Under the pieces are notes generated by a model, which was not told where the DNA came from, did no database searches, and worked only from the letters and a program-made list of their open reading frames with translations. A program made the translations under genes and the position numbers. This document shows positions 1 through 64,000 of a stretch of 64,000 nt of DNA, in pieces. How positions within the stretch are numbered: position 1 is the first letter of the stretch; each line of letters starts with the position of its first letter. The stretch is from Candidatus Moraniibacteriota bacterium (GTDB taxonomy: Bacteria > Patescibacteriota > Minisyncoccia > Moranbacterales > UBA1568), in NCBI GenBank assembly GCA_037201605.1, contig JBBCGM010000001.1, positions 147,585 to 211,584 on the forward strand. Reading direction: 5' to 3'.

Positions 1-10671: not shown

Positions 10672-11342
10672 CTATTTGCCCATTTTGAGCACATTCGATC
10701 ACTTTGCCGTTTATGACAAAATCATCCTCCGGGGTGAGGAATATGAGGCTGGTGGCGCTTGTCGGTCGATTCTGGCAACAGAGCGATGTTGCGCCCGTCT
10801 ACGGTGCGAAAGGTTTTGACAGTCGCCAGGCCGTCAATGACCACCAGCACCTTGTCCCCCGTGTTGTAGTGCTTGTAGCTGGCATCTACCAGGATAAAGT
10901 CCCCGTTCTGGATGGTCTTGCCGCCCACCTTGGCCTTGTTCATGGACGTACCCGATACCTGGATAGCGAACACGTCGCTCTTGGCGCGCGTCTTGACCAG
11001 GCGGCGCGAGACCTTCAGGTAGCCTTGGATATACTTGGTCGGCAAACATGGTGGCCGTGCCGTGCGTTCGCCATGCCGAAAACCGGTACGGAAAGAAAGC
11101 TCTCATTCGTCACGCCGAGAGTTTGATACCGCGGTCTTCGCTGGTGCGCTCGATATAGCCCTTGCGTTCCAGTTCGCTTCAGATAGACAGATAAAGCTTC
11201 GCAGGCTTTTCAGTTTCAGGCCCATTTTATCGGAGCGGTCTTGGAGCTCGCGCACCGTGGGCATTTCGCCGTTTTCCGAAAAGAATTCCTTGATCGCCTG
11301 AAAGACGATCTTCTGCTTGGGAGTGAGAAGTTGCATACGCAT
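10672..11342 (-). pseudogene. lexA: LexA repressor (wHTH + S24 peptidase), >=4 frameshifts
   Basis: N-terminus MQLLTPKQKIVFQAIKEFFSENGEMPTVRELQ. Then LERKGYIERTSEDRGIKL and VPVFGMANA in other frames. The S24 core is VFAIQVSGTSMNKA...GDFILVD...GDKVLVVIDGLATVKTF. Confidence 0.8.
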
Positions 11343-11436
11343 GTTTCCTGTTACTTTTTGTTTACCAAAATGCACACAAAAAGTATACTCCATGGCAAAA
11401 AAAGACTGTCAAATCCTCCTAGGAACCGAGACAGGC

Positions 11437-12366
11437 CTACTGCTTGAGCGATTCCATGAGGAGGGAGAGCGTGTACTGATCGCCCAGGATGTCGTTATGT
11501 GTTTCGGACCAGTACTGCACATTGTTGGCATACCACTCATACTGGGCCGAGCTTGATCCGGACAGATACAGCTTGGAAGCGCGCTTTTCCGCCTCTGTAT
11601 CATGATTCGTCACCCCCGGCACATCCCCAAGCTTGAGTGCCATAGCGAGCACCCCGTCATCCACGTTCCACGGGTCAGGATGGGTCTTGCCAGAGAGTTT
11701 CTTGAGCCGGTCGCGGTATTCGTACCAGGTAGCAGGCATAAACTGTGAGATGCCCATCGCGCCACCAGTCCCGGCGTATTCGCTTGCGGCCGGATTACAG
11801 GATACCTTCAAACGCTCGGCATCATACCCCAGCTCCTTGGCAAGCGTGCGGATCATTCCTTGCTGGCGTTGGAATGTCGCCCACGCTTCCGTACTGAGCG
11901 CTCCCCGGCCGTGCGCTGCTTCTGCGCCATCGGACACCCTGGCCATAGGTGCAGCGGCCCATGTTTTCGCCGATGACCGTCCTCGACCGACATCATCCCG
12001 AGCAGCAGTTCCTTGCGTACGCCGGTCAGTTTGGCTGCATTTTCCGCTGCCCGCTCCACTGCCGCCGGATCGGTAATCGAAGGTGGGAGAGCCGGATCAT
12101 CCACTCTTTCGAGGGCGGTTTGTCGGCGCCGAATCAGAAAAGGCGCGCAAGGGATGAGCGGCAGTCGCAGAGAGAGACAGAGCTGTCTGGTCTTTGGGGT
12201 TATTGAGAGCCACTAGATTCTTTTGTGGACCACTAAGGGTTTGGGAAGGTCCGAGAGAGGCTACGATCGCTCCCCCGCCGAGGCCCAAGAGCGCCACGCC
12301 AAAGAAGGAGGCTACGAGCCTGTGTGTGGAATAAGCTGAAAAAGCGCCTCTCGAAGAAGGTTTCAT
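11437..12366 (-). pseudogene. secreted lytic transglycosylase (SLT-like), frameshifted
   Basis: N-terminal TM/signal (ORF 12097..12405). GVRKELLLGMMSVE is in a second frame. GAMGISQFMPATWYEYRD and the C-terminus are in ORF 11437..11946. Confidence 0.7.
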
Positions 12367-12471
12367 ATTGGTAGTATACCATTTCTCGTCAAAAGGATTT
12401 TGCATAAATAAAAGCCCGCAGGGATCCCGAGAAGGACCCGTGCGGGCTTGGATTGAGCGTTCAACCTTCGC

Positions 12472-13028
12472 TTAGCCAGAATGCAGAACAACGTTCTCAT
12501 GTTGGGAAATTTCCCGCAGCTGATCAACAGCCGCTTCGCAGGTAGCCGCAGAGAATTCCGAACAGGGATGCCGGGGTACTTCCATGCAGCGTCTTGCGAA
12601 GGTAGCGGGCGTTGGAAAGCCGTCGTCAATACCGACGACGACTACAGACGCTGGGAAAGCACGGTGCAGGGCGCACATTTCGCCGAGTTCAAAGCGTGAT
12701 GTTAGCGCATAAGCCCGGCTACAGTTGTGTAGCCCTTCGCGGGGGTAACCAGAACAGCACCAGACCGCGAAACTGCGCGTGGTCGAGATGGTAGTGTTCC
12801 CACTTCACCTGTTCATCGTACATCTCTTCGTCGAAATCGCCCTCATGGACGATGGCGCGGCGAGGTGAAGCGATGTGAACTTGCGCTCCCAGCTCCTGCA
12901 GCCAAAAGAATGAGCGGAATATTGCCAATATTGCCGCTCCTTGGATGGGGCCGGCCAGAAAATGAATGGCTCCTGCGAATGGTCGTAACGCGGCGCAAGA
13001 AGACATTATCAGGATAATTCATAGCCAT
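12472..13028 (-). pseudogene. hypothetical protein, frameshifted (fragments 12843..13028, 12719..13006, 12472..12678)
   Basis: Three overlapping minus-strand ORFs join into one reading. No family was recognised. Confidence 0.3.
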
Positions 13029-13163
13029 ACTCTCCTCCTTCGATTGTTAAAGAATAGTTCAAAATATCCCGAAAAGGGCCTCCCGTCAAGGCGTTTACGC
13101 CCGGACAAAAGAAGCCTATGCTAGAGGCATCGCTCGAGTTAAAAATAGAAAAGGGAGGGGGCT

Positions 13164-13741
13164 ATGCAAGAAGAAAAACTGCGGCACTTCCTGGAATCAA
13201 ACCGGGTGCCGATTGAAGCATGGGGGTAGCGGAGAAGCCAAAACACTTGAACACCTTTTGAAAGAGTTGAATGAGGAGAGTCAATTCTCCAAGAGGGAGA
13301 GAGTGGCCTGCTGCGGGTAGCCGAGAGTGCAGTCGTGAATGTGTTCTACAACGACTACGGGAGCTTGAAGATCCTCTGGGAGAAAAAAACAGATATTTAC
13401 CGGGGGTCGGGAACGCGTGAGAGAGAACTTGGCCTGGAAGCATCGGGGAAAAAATGCATCCGGGTGAAGATCCGTTAGAAGCCGCGTATCGGGCGCTCGG
13501 CGAAGAACTCGACATCCATGAGCGCTTGCACACTCACCCCGAAGGGAGATGAGAGAAAAGGGCCCGTGCCTTCGGCTTCTTTCACCCCGGTCTCCATACT
13601 CTCTACATTCTACATATCTTCGAAGTCTTTCTGCCCAAACACCTTTATCGTAAAGCGTTCGTCGAACACCAGAAAGATAAATCAAGCTTCTTTAGCTGGC
13701 TGGACTACGGCCCGTTCCAACAGCTGGAAGCCTTCTATTAA
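13164..13741 (+). pseudogene. NUDIX hydrolase, frameshifted
   Basis: Strong RBS aagggaggggg precedes ATG 13164. The Nudix box GKKMHPGEDPLEAAYRALGEELDI is readable only after frame changes. An intrinsic terminator follows. Confidence 0.6.
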
Positions 13742-13755
13742 GAAATAAGAAAACC

Positions 13756-13790
13756 AAAAAGCCCGAGGCAACGCCCCGGGCTTCTTTTTT
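13756..13790 (+). terminator. intrinsic terminator; also the left edge of the AT-rich segment
   Basis: Stem gcccgaggc..gccccgggc followed by ttctttttt. Confidence 0.65.
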
Positions 13791-13838
13791 ATCAAGAATC
13801 CTGAACTATTTCTCTCTATAATAAGTTTGTTCCAAAAT

Positions 13839-14590
13839 TCAGCAATTCGTTCGGATGGCCGGAGGGGCGTGGTCGGAATCGTTTGTTGAGGAAACTACTT
13901 CGAGCCCCTCTCCATCAATAAATGCTGCGCCATCATCAGGATCACGGAAATAGAACTTTACTTCATAGCGACTCTCCTCAGAAGTAGTTGCTGGCTGAAC
14001 ACGGCCAACTCCGGAAAAAGTAACAGGATAAATCTGCTCAAAACGAGAACTATAGACATCTGAGATCTCTTTTACTTTGAATTTCCTTCATATTGTTTCT
14101 GATTGACCATGCCCCGTCAGTTTTACATCACTATCAGCCAACAAAACCAAAATAGATGAATTCATACCAAGATAGCTACCCTCGGCTGCCTGGATTTCAA
14201 TATCACTTCCGTCTCGAGGAGCCTGGATTTCATAATCACCCCGTTTCGACTCAAGTAAAGCGAGCTCTGTTCTAGCTGAAATATTATCTTCAGCAAGTTC
14301 TTCAAGAGAACCAAGACGCGACGCGAGACTATCATCGGCCAAGCGAACAAGTAATCTCCTTTTCGCACATGTTGGCCCGTGCTAACCGGAATTGACTCCA
14401 CCCTACCCACTACAGAGTTTGAGATGGAGACTCTTTCCTTCTGAACAGAAAAGACAACTGGTTCTTTTGAAGTTTCATAGGTATTGACTCGACGCACAAG
14501 AGCTTGAGTAGAAATACCAAAAGCCACTATAAAAACTAAGATGAAGTAACTCGCATTGAATATTCCTCTTTTGAAAAATTCTTTTTTCAT
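13839..14590 (-). pseudogene. HlyD-like membrane-fusion/periplasmic adaptor protein; one frameshift (~14340) and one in-frame TGA (14088-14090)
   Basis: N-terminal TM (IFNASYFILVFIVAFGI). Lipoyl-like GRVESIPVSTGQHVRKGDYLFA|LADDSL, a coiled segment, IQAPRDGSDIEIQAAEGSYLG, then (after the TGA, in the same frame) RKFKVKEISDVYSS...YEVKFYF... Confidence 0.65.
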
Positions 14591-14619
14591 AAAATTATTA
14601 GCTGCGTATTTATAGTAGT

Positions 14620-16164
14620 TTAATCATTTGGCTGAATATCATATTTCACAACTCTATGTTCGCCGGTAAGAAATAGATACAGAAGATACGTATTGATAAG
14701 TACCTCACACCAAAAATTCAGAGGTTCATACCAGCCAACAAAAAGGCTAAAGATACCAAGAAGAATGAGGAGTACATGTGGCCAAGCCCATTTCATAAAA
14801 AGATCATCGTAACTTTTTTGCGAAGTCGTAGCAATCCATTTATGCTCTGTCTGAAAAGCAACAGAGATGAGTGCTAGTAAATAAGGATAGAAACTTGCCA
14901 CTGCCGTTGCAAGGGTTGCTAAATACAAGCGTCCCAGAAAAAGCCATGTCAGCGCATAGTAAAGAGCAAAATATGGAACATAGTGAAGAACCCACACAAA
15001 ACCGTTTTCCGTATCCAGAGGCTTAATACCAAAGAGCAGATAGAGGATTGGGAAAAGTAAATACGCTAATATAGAAATACCCACAAGAAAATACGTGTTA
15101 GAAAAGAAATACTGTATGCGCTGATCTAGATTTAATTTTTTGGAACGGAGCGGATTACTGGTCAATAGCATGCCTAACCCGCCCTTTGCCCATCTTCGCT
15201 GTTGCTTGAAATAAGAGACAATAGTGGAAGGTGCCTGGCCTACTGCCAAAACTTCATTAATAAAGAGCGTATGCCAGCCTTTTTCATGTAAAAGAAAAGA
15301 GGTCCAGATGTCCTCTGAATTGTTAAGAGCAATTCCGCCAATCTCATCAATAGCACGTCTTCGAAAAATCATATTTGTCCCAACACAGAAAGCGGAGTTG
15401 GAAATATTTTTTGCCGGACAAACATACCGATAGAAAACCTCTTGGGCCTGGGCTGTTCCTGCTGCAATAAAGGAATGTGTATTCGCAAAATATTGAGGAG
15501 ACTGTACCATGGCCAAACGATTGTTGGCCATGTATGGCAGAAGCTTGGTAATGAAGTCTTTTTTAGGAACCTGGTCCGCATCAAAAATAATAAAGAATTC
15601 TCCGGTTGCATGCTTCAGGCCATTATTTACATTACCCGCCTTAGCATGTTGTCGCTCTATGCGACCAATGTATTCAGCCCCAAATTCAAGAGCAGCCTGA
15701 CGCACGTCCTCTGATTGACCATCATCCAGAACATATGTGGTATGAGAATAATCCAAATCTACAGCAGCTTGAACAGTGTGTCGGATAATGTCTATCGGTT
15801 CTCCGTAGGTAGTAACAAAGACATCAATAGTAGGATGACGATTAATTAAAAAAGCGCCTTTATCAACCAGGTAACTCCTATGATGTTTCTCAATAACAAC
15901 ATCTAGAAGAACAGTTATCCAGAGGCCTAGCAAGGCTGCAATTGCAATGATGTCTGCAATAACCTGGATAACATACAGAACTATATTGTCTGCATTCTCT
16001 GGATTAAAAACAAAGGATCCGTAAAGAACGACCACAAGAGGGGCAGCAAAAAGAAAAATTGTAGTAGTGTTAAGCAACTGTGCAGGCAGGATGTGTTTTT
16101 CGTCTAAAAATTTACGAAGTCCCTGACTACCAGGAATTTTTGTTGGAATTTGTACTTCCTTCAT
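14620..16164 (-). CDS. processive family-2 glycosyltransferase, cellulose-synthase-like (BcsA/CrdS-like), no PilZ domain
   Basis: Intact 514 codons from ATG 16164, whose ATGA overlaps the upstream stop. Motifs: VLDDGQ, HAKAGNVNNGL, FDADQVP, NSEDIWTS, FKQQRRWAKGG. TM helices lie on both sides of the catalytic domain. Confidence 0.85.
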   Translation of the reverse strand: MKEVQIPTKIPGSQGLRKFLDEKHILPAQLLNTTTIFLFAAPLVVVLYGSFVFNPENADNIVLYVIQVIADIIAIAALLGLWITVLLDVVIEKHHRSYLVDKGAFLINRHPTIDVFVTTYGEPIDIIRHTVQAAVDLDYSHTTYVLDDGQSEDVRQAALEFGAEYIGRIERQHAKAGNVNNGLKHATGEFFIIFDADQVPKKDFITKLLPYMANNRLAMVQSPQYFANTHSFIAAGTAQAQEVFYRYVCPAKNISNSAFCVGTNMIFRRRAIDEIGGIALNNSEDIWTSFLLHEKGWHTLFINEVLAVGQAPSTIVSYFKQQRRWAKGGLGMLLTSNPLRSKKLNLDQRIQYFFSNTYFLVGISILAYLLFPILYLLFGIKPLDTENGFVWVLHYVPYFALYYALTWLFLGRLYLATLATAVASFYPYLLALISVAFQTEHKWIATTSQKSYDDLFMKWAWPHVLLILLGIFSLFVGWYEPLNFWCEVLINTYLLYLFLTGEHRVVKYDIQPND

Positions 16165-18243
16165 ACGACTTCTTCTAATTCTTTGCTTTTTTGAGAAAGA
16201 GCAACGTATATACCGGTGAGAATAACCATGACAAGGCCAGTAGATTGGATGGGCCAGTGCCAAAGCGGCCAGTGATTTTGAAGAACAACTTGATCAGCAT
16301 TTTTAAAAGATTCATTTGTTGGTTTGAGGTACATAAAACGAAGATTCGTCGGAGCAATAGATATATCGTTCATATTCTTTACTGTCCAACCGTGGTCATA
16401 GCTTTGCATAACGATTATATTTGGATCTTCGAGACCCTCCAATGCTCCCGTGCTCGTATCGAGAACAATGGTATCGGGCCATTCGAAACGAACGGGAATT
16501 GGTTTCAATAATTTTTTCTCGCGTATTTCTTGAGCAAAACGGGACATTTCCTCATCCCAAGCTTTGAATGAAGCAGCTTTTGCACTTGATTTTGGAAGCT
16601 CATTAAACCGGAGGAGTTGCTCCGTATCTCTTGCTTCAAAAGCATACGCTAAAGCAACATCTTCCCGATTTCTAAGAACAGAGATAGTTTCCTTTTCTGG
16701 CTGAACTTCACCAACGACCTCAAAAGTTGGCTTGCTGTCTACCCCTCCCTGCTGCGTAAGCCCATCAACAAGTGGGGAAAGTTTTGGAGTGAAAAGGTAC
16801 TCAACTCCAATTACTAAAGAATAATCTTTAATGAGCTCAATCTGACGATTAGTGACCCCTGTATAGGATACGTCTGTCTTCATGAGGGCATTAAATCGAA
16901 CTGGGTAAGGGTTTGGGAAGCGATTATAAGAAGTAACAAACCGTAATCCAGGTTTTCCAAAATAACTTGCTGAAGGAACTTCTTTAATATAGATACTCCC
17001 TTTAGGTACTTCTTTATCAGAAAAAAATTCAGCAACAGGGTCGTGTATCTGACTGATTGGTTGAGCGGTATATTGAGAAGCAATCTCGATTGATTCGGTG
17101 GTACCAATTGCTAATACTGCAATAAGAATCGTGTAAAACATTCTCGAACGAGCTCCAGAAAATGCTGCCTGGAGAAATGCGGCAAAACAAAATGGAAGTA
17201 CTAGGGCAATAAAAGGAACTGCTCGAGGGAATTGAAGTTTGTTGATAAAATCTGGGTAGTAGCCTAATCGACCAAAATAGATAAATCCTATATAGAGAGT
17301 ACAGTAAGCAAGCAGGAGCTTGGCCCAACGAGGAGACTCGCTAGACCTGATAAAAAGAATGACCCAGGAGAGTACGATGCCTATGAAATAAATAAGACTA
17401 AATCCCATGTACTCCTGAGCAAGCACCTGCTGTAAAAACTGTTTTGATGTTGAATGGGGATTATTAACGATATATCCCGAAGTAAGATATGGCAGAGCAA
17501 ATGGCAAAGTACTTAAAACGAGAATTAACCCTGTGATAAAAAGTTTTTTGAAATTTTTTTTGAAAATCATTAGCAAAGAGAAGAAAGATCAGCATGCCCG
17601 TAGTACTATAGCCAATCACAGGGTGTAGAGACCATGATGCTCCGCTTAAGGCAGCAAAAAGATAAACCCACCTAGGATCATTTACTGCCTTGATCCAGAC
17701 AAAAACGATAACGGGAACAGCAATAAAAGCTATGTGTAGCGAGAAATCTTTTATAGCAACCCACTGCTGAGATGAGGCATACGAAAGTATGATTGCAAAA
17801 AAGCTAAACCAGAGATTTATACCCAAAAGACGAAGTGCGATATAGGAGATAATACGAATACCGATAAAAACAATGACTGAAAGCCAAATCATTGCCTTGG
17901 TTATTGAAAGTCCGAAAATTTCAACAATCAAGGCCGTCGCTATATGTTCTACATACTGAAACGCTCGCCAATGATTAATTCCGCTTGCCCAGACATGATC
18001 CCATGAAGAAACACCATATTGCATAATGTCTCGAACGCGGAATGCATGGTAAAGCCAATCTTGATACCCCGTATCGAGATATTCATAATGCACATAATAA
18101 CCAATCAAAAACCAGCCGATCGCAGTAATACCAAAAATGGCAAGTAGATCAAAAATCCAAGAAGAACTCTTTCTTGATTTGCTAATAGTTTTTTGTTCCT
18201 GATCAAGATTCATTTCCGTATTTGTCATAATTCCTGGATTCAC
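16161..18243 (-). pseudogene. large polytopic membrane protein (~690 aa, YfhO/GT-C-like architecture), one frameshift in an A-run near 17550
   Basis: ORFs 17464..18243 and 16161..17576 join at ..GMLIFLLFA|(L)MIFKKNFKKLFITGLIL.. There are >=12 predicted TM helices, a soluble domain and a C-terminal TM. The start may be ATG 18228 rather than GTG 18243. Confidence 0.6.
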
Positions 18244-18244
18244 G

Positions 18245-20323
18245 TTAGCGTGCAGACAGAACCCAAGCGGTCAGATAACTCCGCGTATTCCAAGTATCAA
18301 TATCCTTGTCAGTAACGGTACTTAGTAGCATTTTTGCCTTATCCTTCTCAATAAGTGAAAGTACCATAATAAGAGAATCCCTAAAACTGGTCCCCGGAGC
18401 AAGATTAACCCTATTCAGGATATCTTTGAGATGGTCCTTATTCGAGGCAAGATAGCCTGACTGGGAACCGAGGGGAAGCATCTGAATACCGATTTTCGCC
18501 TCCGTAGCAGGACTAAACCAAGTCGCAAATTCCGCTTTTCCACCCCATAGGAGAGAGACGATCGGATCATTATAGTGAGCCTGTATCTCTTGCGACCACG
18601 CTGGGGAAATCCAGTAAGTCAGAGTGCTTTGGCGCTCTTCCTCATAAAGAGACTGCGCCAAAGCTTCAAGGTCTTTAGAGCCGATAAGCTTGGCCCACTG
18701 GGCTACTCCATACCACGCCTGGAGCGCTTCAGAGGTCGATTCTTGGTTATTGCCATCTGCAAAGGGGGCGCTCCCTGAGGCCCAGCTGTGACCCTCATAA
18801 ACATCGAAGCTTCTGAGATATGGGAAATAGGTATCCGAATGGCTTGAAGTGGCAATATCTCGGACCAGAAGATTTATAAACGGCTCATATTCTTGAACGA
18901 AACTAGGGTCATGTCTCCCCAGAAGAGCAGCTGCTGTAATAAAATATCCGTAGTGGAAATGATGGTCATTGAAGGTTTCGGAACCGAAACTCGATGGATA
19001 CCCCACTAGCCCTCCAATAATCGGATCGTAGCTAAAGTATTGAGCTCCGTCCTTTTCCAGAGTACCGTCCTTCCATTTTTTAAACTGATCAGAAATTTTC
19101 CGGGCAATATCCTGGGCCACATCTTTCTCTCCTAGATCATCAGCCAAGACAAGAAGATTAGCCGCTGCTAGGAGCCTTTTGCCATTGAAATACGTATCCT
19201 GCTCTGGAAAAACAAGTTTCCCCGCGTCTTCTCTCACCAAAGAGCGGAGCATGCTCTTCTCGCTTTCACTCAAACGAGAAACATCGGGACCTATTTCTGA
19301 TAACTGATCACGCTTATAGTTCAGAGTAAAGTGATTCCTTGGAAAAAATCCTGCTTGCCCCGGAGAGTTTCAAGCGCTCCAAACTCTCATGATTACCCTC
19401 TAGCTCCCCAGTCAAGTGATGCGGGAGGAGACCGAGCACGGTGTCACCGCCTGAATTGAGTATGGAGCGTATAAGAGAGTGAGCGTCTCTCCGTATCCAA
19501 ACCGTACTGAACTTCAGTACCGGTAACGGGATCGAGAGCGAAATTTTTAAGGCGCTCTGTACCTACGGCTTGAGGTAAAATAGCAAATGAAAGAAGTGCC
19601 TTATCTCCTTTAGCATGCAGGTAAGCTTCTTGATCAGAGGAAATGATCACCTCTAACTGTGAGGGATCGAATAGAGGGCAAACTTTTTCCCATCAATCTC
19701 AGCAGTCAGCGTTTCAGCATCATTTTTCGTAAGTTTCCCGACGACTGAAGTACGAAATCCTCGCCTGGCTTCATGTCTACCCAAAGAAAAAGAGAACCGC
19801 GCAGCATGCGAAGCGTGAAAAGATCTGCTGAGTCAGCAGACTTACCTACCAACAAAGAAAGATCATCCCACTCTCGAACTTCGGCTGGAGTGGTATTTTT
19901 TGTAGAGTAGAATTTAATGTCACCTGTAGGGTTCCCTCTCACTATGCCGGGCTGAGCCGAAATATTTGGCAGGCTCGCTTCAAATCCATTATTAGTAAAT
20001 GAGACAGCCCAAGGATAGATATAGAGCGGTTCACCATTCTTCTTAAAAAACAGTGAGCTGAACCACTGATTCGTAGGCAGAGGAGCTTCTGGATCTGAAA
20101 TAAGAGAATCGTTAGCAAGTGCTGATGCTGGATGAGAGAAGAAATATCTGGCGTATCAAGCTTTATTGCCTGATCACTCACATAGCCATTTGAGCCGTTT
20201 CCCACGTTGAACGAGATCTTTTTTAAAGAAACTGCCCCTATAAAAAAAGAGAAGGCCTAACACCAAAAGAAGTACCAGTGGCGCTAGCGGATGCCTGAGA
20301 TATTTCAAAAAAATATGCTTCAT
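18245..20323 (-). pseudogene. GH81 endo-beta-1,3-glucanase with signal peptide; N-terminal half frameshifted
   Basis: The C-terminal 342-aa ORF carries GH81 signatures FNDHHFHYGYFITAAALLG and NNQESTSEALQAWYG. Upstream fragments 19444..19650, 19706..19942 and 19942..20205 sit in other frames. The start MKHIFLKYLRHPLAPLVLLLVLGLLFF is at 20323. Confidence 0.75.
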
Positions 20324-20566
20324 GAAGCCTGTAAACACTCTTCAGAATACCTTTTTTGCCACCATCCAGCAAGTAAAAATGGCTTTCTGAAGCCCTTTAG
20401 CCTATCGAAAAATAACCCCCTTGTAAAGCCAAAGAAAAAACGGGCGGATCCATAAGAATCGCCCGTTGTAAGTTTTTTCCGCTCTTCCGGTCGCTTCTAT
20501 TCCATCGTTCCTGGCAGAATTAGAAGTGTAGACGAACCAGCCGATTCCTGCTCGAGCGTTCTGATT

Positions 20567-21019
20567 TCATAGAGCCGTACTCCCTGCGGAAACGGAAACG
20601 CTAAACGCCGGAGTTTTCTTCAGTTCTAGCCGCGAAACAATATACGGATAGGTGACCGATCCGAAATATGCCAGCAGCAACATGGAGATGAGAATCAGCA
20701 CGAAGACCCAGGAGGTATTGTACAGAAACCTATGTGGACCAAAGAAAAAGGCTGCCGCCGGGATCAGCCCCAGCGCGACAAAGAAGTAGGAGAACCATCT
20801 GTCGGCACGTTTCAGGGCCTTCTGGTAATTTTTCAGAATGCTCTCGATGACCGGGATATCATCCATCGGTACATAGAATATTTCTTCCCGCTCTTGCTTG
20901 CCTGAGCCAAAGCAGCAGTCACACTGGACGATACGATGGTCAACGCCGCCGCTGGCCCTAATTTCGAATTCTTCCCGATTCACTTCACCCTCCCTCGTTC
21001 TCTGAAATAGGAAAAACAC
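20567..21019 (-). CDS. hypothetical membrane protein (true N-terminus probably upstream in another frame)
   Basis: 150-aa ORF with two C-terminal TM helices. Its promoter/5' region and terminator resemble those of the next gene. Confidence 0.4.
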   Translation of the reverse strand: MFFLFQRTREGEVNREEFEIRASGGVDHRIVQCDCCFGSGKQEREEIFYVPMDDIPVIESILKNYQKALKRADRWFSYFFVALGLIPAAAFFFGPHRFLYNTSWVFVLILISMLLLAYFGSVTYPYIVSRLELKKTPAFSVSVSAGSTAL

Positions 21020-21135
21020 ATAAAAGAACTTCCAGACAGCATGCTCTGAAAAACAGTATCTGTCAATCCGTAGAGGAAAAGAAAAAACGGGCGATCCTGG
21101 AGAGGATGCCCGCTAGGAAGATGTGAGAGATGGAA

Positions 21136-21715
21136 TCAGGCCAGTTCGAGTGTGATACCAATCTCCTCCATTGTCTTGCGAATGACAGGCGTCTTGGCCA
21201 ACCGCATCCATTCGCCCAAGCCGAGCGATCCCATCGGCCTCGGCTCATCACGATGAACGAAATCGCAGTAGAGCGGGAAAGGAAGCGTCAGGCCGCATAC
21301 GTTTGCTAAATAGCACATGAACGGATTCTCGCCTCGCAAAAAAGCCACCCAAAATGCAGCGACCATTCCCTTCATGGTAAAGAGCGAGGTGAGGGCAAAT
21401 TTGAAATATCTTCGATTCTGTCCGGAGCCGTTCGAATTCTGAGACCTCGAATTCAAGCTCCTCGCCGGTTATATTTCTAACCGCAAAAGCCTGGTCCCAC
21501 AGGCTGATCGAGTAGTCTACCAACTTAAGTCCGGGACTCCCTGGACCAGAATGGCCAGGAAATATTCTCAATGCCAACAATGAGATGATAGTGGTTACCC
21601 TCCTTGCAGTGATGCAGTTTGAAACGGTAACGGGCATCGGGATCCTGCCACATGGATATTCTCCCTTTTCAAAGAGCCAGAAAACCCCAAAGAACTTCCA
21701 GTCAGAATGCACCAA
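21136..21715 (-). pseudogene. hypothetical protein, frameshifted (ORFs 21248..21715 + 21136..21456)
   Basis: It shares the N-terminal SDWKFF.VF.LF motif and flanking sequence with the 20567 gene. Confidence 0.35.
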
Positions 21716-21912
21716 AACATAGGTTTTGTCAATCCTGAGTAAAGAAAAAGTGTTGCGAGGGATTGTACTATACTACAAAGGTGGAAAACAACTGCTCTCA
21801 TCCTTACGATACTCGTCTTTGCTTCATTTGCGACTTTTTCAATCTGGAAAAATTGGCCAAAGATCCCTTCGCATCCCCCTCTCACGGAAAACGTCTCAAT
21901 CCCCCAGGGACA

Positions 21913-22746
21913 TGGAACCCTCTCCGTCTCTTCTTGATACCATCTCTCTTTCTGTCTCACCCGCATCAGTACTCCAAGGAGAGATCGCCCTCGTGAACAT
22001 AGACGGTTCCACCAATTCAGCAGCCTTGACCGGCCTGACGCTCGGCGGCGAGCCACTTACGATGTTCCCTACACAGAATGGCCTCGCGGCATTTGTCGGC
22101 GTTAACCTCCACAAGGAGCCCGGAATCTACCCGATCATTCTCTACCTAGCAGATGGTAGGGTCCTTAAGGAAAACGCTTGAGATAAAGAAGCGCACTCTG
22201 CCCGTGTCGGATTTCGACATCCCGGAAAGCTTCGGAGGCAATACGCCCGCAGGTGAAGAGAACTTACGAGCAACCTGGAAGCCGACACCAAGATCCTGAA
22301 TGCCGTCACGGCTATCGTAAGCCCGGAAAAACTCTGGGAAGGAAGTTTTCGGGAGCCTCTCGACGGCGCCATCGTGATAACCGATACCTACGGATACAGC
22401 CGCCAGACCGGGGCGACGAATATCAGCCACAACGGGACAGATTTCCGGGCGGCCGTAGGTACGCCTGTCTACGCGATGAATAGCGGCAAAGTAGCGTTCG
22501 CCGGGACCTTCCGCAATTACGGGAATACGGTCATCATCGATCACGGTCTTGGCCTTATGACCATGTATATGCACCTCTCAGAACTCAGTACGACACTCGA
22601 TAAAAACGTTGAAAAAGGAGAGCTTATCGCGAAAAAGCGGCAATACGGGCTACTCGCTCGGCCCCCATCTCCACCTCTCCGTCCGCATCAATGGCTCCTC
22701 TATCGATCCCGAGAAATTCCTCGAACTCATGAATAAAGAGGAGTAG
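21913..22746 (+). pseudogene. M23-family peptidase, frameshifted; start uncertain
   Basis: ..YGYSRQTGATNISHNGTDFRAAVGTPVYAMNSGKVAFAGTFRNYGNTVIIDHGLGLMTMYMHLSEL...GELIAK then, in another frame, SGNTGYSLGPHLHLSVRINGSSIDPEKFLELMNKEE*. Confidence 0.8.
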
Positions 22747-23154
22747 CTCTTGAGGCTATTTTAGATACGTATAAAAAGAAAAAGGGATCCTCGTTGGGTA
22801 TCCCTTTAGTGTGATGAGAAAGGCGTGGTACTACCGGCTACATTTTCATTCTGCGAGGAAGTGCAATCGAATTACCCTCCCCACGTCTATAAAAAGGTCG
22901 AATGCCTAAGAGCTTCGGTGCATCAAATCTAATGGCTTCAAGACCTTAGCTACTCATCAGGGTTTTTAATCCCTCTCTGCTCTACAAACCCAGGCTCGTC
23001 GACTCGGCTCCGGGTAGGGCCTTTAGAGGTATTGAGCATTTCGTACCACGCTTAAAAGATAGAATAATAGTGCCCAAAAAGCAAATTTGCAACAAAAAAA
23101 GCCCTTAAATGAAGGCTAGAGTCTGTTGGAGTTGTGGGGACGCTGTGGGAACTT

Positions 23155-23721
23155 CTATTCGGACAAGTTTATCCAAAAACGAAGACTGGCACACCCTTCT
23201 CTTCATCAAGGATCTCATTCTGAAGTACCCCGCCTTGACTCTCTAAATTTTTCTAGAGCCGATATTATCCTTATCACACGTGAGGAGTACTCTATCAAGG
23301 CCCAGTTGTTGGCTTTTTCAATTCCTAGTTCAAGAATTTTCTTTCCATAATCCTTCTTACGTTCTGTGGGGCGAATGTCATAACCTATATGTCCTCCGAT
23401 CTTCTCAAGCTGCGGGTTAAGTTTATGACGAATAGTAACTCTGCCGATGTATTTATCATTATTTATGAGCCAATATTCTGACTGTGGAACTTTTGCAAAA
23501 ATAATGTCAGGATCCGGTGACTTCAACATTTCAATCTTATGTAAAAGAGTATTGAAATCCTCTTTAAAGTCAGCAATATCTTTTTCTGAGTACCTTCCTC
23601 CTCCTGGATCAGATTGAAATTCTTCTAGAGCTTCAATAAAACTCTCCTTATAGACTTCAGAAGGATTTTCTAAACGAGCGGGTTTCAATAGACTCCTTTC
23701 TCTCCGGAATACCTTTTTCAA
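23155..23721 (-). pseudogene. GNAT-family N-acetyltransferase, C-terminus frameshifted
   Basis: ORF 23215..23721 (..YWLINNDKYIGRVTIRHKLNPQLEKIGGHIGYDIRPTERKKDYGKKILELGIEKA). The continuation GLDRVLLTCDKDNIGSRKI and ..GGVLQNEI.. is in other frames. Confidence 0.7.
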
Positions 23722-23969
23722 ATTTTTCCATAAAATTTACCAGTTGGGCCTATGAGACGCTGTTGGAACCTATTTAACTGTAAACCAAGAGATTAAGTCC
23801 AACCAATCCAATATAATAATCCCCCTATAAACAGTGCTAAAATCACTTTTCCCCACCACGTCTCATACCAATAAGCCGAAGAAGCATTGTTTACTTTTAA
23901 ACTATTTTATTGCCTGTTATAGAATTTTTATCTCTCCCTATGAATTCCCATATCTTTTAATTTCCAGTT

Positions 23970-24392
23970 TCAACTTTCTGAATCATTTCCAATAATTGAA
24001 TTTTTATCTCTCCCTATGAATTCAATATGAACAGAAAATTGCTCTCGAATATACCGATCATATTCATTCAACTTATCTATCCAGGCTTCTAACCTATTGT
24101 TTAATGAGTTCATTTTTATGCTGATACCTATTCTTGCCAGAGCGGAAGCGCGAGCATCTCGAAAGTTATAAAGTTCTCTTTCTGAAACAAAAACGGTAGT
24201 TAATGATCCAATAACTTTATCTCTCCATTCAAATACTAGTTGATTTAATACGCTTATATCTTCACTTCCCTCACTTCGTAATTTAAGATACTTCTCATTA
24301 ATTTGATCCTTTAACTTATAGCCAGAAACTATACACTCTTCAATTACACTTATTCCTAGTTCCGGTTCAACTTTTAAATAAGGTAAAGTCAT
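23970..24392 (-). CDS. hypothetical protein (140 aa), last gene of the TIR-like cluster
   Basis: Intact AT-rich ORF 18 nt downstream of TIR-like gene 1. No recognisable domain. Confidence 0.5.
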   Translation of the reverse strand: MTLPYLKVEPELGISVIEECIVSGYKLKDQINEKYLKLRSEGSEDISVLNQLVFEWRDKVIGSLTTVFVSERELYNFRDARASALARIGISIKMNSLNNRLEAWIDKLNEYDRYIREQFSVHIEFIGRDKNSIIGNDSES

Positions 24393-24410
24393 AACTTTTA
24401 ATAGAAAGAT

Positions 24411-24823
24411 CTACCTACCGGCTTTTTGCGCAGCGGCTTCTATCCATTCTGCGAATTTTGTATGATCCCATTTATAGACGGGGGCACCGAATCTACTTAT
24501 CCAGAGTGGTCCATGCTTTTCTTGATTAGGTAAAAGGATTCCAATTATTCCCTTTTTATCCTCCAAACTTTTATTGAGTTCGTACTGGCACCAGGGTCTA
24601 GAATAAGTTTTTTCACCAATTAAGAAACAAGTAACGCTAGTATTATTTAAACCGGAATCAATCAGTCTTTTAACGGCCCCCTCTTTGGTTTTAGGCAGTT
24701 TCCCATAAGGAAGAATCATAGAACCCTGTTTCAGAAGTTGGTTTTAAATTGACCACAATTTCTGACAATATTAGCATTCATTATATCATCGTAATGAAAG
24801 CTAAAAAATACTTTTCTGGTCAT
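24411..24823 (-). pseudogene. TIR-like DUF1863 (ThsB-like) protein 1, two frameshifts
   Basis: MTRKVFFSFHYDDIMNANIVRN.. / ..ETGFYDSSLWE.. / ..KRLIDSGLNNTSVTCFLIGEKTYSRPWCQYELNKSLEDKKGIIGILL.. Confidence 0.7.
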
Positions 24824-24827
24824 AGAT

Positions 24828-25326
24828 TTAGTACTGGTTTCTTATTTTTATAGCCTCTTCTACAGCAGCTGATAAATACTTTGAAATCCAATCGTATCTA
24901 TCTTTGCTGTTTGTACCGCCTGGATTGTAGCATTTTACTATCTTAGAAGTTTTTCCCCTTTTCCGCTCCAACATAGTTAAAGGGACTTGTTCCTTTGTTA
25001 CTTATGTATCCATTCTGATCCTTTAAACCATGTATGTATATTCCAACTAGACCCATGCCAGAATTCCATGATTCTGCTATTTCGTAAGTAATCCATTTTC
25101 TATTAGCAGTTTTTCTCACCAATGAGTACCACTGTACATGACCTACCTTTCATCTGATCAACAATCCATTTTTTTATAGCGGTATCTCCCCCTTTTGGTG
25201 ATCGTCTCCCAATCATTATCCGGAGCCGGTCGATTTCCCCTCAATGGCTCCTATACTTCTCACGGTTGCAGCTCTCCAACAATCTTGGGAGTAATGAAAA
25301 CTATAAAAAGCTTTCTCTACTGGCAT
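24828..25326 (-). pseudogene. TIR-like DUF1863 (ThsB-like) protein 2, frameshifted near the C-terminus
   Basis: MPVEKAFYSFHYSQDCWRAATVRSIGAIEGNRPAPDNDWETITKRGDTAIKKWIVDQMKGRSCTVVLIGEKTANRKWITYEIAESWNSGMGLVGIYIHGLKDQNGYISNKGTSPFN... ...EEAIKIRNQY*. Confidence 0.75.
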
Positions 25327-25407
25327 AAGTTTTTAATTTTCTCTAAATTAGGCACAATTAGAATCACTAATATGAGAGGTAAATAAAACCATAAGAGTGT
25401 TGTTGAA

Positions 25408-25741
25408 GTCATTGCGTTAAGGGGTCTATTTTCAGCAAACTTTTCATATTCTTTTGTATCATTGAAAAGTCTATATCTTCTTCTTTTTTCTTACGAACTT
25501 CATTATAAAGATCACGAAATTTTCGTTCTTGAGAAAGAAAAGTATCCGTCCAAAATCCAAAAAACAATCACCATTAAAAAGTCCAATGAGCATAAATTCT
25601 GGCCGCGAGTCCTTGGCTGCTAGAGCAAATAGGGCAGCCACTAGAGTAACAGTCCAGCCTTTAAGGAAAAATAAGTTTCCAGACATCCTACAGATAGTAG
25701 TTTGAATAAACTGTAAGTGTTTCTGGCTTATTGCTTTCCAT
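25408..25741 (-). pseudogene. small two-TM membrane protein, frameshifted; first gene of the TIR-like cluster
   Basis: MESNKPETL.. / ..SGNLFFLKGWTVTLVAALFALAAKDSRPEFMLIGLF / PVIVFWILDGYFLSQERKFRDLYNEVRKKEEEDIDFSM... Confidence 0.45.
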
Positions 25742-25795
25742 GGCCCGTAAGGATTAGGTAAACTCTAAATTATAGCAAAAATTTATTAAAACAAC

Positions 25796-25819
25796 AAAAC
25801 CCGCCTTGCAGCGGGTTTT
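25796..25819 (-). terminator. intrinsic terminator ~300 nt downstream of the 16S 3' end
   Basis: Minus-strand aaaacccgctgcaaggcgggttttgttgtttt. Confidence 0.75.
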
Positions 25820-25984
25820 GTGACCTACAGGAGGACCAAAAGGAATTCCTTTACCTTTCTATCCAGTGTATAAAATTCTGATCGATCACCGGCTTGCGCC
25901 GGCTCTGTGTCAAACATTACTCCGCTGATGAAACCGTTCGCGGGTTTCGGCTCGGTATGCCTCTTCACAACAATTAATCAAAAT

Positions 25985-26002
25985 CTTTTGTGGTTAGTCC
26001 TT
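25985..26002 (-). other. 3' half of the 16S processing stem
   Basis: cttttgtggttagtcctt is the reverse complement of 27830-27846 (17 of 18 nt). Confidence 0.7.
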
Positions 26003-26116
26003 TTTCTGACGAAGATCTTTCGGCTAGTTGGTTTCCCGAACTTCGACGTTCGGGGCGACCTACTGGTGTTAAGAAATTGAGATGACTCTCAACTACTTAA
26101 CTCACCATTACTCCCT

Positions 26117-27680
<1,564 letters not shown>

Positions 27681-27829
27681 AAAGAGGAATGAGATGTTAA
27701 CCTTTCCACAGCCTCTCGGTGGAAAGGCACTCCCGAAGGAATGTCTCGATTGCGATAGCCCGTAGGCTATCTGAATTGAAGAGGATCTCCGTCATATGAC
27801 ACTTGACTCCCGAAGGAGAGAAAAGCGCC

Positions 27830-27846
27830 AAGGACTAACCACAAAA
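27830..27846 (-). other. 5' half of the 16S processing stem
   Basis: aaggactaaccacaaaa is complementary to 25985-26002. Confidence 0.7.
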
Positions 27847-27936
27847 AATTGTGATTGTTGCTCTGGTAGAAATTGTTAAGTTACTTGGTTTTTCCGAGAA
27901 ATAAAAGCAATCCGGATGGCTCTAGATTGCTTGTCA

Positions 27937-27965
27937 AATATAGAGGATATCCCCAAAGGTGTCAA
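27937..27965 (-). promoter_or_regulatory. 16S promoter (TTGACA-17-TATATT on the minus strand)
   Basis: Minus-strand TTGACAcctttggggatatcctcTATATT, ~260 nt upstream of the mature 5' end. Confidence 0.65.
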
Positions 27966-28100
27966 GGGTTCGGAATGGGCGGTTTTTGGCTTCTCCAAAG
28001 GCTTTTTCGCACCCCCTGCCCAGCTATTGACAAGGAGTATTAAATGTATTACATTATAAATACTTTTGATTCCTCTTCTCTGGAGCGAAAGGATAGAGAA

Positions 28101-28339
28101 ATGTCTGTTCATCGATTTCCTACAGTTCCTTCTCGTCGTCGCATGCCTCGCTGGCTCAAGATATTGGGCATCCTGGCATTCATCGTATGGCTAGGGATGC
28201 TGGCGAACGATATCCTGATACTGAAAAATCCAAAGCTCTTCATGTCGACGTGAGTTACGGACTAGGTATTCTCCTCGCCTACTGCATGGTAAGTCTCCTA
28301 GAAATCTGGTTCGCGTATCGCGCGAAGCATGGCGGCTAG
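28101..28339 (+). pseudogene. small two-TM membrane protein, one frameshift (tentative)
   Basis: Promoter TTGACA(28028)-17-TACATT. ORF MSVHRFPTVPSRRRMPRWLKILGILAFIVWLGMLAND.. continues in another frame as ..VSYGLGILLAYCMVSLLEIWFAYRAKHGG*. Confidence 0.35.
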
Positions 28340-28416
28340 GCGAATAGCATTACGAAAGCAAGGAGTGAAAGGCTGGATCTCAACCGAGGATTCCGGCCTT
28401 TTTCTTACCCTATTTT

Positions 28417-28464
28417 TTAAGCCAAAAGTACTCTCTTGACAAAATGGTAAAAAGAGAGTATAAT
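28417..28464 (+). promoter_or_regulatory. consensus promoter cassette 1 (TTGACA-17-TATAAT) with embedded 8-bp inverted repeat
   Basis: ttaagccaaaagtACTCTCTTGACAaaatggtaaaAAGAGAGTATAAT. ACTCTCTT and AAGAGAGT flank the spacer. Confidence 0.7.
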
Positions 28465-28515
28465 GTTGCCATAGTCCGCGACTTGTCAAAGTCGCTTTTA
28501 CAAACGGGGGAAATC

Positions 28516-29462
28516 ATGGATACACACCAACCGGCTTCCAGCTCGCTTCGCCCTGACAGCAAGCGTCTGGGTACGGCGGCACCTGACGCTCGTATTCTTC
28601 GTCCTCATCCAACCGACGACGAAAGAACCGGAGCAGATTGAGGAGACGAAAGTCTTCTCGCAACCTGCGGAAACAACGCAGGGCGGGTCCCGGCGCCAAT
28701 GGAGTTCGAAATACCTGAGACCGCGGCTCCGCCGCTTCCTTCTGCCGCAGACGGCCCCGTAGTCGTCATCGACCCAGGTCATGGCGGCGCGGATCCCGGA
28801 TCGCATGGCAAAGATCGGCAAGCAGCCGGTCTACGAAGCGCCCTACGTCTATGACGTAGCGCTCCGTCTCGCGCAAGCGATTCAAACCCAAGGCGGCGGT
28901 AGCGCTTCTCACGCGCGAGACGCCGGGCATCGATCGCCCGATCGAGGCTAGCCCGAGCTCTCTCCTGCCGCTCCAGCGAAGGACGTGTTTCCGGGAGAAA
29001 CGGGTTGCAAGTACGGGCTGGAACGCTGGGCATCGAACAGCGTCTGGCTACGGTGCGCTCGGCCATGGCTGCTTACCCGGAAAAGGGAAGTGCTCTACGT
29101 GTCGATTCATTTCGACGCACAGTCACCAAAATTCCGCGGCCGTAATCAATCGTAGTGCCGGAAAGCAACGACCCTGCACTCGCACAGCGGCTTATCAGCG
29201 GCTTCGGCGAGGCCAAGCGTTTTGCGTGAGCGCCTCGACAAGGGTGTCTGGCAACAGTACAACCCGATCGTGTTCGAGCGCTATCCGGAACCTCTACGTC
29301 ATGCGCGCGGATAAAAATCCGGCTCAAGAACGCGTGCTCGTCGAACTTGGGAATTTCGGCAACCAGGCTGACGTCTGGCGCATCCGCAACCCGGCGATCC
29401 GACAGGAATACGCTTGAAATCATGGCCAAGGCTATCATGTCGGGGGCCGCCCTAAGGGTTGA
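28516..29462 (+). pseudogene. N-acetylmuramoyl-L-alanine amidase (Amidase_3), many frameshifts
   Basis: Fragments VVVIDPGHGGADPGS, ..PVYEAPYVYDVALRLAQAIQ.., ..LYVSIHFDA.., ..NLYVMRADKNPAQERVLVELGNFGNQADVWRIRNPAIRQEYA.. lie in several frames. Confidence 0.75.
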
Positions 29463-29490
29463 ATCTCTCATCAGATTCAACCCTTTTTTT
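29456..29490 (+). terminator. intrinsic terminator
   Basis: gggttgaatctc-tcat-cagattcaaccc followed by ttttttt. Confidence 0.75.
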
Positions 29491-29496
29491 GTCCCC

Positions 29497-29550
29497 TACT
29501 TAAGCCAAAAGTGCTCTCTTGGACAAAATGGTTAAATAGAGAGGTATAAT
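29497..29550 (+). promoter_or_regulatory. promoter cassette 2 (near-copy of cassette 1 with two extra G)
   Basis: cttaagccaaaagtgctctcttGgacaaaatggttaaatagagagGtataat. Confidence 0.55.
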
Positions 29551-29589
29551 ATTAGATAGTTGGTTTGACATCTACAAAGGGGATTTGAA

Positions 29590-30002
29590 ATGACCAAGAG
29601 GGAAAAGAACCTGTTCGTGATCGCTTTCCTGTCGCTCGCCATCATGGCGATCGGCAGCCTCGGTCCCGATGTTTATCGTCGGCGCCGGGTACGAATTCCT
29701 GTTCGCCATCATCGTCGGCAGGCTCGGTCTGGGCGCCTCGATCTACCTCCTGAAGCAGCCGCTCTATGAGCAGGCTTCGGCTTCGAAGATGATCATCAAG
29801 CGCCAATACACGCTGCGCGATCGCCTCGGCGATCTGCTCCGCGACGGCAACGCCTCCGTGGAGCGGTTCAAGGAGAACCATCCCGATCTCTAACCTTCTT
29901 CTTCAGATCGGCGTGATCCTCGTGATCGGCGGCAGCCTCTGCCTCATCTTCGTGGCCGGGCGACCCTCTGCCACGCATCTAGCAGCAACGCTGCAACTAT
30001 AA
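29590..30002 (+). pseudogene. small membrane protein, two frameshifts
   Basis: MTKREKNLFVIAFLSLAIMAIGSLG / MFIVGAGYEFLFAIIVGRLGLGASIYLLKQPLYEQ...ENHPDL / ..FFFQIGVILVIGGSLCLIFVAG..*. A terminator lies at 30003-30035. Confidence 0.45.
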
Positions 30003-30114
30003 GGACCCGCAAGCCTCACCGCTTCGGGTCCTTTTCTTTATTCTCGCAAATACTTGACAGGGAGGAGTATAATGAAAGCTAGTTCGTGAATGTCTCAAGC
30101 GGAGGGAGCGTCCC

Positions 30115-30285
30115 ATGACTACAAAGAAGACTACCGAACCCCAAGTCCCAGTCGGCTCGGAGACAGAGCGTAGCTGGAAGCTCTTTGGCGTCACGATTGG
30201 AGTGATTGTGCTCTCCCTTCTTGGCGTAGCGGTGTTGTGCATGTTGGGAGCCTTGACCGGCAATCCAATCCATCTCAACCCATGA
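30115..30285 (+). CDS. small single-TM protein (56 aa)
   Basis: RBS ggaggg 6 nt before the ATG. Sequence MTTKKTTEPQVPVGSETERSWKLFGVTIGVIVLSLLGVAVLCMLGALTGNPIHLNP*. A bidirectional terminator follows. Confidence 0.5.
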   Translation: MTTKKTTEPQVPVGSETERSWKLFGVTIGVIVLSLLGVAVLCMLGALTGNPIHLNP

Positions 30286-30357
30286 CGAGGCGCGCGGCGC
30301 CGAAAAGGGCTGGTATCCAAACGGATCCCAGCCCTTTTTCTTTTCCTAGAGAATCCC

Positions 30358-30867
30358 CTAACGCATGAGGCGCTTGTTGATAAAGAAGAGTACGAAGAGC
30401 GGGCCGAGCATCCAGAACACCGAGGGGAAGGGATTGGTGAAGTAGCCGTAGACGGTGTGCGAGAGGTAGTCGAGAGCAACCTCCTGCGGGAAGAAGAAGA
30501 GGAAGGAACTCAGCACCATGCCGGTGACGAGGAGACTCATGACGCCCAGGCGCCAGAAGAAGTCCGAGCCGCGGTTGGAAAGGTGGATGTCAAACAGGCG
30601 CTGATCGATAAGGAGGAGGAAGATGAAGACAAGCGAGAAGATGATGACGTTCGCATACGCAGCATCTGCAATCCAGTCAGTCGGAATGACCGAGACCAGG
30701 GCCCGGGCCACATAGACGTCGATCATGACCGAAAGGAGCTTGGTGCGACCGAAGACAAAACCGAAACCGATGGAAAGGCCGACGAAAAGCAGGATGAGCG
30801 ACAGGTCGCCGGTCAGGTTTTCGGCAAGTTTGATATCGGGCAGGAAACCGAAAAGGCTCTGAAACAT
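30358..30867 (-). CDS. polytopic membrane protein (hypothetical)
   Basis: ORF 30358..30909. The likely start is MFQSLFGFLPD (30867). Five hydrophobic helices. Confidence 0.6.
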   Translation of the reverse strand: MFQSLFGFLPDIKLAENLTGDLSLILLFVGLSIGFGFVFGRTKLLSVMIDVYVARALVSVIPTDWIADAAYANVIIFSLVFIFLLLIDQRLFDIHLSNRGSDFFWRLGVMSLLVTGMVLSSFLFFFPQEVALDYLSHTVYGYFTNPFPSVFWMLGPLFVLFFINKRLMR

Positions 30868-30948
30868 AGGCTTTTCCCAAAGTGTAGACGGCTCCTCGGC
30901 CCCTGTCAAAGCAGCCCTCAGTCGGCTATACTGTGGCTATATTCCCCT

Positions 30949-32418
30949 ATGCAGCGTATCCGTCCCTTCCTCTTTTGGCTGTTTGTGGCGCTTTTCTTTG
31001 CCACGACTGCTTTGGTATTGTTCTATACCTTCGGCTACCGGTTCAGTACCAGCCGGGGCATTTTCATCTACACGGGCTCGATTACCGTAAGCGCCAATCC
31101 TTCGACCGTTTCCATCCTGCTCGACGGAGAGCCGGTGCCGCCCAACCGCTTGGGACTGGTCAACCGCTCCAGCCACATTCCAGGGATAGGGCCGGGCGAA
31201 CACTTTCTGTCTGTCACAGCCCCAGGCTACAGTACCTGGGAGAAAAAAGTGGTAGTCGAAAGCGGTCTCTCGACCGAATTCTGGAACGTGCTTTTAGGCA
31301 AGACTGATCCTCAGCCGGAAACAGCTGCCGAGAGCGCCTCGGCAATGCGCGCCTACCCGTCGCCCAAGAACAGCCTGATCGCGCTCGCCAAGAACACGGG
31401 AGGCGAGTTCTCCCTCGACGTCTACAACACCAATAATCAGAGCGGCAAGCAGGTCTTCTCGCTCCCGAACGCTACCCTTCTCGGAGAAGACGAGGACGGC
31501 GTCGAGTGGTCGCCGGATGCCGAAAAACTCTTCATTCCGGTGCGCCAAGACGGACAGATCCGTTACTTCGTCGTTGATGCCGAAACCCTTGTCTCGTCGG
31601 AGCTCACTACACTTACACCGGACGGCAAGCGCAAATACCTGCGCTGGCAGCCGGGGCAAAAGCACGTACTCTTCCTGGTGGATCAGGGAGTACTTTCCCT
31701 CATCGATACAGAGAGCGAAACACTCGCACCGGAAAGAGTACGCGCAGAGGTAGCGACGTACGATCTCTCGGGACAGTTCCTGTACATACTTACCAAAAGC
31801 GGCCTGGTCTTTCGGACGCTCGCCGATAGCCCCACGGACGATGCTCGCCAAGTCACGACAGCTCCCCTGCCGGTAGCAGAAGACGGCAACCCAACGCTCG
31901 GCGTCTACGATGCTGACCGCATCGCCTTTCTCGACAAACGCTCCGGGGTACTCTCGCTTTACAACAACCGGCCCGACGGAGGTCCGACGCTCAGCACCCT
32001 GCTGCCCGAGGGCGGACGCGGGATGCAGTTCTCCGACGATGGCAAAAAACTCCTCTATTTCACGGAAAATGAGGTGAATGTATCCTTCCTGCGGGAGTGG
32101 GAGGTCCAGCCGGTACGCGAGGCCGGTATGACGCTCCAGGTCGCCCGCCTTTCGCAGCCCATCAGCTTTGTCCAGTGGACGCGCGACTACGAACACGTGC
32201 TCTACGCCGTAGGCGGGAGCGTCAAGGTGATCGAACTCGACAGCCGCGACCGGCGGAACATTTTCGACCTGATCAATTTCGAAAAGACGCCACTCCAGAT
32301 CCTCTCGCGTTTCGAGCAAAATCAAGTCTACTTTATCGAAGACAAGGCGGATGCAGAGCGAGGCTTACGGCTGCTCCAATTCCCCGAGCCTCAGACTTTC
32401 CTGGGCTTTAGCCAGTAA
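30949..32418 (+). CDS. membrane-anchored PEGA-domain protein with C-terminal beta-propeller-like region
   Basis: Start MQRIRPFLFWLFVALFFATTALVLFY (TM). PEGA-like ITVSANPSTVSILLDGEPV...LSVTAPGYSTWEKKVVVESG. Repetitive beta-rich C-terminus. The long in-frame upstream extension in the track is antisense to 30358..30867. Confidence 0.7.
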   Translation: MQRIRPFLFWLFVALFFATTALVLFYTFGYRFSTSRGIFIYTGSITVSANPSTVSILLDGEPVPPNRLGLVNRSSHIPGIGPGEHFLSVTAPGYSTWEKKVVVESGLSTEFWNVLLGKTDPQPETAAESASAMRAYPSPKNSLIALAKNTGGEFSLDVYNTNNQSGKQVFSLPNATLLGEDEDGVEWSPDAEKLFIPVRQDGQIRYFVVDAETLVSSELTTLTPDGKRKYLRWQPGQKHVLFLVDQGVLSLIDTESETLAPERVRAEVATYDLSGQFLYILTKSGLVFRTLADSPTDDARQVTTAPLPVAEDGNPTLGVYDADRIAFLDKRSGVLSLYNNRPDGGPTLSTLLPEGGRGMQFSDDGKKLLYFTENEVNVSFLREWEVQPVREAGMTLQVARLSQPISFVQWTRDYEHVLYAVGGSVKVIELDSRDRRNIFDLINFEKTPLQILSRFEQNQVYFIEDKADAERGLRLLQFPEPQTFLGFSQ

Positions 32419-32480
32419 TAAAAAGCTGGCAGGAGAACATGTCTCCTGCCAGCAGGGTTTCGGCAGATGCCGATGAAATG

Positions 32481-32636
32481 TTAGGCCGCGGATGTCCGGG
32501 GAACGAACGCGCCGAGCCACTTATTGGCCATTTTGGCCGAGGTCGACAGCACGATGCCCTGGAGCTCAAGCGCGGCGCACGTTGCGTTCACGGCATTGTC
32601 GAGGAACGAAGTGTACGCAGGGTGAGAAAAAAACAT
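32481..32636 (-). CDS. small hypothetical protein (51 aa)
   Basis: RBS aaggag 7 nt before ATG 32636. A hairpin terminator at 32420-32455 is shared with the convergent gene. Confidence 0.35.
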   Translation of the reverse strand: MFFSHPAYTSFLDNAVNATCAALELQGIVLSTSAKMANKWLGAFVPRTSAA

Positions 32637-32710
32637 TCTGGCTATCTCCTTTTTTCTCGGTTCCCATTCGGAAGCGAGGGACCTCAGGATACCAGAAAAA
32701 AGGCAGCGGG

Positions 32711-32953
32711 TCAAGAAGGTGTGGTTCTGCCTTTACTTATCCGCCTGTTGATAAGAAAAGCGATCGGAAAAAGCGAAAGTGCGTAGTCGCCCTCTTCTTC
32801 TACAAGTCTCACCTCATCGAAAAGCTGACTCGCTAACCCAGAAGTGATAGGTGTATAGTCGATCCCCTCCAAAGCAGGAGTCGAAAGAATGGTGCCACAC
32901 AAAGCAGCTGTACGAATGCGAGACCTGCTATGAGTACTAAAAGAACTTTCCAT
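32711..32953 (-). CDS. small hypothetical protein (80 aa)
   Basis: Strong RBS aggaggggg 2-5 nt before the ATG. Confidence 0.45.
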   Translation of the reverse strand: MESSFSTHSRSRIRTAALCGTILSTPALEGIDYTPITSGLASQLFDEVRLVEEEGDYALSLFPIAFLINRRISKGRTTPS

Positions 32954-33077
32954 TTCCCCCTCCTAAAAAGTGGATATTTAAATATAGCGAGTTTTTCGAA
33001 AAAGAAAAGGCGGCCAGGGAGGCGAGGCTCCCGGCCGCTTTTCACATTCTATTAGTAGTCCCCTGGTTGTTCGAGTG

Positions 33078-33392
33078 TCAGCATATCCGGCCAGGTCCCA
33101 TTATCTCATCAAGCTCATCGCAGACCTGACGCGCTTCCCCTATTCTTGCCTCGACTATTTCCCTTCCGCCATTGCCCAGTCTTTGCTGGAGCAGTCTGAG
33201 CATTCCTTGGAAGTCATAAGGAAGCTCTTCTTGGAATTCACTGGAGCTTCGATCTTCTTCTTTATCAGTTTGCTCAGGGAAGTTCGGGTCTTCCCAAGGC
33301 AAATGATCATGCTGTCTGAGAAACGCCTGGTGGCCACACAAGAGCCGCAGGCTATCCGAAGACATCTCTGGAAGCGGCAGAAGTATTTGCAT
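33078..33392 (-). CDS. hypothetical acidic protein (104 aa)
   Basis: RBS aaggag 8 nt before ATG 33392 (MQILLPLPEMSSD...). Confidence 0.4.
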   Translation of the reverse strand: MQILLPLPEMSSDSLRLLCGHQAFLRQHDHLPWEDPNFPEQTDKEEDRSSSEFQEELPYDFQGMLRLLQQRLGNGGREIVEARIGEARQVCDELDEIMGPGRIC

Positions 33393-33491
33393 GGGAACAC
33401 TCCTTGTTTGAAACGAACCTAAGGCTACTCTAGCACAGGAAACCAAAAAGAAAACTCCGCCTGAAGCGGAGTTTTTGATACCTTGGGGAGA

Positions 33492-34019
33492 TTAACGCTT
33501 GGCCCACTGTGGAGCGCGGCGCGCTTTGCGAAGACCCGGCTTCTTACGCTCGACGGCACGGGCATCGCGGGTTAAGAGTCCTTGCGCCTTGAGCGTCGCG
33601 CGCAGCAGCGCATCGTGCTTGACCAGGGCGCGGGCGATAGCGAGCTTGGCCGCATCGGACTGGCCGTTCAGTCCACCGCCGCGGACCAAGAGGGACACGC
33701 GGAACTTGGTGACAAGGCCGGTGACTTGCAATGCGGAAAGGGCATTGGCGACCAGCGCCTGGCGGCCGAAGTATTTAGAGGCGTCGCGTTCGTTCACGAT
33801 CAGCGGAGTCTCGCCTTCGGCTGAAAGCGGATAGAGGCGCACCTGGGCTACAGCGGTCTTGCGGCGGCCGACGGCGTAGAGATAGCGCTCTTCGGCTTTC
33901 TCGGTTTTCGGCTTGGGGGCAGCCGAAGCAACCTTGGCGACCTTTTTGGCAGGCGCTTTCTTGGCCGGAGCAGCGGGCTTCTTTTTCAGCACAGTGGATT
34001 TCTTGGGCGTAGTAGCCAT
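33492..34019 (-). CDS. rpsI: 30S ribosomal protein S9 with ~45-aa Lys/Ala/Pro-rich N-terminal extension
   Basis: ..YLYAVGRRKTAVAQVRLYP...GGGLNGQSDAAKLAIARAL...LTRDARAVERKKPGLRKARRAPQWAKR*. Confidence 0.95.
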   Translation of the reverse strand: MATTPKKSTVLKKKPAAPAKKAPAKKVAKVASAAPKPKTEKAEERYLYAVGRRKTAVAQVRLYPLSAEGETPLIVNERDASKYFGRQALVANALSALQVTGLVTKFRVSLLVRGGGLNGQSDAAKLAIARALVKHDALLRATLKAQGLLTRDARAVERKKPGLRKARRAPQWAKR

Positions 34020-34033
34020 ACAGGACGTGTAGT

Positions 34034-34459
34034 TTATTCGTGGGTAACGTGGATAGTCTTGTGCTGGTGTTCGGCGCCCGGGTAGATAAAGAGGCGGGTC
34101 AGCATACGATCGCGGAGCTTGTTCTTGGGGAGCATGCCGCGCACCGCCTGGTGCAGCACTCGGCGGGAGTCTTTCTTCAGCTGGTCCTTGAGCGCGATCG
34201 AGTGGATACCGCCCGGGAAACCGCTGAAGCGATGGTAGATCTTGTCATGGCGCTTGTTGCCGGTGACATCGATACCGTCGGCATTGATGAGGATCACGAA
34301 GTCGCCGCCATCGATGTGGGGAGCATAGTCTACTTTGCTCTTGCCGGAAAGGACAGTCGCAAGCTCGGTCGCGAGGCGGCCCAAAATCTTGCCTTGCGCA
34401 TCGTAGAGGTGGTATTTGCGATCGATGGGTTTCTTCGGCATAGGTTTAGACAAATTCAA
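34034..34459 (-). CDS. rplM: 50S ribosomal protein L13 (start may be 34441)
   Basis: ..YHLYDAQGKILGRLATELATVLSGKSK..YAPHIDGGDFVILINAD...YHRFSGFPGG... Confidence 0.95.
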   Translation of the reverse strand: MNLSKPMPKKPIDRKYHLYDAQGKILGRLATELATVLSGKSKVDYAPHIDGGDFVILINADGIDVTGNKRHDKIYHRFSGFPGGIHSIALKDQLKKDSRRVLHQAVRGMLPKNKLRDRMLTRLFIYPGAEHQHKTIHVTHE

Positions 34460-34811
34460 TGACGGCCATGCGGGCAGAATCGCTCTTGCGGGGCTGAAGT
34501 TTGGTGATGCGTACGTAGCCGCTGCCGCGCGTGCTGAAGCGCTCGCCGAACTCCCCTATGAGCTTGCGGATAGCCATAAGAGGCAGGGATTTGCGCAGAT
34601 CGCGGATCACAGCTACCTTCTTTCCCTCTTCGGTGCGGGCCGTCTTAGCCTTGTTGACTAGCGGGTCGATAAAGTTCTTCATCTCCTTGGCCTTGGCTTC
34701 GGTAGTCGTAATGCGCTCGTGCAACACCAAGCTGCCCAGCATGGTCTTCATGAGGGCTTTTCTTTGATCAGCGGTGCGGCTGAGCTGGCGGCCAGTCTTG
34801 CGATGTTTCAT
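34446..34811 (-). CDS. rplQ: 50S ribosomal protein L17
   Basis: MKHRKTGRQLSRTADQRKALMKTMLGSLVLHERITTTEAKAKE... Confidence 0.95.
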   Translation of the reverse strand: MKHRKTGRQLSRTADQRKALMKTMLGSLVLHERITTTEAKAKEMKNFIDPLVNKAKTARTEEGKKVAVIRDLRKSLPLMAIRKLIGEFGERFSTRGSGYVRITKLQPRKSDSARMAVIEFV

Positions 34812-34835
34812 ACGACCGAATGAGAATGCGGGAGA

Positions 34836-35648
34836 TTAGGCTTTGGTGTCTTCGGGAGTTTCCGTCTTGGCAACCTTTTTCTTGGCAACTTTTTTGGGCT
34901 TGGCGGGAGCTTCTTCTTCGGCAGGAGCCTCGGGAGCAACTTCCTCCTGAACTTCCGGAGTTGCACCGATGAGCGCCAAGGCCTGGAACTGGTTGACGAG
35001 GATAGCAACGCTCTGTTCGTAGGCCTGTTCCGGCGTCAGACTGCCGTCGGTCACGATTTCCAGCGTGATCTTGTCGAAGTCAGTGCGCTTGCCGACGCGC
35101 ATGTTTTCGATTTCATAGTTGACGCGGCGGACCGGGCTGTAGATGGAGTCAACGGCGATAACGCCGATTTCGCGCTCTTCGCGGTCGCGCTGTTCTACCG
35201 GGACGTAGCCGAGACCCTGATCAACGGTGATTTCCATTTCGAAGTCAGCCTTCTTATCGGTGAGGGTCGCGATGAGCTGGTCGCCGTCTACGATTTCCAC
35301 TTCAGAAGAGCCTTTGAACTGGCTTGCGGTGACCGGGCCTTCGCCCTTGGCCTTGAGCGTTAACGTGACCGGGCCTTCGCCGTGGAGACGGAAACGGACC
35401 TGCTTGAGGTGAAGGATAATCTGCACGACATCCTCGAGAACACCTGGGATGGTGGAAAACTCATGGGATACGCCCTTGAGCTTCATCGAGGTGGCAGCGG
35501 CACCGGAAAGCGACGACAGAAGGACACGGCGCAGGGCATTGCCAAGCGTCGCACCATAGCCGGGAAAACAGCCGGAAATCTCGATCTTGCCGTGATTCTC
35601 GCCAAGAGCGGTGTATTTCGGGTTCTGCGGGTTAGTGATGACCAACAT
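34836..35648 (-). CDS. rpoA: DNA-directed RNA polymerase alpha subunit, N-terminal domain only (no alpha-CTD)
   Basis: ..GYGATLGNALRRVLLSSLSGAA...IAVDSIYSPVRRVNYEIENMRVGKRTDFDKITLEIVTDGS.. then a 40-aa tail, APEAPAEEEAPAKPKKVAKKKVAKTETPEDTKA*. Only 24 nt separate it from rplQ. Confidence 0.9.
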   Translation of the reverse strand: MLVITNPQNPKYTALGENHGKIEISGCFPGYGATLGNALRRVLLSSLSGAAATSMKLKGVSHEFSTIPGVLEDVVQIILHLKQVRFRLHGEGPVTLTLKAKGEGPVTASQFKGSSEVEIVDGDQLIATLTDKKADFEMEITVDQGLGYVPVEQRDREEREIGVIAVDSIYSPVRRVNYEIENMRVGKRTDFDKITLEIVTDGSLTPEQAYEQSVAILVNQFQALALIGATPEVQEEVAPEAPAEEEAPAKPKKVAKKKVAKTETPEDTKA

Positions 35649-35741
35649 AGTTCTTGATGGTTTCGGACGAGGCGTCGGACCTGTTTCTCTAAGACACTGC
35701 GCCGGAAACGTTTAATGATGAACTCTAATTAATTAAAGGGG

Positions 35742-36380
35742 TTACTTGGAATAATATTCGACAACCATCTGAGCATTGAGGCTCGCGCCCAGGCCCAGTT
35801 CTTCGCGATTCGGGAGAGAAAGCACCGTGCCCTGGCGCTTGTCGGCATCCAATCCCAGCCAGGTCGGTACGTCGTTCTTGTTTTTCAAAATTTCATTCAA
35901 GCCCTTCCAGTATTCTTTGTCCTGCTTGCTGTCCTTGATGACAATGACATCTCCTACTTTTACGGCGGCGGAAGGAATGTTCTGGCGCTTGCCGTTTACT
36001 TCGAACATCTTGTGCGATACCAGCTGGCGGGCCTGGGCGCGGGAGACCGCGAATCCGAGGCGGTAGACCACGTTATCCAGGCGGCGCTCCAATCGGGAGA
36101 GGAGCTCATCACCGGTGATGCCTTCGACTTTCTCGGCTTCGGAGTAGTGGTGGCGGAACTGGCGCTCCATAACGCCGTAGAGGCGCTTGATCTTCTGCTT
36201 CATAGCCAGCTGACGGCCGAATTCGGACTGGCCGCGCTGAGGCGAGTGGCCATGAATACCCGGCCCGTAGGGACGACGGGTGATAGCGCACTTGGGCGAC
36301 AAACAGCGATCACCCTTCAAGAAGAGCTTTTCACCGGCCCGGCGGCACAGTTTGCATTTTGAGTCGAGGTTCTTGGCCAT
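35742..36380 (-). CDS. rpsD: 30S ribosomal protein S4
   Basis: Start MAKNLDSKCKLCRRAGEKLFLKGDRC (CAT at 36378-36380), followed by an S4 domain. Confidence 0.95.
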   Translation of the reverse strand: MAKNLDSKCKLCRRAGEKLFLKGDRCLSPKCAITRRPYGPGIHGHSPQRGQSEFGRQLAMKQKIKRLYGVMERQFRHHYSEAEKVEGITGDELLSRLERRLDNVVYRLGFAVSRAQARQLVSHKMFEVNGKRQNIPSAAVKVGDVIVIKDSKQDKEYWKGLNEILKNKNDVPTWLGLDADKRQGTVLSLPNREELGLGASLNAQMVVEYYSK

Positions 36381-36415
36381 ACGATTACAGAGGAATCTGA
36401 GAGAGAAATAGCGTA

Positions 36416-36862
36416 TTAAATGCGGCGCGGACGGCGCGGACGGCAACCGCCATGGGCTACCGGCGTGGTGTCCTTGATGGCAAGCAGCGTAAAGCCGTTG
36501 TTGGCGAGCGCCCGGATCGAGGCCTCGCGGCCGCTCCCGACACCCTTCACGAACACTTCCAATTCCGTAACACCGTACTTCTTGACCTTTTCAGTCAGGT
36601 TGGCCACCACTTGCGTAGCAGCGTACGGAGTAGACTTCTTGGCACCCTTGAAGCCCATGTGGCCCGAGCTGGACCAGCCGAGAACCGCACCGGAGAGGTC
36701 GGAAATGGTCACGATCGTGTTGTTGTAGGTGCATTTGATATTGGCGCGGCCATGCTCAACCTGGCGCTTCTTTGATTTGCGCTTGGCTGCGGGGGCTGCT
36801 GCAGCCTCCTGGACAGCCTCTTCTTCGGCCACACCTTCGGTTTTCTTTACTTCATCTGCCAT
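36416..36862 (-). CDS. rpsK: 30S ribosomal protein S11 with N-terminal acidic/Ala-rich extension
   Basis: ..GRANIKCTYNNTIVTISDLSGAVLGWSSSGHMGFKGAKKSTPYAA... Confidence 0.95.
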   Translation of the reverse strand: MADEVKKTEGVAEEEAVQEAAAAPAAKRKSKKRQVEHGRANIKCTYNNTIVTISDLSGAVLGWSSSGHMGFKGAKKSTPYAATQVVANLTEKVKKYGVTELEVFVKGVGSGREASIRALANNGFTLLAIKDTTPVAHGGCRPRRPRRI

Positions 36863-36880
36863 ACAAAGTCTCGGGATGGT

Positions 36881-37270
36881 TTAGGTCTTGGAATCGCTCT
36901 TCTTGCGGCCGCTGCCCATGGTCTTGCGCGTGTTGCCGCGCACGGTACGGGTGTTGGTCTTGGTGCGCTGGCCGCGGACCGGCAGGCCTTTCTGATGGCG
37001 GGAACCACGGTAGGAACCGATTTCCTTCAAACGCTTGATATTGCCTTTGACGAGGTGACGGAGTTCGCCTTCGACGCGGTACTTCTTTTCGACGGCTTCA
37101 CGCAGGGTATTGGCTTCTTTGTCGGAAAGGTCTTTGGTACGGGTGTCAGGGCTGATACGCACGTCAGTCAGGATCTTCTGGCTGGTCGAAAGTCCGATAC
37201 CGTAAATGTACGTCAGCGCGACTTCGATGCGCTTGTTATCGGGAATGTTGATGCCGGCGATTCTAACCAT
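36881..37270 (-). CDS. rpsM: 30S ribosomal protein S13
   Basis: [34 protein letters not shown]... (start at M22 of ORF 36881..37333). Confidence 0.95.
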
Positions 37271-37297
37271 ATGGGGAAGGGATGAAACAGAAGGAAT

Positions 37298-37411
37298 TAG
37301 CCCTGACGCTGCTTGTGCTTGGGATTCGGACAAATCACGCGGACGACGCCCTTGCGGCGAACGATCTTGCAGTGCGCACAGATTTTTTTGACGCTTGCGC
37401 GGACTTTCATA
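37298..37411 (-). CDS. rpmJ: 50S ribosomal protein L36 (37 aa)
   Basis: Hand translation: [37 protein letters not shown]. It is below the ORF-track size cutoff. Confidence 0.9.
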
Positions 37412-37439
37412 GCGTTAACAGCGAAAGAGACATTATTCA

Positions 37440-37658
37440 CTACTTGAGGCGCTGCACGATGCGGGCCTTGGAAAGATCATAGGGACTCATCTCGACGATC
37501 ACCCGATCGCCGGGCAAGAGGCGGATATAGTGAACCCGCATTTTTCCGGAGATGTGTCCGAGAACCTCGTGACCGTTGTCCAATTTGACGCGAAACGTCG
37601 TACTCGGAAGTGTTTCTATCACTTCGCCTTCGACGCGGATCATGTCTTGTTTGGCCAT
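37440..37658 (-). CDS. infA: translation initiation factor IF-1
   Basis: [72 protein letters not shown]. Confidence 0.95.
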
Positions 37659-37863
37659 AGCGTGCTTGGGGTGCCTTGGAGAGCTGCGCGAGAGAAACCA
37701 AAGTTGGGTAAAGTATTGATACAACGACAAAAAAGAGGTCTTTCCATTTGGTAAGCAATCAGTCCTCGTTCGTGCGTCGCAGCTCCTGATGATACCCCTC
37801 TTTATGGCTTCTCTATGCAGTTTTTCAATGTGTTTACGATTGTAAGCGAAAAGCGCTAAGCTG

Positions 37864-38616
37864 TCAACCCCGGAATCCGACCCTCCTAGCGCCCTTGCGC
37901 CGGGGCCTTTGGGCATAGTCGAAAAGGGCTGCTTCAAGCTCTTTGGGAGTGAAGGCGGGGTAGAGCTTGTCCGAGAAAAAAAGCTGGCTGTCAGCCAAAT
38001 CCCACATCATAAAACCAGCCGAGAGGTGGGGCTCTCCGCCGGTGCGGATGAGAAAATCCACTGCCGGCAAATCAGCCGTCATGAGGGCCTTTTTGACATC
38101 CTCTGGAGCTACCTCTCGCTTGCCGCTTTTCACAAGAGTATTGATCGCCTGGAGCATATCGTCGGCGCCGCTGTAGGCCAGCATGAAGTTTAGGCCATGG
38201 CGACGATACGTCGCCGTTGCCGCTTCCAAATCTTCGAGGCTTTGGCGCAAACTCTTGGGAAACTGCTCGCGCCAGCGGCCCAGAAACCGCACTCTGACCT
38301 GGTTTTCATGGATATCCGGATCGGCCGCCATCTCTGCGAAATAGCGTGCATAGATATCGAGAAGCGCCCGCGTTTCAGCGGCAGGACGCTTGGAGAGATT
38401 CTCGAGCGAAGAACCCCAAATGGTAAATTGGCGAATACCAAGCTCGCGTACCTTCTCCCCAAGACGCTTCGTATTTTCGGCTCCTGCCTCATGCCCCTCC
38501 CAAGGCTTCAAGCCGCGTGCGGTCGCCCAACGGCGATTGCCATCGGGAATGATGACCAGGTGTTCAGGAAGCGTCTCGGGAACGCTCGGGTTTTCGGATG
38601 AAGGGCTTTTAGACAT
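37864..38616 (-). CDS. uppS: undecaprenyl-diphosphate synthase (cis-prenyltransferase)
   Basis: [13 protein letters not shown]...[15 protein letters not shown]...RVRFLGR...[19 protein letters not shown]. Confidence 0.9.
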
Positions 38617-39745
38617 TTCTCTCTATGATGTATTCGGACAGAGCCTCAAGAAACCGGTAACTCTCGGGCACTAGGCGCTCTTTGAGACGCGGGAGCACGG
38701 CCCTCCCCTTCTCTGCATACTCTGAAGCAATAGCAAGGGTCGCTGCAAAAGCGCCGCTTTCGCGCAGAAGAGAACGAAACTCTTCGAGTTCGGACTCGGT
38801 CAGGGCATCGCCGCGTTCCAGAATCGTCTGGAGACGCTTCTTCTGCGTCCTGTCTCCCATTTCCAGACCCTTGGCAACAAGGAGCGTCATCTTCCCCTCT
38901 TTGACATCCGAACCGACCGGCTTGCCAATCTCGCCGACAGTACCGAATGAACCGATGATATCGTCTTGGATCTGGTAACTCACTCCGAGCGGGAGCGCGT
39001 AGGCGGAAAAAAGCTCTTTGAGTGCGGCATCGTCACCGGCAAGCAGGAGACCGAGGTGAAGCGGCCCTTCAATCGAGTAGCGGGCCGTCTTGTTCTCGTA
39101 CATACTGAGAATCTCTTCTTCGGTCGCTTGGCCTTGGTACTCCATATAGACATCCCGAGCCTGACCGACGACTGTATGACTGACGATGTTTTGGAGGCAA
39201 GAGAGAGCAGCGAATACGCGCTCCTTCGGAAAAGGCGCCTGAAAAAGAACGTCGTTCCCAAAAGCCGAGAGCATGTCGCCTAAGATCAGCGCTATCGAAT
39301 TGCCGAAGTGTACCGCGTCGTGGCCGGGAAAACGCTTCTCGGCGAGTTTGCGGTAGCGCTCGTGAAGCGTCGGTACGCCGTGGCGGAGCGCATCCCGATC
39401 CATGATATCGTCGTGCACCAGTAAGTACGCGTGAATGAGTTCAACAGAAATGCTGGCGCGCAGAATAGCCTCCCGGTCCGTGCCGCCGGCACCCAGGTAC
39501 CCGTGGTAGAAAAGGGCCGCCCGCAAACGCTTACCGCCGGAAAGCATGATGTCGCGCAAATCCTTGAGGGCTTCGCGGATAAAGGGATCCTGCCAGTCGG
39601 CTTCCGCCTGCTTTTCGGAAAAAAACCCGGCGATATGCGGGTCGAGTTCGGCTTTGAAATCGCGGATAAGCTCTCTTGCTTCCATGAATGTGTTCCAGGT
39701 TTTCGTCCCCGAGTATAGCATGAAGGCCTCCTTTGCGTCCCGCAT
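38609..39745 (-). CDS. trans-polyprenyl diphosphate synthase (IspA/GGPS family)
   Basis: LIHAYLLVHDDIMDRDALRHG (first DDxxD) and YQIQDDIIGSFG (second). The start is taken at MRDAKEAF (39745) because the upstream part of the ORF overlaps mpg on the other strand. Confidence 0.85.
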   Translation of the reverse strand: MRDAKEAFMLYSGTKTWNTFMEARELIRDFKAELDPHIAGFFSEKQAEADWQDPFIREALKDLRDIMLSGGKRLRAALFYHGYLGAGGTDREAILRASISVELIHAYLLVHDDIMDRDALRHGVPTLHERYRKLAEKRFPGHDAVHFGNSIALILGDMLSAFGNDVLFQAPFPKERVFAALSCLQNIVSHTVVGQARDVYMEYQGQATEEEILSMYENKTARYSIEGPLHLGLLLAGDDAALKELFSAYALPLGVSYQIQDDIIGSFGTVGEIGKPVGSDVKEGKMTLLVAKGLEMGDRTQKKRLQTILERGDALTESELEEFRSLLRESGAFAATLAIASEYAEKGRAVLPRLKERLVPESYRFLEALSEYIIERNV

Positions 39746-39784
39746 AATATTGCCTATACTGCCGATGGTTACTGCTTCAATCGT

Positions 39785-40315
39785 ATGCCCAAGACGCTCT
39801 CCAAAGCCTTTTTCAATCGTCCCTCCCTCACGGTAGCAAGAGAGCTCATCGGGAAGACCTTGGTGCGCCAGAGAGGCGACAGCATAGTACGCCTCGCTAT
39901 CACCGAAGTCGAAGTCTATGACGGCTTTCGGGATCGCGCTTCGCATGGCTGGCGCAAAGAGACTCCGCGCAATACGCCCATGTACGGACCGGCCGGTACC
40001 CTCTATGTCTATTTCACCTACGGTATGCACTGGATGCTCAACATTGCGACGCGCGAAGCGGGCTATCCGGCGGCTCTCCTCATCCGCGGTGCGGGCGACA
40101 TCGTCGGCCCGGCGCGTCTCACCAAAGCGCTCGCCATCGACAAGACGCTAACAGGCAAACCCTTAAGCCGTAAGAGCGGGTTATGGATCGAGGAAGGGAT
40201 ACGAATACCTGGCAAAGAAGTTCTGCGCACTCCGCGCATCGGCATCAAATATGCCGGCGAGCCATGGGTGAGCAAACCCTGGCGCTTCGTATGGAAAAAA
40301 GAAAAGGGCTCGTAA
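39785..40315 (+). CDS. mpg: DNA-3-methyladenine glycosylase (Mpg/AAG family)
   Basis: ..FFNRPSLTVARELIGKTLV...ITEVEVYDG..DRASHG....PRNTPMYGPAGTLYVYFTYGMHWMLNI...LLIRG....GPARLTKALAID. Confidence 0.85.
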   Translation: MPKTLSKAFFNRPSLTVARELIGKTLVRQRGDSIVRLAITEVEVYDGFRDRASHGWRKETPRNTPMYGPAGTLYVYFTYGMHWMLNIATREAGYPAALLIRGAGDIVGPARLTKALAIDKTLTGKPLSRKSGLWIEEGIRIPGKEVLRTPRIGIKYAGEPWVSKPWRFVWKKEKGS

Positions 40316-40358
40316 CGCAGCGCGTCCGAGCCCTTCAAAAGTTTTCGAGAGGAAAAAT

Positions 40359-41171
40359 TCAGACGGAGGTATTCATTTCCTCGATCAGTCTCCTCCAGTT
40401 CTCCTTTTTTTTAGGATCCCAGATAACCCGGCGAGCCTGCACCGCCTCGGAAACCAACGGGTCTTCCTGTCGGTATTCAGGCGTCGGCACAGGCCAGATG
40501 CTCATCACTGGATAGCCATCGAATTCGGTAGATACAGGAAAGGCGCGGTTGATGACAGATGAGATACCGATAACTTCCGCACCTGCGGCCCGCACCAGAC
40601 CGACAAGCTCTCTCGTCGTTGAAAAGTTATTCACCACATCCTCACAAATCAGCACCCGATCATTCGATTGAAGGCTATAGCGCTCAAGCCGAAGCTGGGA
40701 GAGTGCCCGCTGGGCCTGATTAGGAGCGGCGAGCACTTTCTTTTCCGCGAAGATGCCGAGACAACCGAGCTCTTCTGCGAGCGCTCCAGAGACCTTGATG
40801 CCAGCCATCGGCGCGCCCAGGATCACGGTAGGCTTCAGTTCACGCTGACGAATGTCCATCGCTAAGAGTCTTGCGGTATGCCGCAGAACAGCCGGATAGC
40901 GGTCTGCCATGGAGAAATTGTAATAAGCAGGGGTAACGTAGTGGCTAGAGTGAGAAGAGGTATTTATAAGCGGCCCAGCACGACCCGGCACCTCTGTCAC
41001 CGCCAATGCAGCGTTCGAAACAAGGTATTTTCCAGCGCAACCGGCCAGGAAGCCGATCGGCTTGCCGTCGGACCCTAGCGGACATTGGTAGACTCCCCCA
41101 CAATTGACAAACGTCTGAGGAAAATTCCCCGGAACGATGAGGCTTTGGCCTCCGTCTTCACACTGGATCAT
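40359..41171 (-). CDS. phosphoribosyltransferase-domain protein
   Basis: Type-I PRT loop DRVLICEDVVNNFSTTRELV and VILGAPMAGIKVSGALAEELG. The specific substrate is not inferable. Confidence 0.55.
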   Translation of the reverse strand: MIQCEDGGQSLIVPGNFPQTFVNCGGVYQCPLGSDGKPIGFLAGCAGKYLVSNAALAVTEVPGRAGPLINTSSHSSHYVTPAYYNFSMADRYPAVLRHTARLLAMDIRQRELKPTVILGAPMAGIKVSGALAEELGCLGIFAEKKVLAAPNQAQRALSQLRLERYSLQSNDRVLICEDVVNNFSTTRELVGLVRAAGAEVIGISSVINRAFPVSTEFDGYPVMSIWPVPTPEYRQEDPLVSEAVQARRVIWDPKKKENWRRLIEEMNTSV

Positions 41172-41273
41172 TGGAATCTCCTACTCTCTTTGAAATGAAC
41201 TGAAATAAGCGAATGCTTATCAAAAGAGCTTACTCCAGTTGAGAAGAATGTCAATTATCTTCTAGCTGCAGAT

Positions 41274-41692
41274 AAAAACCCGCATCTAGCGGGTTTTTAT
41301 TTCACGTAGCCCCACGGGGAGATCTCACTCGCTTCGCTCTCTGAGAACGCCTCCGTTCTCAGCGGCCCAATGAGAATTGGGCCTGCTCTCCGCAAACGGG
41401 GAAACACATGTTTCCCCGACCCCCTTCCTGTTCGACTCCCGTGAAAGATTAAGTAAACTAAAAACCCGCATCTAGCGGGTTTTTATTTCACGTAGCCCCA
41501 CGGGGAGATCTCACTCGCTTCGCTCTCTGAGAACGCCTCCGTTCTCAGCGGCCCAATGAGAATTGGGCCTGCTCTCCGCAAACGGGGAAACACATGTTTC
41601 CCCGACCCCCTTCCTGTTCGACTCCCGTGAAAGATTAAGTAAACTAAAAACCCGCATCTAGCGGGTTTTTATTTCACGTAGCCCCACGGGGA
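41274..41692 (-). repeat. tRNA-3'-end-linked structured element, Glu copies: two identical 186-bp tandem units plus the 47-bp founding repeat at the tRNA-Glu 3' end
   Basis: Units at 41274-41459 and 41460-41645 appear identical. 41646-41692 repeats the first 47 nt (terminator aaaaacccgcatctagcgggttttt plus the tRNA 3' end) before diverging into the T loop of tRNA-Glu. Confidence 0.85.
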
Positions 41693-41750
41693 ATCGAACC
41701 CCGCTTTTCAGGATGAGAACCTGATGTCCTAACCGATAGACGATAGGGCC
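41679..41750 (-). tRNA. tRNA-Glu(CTC), no encoded CCA
   Basis: Reverse complement GGCCCTATCGTCTATCGGTTAGGACATCAGGTTCTCATCCTGAAAAGCGGGGTTCGATTCCCCGTGGGGCTA. Anticodon loop TTCTCAT. Confidence 0.85.
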
Positions 41751-41763
41751 TATTTTTTCTTTG

Positions 41764-41834
41764 CAGGGGAGGAAGGAATCGAACCCTCACTAGCGGTTTT
41801 GGAGACCGCCGTTCTACCACTAAACTACTCCCCC
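41764..41834 (-). tRNA. tRNA-Trp(CCA)
   Basis: Reverse complement GGGGGAGTAGTTTAGTGGTAGAACGGCGGTCTCCAAAACCGCTAGTGAGGGTTCGATTCCTTCCTCCCCTG. Anticodon loop CTCCAAA. Confidence 0.85.
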
Positions 41835-41875
41835 GAGCGATTCACTCACTTATAGTATATAGCAAAACCGAGAAC

Positions 41876-42037
41876 TTATTTGCTCTCGGTGTGCGGCGTG
41901 TTTTTGCGGCAGAAGTTGCAGTACTTAGAGAGAGCCAACTTTTCTTTGACTTTCTTTTTATTGCGCTTCGAATAGTGCGTGATACGGCCACAGACCGAGC
42001 ACTTCATCTTTGCCATTGTGTCCTTGATCTTGCCCAT
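41876..42037 (-). CDS. rpmG: 50S ribosomal protein L33 (53 aa)
   Basis: Hand translation: MGKIKDTMAKMKCSVCGRITHYSKRNKKKVKEKLALSKYCNFCRKNTPHTESK*. It is below the ORF-track cutoff. Confidence 0.85.
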   Translation of the reverse strand: MGKIKDTMAKMKCSVCGRITHYSKRNKKKVKEKLALSKYCNFCRKNTPHTESK

Positions 42038-42116
42038 ACGGTAATTGACTAACTTAAAACTTCGTTACTCTACGCGAAAATCGGGTTTTCGTCAACTGTT
42101 GCTTTCGGTATGTCTG

Positions 42117-42189
42117 AGCCGTTGATCGGGATTGAACCGATGACCCCCACCTTACCATGGTGGTGCTCTACCAGCTGAGCTACAACGGC
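42117..42189 (-). tRNA. tRNA-Thr(GGT)
   Basis: Reverse complement GCCGTTGTAGCTCAGCTGGTAGAGCACCACCATGGTAAGGTGGGGGTCATCGGTTCAATCCCGATCAACGGCT. Confidence 0.9.
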
Positions 42190-42196
42190 TAGTCTG

Positions 42197-42452
42197 CTAG
42201 ACCCAGATTCCATTTATAAGCTTCTCCTTCTTTTCTCTTGACCATCCCTTAATCTGAGCTTCTCTTAGTCCTTGCCTGAGACTTACTCTTAAACGACTGA
42301 GAGATATACAACAGAACAAAGGGACCCTGCTGTAAAGCCATGCGTGATCCTTTACCGGCATTATGCTTCTCTAATCGCTTCTGCGGCGAGGTAGTAATAC
42401 CCGTGTAGTATCTTCCTGTCCTTGCTTTTGCGATATATACGTACCAATTCAT
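42197..42452 (-). pseudogene. GIY-YIG nuclease-family small protein (UPF0213-like), one frameshift
   Basis: MNWYVYIAKARTGRYYTGITTSPQKRLEKHNAGKGS... The conserved C-terminus LREAQIKGWSREKKEKLINGIWV* is in another frame (stop 42197-42199). Confidence 0.75.
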
Positions 42453-42532
42453 ACGTGCCCTTCGACAAGCTCAGGGTACCTCACCTCGCTTTGCGCCCAG
42501 TTTACACTGAGCGAGCAAAGCGAGTCGAAGTG

Positions 42533-42615
42533 TGGGCAGGGAGGGATTCGAACCCCCGTAGGCATAAGCCGCCTGATTTACAGTCAGGTGCGATTGACCA
42601 CTCCGCCACCTACCC
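42533..42615 (-). tRNA. tRNA-Tyr(GTA), long variable arm
   Basis: Reverse complement GGGTAGGTGGCGGAGTGGTCAATCGCACCTGACTGTAAATCAGGCGGCTTATGCCTACGGGGGTTCGAATCCCTCCCTGCCCA. Confidence 0.9.
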
Positions 42616-42642
42616 ATTTTTTCTCTCATCTCCATCATTATG

Positions 42643-42715
42643 AGCCATCTGTCGGGCTCGAACCGACGACCCACGGTTTACAAAACCGTTGCTCTACCAA
42701 CTGAGCTAAGATGGC
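42643..42715 (-). tRNA. tRNA-Thr(TGT)
   Basis: Reverse complement GCCATCTTAGCTCAGTTGGTAGAGCAACGGTTTTGTAAACCGTGGGTCGTCGGTTCGAGCCCGACAGATGGCT. Confidence 0.9.
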
Positions 42716-42766
42716 CGGGATGCTTCGCCGAGAATACCCTACTTCACCTGAATATTCAAGGCTTTG

Positions 42767-43580
42767 TTAGCGCTGGCTCAGCATCTTTTCGAGCCGCCGG
42801 ATTTTTATTTTGACGGAACGCTCCTGCGGACGAAGCTTGAGGACCTGGCGATAGCATTCTTTCGCATCCTTGGTATTGCCGCTTTCCAGGTAATAATCAC
42901 CCAGCGCTTCATATGAAGAGAAGTCCTTAGGATTGTTCGCGATACGGCCGATCAGATCTTCTTCGGAGAGCACGGGACGCTGCGGCACCACCGGCGTAGG
43001 CGGCTCCTGAACTACTTGCTCGACATGGCGAGCCTCGAATACCGGCGAAGATATCGGCAGGGCCGGCTCTTCCGAAAGCACGTTTTCTTGCTGGCCGCGG
43101 CGACCGAAGAAGGTCTTACGGCGGCGGAAAAAAGGGCTCTGCCAGAGCTGCCGTAGGCTCTTCTGCTGCAAGCGAAGCCTCTGCAGGAAAAGAAGGGCGG
43201 GCAGAAAAGCTTTCGAGCGAAGGAGCCGTAGGAAGAGACTCTTGGGTACGGCTTTCCTCGAGGCGCTCTTGTTTCGCCTGTACCTGGATCTGTTCCTTGA
43301 TAGCCTGTACTTTCTTGCGGTTCGCCCGAATCGACTGCAGCCAGTTGTGCAGCCAGTTGTGAAAGCGCAAGGCGTTCACTTTCAGACGCTGGGCGAACTT
43401 TTCAAGAAAACGAAGCATGAACTCGTTGGTGCGGGAAAAGTGCAGACTGACGGGCTCTCCGTCGGGCATGCCAGCCAAGCGTTCGGCTACCATCGGGTCA
43501 GTACTCTTGCGAGACAGGTACCAAAGCAAGATTCCGAGACAGCTGATAATGATGATCGGCGGGACAATCAGGTACCACAT
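42767..43580 (-). pseudogene. N-terminally membrane-anchored protein with C-terminal TPR-like repeat, one frameshift (~43130-43170)
   Basis: ORF 43116..43580 (MWYLIVPPIIIISCLGILLWYL...) overlaps and continues into ORF 42767..43171 (..YEALGDYYLESGNTKDAKECYRQVLKLRPQ..). Confidence 0.5.
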
Positions 43581-43619
43581 GGAAGAAATTTGATTAGCGT
43601 TTCCCCTATTATATCACCT

Positions 43620-44197
43620 CTAAATTTCGAAGCGGGCAAAACCTCCGACTTGGATATTTTCACCGATTTTGTGGATCTTTTCGGTGATGAGCTCGCTTAC
43701 TGTTTTTTCTGGATCCTTGACAAAGGCTTGGGTCAGGAGGGCGCGCGCTTCGCGGAACTTCTTCTCCTTGCCAAGCATAATGTTCTCGAGCATCTCTTCT
43801 TTCTTGCCCTCGCTCAAAAGCTCAGCGCGCCAGGCAGCTCGCTCGGTTTCAACTACGCTGTCGTCAACCTCTTCGGCTTTACGACTTCTGGCTGCATAGC
43901 GGCCACGTGCATAGCGATATCACGAGCCAGTTCTTGGAATTCTTCGTTGCGGCCTACGAAATCCGTTTCGCAGAACAGCGTAACGAGAGCGCCTACTTTT
44001 TTGTTGGAATGTACATAGGAAGCAACCACGCCCTCGTGGGTCTCGCGGTCGCTTTTCTTGGCGGCCTTGTCCTGACCACGCTTGCGCAGGATTTCGAGAG
44101 CGGCCGTTTCGTCGCCCTGAGCCTCTTCCAGGGCTTTTTTGACGTCGACAATGCCAGCGCCGGTGCGTTCGCGAAGGCTTTTAATCTTATCGATCAT
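43620..44197 (-). pseudogene. tsf: elongation factor Ts (short form), one frameshift near 43860
   Basis: N-terminus [29 protein letters not shown]...[40 protein letters not shown]| then (EE)[30 protein letters not shown]...FARFEI*. Confidence 0.85.
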
Positions 44198-44203
44198 AGC
44201 GTT

Positions 44204-45022
44204 TTATTTTGCGGATGAGACCTCGGGAGTGGTGGCCTTTGTCGAAGCCTCTGTCTTGGCTTCCAGAACGGCTTTGCCGAGAGCTCCGAGGAGAATCTTG
44301 AGGGAAGAAACAGCATCGTCGTTTCCCGGGATGGGATAATCGATAGAATCCGGATTCGTGTTGGAATCGACAATCCCGACGAGGGGAATTTTCAGCTTGG
44401 CTGCCTCCTGAACAGCAAGGCCGGCTTCTTTGACGTCGGCAATAACGATGGCGCCAGGCAAGTCGGCCAGAGTGCGGATGCCGCCTACCTTCTTCTCAAG
44501 GCGCTCGATCTCTTCGGTCTTCTTGGCCTGTTCGAATTTGGTGTACTTTTTGAAAGCACCGGATTCGCGCTGTTCAAGAGAATCGTTCAGATATTTAGCG
44601 CGGCCGTGGATCTGCTTGAAATTGGTAAGCGTACCGCCGAGCCAGCGATCAATCACGTAGGATTCACCGAGCCGGTTAGCGAGCGAGCGCACCAAAGGCA
44701 GGCTTTGCTTGCTCATGCCGACAAAAAGCAGCGGTTTGCCGCTCTTAACGACGTCCGCCAGGAAAGCGCAGGCAGCTTCGAGGCGTTCCTTAGTCTGCTC
44801 GAGGTCGATGATGTTAATGTTCTTGCGAGTCGTGAAGATGTAGTCTTCCATCTGCGGGTGCCGACGAGACTTGAGATGGCCGAAGTGGACGCCTGCCTTC
44901 AGGAGGGATTCCAGATCGGTTGCAAGCTCGCCAAAAGCGAGGTCTGCGAAATAGTCCTCTTTCGCCGTCATCGGCACGACGACAGCCGCTGCCTCGGGGG
45001 CAGTTTGGGTTGGTTCTGTCAT
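44204..45022 (-). CDS. rpsB: 30S ribosomal protein S2
   Basis: ..LLKAGVHFGHLKSRRHPQMEDYIF..RKNINIIDLEQT....IVDSNTNPDSIDYPIPGNDDAVSS.. Confidence 0.95.
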   Translation of the reverse strand: MTEPTQTAPEAAAVVVPMTAKEDYFADLAFGELATDLESLLKAGVHFGHLKSRRHPQMEDYIFTTRKNINIIDLEQTKERLEAACAFLADVVKSGKPLLFVGMSKQSLPLVRSLANRLGESYVIDRWLGGTLTNFKQIHGRAKYLNDSLEQRESGAFKKYTKFEQAKKTEEIERLEKKVGGIRTLADLPGAIVIADVKEAGLAVQEAAKLKIPLVGIVDSNTNPDSIDYPIPGNDDAVSSLKILLGALGKAVLEAKTEASTKATTPEVSSAK

Positions 45023-45158
45023 TACTTTTATCCTTTGTGAATTACTTCCACCTATTTCCCCGAATCGGGCCCAAAACGCTTGAGGCGCAGGAAAGGGCTG
45101 TAACAGAGGGAAATATGTCGATTTTCGAGCCTCCGGACGGAGGGAAAATACGCTCAGC

Positions 45159-45208
45159 AGTATAGCAGAAACCTGAGGCTTGTCAATTTTGAACTCTTAT
45201 GTTAGACT
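45159..45208. promoter_or_regulatory. back-to-back promoters for rpsB (minus: TTGACA-16-TATACT) and rpmE (plus: TTGTCA-17-TAGACT) sharing the -35 region
   Basis: Minus -35 at 45181-45186 and -10 at 45159-45164. Plus -35 at 45180-45185 and -10 at 45203-45208. Confidence 0.5.
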
Positions 45209-45238
45209 TTCCCTTGCTTTTATTTTTGGCTTGTTTGT

Positions 45239-45544
45239 ATGAAACCAGGCATCCACCCAACCTATTTTGACCAAGCGGTTATCTCATGCGTCTGCGGCGC
45301 CGAGATCCATACCGGCTCGACCGTAGAAAAGATGCAGACTGAAATCTGTTCTGCTTGCCATCCCTTCTACACGGGTAAGAAGAAATTTATCGACTCAACC
45401 GGTCGCGTTGATCGCTTTAAGCGATTGTCCGAAAAAGCGGCTGTAGCGAAGACCGTTCACAAAAAAACGGTAAAGGAAAAGGCAACGCGCGAAAAAGCGG
45501 CTGTCGGTACTGCTAAGACCAAGAAGGCAGCTCCGAAGAAATAG
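45239..45544 (+). CDS. rpmE: 50S ribosomal protein L31 with Lys-rich C-terminal extension
   Basis: MKPGIHPTYFDQAVISCVCGAEIHTGSTVEKMQTEICSACHPFYTGKKKFIDSTGRVDRFKRL.. plus the tail ..AKTKKAAPKK*. Confidence 0.95.
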   Translation: MKPGIHPTYFDQAVISCVCGAEIHTGSTVEKMQTEICSACHPFYTGKKKFIDSTGRVDRFKRLSEKAAVAKTVHKKTVKEKATREKAAVGTAKTKKAAPKK

Positions 45545-45644
45545 CTTTCTAGAGGACCATCTGAGGCCCGGGCTTTATGACGAGCTCGGGCCTTTCTGTA
45601 GCACCAGCTGAAAACAGGCTATACTTGAACCACTCATTCCCCTT

Positions 45645-46744
45645 ATGAAAGATCTCCTTTCAAACATCGAAAAAGAATATCAGGACACGACGGCTGCCCT
45701 CGAGGATCAGGCCGTGCTTCAGGATCCCAAAAAACTGATTGCTCTCGGACGCAAGAAGGCGGAATTGGACACCGTGATGGAATCGGTCCGCCGCTTTCGG
45801 ACCATTGAGAAGCATATGCGCGAAAACGCTGAGATGACTCAGGACCCGGAAGCGGAGGCGACCTGAAGGCGCTCGCTATCGAAGAGAATCTGGCACTGAG
45901 CGAAGAGAAAGGCGTGCTTGAAGAGACCCTCAAACGCTTGCTTCTTCCCAAAGACCCCTCGGATAGCAAGGATATCATCATGGAAATCCGAGCCGGAGCC
46001 GGCGGAGACGAATCGAGCCTCTTTGCCGCCGAACTGTACCGCATGTATGTCCACTATGCCGAAGGCTTGGGCTGGCGTGTCGAGCTCTTGCACTCGAACC
46101 AGACTGAGGTAGGAGGCTTCAAGGAAGTTGTGTTTGAGATTAATCGGGGCAATAGTACTGCGCCCGTCTACCAACAGATGAAATACGAATCCGGCGTGCA
46201 CCGCGTCCAGCGCGTACCGGCAACGGAAAAAGCCGGCCGCATCCACACTTCCACCGTCACAGTGGCTGTTCTCGCCCAGGCAGAAGACGTCGAGGTAGTC
46301 ATTAGTCCTAGTGATCTGCGCATTGATACCTTCTGTTCATCAGGACCAGGCGGACAATCTGTCAACACGACTTACAGCGCCGTGCGCATTACGCACATGC
46401 CTTCCGGCCTCGTGGTGAGCTGCCAGGACGAAAAGTCGCAGATCAAGAACCGGGAACGCGCCATGAAGGTGCTCCGCTCGCGCCTCTTGCAGCTGGAAGA
46501 AGAACGTGCGGCTAAGGAATTGGGCGACGCACGCCGCAGCCAGATCGGTTCAGGCGACCGGAGCGAGAAGATCCGCACCTATAACTTTCCCCAGGACCGT
46601 ATTACCGATCATCGAATCCATGAATCCTGGAGCAACATGGAAGAAATCCTCGGCGGTAATCTCTCCCCTCTTATCCAAGCCCTTGAAACTGAAGACATTC
46701 GGCGCAAATTGGAACGCCAAGAGAAAAAAACGACCGATGTCTAA
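45645..46744 (+). pseudogene. prfA: peptide chain release factor 1, one frameshift at ~45862
   Basis: RF1 tripeptide PAT ([14 protein letters not shown]) and GGQ ([12 protein letters not shown]). The N-terminal 73 codons are in a different frame. Restoring one G in gaggcg[g]acctgaag gives ..[30 protein letters not shown].. Confidence 0.9.
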
Positions 46745-47615
46745 TCTTGCAAGCCTTGCGCACGCAGTGCGCCAATCCGGCACGGTGGCCGCGGAGGATT
46801 TTTGGGTGCTGGCCGCTTTTGTTACTGGCAAAGAACGCGCTCTCCTCTTGGCCCATCCGGAAATGCTTCTGTCGGAAGAAGAGGCTCGCCGATTAGAAGA
46901 TTTTCTGGAACAGCGGGCTCAGGGAAAGCCTCCTGTGGCGCTTATTACCGGCCGCAAAGAGTTTTTCGGCCACTCTTTTTTGGTAAACGAGACTACGCTT
47001 GTTCCGCGCCCCGAAACAGAAATTTTGGTTGAAAGCGTCCTCGCACGACTGCCAGAGTGGCGTGCCCGCGGAAAATCGGTCATGGTGTGCGATATCGGTA
47101 CGGGAAGCGGCGCCATTATTGTGAGCCTAACAAAAGCGCTCTCTCAAGAAATGTCAGTTCGTCTTTCCTTTTTCGCAAGCGATATCTCCAAAGGAGCGCT
47201 GGCTGTTGCACAACAAAATGCCGCAAACCTCCTCGGCGCAAACCGCATTTCTCTTGTCACTTTTTTGCATGGCAGTTTGCTTTCTCCCTACCGTACGCTT
47301 TTGAAAGAAGATGCGCATACGATCATCCTGGCCAATTTGCCGTATTTGAGCGACACGCTGTATGCCCAAGCACCCAAAGACGTGCGGGCCTTCGAACCCA
47401 AAAGCGCTTTGTGGGGCGGGACAGACGGCTTGGATTGTTACCGGGCGCTCTTTGCGCAAGCCCAAGAACTTGCCGGATCCTTCGAACTCTTTATTGAGAT
47501 CAGTCCTGAGCAAGAAATACCTCTCCGCATACTCTCCGAAAGCGCTTTTCCAAAGGCAACCTGCACTTTCTTGGCAGATTTGTCCGGACAAAGCCGTATC
47601 GCACACATTGGATAG
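46737..47615 (+). CDS. prmC: release-factor glutamine N5-methyltransferase (PrmC/HemK)
   Basis: The ATG overlaps the prfA stop. Motifs: ..[20 protein letters not shown].., [19 protein letters not shown]. Confidence 0.85.
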
Positions 47616-47627
47616 ATTCATAAATAC

Positions 47628-47664
47628 AAAAAATCCCCCTCATGGGGGACTTTTTGTATTTTAA
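47628..47664. terminator. bidirectional intrinsic terminator
   Basis: aaaaaatccccc-tcat-gggggactttttgtatttt. Confidence 0.75.
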
Positions 47665-47684
47665 CCAAAATGAAAGAGGAGAAA

Positions 47685-47831
47685 CTACTTGCGCTTCTTA
47701 GCCTTTTTCTTCGTGGTCTTCTTAGCAGCCTTTTTGGTTGCCTTTTTCTTCGTGGTCTTCTTAGCAGCCTTTTTGGTCACCTTCTTTTTGGTGGACTTCT
47801 TCTTGGCTACCTTTTTTTTCTTTGTTGCCAT
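47685..47831 (-). CDS. 48-aa extremely basic Lys/Ala/Thr-repeat protein (histone-H1/Hc1-like tail composition)
   Basis: Hand translation: MATKKKKVAKKKSTKKKVTKKAAKKTTKKKATKKAAKKTTKKKAKKRK*. RBS aaaggaggtg lies 7 nt upstream. The DNA contains a 33-bp direct repeat. Confidence 0.65.
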   Translation of the reverse strand: MATKKKKVAKKKSTKKKVTKKAAKKTTKKKATKKAAKKTTKKKAKKRK

Positions 47832-48785
47832 TGTGCTCACCTCCTTTCAGAACGCTTACGGCACATCAGTTTATGTGACTCGCTTACGTGATAGTTGCAC
47901 AACACAATTTATTTTTCGTGTTGGTGATACAGATTGTTCTCTGTATATTTTTATTATACACATTTTTTGAAAAAAAATAGTCTTTTAAAAAAAGTTGTCA
48001 ACACTCTGAAAGAAAAATTATAGGAGTTGAGAAAAAATTATAAATATTTTTCAAAAAAGATATTTTAAAGGAGTTCGCAATAACTTTAATGAAGTAAATC
48101 GGATAAAAAAATCCGTGCGGGCATTTCGGCCGACACGGAAGTATGCATTCAGAAAGCAAAGTTGACACTCACCCCCGAACGCTTTGCGCGGGAAAGCGGC
48201 GTTCTTCGCCAACTTCTCCCGAAAAACGATCCTTGGCTCGATGCCTGGTTGAGAAACTGCCGAGCCGGAGACCAAGGCCGTCGGCACATGCTTGGCCGAG
48301 CTGACAAAATGGCCCTTCAGACTTTGCCAGTGGAAGCGGAGACTCTTCGAGTCTCAGTGCCTTGGAGGGAAACGCAAGCGGAATGGAAAACTTCTGCTTG
48401 AGTGGAGCAGAAGTAGCCGGTGCTGCCAGGCTCTTTTCTTCTCCATATGAGAGGAGAAAGAGGGCAAACACAAAGGTACCTATGCGCATACCGAATTCTC
48501 CTTTTTGCTTTCAAAATTGTAGAAGAACTTAATTCAATTATAAACCTAAAGTGTCATTTTGTCAATAAAAGTAAAATTAGCCCACAAATAAGCCTTCTTG
48601 TCGCCGTTGCGCCCCGACCCCCAAAGTCCGTACCATAGATTGTGGAGAGGTCACGCGGTTCTCGGGACGAACCCAGAACCGTAGGGGCTTCAACGTAAGC
48701 ACGTACTCTTCCCAATTTAATATGCAAGGATTTGCTCCGAAAGTTTGTGGGGCAGATTCTAAGACTAGAAAGAGAGGTGAATTCT

Positions 48786-49389
48786 ATGGAAGATCACGAA
48801 CACGAAATCGTTCATGAAGTCAAAGAAGAAAGTCCAGCAAAGGTCTGGGTCCAGGAGAACCTCCGGGTCATCGTCAGCATCTTTATCGTTGCTGCGATCG
48901 CCTTGGGAATCTACTCCTACTCTCAGCGCACCGACATGAGTAACATCGCGAGCGACTCGAACGCTCTCCTCGACACGAATGGGGAGCAAGTTGCCGAAGA
49001 TGGACAAATGGCAGGTGAAGCTGCAAACGAAGACCAGAGCGGTATGGAGAGCGGAGACCAGGCTGTTTCGCCGGAACTCTCTCACGAAACCGACACGTCA
49101 TTCGTCGAAGCCGCAGCCAAGGGCGACGGTACGACCCATTTGGCGCGCCGGGCACTCATGAACTATCTCGAAAAGAACCCCCGACTCCTCGCTCACTTCT
49201 GAGCACAAAGTGTACATCGAAGACTACCTCAGAAAGAACGTGGGTCATCCCGGAGGACTTACCCCCGGTCAGTCAGTGGAATTCTCGAAAGACCTGATCA
49301 ATCAGGCCATCAGTCACTCGAAGAATCTCAACGAATCTCAGCTCCAGAATCTCAAGAAGTACTCAAGCCGCGTCAGCGCTTATCGCTAG
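48786..49389 (+). pseudogene. hypothetical single-TM protein, one frameshift (extra C in a C-run at ~49187)
   Basis: MEDHEHEIVHEVKEE...LRVIVSIFIVAAIALGIYSY... continues as ..NPDSSLTSEHKVYIEDYLRKNVGHPGGLTPGQSVEFSKDLINQAISHSKNLNESQLQNLKKYSSRVSAYR*. Confidence 0.45.
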
Positions 49390-49461
49390 AGCGGTCAATC
49401 TCTTTCCGGTTCTTTCCCGTACGAAAACAAAGGCTCCGCAACGCGGAGCTTTTGTTTTTTC

Positions 49462-49880
49462 CTAGAAGGAAAAAGGCGCTGAGAGAAAGTGAACCCGATC
49501 TCCGAGTTTGAGAGTGGCCGCTTTCCCTGCGGGTAATTCTACAACGCGGGTAGCCTCCTCGGGAGGGCTATAGATTTCCTGCGAGTTCTGCGAGAGGCTG
49601 TGGCTCGATCCCAAACCACCCTTCCTCCCGAAAGCCACACGATGTCGAGCGGAAAGCGCATGCCCTGCATATGGAAAGCGTAACGGCCAGGGCTGGGAAA
49701 TTCAAAACAGCATAGCGCAGGTCGGGCAAAGGCTGTCTCGGCCGGAGAGTCCCCGCATACGTTCCTCAGGCGTTCGGGCAGTTTCCAGCGTGAACGCCTC
49801 ATGGCCAACGATGAGCTTTTCCGGAGGAGCTGCTAGAAACAAGGAGAGGAGGAGAAGGGCACTCAGAAAAAAATCCGATG
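49462..49880 (-). pseudogene. DUF192-family protein, >=2 frameshifts; 5' boundary approximate
   Basis: ..TLETARTPEERMRGLSGRDSL...AMLF / EFPSPGRYAFHMQGMRFPLDIVWLSGGRVV / ..EIYSPPEEATRVVELPAGKAATLKLGDRVHF.. Confidence 0.6.
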
Positions 49881-49889
49881 CTAAAAAGC

Positions 49890-50943
49890 AGGAGAGTTCC
49901 CCCGTATTGATGCAGACTACTTGGCAGTAGCCGTTTTCCCACTCCACATAGGATAAGAATGCAAAGACGCTGCCCAAAACGATGAGAATGGCCGCGAGCT
50001 TCCCGAGGAGCATCGTATGGAGCGCGATCAGCGAAATAGCGGCTGTGGCCGTATAGAAGAAGAGAGCAATCCTGGTTTCCGACCAGCCCAGATCGCGGAG
50101 GCGGTAATGGAGATGACGCGTATCAGGCAGAAAGACGGACGCGCGGGCCCGGAAGCGTTTCCAGATGACGAAAAGGGAATCGGCGATCGGCAGCGCCAGT
50201 ACCAGCAGAGCCGTCGCTATTTTGGTACCCGAAAGAACGGCCAGAACCGCCACCAGGAATCCCAGGAAAAGCGCGCCCGAGGTACCCGCGAGAATTTTCG
50301 CCGGATGGAAATTGAAGATCAGGAAGCCAAGCACGCTCCCCAAGCCGGCCGCCGCCAGAATGGCAATAGGAGGCTGGTTGACGAAGGGCTTCAAGGAAAG
50401 CACAAAGATTGAGAAGAAGGCGAACAGAGATACGCCTCCGAGCAGGCCATCGAGGCCATCGAGCCAATTGACGGCATTGAGGACCAAAAGGATCCAGGCA
50501 GATAGGATCAGAAACCCAGGGAGAAGCAGCATCGGGGCTTCGAGAGACCAGGCTCCCCCGAGAGGGTTGGTAACGGAAAGAATTTTGACTCCAAAGAGGA
50601 AGATAATGATGCAGAGCGATATTTGGAAAAAAAGCTGAATCTGCCAGTCTTGTTCTCTGAAATCATCCCAGAGGCCGAAAAGGAGAATAAGAAGCGAGCA
50701 GACCAGAAGCCCGAGAATCTCCTTTGTCAGTACCAGGTGGGGATCAAGGAGGACGGCAAGGCCGAAACCGAAGATAAGCCCAATGCCTCCTAAGCGTGAC
50801 AGGTGCTCCTTGCCAGCGTGCCGAGTTTCGGAGCGTTTTCCTGCTCCTGCTGACTGCGTGAAGTAGGGAATGAGAACGAACAGAAGAATGGTGCCAACGG
50901 AAATGCCGAATGCTATGAGAAAAGCTGGGAGGTAGAGAAGCAT
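49890..50943 (-). CDS. family-4 glycosyltransferase (MraY/WecA-type polyprenyl-phosphate sugar-phosphate transferase); 3' end uncertain
   Basis: 10-11 TM helices with LLVLNAVNWLDGLDGLLGG. As assembled, the ORF reads through to 49702 into the DUF192 gene. Confidence 0.75.
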
Positions 50944-50946
50944 GGA

Positions 50947-51351
50947 TCAGTAATTTATAAAGGCGATACTCAAACTGGAGAGAACGATGGCAAAGGAGAG
51001 GAACAGCATAGCCAGAAGCAGAAGGTACGAGGCGATGCGCTCATGGCGACGGTAGAAAGAGCGGGCCAAGAAAAGGTGTCCGAAGAAAAGCAAAGTTGCC
51101 ACGCCGGGTAAAAGATAGGCATGCCACCACGCCCCAAGCAGATCGACTCCGAAATAGATGTTGTAATGGAGCACAATTGAAGCTTCGCGCGGCCGAATCA
51201 CCCAAAGCAGTATCCCGAGGCTTGCCAGAAGAAAGAGCGCATTCCCGATCATGAGCGTGCGCACAAAGGAATTGCCAAAAAAACTCACTCCTTTATCCAA
51301 CTCGCCAAGAGTCGCTTCCCAGTCTTTGGCTTTGCGGCGAAAAAAGCGCAT
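50947..51351 (-). CDS. small membrane protein (3 TM), hypothetical
   Basis: 134-aa ORF tightly packed between rmuC and the GT4 gene. Confidence 0.5.
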   Translation of the reverse strand: MRFFRRKAKDWEATLGELDKGVSFFGNSFVRTLMIGNALFLLASLGILLWVIRPREASIVLHYNIYFGVDLLGAWWHAYLLPGVATLLFFGHLFLARSFYRRHERIASYLLLLAMLFLSFAIVLSSLSIAFINY

Positions 51352-51352
51352 A

Positions 51353-52429
51353 TCAGGATTCAGTAGTTTCCGATCCGGTTACTAACGTCTCTGGATCCGA
51401 GCCAAGGCCGGCCCGGGCGGTTTCTAGGTAGCCAGATACGCGGAAGAGCTGTTTCTCCGCGTCCTCGTATTTCTTGCCCGCACTGCCGAGATGCTTGCCT
51501 AAAACTTCGAATTCGCGCGAGAACTTGCCCTGCTCGCGCGCCAGACGCTCTAATTGCACCATAATTTCCTTGGCACGCTTCTCAATCTGCATCCCCTGCA
51601 AGCCGAAGAGAATAGTACGCATGTAGGCATAGAAGGAATTAGGGGAAACGGGAATCACCTTACGGTCCGCAAAATACTGGAGCAGCCCCTGATCATCTTC
51701 GTCCTTGATAATCGTCTCGTAGTAGACGTTTTCGGCTGGGATATACATGAGGGCGAAATCGAGCGTTCCCTCTTCCGGTACGATGTATTTTTTGGCAATG
51801 GCTTCCACATGCTTTTTGACGTCGCTGTAGAACTGGCGCCGTGCGGAACGCTTGTCCTCGTCCAGAGTCGCCGTTACCAGGCGTCGGAAATTCTCGAGCG
51901 GAAACTTGGAATCTACGGACAGCGAGCCGCCCTTCATGAGAATGAGTGCATCCACCACCTCGCCGCTCTTGAACATATGTTGAAGCTCGAAGTGCTCTTT
52001 GGGTAACATCTGCTGGAGAAGATCTTTCAGCATGTGTTCGCCGAAACCGCCACGGATCTTGGGGGCTTTCAGGATTTCCTGCAGGCTGGCTACTTCCTTG
52101 CCGACTTCCAGGATTTTTTCGCTCGAGTGACGCATGGCTTCAAGAGAGCGCTGGACATCGGCATAGGAACGGGCTGCGCCGTCTAGGCGCTTGTCGAGCC
52201 GTTCGCTGGAATCATGCAGGCGCTTGTCGAGCGCCTGCTCGAAATGAGAGAGCTGCTGATTGAAGGCACTTGAGAGATACTGCAAACGCTCATCAAAATT
52301 GCGCCCCAGCTGATCGACTTTTGCCTCCGTACTCGACGGCGCAGCATCAGGCTTTCGGAATGCGAAAAGCAGCCAGGCGAATACGCCGGCAATAAGTATC
52401 CCAAAAATAAAGGCGAGGGCGAGGTTCAT
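51353..52429 (-). CDS. rmuC: DNA recombination protein RmuC
   Basis: N-terminal TM and coiled coil, then ..[23 protein letters not shown]...[13 protein letters not shown]...[22 protein letters not shown]. Confidence 0.85.
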
Positions 52430-52456
52430 GGCAACTTTTTAAAGGAGAATCCCTTC

Positions 52457-53062
52457 CTACTTTTTGAGACCCGCGATAAAACGCTTGAGTTCCGGTACCT
52501 TGTTCACGACCTCCTCATAGGGGCCCTCGAGGAACTCGATGAAGAAACGGTCCAGCATATTGAGACGGTAGTGCAGTTCATCCCCATTCATCAGAACGAA
52601 GCTCACTTCTTTGCCTAATTCCGCCTCAAGGTGCGTGATGGCGTATTTGAGCTTTGTGCGGTTGGGATTATTGACGACCAGGATCATGTCTACTTTGCTT
52701 TTCGGGTAGTTCAGGAAAAGTCCGGAAATGAGTATGAGCTTTACTTCTCCGACTCCTTTCAGCTTGCGAAACACTTGGGCTTGGGCATGGATGTTGACTT
52801 TCGAAACAAGCATTTTCAGATCCTGGTAGAACGGAAAGTTCTCATTTGCCTTGTACATCTTGCGGTTGCCCCGAGTGCGCTCGGAAACGAATTTCATTTT
52901 GGCCAAGCGCTTCAACTCGCGACTGATGTCGCTTCTCGGAATGAGCGTCTTCTCGGCTACTTCGGCCACCGGGTACTCGCGATCGGCGTTGAGCAGAAAA
53001 AAGCGGAGCGTGCGAGCTTTGGCGCGGGAACCGAAGAGAGAGTCGAAAACAGCAAGTGACAT
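52457..53062 (-). CDS. winged-helix transcriptional regulator-like protein
   Basis: Start MSLAVFDSLFGSRAKARTLRFFLLN..REYPVAEVAEKTLIPRSDISRELKRLAKMKFV. Confidence 0.55.
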   Translation of the reverse strand: MSLAVFDSLFGSRAKARTLRFFLLNADREYPVAEVAEKTLIPRSDISRELKRLAKMKFVSERTRGNRKMYKANENFPFYQDLKMLVSKVNIHAQAQVFRKLKGVGEVKLILISGLFLNYPKSKVDMILVVNNPNRTKLKYAITHLEAELGKEVSFVLMNGDELHYRLNMLDRFFIEFLEGPYEEVVNKVPELKRFIAGLKK

Positions 53063-53216
53063 ACGTTCAAGCGTTAGAGGTATTACAGTCGATACGCCTT
53101 CAGTATACGGGAACCCGAGAGGGGAAGTCAAAAAAGCCTGTCAGGGCAAAAAAAGCTTTACTCTAGCTTCAAATCAGTCTTTTTCCGCTTTCATTTATGG
53201 TATACTATGCGAAGCT

Positions 53217-55454
53217 ATGGCCGAGAGGAAACCCCCTTCAAAAAACACGACTGCTCCGGTGCTTGAACGCACCGTGAGCGATATTTTGGTGGCTGAAAAC
53301 CGCTCTGCCGAACCGTTTGTAAAAACCTTCGTGCTGTCCGGGGACAATGTCACCAAGATGGACCTCGGCACCCTGGTCGGAGTGCTGGAAATTGAGGAGA
53401 AGAGCGAGGACAGCGCGTATATCGTCAACTTTCTAGCCTCCGTGGCCAAGAAAGAGTATTTCAGCAATCCGCGCCGCGGACCGATTGAAAGCTTTGAGGC
53501 AACGCTTCACAAGATCAACGTAGCGCTTACGGAACTGGTTAAGCACGGCAATATTTCCTGGCTCGGAAAACTGCATGGAGCGCTCGGCATCCTTGAAAAG
53601 AACCATTTCCATTTTTCCGTTACGGGAGAAGGCTCTATTCTTCTCTTTCGCGGCGACAGCTGCATGGAGATCAGTGAGGGACTGGCTTCCCCGGAAGCGC
53701 TGGAACATCCGCTCAAGACCTTCGTAGAAATCTCAAGTGGCCGGCTTTTCCCAGACGATACGCTCATTCTGACTTCCCCGGAGCTGCCGACCCTCTTTCC
53801 ATCTGAAATTCTTATCAAGAACCGAACGCGCTTCGGGCCAGCGGGATTCCGTCAGTTCCTCAAAACGGCTCTCGTAAACGAGCTCGACATGGCAGCCACC
53901 CTCGTCATCGATCTTTCGGAGGGAGAGGCTGTCGGGAAAACTTCCAAAGCTTCAAGCACTGCCCGCAAGCGATCTGCCGGAAAGAAACTTGCCAACGTTT
54001 TCAGCGGATATACTTTCGCTGATTCGGAACGGGATAAGGCTTCTGTCGCCGCAGAACTGGAAGCGCGCGAACAAGAGAAAGTCCATGCAGAAAAGAGTGA
54101 TTACACCGACAAAAAGACCGGCCACATTTACGTTCAAGGAGAAATACCCGTGGATATCCCGAGGGGTCGACTGTTCTGGGAAAGCTGTCTCCATTTCGGA
54201 GAAGAGATTGTGCGCTTTATTGGGAGCCTCTTCTTACGTGCCGGACGCAGTATAAAGCGTCAAAGCATGCGCTGGAGCGAAAGCGCCCTGCCAATGCTTG
54301 ATCAGGCGCGAGAAAAAGCCAGCAGTACCTTTTCACGCCCCATTGAAAAAAAATTGGCTCCTATTAGTACAACAGAAACCCCGTACCTCCCAGAACAAAC
54401 GCCTATTTCCCGGACTTTTCCCCTGCAAAAGTCGTTTGGACAGCTCAAAGGAATCACAGCAAAATTCGCTTGGCCGGATATCCCTTCCCGGTTCCGGATA
54501 TTCCGACAAGCACTCATCCATCGGATGAGAGTCCTCGCCCATTATCGATTTTTTTGGTTTTTCCTGGGAGGAATGGTACTTGTTCTCATTGTGGTTCTCT
54601 TTCTTTTCCGCGAGCCTTCCGATACGCAAGCTCAACCAGCTGCGTCAAGCGGCGACACGGAAAGCCAAGCTGAAAATCTTTCTCGAGAAACCGGTGCCAT
54701 TGCCCTTGCCAGCCCGAACACTTTGGAAACAGGCCTTACGGGAGCGCGAAACATCGTTACCCTCAATGGTCGTCTCTATCTGGTCCAGAATAGCGGGCTT
54801 GCGGATATCCAGGAAAAAGAACGCTACGCACTCCCGGAAAATGAAAAAGTTCTCTTTGCTTCAGCCATGGACGACCTCAGCCTTATCTTCCTTTACACGG
54901 AATCAGGACGTTTATTTTCCTGGAGTCCCCTGGGGAGAAACTTCATACAGAATACGCTCAGCTTGCCTGGCGGCAGCCGGGTAGCGGGTATCGGAACCTA
55001 CCTGACCTACCTCTACGTACTCGATACCAACCAGGACCAGATATATCGTTATCCACGCACTCCGGCCGGTTTTGAAAACGCCACAAACTGGCTCCGCGAC
55101 TCCGTCGATCTTTCCGATGAAAGCCTCTTCGAAGTAAACGAGAGTATCGTGCTCGCCTCTAAACCGGAAAGTCTTGAGGGCTTTTTTCAGGGTAAGAAAC
55201 AAGTGTCATTCGAACTCCCACAAGAGCCCCTGCATCTCTCGGGACTGTTTACAGAACCGGAACAGACCGAGGTGTACGGCCTGGACCGCGAAGCGGGTCG
55301 GGTACTCCTCTGGAATACGGACGGCAAACTCTTGCATCAGTATTTTCATCCATCTCTCAAGGAAGCTGCTGCTTTCGGTGTCGATACCGGAAACCGAAGG
55401 ATCATTGTTGCAAGTGACAACGGAACCGTTTCTGCCTTTCCGTTTGAAAAATAA
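53217..55454 (+). CDS. large hypothetical protein (745 aa): cytoplasmic N-domain, one TM helix, beta-rich C-terminal domain
   Basis: ATG 53217 follows tatggtatact. TM HYRFFWFFLGGMVLVLIVVLFLF. The N-domain may be PP2C/SpoIIE-like (weak impression only). The upstream 122 codons in the track are antisense to 52457..53062. Confidence 0.6.
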   Translation: MAERKPPSKNTTAPVLERTVSDILVAENRSAEPFVKTFVLSGDNVTKMDLGTLVGVLEIEEKSEDSAYIVNFLASVAKKEYFSNPRRGPIESFEATLHKINVALTELVKHGNISWLGKLHGALGILEKNHFHFSVTGEGSILLFRGDSCMEISEGLASPEALEHPLKTFVEISSGRLFPDDTLILTSPELPTLFPSEILIKNRTRFGPAGFRQFLKTALVNELDMAATLVIDLSEGEAVGKTSKASSTARKRSAGKKLANVFSGYTFADSERDKASVAAELEAREQEKVHAEKSDYTDKKTGHIYVQGEIPVDIPRGRLFWESCLHFGEEIVRFIGSLFLRAGRSIKRQSMRWSESALPMLDQAREKASSTFSRPIEKKLAPISTTETPYLPEQTPISRTFPLQKSFGQLKGITAKFAWPDIPSRFRIFRQALIHRMRVLAHYRFFWFFLGGMVLVLIVVLFLFREPSDTQAQPAASSGDTESQAENLSRETGAIALASPNTLETGLTGARNIVTLNGRLYLVQNSGLADIQEKERYALPENEKVLFASAMDDLSLIFLYTESGRLFSWSPLGRNFIQNTLSLPGGSRVAGIGTYLTYLYVLDTNQDQIYRYPRTPAGFENATNWLRDSVDLSDESLFEVNESIVLASKPESLEGFFQGKKQVSFELPQEPLHLSGLFTEPEQTEVYGLDREAGRVLLWNTDGKLLHQYFHPSLKEAAAFGVDTGNRRIIVASDNGTVSAFPFEK

Positions 55455-55465
55455 TACCTTCGGCC

Positions 55466-57958
55466 TTAGACTTGAGCACCTTCCTGGATACGCAGGCGGG
55501 TCAGAATTTCTTTACCTACCAGATCTGCATCCCGGCCGTAACGCAAACGGGAGAGTTCTTTGAGCGCGTTGGCAATCTCGCGGTTGCCGCTTGTCGGCGG
55601 ATAGGTCTTCATGTTAAAGGGTTTGGTCAGTTCGCCGGAGAGCAAAAGACGTACAAAGCATTGATAATTGTCGACGTTCACCAGGTCCTGAGCACGAAAA
55701 ACAGGTGCGAACTGCTTTTCCAAAAATTCGGCATCTTCCGGACCCACGCGAAAAGAGAGGAGGGATCCGACATTTCCGAACACGGCTTTGGAGATTTCTT
55801 CCTGGAGCTGACCGATAAACTGGTGAGCCAAAATGAGTACCAGGCGATACTTACGCGCCTCCGAGAGAATTTGCGCAATAGACGAGGTCGTCACATTCTG
55901 GAATTCATCCAAGTACAGATAAAAATCCTGACGCTCGTCTTCCGCTATGTCTACGCGCGACAAGCCTGCCATCAGGATCTTGCCCACGATGATCATGCCG
56001 AGCAGCCGCGCATTGATCTCGCCGATGCGGCCCTTGGAGAGATTAACCAAAAGAATCTTCTTCTGATCCATAATCTCGCGGAAATTGAGCGCGCTTTGCT
56101 GCTGGCCGATAATCGGGCGCATGAGGTCGTTTGAGATAAACGTCGTAAGCTTCGAAGTAATATACGGCACCATATTGGCGAGCGCTGCTTCCCCACCCGC
56201 CTTTTCGGCCTCTTTGAGCCAGAAGTCGCGTACCACCGGGTTTTTACAGCGGGAAAGCTTGAGGCGCCGGAAATCCTCGTCAGCTAAGACCTTGGGAATT
56301 TCCATAAGCGTCGAGCCGCTTGCCGGATCCTCCATAATGAGGAGCATGGCGTTACGCATGTACTGCTCGAACATCGGCCCTCCGGCCGTCTTCATGTCGT
56401 AGAGCTGGTCGAAAATGCCGATCATCTCATTGATCACGAATGTCTTCTGTTCCGGATGAGCCGGATCGAATTCGAGCATATTGAGCCCCAAGGGTCGTGC
56501 CACATCGGCCGGATCGAAAACAATCACGTCTTCGGCCCGTTCGCGCGGAATTGCCCCCAGGATGTCCTCGATGGCGTCTCCGTGCGGATCGAGAAAGCAA
56601 AAGCCCTTGCCGTTCTGGGCGTCCTTCTTGGCCATTTCCTGAAGAAAGTTCGATTTGCCCACTCCGGTCTGTCCGATCACGTACATATGGCGGCGGCGAT
56701 CGGTATCGGGGATGCGGATATCCGTTTTGGTACCGCGGTAATCGTTATAGCCTAAGAGCATGCCCTCGGCGGGAATATTGACCGGGGGCGGGGCGGCGCC
56801 GGCTTTGAGCCACTTGATTTTTGGCGTCGTCGTTGTCGAAATAGGGAAGTGGAAGAGACTGGCAAGTTCCTCCGTATTCAGAAGAAATGAATGCTCTTCG
56901 TCGACGTTACGGAAAATATACTGGTAGGCCGTCTCACGGCTTTTGGTGCGTTTGCGGACCCGGAAACGGTTGCCGCCGAAATTCTCGAACTGGCCGAAAG
57001 CATTTTCTAATTGCCCCAGAATCTGCTCAGCACGCATCTGACTCTCAGCCGAAGCCAAAAGCCGCAGATTCACTCGAAAGGCCGCTTTGTTCGTCTTGGT
57101 ATCAATCGCCTTGATGAGTTCCTCATCCTGAGGAGTCAGTACCACCGGTTTTTTCTCTGCTTCTTCTTTCTTGCGGGTCGCCGTAGGATCAAAAAGATTG
57201 ACTACTCCCTGGCCCACCTCTTTTCCTAATCCCAGGGCCGGCTTGCTTTTGCGTAAATCACCGAGGCTTTTCCCTTCTTGGAGGTGCTTGGTAATTTTGT
57301 GGCCCTCGGCGCGCCAAGCATTGCCCGCTGGCGAGAGTACGAACTGGATCACCGCGCCCTCACTTTCCGATTGGAGCTTGCTTAGGGCGTTTGAAATCTC
57401 ATTGAGAGGATCAGAGGGAAGAGATTGATAAGTCTTAAGCGGGAGCGCGTGCGTATGGGAGAGCTCAAGCTCAGCCACCGCTACAGCACTCTGGGGACGG
57501 AAAATCGTATAATCCGGTACCCGTTCCAAAACGGCATCTGGGAAGAAACTGTGCACTTGCTTTTCTACACTCTCCCGGAAGAGACGGGGAACAGCCAGAT
57601 AGAAGAAGATTTCCTCGCTCGTCGAGGGATTGGCCATTTCAAAAATAACCGAGGGAGGCTGGTAGAAAAAACGTCCCAGGAAACTCTGCGGATGCTTGAG
57701 ACTGGTAAAAGAAGAGAGAAGCTGTTCCATAACGGCCACTTCTTCGCGCCAGGCTTCCGGTCCGGGCGCCGCATCTCCCGGTCCAGGCGTTTTTCGGGCC
57801 ACCTGCACCACTTCCAGATCCAGAGAAAGCGACTGGCTGACTTCGCGCCGGAAGCGCAAAAAGCTGCGCACGATAAGCAAGGCGCCACTCCCAAGCATTA
57901 TCAGTGCCAAAAAGACACTGAGCGGTACGAAAATCAGATTGAAGTCAAACCCCTGCAT
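55466..57958 (-). CDS. membrane-anchored VirD4/TraG/TraD-like (HerA/FtsK-superfamily) ATPase
   Basis: N-terminal TM. Walker A YVIGQTGVGKSNF, Walker B FYLYLDEFQN, and ARKYRLVLILAHQFIGQL. Confidence 0.75.
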   Translation of the reverse strand: MQGFDFNLIFVPLSVFLALIMLGSGALLIVRSFLRFRREVSQSLSLDLEVVQVARKTPGPGDAAPGPEAWREEVAVMEQLLSSFTSLKHPQSFLGRFFYQPPSVIFEMANPSTSEEIFFYLAVPRLFRESVEKQVHSFFPDAVLERVPDYTIFRPQSAVAVAELELSHTHALPLKTYQSLPSDPLNEISNALSKLQSESEGAVIQFVLSPAGNAWRAEGHKITKHLQEGKSLGDLRKSKPALGLGKEVGQGVVNLFDPTATRKKEEAEKKPVVLTPQDEELIKAIDTKTNKAAFRVNLRLLASAESQMRAEQILGQLENAFGQFENFGGNRFRVRKRTKSRETAYQYIFRNVDEEHSFLLNTEELASLFHFPISTTTTPKIKWLKAGAAPPPVNIPAEGMLLGYNDYRGTKTDIRIPDTDRRRHMYVIGQTGVGKSNFLQEMAKKDAQNGKGFCFLDPHGDAIEDILGAIPRERAEDVIVFDPADVARPLGLNMLEFDPAHPEQKTFVINEMIGIFDQLYDMKTAGGPMFEQYMRNAMLLIMEDPASGSTLMEIPKVLADEDFRRLKLSRCKNPVVRDFWLKEAEKAGGEAALANMVPYITSKLTTFISNDLMRPIIGQQQSALNFREIMDQKKILLVNLSKGRIGEINARLLGMIIVGKILMAGLSRVDIAEDERQDFYLYLDEFQNVTTSSIAQILSEARKYRLVLILAHQFIGQLQEEISKAVFGNVGSLLSFRVGPEDAEFLEKQFAPVFRAQDLVNVDNYQCFVRLLLSGELTKPFNMKTYPPTSGNREIANALKELSRLRYGRDADLVGKEILTRLRIQEGAQV

Positions 57959-57979
57959 GTTCCCTCCTTCAAAAAATCC

Positions 57980-58393
57980 TTACACTCCCTGTTGTCCCTG
58001 ATCTAAAACGGCATGCAGCTTCTCTGCCAGCTCGTCATGCATCAGATCCAAAGCATAGAAATCGCTGAGCGACCGAGCAACCGACACGGCATGAGGCACG
58101 CCTTTAGCTTCGGCGAGGCTGACCAAATGCTCGATGCGCTGCCCTTCATCCAGGCTGGCAGCCGTTTTGGCATCATCAGAGACCGTTTGACCGGCAGCGG
58201 CCGGCGGCAGGGATTGGATACGGTCCAGGAGCTTCCCAAAATCCCGTTTTTCAGAGACTGCTTCGGCTCCTTTCTCCGGAGCCTGAGCCGGATTGTTTTC
58301 AAATGAGAACTCCGGCTGAGGAGACGTTTCGGGTGATTTAAGTTCCGGAGAAGCGCTCTCGGGAGATGAAGCTGCTGCGTATTCTTCAGCCAT
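57980..58393 (-). CDS. hypothetical acidic protein (137 aa)
   Basis: Start MAEEYAAASSPES (CAT at 58391-58393), immediately upstream of the ATPase gene. Confidence 0.5.
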   Translation of the reverse strand: MAEEYAAASSPESASPELKSPETSPQPEFSFENNPAQAPEKGAEAVSEKRDFGKLLDRIQSLPPAAAGQTVSDDAKTAASLDEGQRIEHLVSLAEAKGVPHAVSVARSLSDFYALDLMHDELAEKLHAVLDQGQQGV

Positions 58394-58403
58394 AAAGGAT
58401 ATG

Positions 58404-58724
58404 TTACTCGTGGGCAAGGCTTTCTTTGAGGTCTGCACGGAAACGCGCGGCCGTATCGCGGATAAAGACATTGTAGCCCGGAATGCGGTTTTCCAGAAAG
58501 GCGTCGATTTCCGACTGGGAAGCCTGGTGCTCCAGAAGTGCTTCGTACTCACGGGCACCGACTTCTCCGAGCTTATCCATCGTCTCTACGAAAAGATGCT
58601 TAAGAAGCGTTTCCGCCATCTTGTCGGCAAGTTCCTCCACCTTGTCCCCCGGTACGCCTTCAAGTGCGAACTCTTTTACAAAGGCTTCTTTTACTTTTTC
58701 AATATCGAGTACTTCTTGGTCCAT
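58404..58724 (-). CDS. hypothetical small acidic helical protein (106 aa)
   Basis: Intact ORF 10 nt upstream of the next gene in the same operon. Confidence 0.5.
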   Translation of the reverse strand: MDQEVLDIEKVKEAFVKEFALEGVPGDKVEELADKMAETLLKHLFVETMDKLGEVGAREYEALLEHQASQSEIDAFLENRIPGYNVFIRDTAARFRADLKESLAHE

Positions 58725-58742
58725 AACGTTAATAGTGAATGA

Positions 58743-61454
58743 TTAGAAAGAGAGCTTGAAGCTCGGATTTTTCAGTCGTTCGCGAAGCATCAGAGTGGCT
58801 ATGCGCTCAAAATAATGACGCAAGCCTTCTTTGGGCTGGACTGCGCCAGCTGCTCCAAACTTCTCGCTTGCGTACCGGGTAAGCCTGGAGACATTTGCCA
58901 TCTGCTTGATGTCGAGCGGATTCAGACGCGCACTGTAATTATACTTCGGATTCTCCGCTAGATGATTGTAGTGATTAAGCACCCTCTCAACGGAAACATT
59001 GTCGAGAGTATGACTCTCTATCAAAGGACTAAAGGCTTTAAACTGCTCATCGGTCATTTCATCTATTAAGAAGACTTCGTTGGCAAGGCCAGAAACGGCA
59101 GGATACAGCCTGCTCTTTAATTCAGGATACTCAGCCAGAAAAGCTTTCGGATCGCTCTCGGCCACGCTGTAGGAGTTCTCCGCTAGGGCCAGTTTCTCAG
59201 CAGGTACGATAGGTGTGGCAGAGGGCGTCGGCTCCACAAGCGGCGCTTTGGCGCTGACTTCGGTCGCTTTTTTCAAGACCTCATCGTGCGGATGAAGGGG
59301 ACCTGCTTCATGAGCGGAGGCGGCATGTTCTGCTGCCGGCTGTGCCGCATGAGAGAGGCTCTCGGAGACCGCAGCCATCTTGCCCTCCATAACGTCTTGC
59401 ACCTCTTGCCCGGAAAGAAGATTCTCTAAATGCAGGGTATCGCCCGGATGAATCGTATTAATATCGCCGCTTGGAAAACCGGCTGTTTCCCAGCCTGCCG
59501 CATCCATCGTTTCCAGCTTCTTCTGGATAATAGTCTCGAGAGCCATGATAGCGCGGTTCTTCTCCGCGACCGGCATATCAGCGGGCAAACGATTCTCCAA
59601 GATACCCCAGAGACCCTTATTGGCATCCTCCGTGGTGACCACCGCTTCTGTCGCGACTTTGGCAAGACTGTCAGATGCAAGAGCTTCATGCGTTCCTGTA
59701 ACAGCCGTTTCGGTTGCGTGACTTTCGACTGTGCCCGTCAATGCTTCCTGAAGGACAGTTTCTGGAAGCACAGGAGGAGAAACTTCGGGCCCAGCAGCCG
59801 CCTCGACCGCAGAGACTACACCGTCCCCTTCGGGAACCGGCGTTTCGGGCGCTCCTTCACTTACAGGAACCTCCGGACTGTCATGCAAGAAGTCGGCAAT
59901 GTAGGCTCCGCCGCCAAACAATGCTCCTAGAGCACCGGAGGCAAGCCATTTGCGGTACGTATGTTTCTTGTGTTCTTTAAAACGCTGATCAACACTTTCA
60001 GCATTCTGATCCAAAAGAGCTTGGAGCTTGGCAAGACGCTCCCTATCCAATACAAAATTCTCAGAAGCTGCTTCGGAAGAATTGAGACTCTGTATATCAC
60101 TTTCCACAGACTGACTGATACGTTTCTCTTCACGTTTGTTTCCTACCAGATCAGTAATGCCCTCCGCCGTGACAGCTAAAGCCGCCCCCGAGACGAGACG
60201 CCGAGCCAACAGGAGTCCGCCGCCAGCAGCCGCGCCAGCAGCGCCCGCCGCGCTGAGCACAGCAGCGCCGGCAATCGTAGCACCAATAATACCCCACTTA
60301 TACTTCTTCGGAAGCGCATTATAGCGCCGACCAAGGCTTTTGGCTCCTTCGTACACTTTCCCTAAAATGCTTTGCTTTTCAATCCGCAAGTCAGCATACG
60401 CTTGGCGGAGCGAGAGCTGTTCATCCATGCGGGCAAAGCGCAGCAATCCCTCCACTCGACTTTCGAGCTCCTCGTTGCTCACATTTTCTTTTTTGAGCGC
60501 ATCGAGCTCGGAGGATTGGAACGCCTTCACAGCCTGTTCGTAATTCTCCCGATACTGGGTAAGTTCCGGATCTTCGTCGAGCGAATCCAGCTTGCCCAAA
60601 ACTAGTTGAAGACTCTTCATTTTGGTCGTCTTCTCATAGTCGTGCTGCACGTACGCAAGACGCGCCTGCTCAAGCTGCTGTCGTAGCTGCTCGGTTTTGC
60701 TCATCTCCGGCCTCGGCAAAGGAACGAGTTCAGAGCCCATAGGAATTTCTTCCCTCTCGGTCTCTTCCGCCTCTCCTTTCTTTTCAGGTTGGTCGGGTTC
60801 TTGTCCTCGACCCTCTTCTCTACCCTGATTTTTAGCAATGGTATGACGCACTCTATTAGAGCCTGATTTTGACTGAGACTGCTCTATCTTTTCAGTTTCC
60901 TGCTCAGCAGCCGAAGAAGAGGACTCTTCCGAATTTTCCTCCTGAGGCGGAGCGGGAGGCGCTTCAGGAATTTCAAAGGTAGGAGTGGGAGAAATATTTG
61001 AAGGCTCCTCAGACGAGGCTTGCATATCTTCGGTGAGAAGGAGCTCCGGCTCTGGAGAAGGCTCAAGAGGAGCAGGATTGGCTTTAAGCGTGCGTTTCAC
61101 ACGCTCGAAATTCTCGGCCACATTGTCCAGAGATGGAGGAGCCTGGGGTTTTTCAGTAGACTGCTCTGAGATATCAGCAGGAGCAGCTTCTAGCACTTTA
61201 TACGGAGCGAGGTCAAGCTCCTCTGATGGGGATGCGTCTAGAAAAGTGATTTTCCCTTCGGGATTATCAGCTTTTTCTTCCGGCATTGGCGGAATCTCTC
61301 GGATATCTAGAATCCTTGCCTCCGGCTTTTCTTGTGATTGATTTCCTCTACCGAAAATACGCTTAAAAAACCCCTCTCCTTTTTGGGCCTCCTCAGCTTT
61401 GCGGTTAGCATTCCATCTTTCCTGAGATCTTTTCCACTCTTGACCGTCAATCAT
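58743..61454 (-). CDS. large hypothetical protein (903 aa): acidic/Pro-rich N-region, coiled coil, Gly/Ala-rich TM segments, C-terminal globular domain
   Basis: Intact ORF. TM-like KWGIIGATIAGAAVLSAAGAAGAAAGGGLLLA and WLASGALGALFGGGAYIADFL. Confidence 0.6.
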   Translation of the reverse strand: MIDGQEWKRSQERWNANRKAEEAQKGEGFFKRIFGRGNQSQEKPEARILDIREIPPMPEEKADNPEGKITFLDASPSEELDLAPYKVLEAAPADISEQSTEKPQAPPSLDNVAENFERVKRTLKANPAPLEPSPEPELLLTEDMQASSEEPSNISPTPTFEIPEAPPAPPQEENSEESSSSAAEQETEKIEQSQSKSGSNRVRHTIAKNQGREEGRGQEPDQPEKKGEAEETEREEIPMGSELVPLPRPEMSKTEQLRQQLEQARLAYVQHDYEKTTKMKSLQLVLGKLDSLDEDPELTQYRENYEQAVKAFQSSELDALKKENVSNEELESRVEGLLRFARMDEQLSLRQAYADLRIEKQSILGKVYEGAKSLGRRYNALPKKYKWGIIGATIAGAAVLSAAGAAGAAAGGGLLLARRLVSGAALAVTAEGITDLVGNKREEKRISQSVESDIQSLNSSEAASENFVLDRERLAKLQALLDQNAESVDQRFKEHKKHTYRKWLASGALGALFGGGAYIADFLHDSPEVPVSEGAPETPVPEGDGVVSAVEAAAGPEVSPPVLPETVLQEALTGTVESHATETAVTGTHEALASDSLAKVATEAVVTTEDANKGLWGILENRLPADMPVAEKNRAIMALETIIQKKLETMDAAGWETAGFPSGDINTIHPGDTLHLENLLSGQEVQDVMEGKMAAVSESLSHAAQPAAEHAASAHEAGPLHPHDEVLKKATEVSAKAPLVEPTPSATPIVPAEKLALAENSYSVAESDPKAFLAEYPELKSRLYPAVSGLANEVFLIDEMTDEQFKAFSPLIESHTLDNVSVERVLNHYNHLAENPKYNYSARLNPLDIKQMANVSRLTRYASEKFGAAGAVQPKEGLRHYFERIATLMLRERLKNPSFKLSF

Positions 61455-61538
61455 ATCGTGTCTGTTTCTGTTTCAGCTCATTTCTGGTATAATACTAGCA
61501 CAGGCCAAAAGAAAACAAAAAACATTTCTCATAAAAAT

Positions 61539-63131
61539 ATGCTGACGCGCTATCGTCTTTTCGCAGGTATCCTTCTGGCGACGATTTTGCTCCTGGCTTT
61601 ATTCTTACGAAGCGCTGATTTAGCGCATCTTCCTTCCGGACTCTACCCCGATGAGGCAGTAAATGGCATTGACGCCCTGAATGCCATCGAATCTTCGCAC
61701 TACGCGATCTTTTATCCCAATAACTACGGACGCGAGGGGCTCTTCATCAACCTCCAGGCGCTTGCGCTCAAGCTTTTTGGGACCAATATCGTTGCGCTCA
61801 AGCTTTTCTCCGTTTTCTTCGGTACGCTTGCCGTGCTCGGCACCTATCTCCTGGCCAAAGAACTGCTGCATCGGCGCTCAAGCGCCCTCATTGCTGCCTT
61901 TCTCATCGCGACGTCGTATTGGGCCATTAACTTTTCGCGCATCGGCTTCCGGGCTATCATGCTGCCCTTCATTTTCTCGTTTACCTTTTACTTCTTTTTC
62001 CGCGGCCTGCGCAAAGGCGGCTATGCAAGCTTCATCCTGAGCGGGCTTTTCTTCGGGCTCGGACTCAATACGTACATTTCCTGGCGCATCGCTCCGCTCA
62101 TTCTGGTACTCCTCGTGCCCTTTCTCATGCTGAGCTATCAGAACTTCATCCGCCGCTTTTGGAAGCAGGCTCTTGTATTCCTGCTGGCTGCTGTTATTAC
62201 CGCAGGTCCCATCCTCTTCCACTTTTTTGTCAGCCACCCAGAGGATTTCGCTTCGCGTACCGGTGCCGTGTCGGTATTTTCACCAGAAGTGAACCAGGGG
62301 CAGCTCGGCCTGACCCTCGCCAAGACTGTCGGACTCTCGCTCGTCAAATATAACTTCTGGGGAGACCAGAACTGGCGGCATAATTATCCCCCCTACCCCG
62401 TACTTGATCCGTTTTCCGGCATCCTCTTTCTGGGAGGCTTTCTCTTCCTCATCTTTCAGACCGTTACTTTATTGTGGCGGCGTATCGCCCACAAAGACCG
62501 GGATACCCGACTCGTACGCGATGCGTTCCTGCTTATTGCGTTTTTCGCCATGCTCATCCCGGAATTCCTGACTGCCGAAGGGTTACCTCATGCGCTCCGC
62601 GCCATTGGTACCCAGGTACCGGTCTTTATCATTGCTGCCCTTTCGGCCGCCTGGCTCGCCAAGCGGGCCCTTCAATCGCAATCGAGAAAGCGCCTCGTGC
62701 TGCTGGGTATCCTGGGAATATTCCTGTTTGCCAGCGCTTCAATCAATATCGTTAAGTATTTCGTTTTTTTCCGCCTCAATCCGGCCCAAGCCAGCGCCTT
62801 TAACGAGAACTACACCCTCATGTCGCGCTATCTTCTTTCCCTGCCTCCGGAAACCCATAAATACGTTTACGCAAACGCCGGAGGTACTACTATCAACAAC
62901 GGATTGCCGGTCACGGCACAACCTATCGTTTTCCTCACTCATAACCGCATCGAAAATCTGGAATTTCTGAATCCGGACACCAAGGTTCAGATGCCCGCAG
63001 TAATTATCCTGCAGCGGCACGATGAAGCACTCATGGAACGCATAAAGAAAAAGAAGCCGGGAGCCATATTCGAGACTATCGATCTCGATCCGGGTTCTGG
63101 TACCAATTTTACCGTTATTACTCTCCCTTAA
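61539..63131 (+). CDS. GT-C fold glycosyltransferase (GT39/GT83, ArnT/PMT-like)
   Basis: Start MLTRYRLFAGILLATILLLALFLR...LYPDEAVNGIDA. More than 10 TM helices. Confidence 0.7.
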   Translation: MLTRYRLFAGILLATILLLALFLRSADLAHLPSGLYPDEAVNGIDALNAIESSHYAIFYPNNYGREGLFINLQALALKLFGTNIVALKLFSVFFGTLAVLGTYLLAKELLHRRSSALIAAFLIATSYWAINFSRIGFRAIMLPFIFSFTFYFFFRGLRKGGYASFILSGLFFGLGLNTYISWRIAPLILVLLVPFLMLSYQNFIRRFWKQALVFLLAAVITAGPILFHFFVSHPEDFASRTGAVSVFSPEVNQGQLGLTLAKTVGLSLVKYNFWGDQNWRHNYPPYPVLDPFSGILFLGGFLFLIFQTVTLLWRRIAHKDRDTRLVRDAFLLIAFFAMLIPEFLTAEGLPHALRAIGTQVPVFIIAALSAAWLAKRALQSQSRKRLVLLGILGIFLFASASINIVKYFVFFRLNPAQASAFNENYTLMSRYLLSLPPETHKYVYANAGGTTINNGLPVTAQPIVFLTHNRIENLEFLNPDTKVQMPAVIILQRHDEALMERIKKKKPGAIFETIDLDPGSGTNFTVITLP

Positions 63132-63146
63132 TACACGAACAAATCT

Positions 63147-64000
63147 ATGGACGTTCTGCGCAAACATGCAAATCTGATCGTAGCCCTCATCTTGGTCGCC
63201 TTCTTTGCCGTCAACATGCTGGTATCCAGCCAAGAATCTACCATCACAGACGAAAAGGCGCATATCCCGGCTGGCTACAGCTATGTGCGCTATGGAGACA
63301 TGCGCCTCAATCCGGAGCATCCGCCCATTTTGAAAGACCTCTCCGGCCTGGCACTTTTGCCGCTTCAGCCGGAGTTCCCGCTTGATTCCTGGGAATGGCA
63401 AGAGGGTATCAACGAGCAATGGACGCTCGGCGACAAATTCATCAACTGCACCGCCCCCGAGCAAGCCTGTAATGATGCGGACCTCATCACCTTTGTTAGC
63501 CGTATCCCCATTATCCTCGTTGCCGTCATTCTAGGCGCTTTTCTCTACTTCTGGACGCGTGAATTGGCAGGAACCTTGGCGGGCTTGCTCGCTCTGACGC
63601 TCTACGCTTTTGATCCCAATATTATCGCTCACAGCCACTATGTGACGACCGACATCGGCATAGCGGCGTTCATGTTCTTTGCGTTCTACTTTTTCGTCCG
63701 ATTCCTGAAAGATCCGAGTCCGAAAAACATATTCTGGTCCGGTATCTTCTTCGGCCTGGCGCAACTGACAAAGTTCTCCGCCGTACTCCTCTTGCCTATT
63801 TTCGGGCTCTTCGTTATCCTCTACGCCCTGGCGACACCGAAACCCGTCGGCTCATCTCTTAGCACGTGGCTCTTCAAGCTGCGCGAGATCTTCTTCTTAG
63901 GCCTCAAGTTCCTTCTGAGCCTCGTCATCGCTTTCGTACTCATTTATATTGTCTACTATCCTCATACCATCAACATGCCGGGTGAGAAATTGTCCGAGGT
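63147..64000 (+). CDS. second GT-C fold glycosyltransferase (ArnT/PMT-like), 3' end outside window
   Basis: Hand translation from ATG 63147: MDVLRKHANLIVALILVAFFAVNML...DEKAHIPAGYSYVRYGDMRLNPEHPPILKDLSGLALLPL... It stays open to the window end. Confidence 0.65.
   Translation, partial: MDVLRKHANLIVALILVAFFAVNMLVSSQESTITDEKAHIPAGYSYVRYGDMRLNPEHPPILKDLSGLALLPLQPEFPLDSWEWQEGINEQWTLGDKFINCTAPEQACNDADLITFVSRIPIILVAVILGAFLYFWTRELAGTLAGLLALTLYAFDPNIIAHSHYVTTDIGIAAFMFFAFYFFVRFLKDPSPKNIFWSGIFFGLAQLTKFSAVLLLPIFGLFVILYALATPKPVGSSLSTWLFKLREIFFLGLKFLLSLVIAFVLIYIVYYPHTINMPGEKLSE

Follow-up and report, generated by a model that had tools for sequence, protein, structure and literature searches.

Results

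Genes and features at the rpoA locus

The DNA analysed here, called the window below, is a stretch of 64 kb from the genome of a Candidatus Moraniibacteriota bacterium, a member of the CPR that NCBI taxonomy places within the Parcubacteria group. It carries rpoA, the gene that encodes RNA polymerase's alpha subunit, among genes for ribosomal proteins:

34446..34811, minus strand: rplQ (ribosomal protein L17), which follows rpoA in the operon; an ORF, with PF01196 annotated for this gene at loci L001 and L002
34812..34835: spacer of 24 nt between the rpoA stop codon and the rplQ start
34836..35648, minus strand: rpoA, 270 aa plus stop codon, without the alpha C-terminal domain (CTD)
34839..34865, minus strand: acidic C-terminal end of RpoA, residues 262-270, TETPEDTKA
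34866..34901, minus strand: lysine patch, residues 250-261, KPKKVAKKKVAK, a conserved K/R block
34902..34964, minus strand: acidic Pro/Ala/Glu-rich spacer, residues 229-249, GATPEVQEEVAPEAPAEEEAPA, pLDDT below 50 and no predicted secondary structure
34965..35648, minus strand: alpha N-terminal domain, residues 1-228, for dimerisation and beta/beta' assembly (Pfam, residues 28-221; AlphaFold2 fold)
35742..36380, minus strand: rpsD (ribosomal protein S4), upstream of rpoA; PF00163 and PF01479 on the L001 gene, mapped to the ORF in the window

The rpsD gene completes the order S13-S11-S4-rpoA-L17, which is the operon position of canonical RpoA. The distance of 24 nt from the rpoA stop to rplQ given in the original prediction matches the ORF coordinates, and such a gap is too small to hold a CTD. 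Two further genomes without the CTD have gaps of 23 and 25 nt, and for the CTD-bearing relative P0077 the gap is 51 nt.

Elsewhere in the window, tsf (EF-Ts, about 43620-44200, minus strand) is divided by a frameshift near 43,850 into one ORF of 114 aa and another of about 52-80 aa, owing either to an error of sequencing or assembly in the MAG or to genuine disruption of the gene; it is intact, with 194 aa, in the syntenic relative L003. The latter, which is the P0077 locus, also carries ERF and YqaJ recombination genes of a kind typical of prophages (19226-20592), ~8 kb downstream of its ribosomal protein/rpoA cluster.

A normal N-terminal domain without the alpha-CTD

The protein shares its N-terminal domain with canonical RpoA (TIGR02027; structures from E. 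coli, B. subtilis and T. thermophilus) at E values of ~1e-53 to 1e-60. Its score of 259 bits against TIGR02027, the rpoA equivalog, exceeds the cut-off of 227.8 and identifies it as a bacterial RpoA on the strength of that domain; no other equivalog was passed, all eight NF0035xx models remaining below their own cut-offs. Pfam matched solely PF01000 (E 3.2e-32, residues 56-171) and PF01193 (E 8.3e-20, residues 28-221), and AlphaFold2, run with 40 homologues, folded the N-terminal domain with a final helix at residues 206-228, in agreement with the earlier placement of its end at about residue 225. About 80 columns of the domain, including the LGNALRRVLLSS motif, are invariant in the alignment of these 40 homologues. 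The comparison shows an intact domain, responsible for dimerisation and for nucleating beta/beta' assembly, that is under strong purifying constraint. The same type of assembly platform without an alpha-CTD is found in archaeal RpoD and eukaryotic Rpb3/AC40; however, the similarity to these is marginal (NF001988, E 0.046), and the window RpoA is clearly of the bacterial type. It has lost the CTD secondarily, and its lineage did not begin CTD-less.

Canonical RpoA continues through a flexible linker into the alpha-CTD (PF03118), whereas the window RpoA ends in a disordered, charged tail of 42 aa. A Pfam search to E<=10 returned no match to PF03118 (RNA_pol_A_CTD) in the 270-aa protein. The alignment to TIGR02027 spans model positions 2-235 of 298, leaving 236-298 unmatched, and alignments to ~60 solved RpoA chains end between query residues 205 and 253. 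In the AlphaFold2 model, about residues 229-270 stay under a pLDDT of 50 and adopt no secondary structure; no alpha-CTD-like fold was seen in the tail, and there is no cryptic helix-hairpin-helix in what is predicted to be a disordered segment. In tails of the CTD-less clade described below, E accounts for 26% of residues, K for 21%, A for 16% and V for 11%, and the core-forming ones (W, F, Y, L, I, M, C, H) together for just 3.4%, a make-up that is incompatible with a helix-hairpin-helix domain. Thus, both the lack of an alpha-CTD and the low-complexity tail of ~40 aa that had been read from the sequence were upheld, the latter as residues 229-270 in a family whose tails are rich in E, K, A and V.

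The short gene is not an artefact

A premature stop codon, a frameshift or a mis-assembly could in principle have shortened a normal rpoA, and at least one other gene in the same MAG window, tsf, is frameshifted. However, the window RpoA agrees at 100% identity with NCBI protein P0001, which is encoded in a MAG of Candidatus Moraniibacteriota (GCA_037975565.1, contig of 235.6 kb), and the independent Logan assembly of SRR28211700 gave the same 270 aa in the same gene order. Moreover, among the 120 nearest clusters formed at 90% identity (67-85% identity; CTD-less members of 252-298 aa), 119 contain PF01000 and PF01193 alone, many of them on contigs of 0.3 to 1.2 Mb, and in the closed genome CP064975.1 (1,217,328 bp) an rpoA of 262 aa is followed by rplQ after 23 nt. 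The 24 nt left before rplQ and the high conservation of the N-terminal domain also speak against a damaged gene. The independent assembly, the nearest clusters and the closed genome effectively refute the idea of an artefact or pseudogene, to which we assign a negligible probability, and confirm the earlier view that the loss does not stem from assembly. Our results show that the window rpoA is a genuine, functional gene of Candidatus Moraniibacteriota, and that its architecture is a heritable trait of the lineage.

Search for a separately encoded CTD

If the gene had been split, an alpha-CTD encoded elsewhere in the genome could act in trans. HMMs built from 4 and then from 90 CTDs found none in the six frames of the 64-kb window, where the best hits (E 0.14-1.2) were short off-frame segments at the level of noise. 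We also scanned one genome per GTDB species with a 3-sequence alignment of CPR CTDs. Among the 600 pattern matches listed there were at least 75 CTD loci, none of them a stand-alone CTD gene; nearly all sit inside full-length rpoA ORFs of 310-358 aa with the N-terminal domain, the exceptions being L031 and L073, whose ORFs are cut by a contig end, and L057, whose ORF is shorter. When the CTD of P0077 was searched alone against an index of 5.8 billion proteins, just 14 candidates shared words with it and 0 scored, so that this search was uninformative. To our knowledge, docking of a free alpha-CTD to the polymerase has no precedent. The window represents 64 kb of a ~1-Mb genome and the GTDB scan rests on the 600 matches listed, which leaves some room for a split gene, yet on these data we consider one very improbable. 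The HMM search that the original prediction had proposed for the whole genome thus came out negative for the six frames of the window and, as regards stand-alone genes, for the at least 75 loci listed.

Distribution of the loss among relatives

P0077 (304 aa, 70% identical) is the sole CTD-bearer among the 120 nearest clusters, and its locus has the same synteny as the window (S2-tsf-...-IF1-L36-S13-S11-S4-rpoA-L17-L13-S9). At least 19 of the CTD loci listed in the GTDB scan, all with full-length rpoA, come from genomes titled Moranbacteria or Moraniibacteriota. Because so many relatives bearing this name have a full-length RpoA, the loss must be confined to a sub-clade. Our data show that alpha-CTD loss marks a sub-clade of the Moraniibacteriota, and that sister lineages, including that of P0077, keep the full-length protein.

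When 124 taxa were compared by neighbour joining on the N-terminal domain, the CTD-less proteins formed a monophyletic group and P0077 was its sister. The bootstrap value for this monophyly is just 50% because P0077 nests within the group in 48% of replicates; intrusion by other CTD-bearing sequences is seen in at most 15%. P0077 lies inside the CTD-less group in the BLOSUM neighbour-joining tree and is sister to it in the Kimura neighbour-joining trees, and in the bootstrapped N-terminal-domain trees the monophyly receives 24-50% support, with P0077 placed among the CTD-less proteins in 48-74% of replicates. The simplest reading of these trees would be one loss near the base of the sub-clade, the alternative being two losses.

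A wider survey covered the 150 best representatives of 50%-identity clusters with our own CTD HMM, by which 90 bear a CTD and 60 have no detectable one. About 20 of these 60 were left out as frameshifted, chimeric or truncated predictions. A further 37 CTD-less representatives look genuine, and those with names are Patescibacteria or Parcubacteria group bacteria. They are scattered among the CTD-bearing sequences in a neighbour-joining tree without support values, a pattern that suggests repeated loss of the alpha-CTD across the CPR. What had been described from a single genome is thus not peculiar to it: the loss is a trait of a Moraniibacteriota sub-clade and is found in other Patescibacteria as well. 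The same survey contained three long "RpoA" predictions of 526-664 aa with two N-terminal domains each (P0121, P0124 and P0170); a tandem alpha-alpha fusion was rejected for P0121, where an exact internal duplication of ~250 aa is most likely an assembly artefact.

Promoters and stable RNA genes in the window

The alpha-CTD is the target of UP elements, in which it reads the A/T-rich minor groove, and of most class I activators. In E. coli, as PMC8321222 summarises, an alpha subunit cut short near residue 235 still permits assembly and basal transcription, and the CTD is needed for contacts with UP elements and activators. With the CTD absent, the polymerase would have to initiate without such contacts. 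From this established knowledge, we infer that the window polymerase would make neither alpha-CTD/UP-element nor alpha-CTD/class-I-activator contacts.

Since there are too few reliable promoters in the window, inspection was kept to the regions upstream of stable RNA genes, where one strong and three weak sites were predicted:

5074-5339, plus strand: tRNA genes Lys-CTT, Arg-TCT and His-GTG
6993-7065, plus strand: tRNA gene Arg-TCG
26119-27683, minus strand: complete bacterial gene for 16S rRNA (1321 bits over positions 1-1533 of the Rfam model)
-35 element at 27965..27960, -10 element ending at 27937, minus strand: 16S promoter candidate close to consensus, TTGACA, 17 bp, TATATT, ~250 nt upstream of the gene
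41678-42715, minus strand: tRNA genes Glu-CTC, Trp-CCA, Thr-GGT, Tyr-GTA and Thr-TGT

From -59 to -38 of the 16S promoter candidate the A+T content is only 45%, close to the window average of 48%, and it is 36-55% at the weaker candidates upstream of the tRNA clusters. The A+T content upstream of the 16S candidate is consistent with the polymerase using no UP elements, with the weight of an anecdote.

Several other features of these regions deserve mention. The nine tRNA genes form two clusters and one separate gene. No match to 23S or 5S rRNA was found anywhere in the 64-kb window, so that the rRNA operon appears to be unlinked. The G+C content falls to 43-46% at about 12000-28000, against 52-57% elsewhere in the window. 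This region holds a family-2 glycosyltransferase gene (14620-16263, minus strand), a GH81-type glycosyl hydrolase gene (18245-19273, minus strand), several ORFs that match no Pfam family, few long ORFs at 19-26 kb and the 16S gene, and it may be a foreign or cell-surface island.

Composition and origin of the tail

Across 118 CTD-less members of the clade, the tail is 24-54 aa long (median 40) and follows the same order in every one: a net-acidic stretch, a K/R block and a short acidic end. The stretch before the block is net negative in 118/118 (median charge -6), the block itself has 6-8 K/R per 12 residues in 118/118, with three Lys columns at least 90% conserved (alignment A1), and a median of 6 residues follows with a median net charge of -2. 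As raw counts, in which clade members share ancestry and are not phylogenetically independent, a best 12-aa window with a net charge of at least +4 occurs in 119/119 CTD-less tails (median +6) versus 24/162 linkers of CTD-bearing relatives (median +1).

The linkers of these relatives resemble the tail in length (median 36 aa versus 40 aa) and are, like it, rich in E and K, which points to the tail as a retained inter-domain linker. In some of them a AKPKKVKKVTKKK-type block is already present just ahead of the CTD: the P0126 linker reads EELAKPKKVKKVTKKKIE and then enters the CTD, that of L018 has EEKKKSGKKKVKE in this place and that of L035 KKEGKKKKAE, and L013 likewise shows a K block. Judging from these comparisons, the 42-aa disordered tail is most likely the ancestral linker that was left after removal of the CTD, and the idea of a tail newly added to the protein gives way to this simpler reading.

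A basic patch also occurs in 28/37 of the other CTD-less CPR representatives, mostly within a few residues of the C-terminus, which lends the patch support of a more independent kind. Four CTD-less Patescibacteria/Parcubacteria proteins (P0136, P0152, P0169 and P0262) end in KKRGRPKK after a long acidic spacer, and P0222, a fifth CTD-less RpoA from another CPR lineage, ends in PKRGRKKK. AT-hooks and the SPKK/KPKK motifs of HMGA proteins and histone H1 tails are short, basic and disordered, and bind A/T-rich minor grooves, as does the alpha-CTD. The window tail, with KPKKVAKKK, and the KKRGRPKK endings of the four other proteins are similar to them; however, the R-G-R-P core of the AT-hook is absent from KPKKVAKKKVAK, and the resemblance of the window tail is compositional.

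It has to be asked whether such a tail does anything. Two other proteins of the window, S9 (rpsI, 33492-34019, minus strand) and S11 (rpsK, 36416-36862, minus strand), have N-terminal extensions of ~30-45 aa rich in K, A, P and E, for example MATTPKKSTVLKKKPAAPAKKAPAKKVAK. They resemble the RpoA tail, and this proteome seems to be given quite generally to extensions that are charged and disordered; compositional drift could therefore yield such tails. The tail might then be a functionless leftover of the linker, its Lys block a product of the K/E/A bias of CPR extensions rather than of selection. The wide variation of tail length (24 to 54 aa) and sequence would agree with this, as would the 8/37 other CTD-less representatives without a basic patch and the ability of the truncated E. 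coli alpha, mentioned above, to assemble and transcribe at a basal level. However, at least 6 K/R in 12 residues are kept in 118/118 members while the remaining tail diverges freely, patches of this kind are uncommon in the homologous CTD-bearing linkers (24/162), and the patch recurs at the extreme C-terminus of separate CTD-less lineages, sometimes in the AT-hook-like form RGRP. We regard a functionless tail as rather unlikely.

Another role that could be considered, by analogy, is that of an electrostatic modulator like delta of Bacillus, which would affect the binding of nucleic acids by competition or by tuning (promoter selectivity, recycling) and provide no upstream anchoring. The C-terminal domain of B. 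subtilis delta is likewise attached to the polymerase, disordered and highly acidic, and its K-tract KAKKKKAKK matters electrostatically for polymerase regulation (PMC9674986). The RpoA tail has similar ingredients in its disorder, its acidic stretch of charge -6, its +6 patch KPKKVAKKKVAK and its -2 end, which makes it delta-like by resemblance and not a member of the delta family. Yet delta is a non-homologous protein, its acidic part is much longer (~70 aa versus ~20 aa) and follows the K-tract, whereas the acidic spacer precedes the patch in RpoA, and the RGRP endings of other CTD-less CPR lineages point to DNA binding. A delta-like role thus seems improbable.

Discussion

Our results indicate that the window carries a genuine rpoA whose CTD was deleted in evolution within a sub-clade of the Moraniibacteriota, and whose linker was probably kept as a tail. 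We consider this the best explanation overall, with a probability of roughly 80%. The RNA polymerase of these bacteria would then initiate without alpha-CTD contacts to UP elements or to class I/II activators, and would rely on contacts of sigma and core enzyme with the promoter.

We speculate that the Lys patch, tethered by the acidic spacer, could touch the DNA upstream of the -35 element, either by non-specific electrostatic or by minor-groove contacts, and that it might in this way partly stand in for the CTD as a DNA anchor. A DNA-contact role for the tail is made plausible by how well the patch is conserved and by the AT-hook endings elsewhere, which strengthen the earlier suggestion of a non-specific contact by the Lys-rich tail; we put it forward as a tentative suggestion drawn from sequence comparison and hold it to be less likely than not. 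It would be tempting to go further and propose that several CPR lineages swapped the folded alpha-CTD for a short linear motif at the end of the former linker, the Lys patch here and the AT-hook KKRGRPKK elsewhere, as a minimal and sequence-tolerant anchor on the minor groove or on upstream DNA. This broader idea is somewhat more doubtful. If it is true, a globular promoter-recognition domain has repeatedly and convergently given way to a basic, disordered tail in bacteria that possess very few transcription factors.

Loss of the alpha-CTD has precedents in Hodgkinia, Tremblaya and the chloroplasts of microalgae (PMC8321222). In the endosymbionts Candidatus Hodgkinia and Tremblaya, the rpoA of the Euglena chloroplast and, as the same paper lists, Parcubacteria, the N-terminal domain is kept and the CTD lost, and the window clade is similar to them in being a lineage with a reduced genome and few transcription factors. 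It differs in that the loss is fixed in a large and diverse environmental clade with a highly conserved N-terminal domain, and in that it goes together with a conserved tail of acidic spacer and Lys patch. What is already known for the Parcubacteria is a passing mention, a single line in the above paper of 2021; Nelson & Stegen 2015 (PMC4508563), cited there for this group, merely list rpoA as a core gene and leave RNA polymerase undiscussed. In the literature we came across no primary analysis on how the alpha-CTD was lost in the CPR, and an analysis of 2025 describes the alpha-CTD, a domain commonly regarded as universal, as "ubiquitously present across all Bacteria" (PMC12531629). The present study newly delimits the loss to a sub-clade of the Moraniibacteriota, reads the tail as a linker that was retained, and describes an invariant Lys patch that has AT-hook counterparts in other lineages.

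These findings also bear on annotation, in that equivalog models and length filters may mark CTD-less rpoA genes as partial. The Lys patch and the AT-hook endings provide a concrete idea of what a substitute for upstream DNA anchoring could look like. Moreover, the existence of a large, diverse and naturally CTD-less clade means that the regulatory layer based on the alpha-CTD is dispensable in CPR bacteria, and makes this clade a natural system for the question of the minimal bacterial initiation apparatus.

Follow-up and report, generated by a model that had tools for sequence, protein, structure and literature searches.

Gene-less elements bearing copies of tRNA 3' ends lie just downstream of tRNA genes across Patescibacteria

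Integration targeted to tRNA genes leaves a classic signature, a direct repeat of the tRNA 3' end that runs from the T-loop to the end of the tRNA. Other mobile DNA depends on folding of a single strand: the attP of the CTX phage (IMEX type) is a pair of inverted dif-like sites separated by about 90 nt, and its ssDNA fold mimics dif for XerCD. The R boxes of integron attC sites carry AAC/GTT. In Patescibacteria, tRNA genes are also known to harbor group I introns, which interrupt the anticodon loop (35/36), exceed 200 nt, and are self-splicing (PMC13011429). Here, we describe short elements that follow the tRNA-Glu and tRNA-His genes in a 64,000-nucleotide stretch of a Candidatus Moraniibacteriota genome (the window), and we compare them with these systems and with relatives in other Patescibacteria.

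The tRNA-Glu locus is read on the minus strand, where tRNA-Trp lies 12 nt upstream of tRNA-Glu(CTC), followed by an intrinsic terminator, unit 1, unit 2, and unique sequence that holds the promoter of a phosphoribosyltransferase gene (Table 1). TRF detected one array at 41273-41692 (period 186, 2.3 copies, 100% matches, score 840), made up of two 186-bp units and a 48-nt copy of the tRNA-Glu 3' end with its terminator. An original prediction made from the letters of the window had proposed two identical units at this gene, and both TRF and direct comparison bear it out: the units at 41460-41645 and 41274-41459 are 100% identical, with a copy number that rests on a short-read MAG assembly. The 47-nt copies of the tRNA-Glu 3' end that had been read in the sequence, CCCCGTGGGGCTA plus terminator, recur exactly at three positions (41645-41691, 41459-41505, and 41273-41319) and comprise the T-stem 3' half, the acceptor 3' strand, the discriminator, and the terminator. 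T60 of the T-loop is identical as well and lengthens the repeat to 48 nt; because it reaches only one base into the T-loop, the break falls at the T-loop/T-stem boundary, where it had been placed before. Folding reproduced the three hairpins originally proposed, which are those of unit 2 in Table 1. The inverted arm of the Glu copies is degenerate, TTTCACGGGAG versus the expected TAGCCCCACGGGGA. No ORF of at least 50 aa was found in 41172-41875 and no promoter-like site inside the units. The genes neighboring the array are housekeeping genes by Pfam, and the claim that the window copies have no integrase or transposase nearby stands, their neighbors being ordinary genes.

Table 1 Features of the tRNA-Glu array and of the tRNA-His element in the window.
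Feature	Position	Strand	Basis
tRNA-Glu(CTC), intact	41679 (or 41678)-41750	minus	ARAGORN; Rfam tRNA 56.3 bits
Direct-repeat copy 0: tRNA-Glu positions 60-73 and intrinsic terminator, 48 nt	41645-41692	minus	exact repeat; terminator scan
Unit 1, 186 nt	41459-41644	minus	CM match 41493-41637, 79.4 bits; folding; exact repeat
Unit 1 spacer	41631-41644	minus	
Unit 1 degenerate inverted arm, TTTCACGGGAG	41622-41632	minus	
Unit 1 TCGAAC	41616-41621	minus	
Unit 1 purine junction	41604-41615	minus	
Unit 1 hairpin P2	41584-41603	minus	folding
Unit 1 hairpin P2a	41550-41569	minus	folding
Unit 1 hairpin P3	41527-41548	minus	folding
Unit 1 3' block ending GAGATCT, then repeat copy 1	41459-41505 (repeat)	minus	
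Unit 2, identical to unit 1	41273-41458	minus	TRF; CM match 41307-41451; folding
Unit 2 TCGAAC	41430-41435	minus	
Unit 2 hairpin P2	41398-41417	minus	folding
Unit 2 hairpin P2a	41364-41383	minus	folding
Unit 2 hairpin P3	41341-41362	minus	folding
Unit 2 repeat copy 2, then unique sequence	41273-41319	minus	
tRNA-His(GTG), last gene of Lys-Arg-His cluster	5266-5339	plus	
His direct-repeat copy A: T60 to acceptor end and terminator	5323-5358	plus	
His single element, subfamily 1A (differs from Glu copies)	5359-5516	plus	CM match 5386-5529, 73.8 bits
His element parts: spacer; degenerate inverted arm (..CCTGGGAA); TCGAAC; core ending AGTGAGATCT	5402-5407 (TCGAAC)	plus	
His direct-repeat copy B: tRNA-His 3' end and terminator	5517-5551	plus	

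The related copy proposed at tRNA-His was recovered as a 35(+1)-nt repeat (5324-5358 and 5517-5551) around a 158-nt insert; the terminator in the first repeat uses the acceptor strand in its stem. One element family occupies both sites, and the duplicated tRNA ends are specific to each host gene, as had been argued. The two core blocks said to be shared between the Glu and His copies fared differently: the 5' block is shared with one indel, and the 3' block is not, except for AGTGAGATCT. Within the window, GCGAAGCGAGTGAGATCT at up to three mismatches matched the Glu copies only. A covariance model, proposed earlier as a check, scored the three window copies (two Glu, one His) at 74-79 bits, all three having belonged to its training set, and found no further copies in the window.

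To place the family, we ran an exact-pattern scan for the conserved 5' block over one-genome-per-species contigs, which yielded 73 stretches, and over metagenomes, which yielded 79 more; the related loci were examined as stretches of 8-15 kb. The core motif is present at about 145 public Patescibacteria (CPR) loci, and the genome-scan matches all fall in Patescibacteria except for a handful of GC-rich chance matches. Hosts include Saccharibacteria, Paceibacteria, and Yonath-, Jorgensen-, Nomura-, Wolfe-, Kaiser-, and Moraniibacteria. The elements lodge just downstream of tRNA genes, usually past the native terminator. Specifically, the motif is preceded by a tRNA on the same strand in 57 instances from the genome scan and 68 from the metagenome scan, at a distance that is nearly always 6-110 nt and is larger in tandem or composite arrays; the matches without such a tRNA are chance matches or lie at contig ends. 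The tRNAs beside the family 1 motif cover 18 amino-acid identities. The same core beside 18 identities in about 145 loci cannot be explained by a single fixed attP/integrase pair, which upholds the original argument from two sites. The full architecture was seen in 88 of the 246 tRNAs of the examined loci, a fraction biased upwards because the loci were chosen for the motif, and 15 of these 88 have cores outside family 1. Diverged tandem arrays occur in independent assemblies (L103, with units about 10% different, L023, L018, and L038), so tandem arrays are a real, recurrent state. The recent amplification suggested for the window array is plausible, the 48-nt direct repeats offering a simple route by unequal recombination and the diverged arrays in L103 and L023 providing parallels. 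In L029, 2.9 kb of cargo genes lie between two element copies in a cassette-like arrangement.

All parts of the element occur in a fixed order: tRNA, spacer, inverted copy of the tRNA end, core, T-loop-like block, and direct copy of the tRNA end. The spacer is often the native terminator, with a terminator-like hairpin upstream of the element in 60% of copies and after the right arm in only 35%. The left arm, overlooked in the original prediction, repeats the T-loop, T-stem 3' half, and acceptor strand in inverted orientation and ends in ..AATCGAA(C). It always starts at tRNA position 53/54 and extends outwards by a variable 5-21 nt; about 10 of 80 copies have it at full length (about 21 nt), among them L040, L056, L103, L131, L020, and L024, and in the remainder it stops abruptly after 5-12 nt. 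The T-loop-like block reads GTTCGATT or GTGAGATT, or contains an inserted GCGAAGC mini-hairpin. The right arm reproduces tRNA positions 61-73 (T-stem 3' half, acceptor 3' strand, and discriminator) in direct orientation and starts inside the T-loop at 55-57, at C56 in family 2 and at about G57 in family 1. With the inverted arm starting at 53/54 and the direct arm at C56 or about G57, the junctions lie inside the T-loop. In most loci the right arm is identical to the tRNA at 13 of 13 positions; its end is normally 0-3 nt from that of the tRNA gene, and it carries CCA only where the gene encodes CCA. The window copies are unusual in that their direct repeat also covers the terminator; in most relatives it stops at the tRNA 3' end and excludes the terminator, a feature also missed earlier. 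The only sequence common to the ends of all copies is TCGAAC / GTKMGA.

The two arms are preserved to different degrees. In 45 copies, the right arm matches the tRNA at 96% of T-stem and 94% of acceptor positions, versus 80% and 45% for the left arm. The far better preservation of the right arm suggests function or concerted evolution rather than an inert target duplication. Mispairs in the arms (80 G.U versus 81 A.C) reveal no strand bias; given this equality, the arms behave as plain DNA copies, and we rejected selection on them at the RNA level. Alternatively, the arms could be what remains of tRNA gene copies that were duplicated or inverted, such as the inverted tRNA-Arg with the same terminator in L158.

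The family 1 core begins with an invariant purine junction (NGGAAGGGGGTC), followed by hairpin P2 (GGGGAAAC-loop-GTTTCCCC, many of its loops GNRA-type), a second purine junction, optional hairpins, and hairpin P3, whose loop carries ..ACCGNGGGT... The purine tracts of the junctions are nearly invariant. In 109 model-aligned copies, 95.7% of the cells in the consensus helices are paired. Changes on both sides of a pair occur in 124 cells; shuffling gives 37, and none of the 500 shuffles attained the observed number. The covariation score of the whole structure is 0.265, compared with 0.143 in shuffled alignments (again equaled by 0 of 500) and at most 0.131 when helix partners are slid, which destroys the signal. 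P3 alone exists in 44 stem versions, with both sides of its pairs changed in about 37% of rows. On the tRNA-sense strand, non-Watson-Crick cells comprise 28 G.U versus 9 A.C in P2 and 12 versus 3 in P3, and this excess indicates that the fold is selected on that strand. The bias fits RNA or single-stranded DNA alike; the recurrence of GCGAAGC, known as a very stable DNA mini-hairpin, speaks weakly for DNA folding. At least three other core families, absent from the original prediction, share the same arms and were found in the same loci at tRNAs without the family 1 motif. Family 2 reads AGNCGGAG..GGGGTCGAGAG-hairpin-CTCGTGACC, family 3 includes GGCGACGCCCGC.. and AAGCGGAGC.. types, and family 4 reads AAGGTTGAGC..GTGCGAAACC... 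A small peptide was also considered and discarded, the SD-like GGAGG tracts preceding no conserved reading frame by eye. Potential complements of the invariant purine tract at other positions of the window, 16S rRNA among them, matched at chance level. As for core-less palindromes that could have served as pre-existing targets, one degenerate case (L053) was seen, and a pattern scan found no more.

An orthologous site in related Paceibacteria, tRNA-Arg(gcg) downstream of a conserved 161-aa membrane-protein gene, was followed by comparing the contigs of homologues of this protein. The site is empty in L167, where the tRNA is followed by a plain terminator. It holds a family 1 element in L020, family 4 in L169 and L177, family 2 in L179, and families 2 and 4 in tandem in L173 and L176. 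The tRNA gene itself is inverted against the same terminator in L158-L165, and in L172 the site is rearranged and adjoins a ParB-like gene. Contig breaks are frequent at tRNA/element sites in related contigs (L166, L168, L170, and L171). At occupied sites, the terminator between tRNA and element is homologous to that of the empty site. The insert thus consists of the inverted arm, core, and direct arm, placed past the native terminator, and the repeat on the right is not just the original end of the tRNA shifted aside. The left arm of L020 is the exact complement of the L167/L158 tRNA allele (G64), and the tRNA and right arm of L020 are both A64; the right arm tracks the resident allele, and the left arm does not. 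L034 and L045, also at tRNA-Arg, have arms and spacer in common and differ in their core interiors. At the tRNA-Arg locus, what survives of the left arm is its outer portion (GTGCC) and not its inner one, the reverse of the trend seen overall; no single rule of arm formation can therefore account for all copies.

Cores at different tRNAs of the same genome can be much alike: they are 76-87% identical in JBBILW and JAKAID, versus a median of 48% between genomes. Together with the changes at tRNA-Arg, this likeness shows turnover and intragenomic spread rather than vertical conservation. Horizontal transfer across classes, a candidate raised by the identical cores of L020 and L024, was dropped; the 'Saccharibacteria' label of L020 is doubtful, since its flanking protein is 84% identical to Yonath/Parcubacteria proteins. 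The comparison with sister genomes that had been proposed earlier gave a divided result. No empty counterpart of the window's tRNA-Glu or tRNA-His site was found (the best homologue of the flanking phosphoribosyltransferase has 47% identity, and an L33 look-up returned nothing), and it is the tRNA-Arg(gcg) site elsewhere that occurs both empty and occupied.

When 1.16 Mb of related loci were scanned for tyrosine and serine recombinase motifs, a single Xer-like ORF emerged, at a distance of 4.4 kb from an element. None of about 150 copies has an integrase beside it, and no related autonomous IS was found in the related loci of 8-15 kb. Nor did the analysis recover an enzyme acting in trans, a free form, or an excision product. 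All-against-all clustering of flanking ORFs for an associated protein returned only spurious ORFs overlapping the tRNA or the element. A small GIY-YIG ORF in the window was set aside as a partner, as it is not linked with elements elsewhere, and GC skew in the window was uninformative about a replication-strand bias. Two IMG/VR scans, which addressed a viral origin, gave only chance matches in GC-rich or unrelated contigs. A full-length element encoding a recombinase and carrying the same core, which according to the original prediction would reduce these copies to ordinary remnants, was not found in the genome, metagenome, or viral scans. With Rfam 15 at gathering thresholds, only tRNAs and 16S rRNA pass in the window. 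A permissive scan of 41200-41760 revealed nothing above noise besides tRNA-Glu; the best match, at 24 bits versus a threshold of 42.5, is a tRNA-like model overlapping that tRNA. The unmatched Rfam 15 families include small ribozymes, Y RNA, tmRNA, retron msr, and introns. Keyword and sequence-string searches of the literature returned no description of the elements. The family is apparently undescribed, in that we could not find a match in Rfam, viral contigs, or the searched literature.

The elements resemble tRNA-targeted integrative elements and CIMEs in their position immediately 3' of an intact tRNA, in the direct repeat from T-loop to tRNA end (48 nt at Glu, 36 nt at His, and 13/13 in most loci), and in tandem accretion at one tRNA. 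They differ in being about 140 nt long and gene-less, in the extra inverted tRNA-end copy and covarying core hairpins, and in the native terminator that separates them from the tRNA. Pfam, ORF clustering, the 1.16-Mb scan, and IMG/VR revealed no integrase in the element or in a related autonomous element, and the same core at 18 tRNA identities departs from one att specificity per lineage. The layout of CTX attP is closer in that an inverted target, a spacer of about 100 nt, and a direct target follow one another, with no recombinase of its own, a strand-specific fold, and tandem arrays. However, the target here is a tRNA 3' end and not dif, the arms differ at every site, and the element is a hairpin only, without a phage genome or known enzyme. 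Inverted arms that could pair over their full length occur in about 10/80 copies, and those of the other copies are shorter. Integron attC sites are likewise imperfect palindromes of 60-140 nt, defined by fold more than sequence, that act as a single strand in a strand-specific manner and have ends in ..AAC and GTT.., to which the cassette-like L029 may be added. In contrast to attC, the center of the present elements is strongly conserved in sequence and the outer arms derive from the target; there is no IntI or attI, no tyrosine recombinase nearby, and the constant neighbor is a tRNA gene and not an ORF.

MITEs, REPINs, and IS200/IS605-derived elements are also short, protein-less, multi-copy intergenic hairpins, often near terminators and presumably mobilized in trans. 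Shared terminal inverted repeats and a short target-site duplication are lacking here, however; the inverted repeats copy the local tRNA and not the element. Functional tRNA-trailer RNAs (such as the E. coli 3'ETS-leuZ sponge) and RNAs with tRNA-like ends (tmRNA, bacterial Y RNA, and viral TLS) are comparable in three respects: a location in the trailer 3' of a transcribed tRNA unit, a 3' end that equals a tRNA acceptor strand, and a closing stem resembling the T-stem/acceptor minihelix. The compensatory covariation expected of a structured RNA is present. Unlike these RNAs, the elements usually lie past the terminator, have no T-loop in the mimic, are multi-copy and insertion-polymorphic, and match no Rfam family. 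The group I introns of the same phylum are RNA elements tied to tRNA genes as well, whereas here the tRNA is intact, the element lies outside it, and intron models give no match (PMC13011429). Because each known system has at least one defining feature that is absent here or lies beyond these data, we file the element under none of them.

We assign a probability of about 0.5 to the reading that these are protein-less, non-autonomous mobile elements of about 110-190 nt, forming a Patescibacteria-wide superfamily with arms templated by the target tRNA, and that the window array grew by unequal recombination or slippage. A host ncRNA module of tRNA operons is an unlikely alternative, in which a core RNA would be made by terminator read-through, the copies would be paralogues, and the arms would form a closing stem imitating the T-stem/acceptor, its ends defined and stabilized by tRNA-processing enzymes. 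The covarying core hairpins with a G.U excess on the tRNA-sense strand only, the nearly invariant junction purines, and the many GNRA-type P2 loops are as such an RNA would have them, as is a right arm that is 94-96% identical to the tRNA, ends exactly at its 3' end, and follows the resident allele in L020. Yet the terminator-like hairpin precedes 60% of copies and follows the right arm in only 35%, the window units are without a promoter-like site, the arms lack a strand-specific G.U excess, and most copies have lost the acceptor complement. The orthologous site, moreover, may be empty or hold unrelated cores, and no Rfam family matches. Somewhat less probable still is a folded ssDNA element that uses a host recombinase, like CTX phage with XerCD or an integron attC. 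Its annealed arms would copy the duplex tRNA-gene target around the core as a structured loop, and a tyrosine recombinase or HUH enzyme encoded elsewhere would exchange strands at the T-loop; this scheme spells out one particular form that the mobility step of the preferred reading could take. The searches above yielded no candidate enzyme, a sequence-specific one would need to accept at least 18 different arm sequences, and T-loop integration of a circle carrying its old arms would give a chimeric tRNA. Many left arms are also too short for a mimic stem. What speaks for the folded strand is the CTX-like succession of inverted target copy, about 100 nt, and direct target copy, combined with strand-specific folding, tandem arrays, and no recombinase in cis. 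The ends ..GAAC / GTTC.. resemble the AAC/GTT of attC R boxes, GCGAAGC recurs, the elements sit past terminator hairpins, and L029 is cassette-like.

Decayed att sites, that is, cis-mobilizable leftovers of islands or prophages once moved by an integrase, are an improbable source. One conserved core beside 18 tRNA identities, an integrase beside none of about 150 copies, the absence of the core from IMG/VR, and an inverted arm and covarying core foreign to att remnants all stand against them, even though the direct repeat from T-loop to tRNA end is the signature expected of tRNA-targeted integration and both the 2.9 kb of cargo between two copies in L029 and the ParB-like gene beside the L172 site could be read in their favor. 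At tRNA-Arg, the native terminator lies between tRNA and element, so the right-hand repeat is not simply a displaced tRNA end, which further argues against att remnants. It is very improbable that the tandem duplication in the window is an assembly artefact, caused by incorrect resolution of a perfect 186-bp repeat in a MAG built from short reads. The units are 100% identical, the source is a MAG contig, and related contigs often break at such sites (L166, L168, L170, and L171), but the diverged arrays in independent assemblies (L103, L023, and L018) cannot be artefacts, and the finding stands even with a single copy.

If these protein-less elements are mobile, as we favor, they would be non-autonomous and depend on a factor encoded elsewhere. 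This trans-acting factor would recognize the folded core, as ssDNA or as read-through RNA of the tRNA-sense strand, and drive insertion at a universal, partly palindromic T-loop sequence (GTTCGAAT / GTTCGATT). The arms would be made at insertion, with the target tRNA gene copied from the T-loop outwards, and target specificity would be copied afresh from each new tRNA instead of being carried by the element. Templated arms would account for arms that match the tRNA exactly at 18 identities, for inner junctions that are precise, and for a left arm whose outer end is abrupt and variable. Once in place, the 48-nt direct repeats may have led, through unequal recombination or replication slippage, to the two identical 186-bp units, and deletion would be equally possible. 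A more tentative reading, which we hold to be possible, is that of an element class anchored at the T-loop whose specificity is re-copied from the target tRNA and whose core is a single-strand fold that recruits a host enzyme.

Whether DNA or RNA, these elements account for the breaking of contigs at tRNA loci when CPR genomes are assembled, and they can mislead the annotation of tRNAs and att sites. The 3' flanks of tRNA genes emerge as rearrangement hot spots, where gene inversion, cargo insertion, and core swapping are seen. Patescibacteria genomes are tiny, yet a sizeable share of their tRNA genes carries the module in our motif-selected sample. Should the elements be RNA instead, few undescribed structured RNAs of the phylum would be as widespread. 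If the arms are templated by the target, they would represent a new mode of site recognition for a gene-less element, and, if the more tentative reading is true, a nucleic-acid-templated, self-reprogramming homing to tRNA genes would operate in the reduced genomes of Patescibacteria.

Comparison of closely related genomes, judged against the same upstream gene and terminator, revealed that the tRNA-Arg(gcg) gene at the hot spot beside the conserved 161-aa gene is inverted in loci L158–L165 (positions about 2050–2125) relative to L167 (about 2090–2165), the empty state with a plain terminator. In this lineage, palindromic terminators are the points around which tRNA genes flip. Several metagenome contigs at this hot spot (L166, L168, L170, L171, and L174) terminate within or just past the tRNA-Arg gene; short-read assemblies are probably broken by these repeats.

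An arrangement that looks cassette-like and lacks a recombinase was seen at the tRNA-Gln locus L029, where a 201-nt repeat (986–1186 and 4044–4244, 99% identical) brackets 2.86 kb. Each repeat comprises, in order, the tRNA-Gln 3′ end, a spacer, the element, a tRNA end, and a 20-nt flank. The bracketed cargo carries a nucleoside 2-deoxyribosyltransferase as well as a DUF1697 gene and an unknown gene of 468 aa, with a third, partial, and degenerate copy of the tRNA end (1880–1938) between the cargo genes.

In a tRNA cluster of the window, tRNA-Tyr and tRNA-Thr(ggt) are separated by a 342-nt insert (42190–42531, minus strand), which the equivalent cluster of locus L140 lacks. The insert encodes a small GIY-YIG-type nuclease, whose gene appears to be split into two overlapping ORFs by a frameshift; tblastn showed no association of this nuclease with the elements at other loci. 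Elsewhere in the window, the G+C content falls to 0.40–0.46 between 12000 and 28000, versus about 0.55 outside this interval, which includes a 16S rRNA gene; no 23S or 5S rRNA genes were detected within the window. TRF identified a tandem repeat at 47701–47819 with a 39-nt period (2.6 copies, 90% identity), overlapped by a 15-nt period.

Coordinates of genes and mini-hairpin motifs in the window and in L029
Feature	Location	Strand	Context
Small GIY-YIG-type nuclease	window 42249–42452 and 42197–42361 (overlapping ORFs)	minus	342-nt insert
16S rRNA gene	window 26119–27683	minus	low-G+C interval
GCGAAGC	window 41325–41331 and 41511–41517		window units
GCGAAGC or C-GAA-G mini-hairpin	L029 1003–1011		spacer

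The family-1 locus L020 is labelled Saccharibacteria, yet it shares an identical element core with Yonathbacteria L024, and the protein encoded beside it has 84% identity to proteins of Yonathbacteria/Parcubacteria. The taxonomic label or binning of L020 is doubtful. In locus L004, whose element has a right block with a complete T-arm, ARAGORN called a 94-nt 'tRNA-His' within the element (392–485); false tRNA predictions can arise from element copies.

The 3′ block, optional hairpin loops, and spacers of the elements repeatedly contain mini-hairpins of the form C-GAA-G or GCGAAGC, the latter known as a DNA hairpin of unusual stability. Short hairpin insertions also interrupt the tRNA-derived arms, namely the left arms of loci L045 and L169/L177 and the right arm of L007, which is split by a 46-nt insert. 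One such insertion, GAGAACAAGCCAACTGCTTGGCTTGTGT, occurs again downstream in L169. A second hairpin, smaller still and prone to insertion, is suggested by these interruptions.
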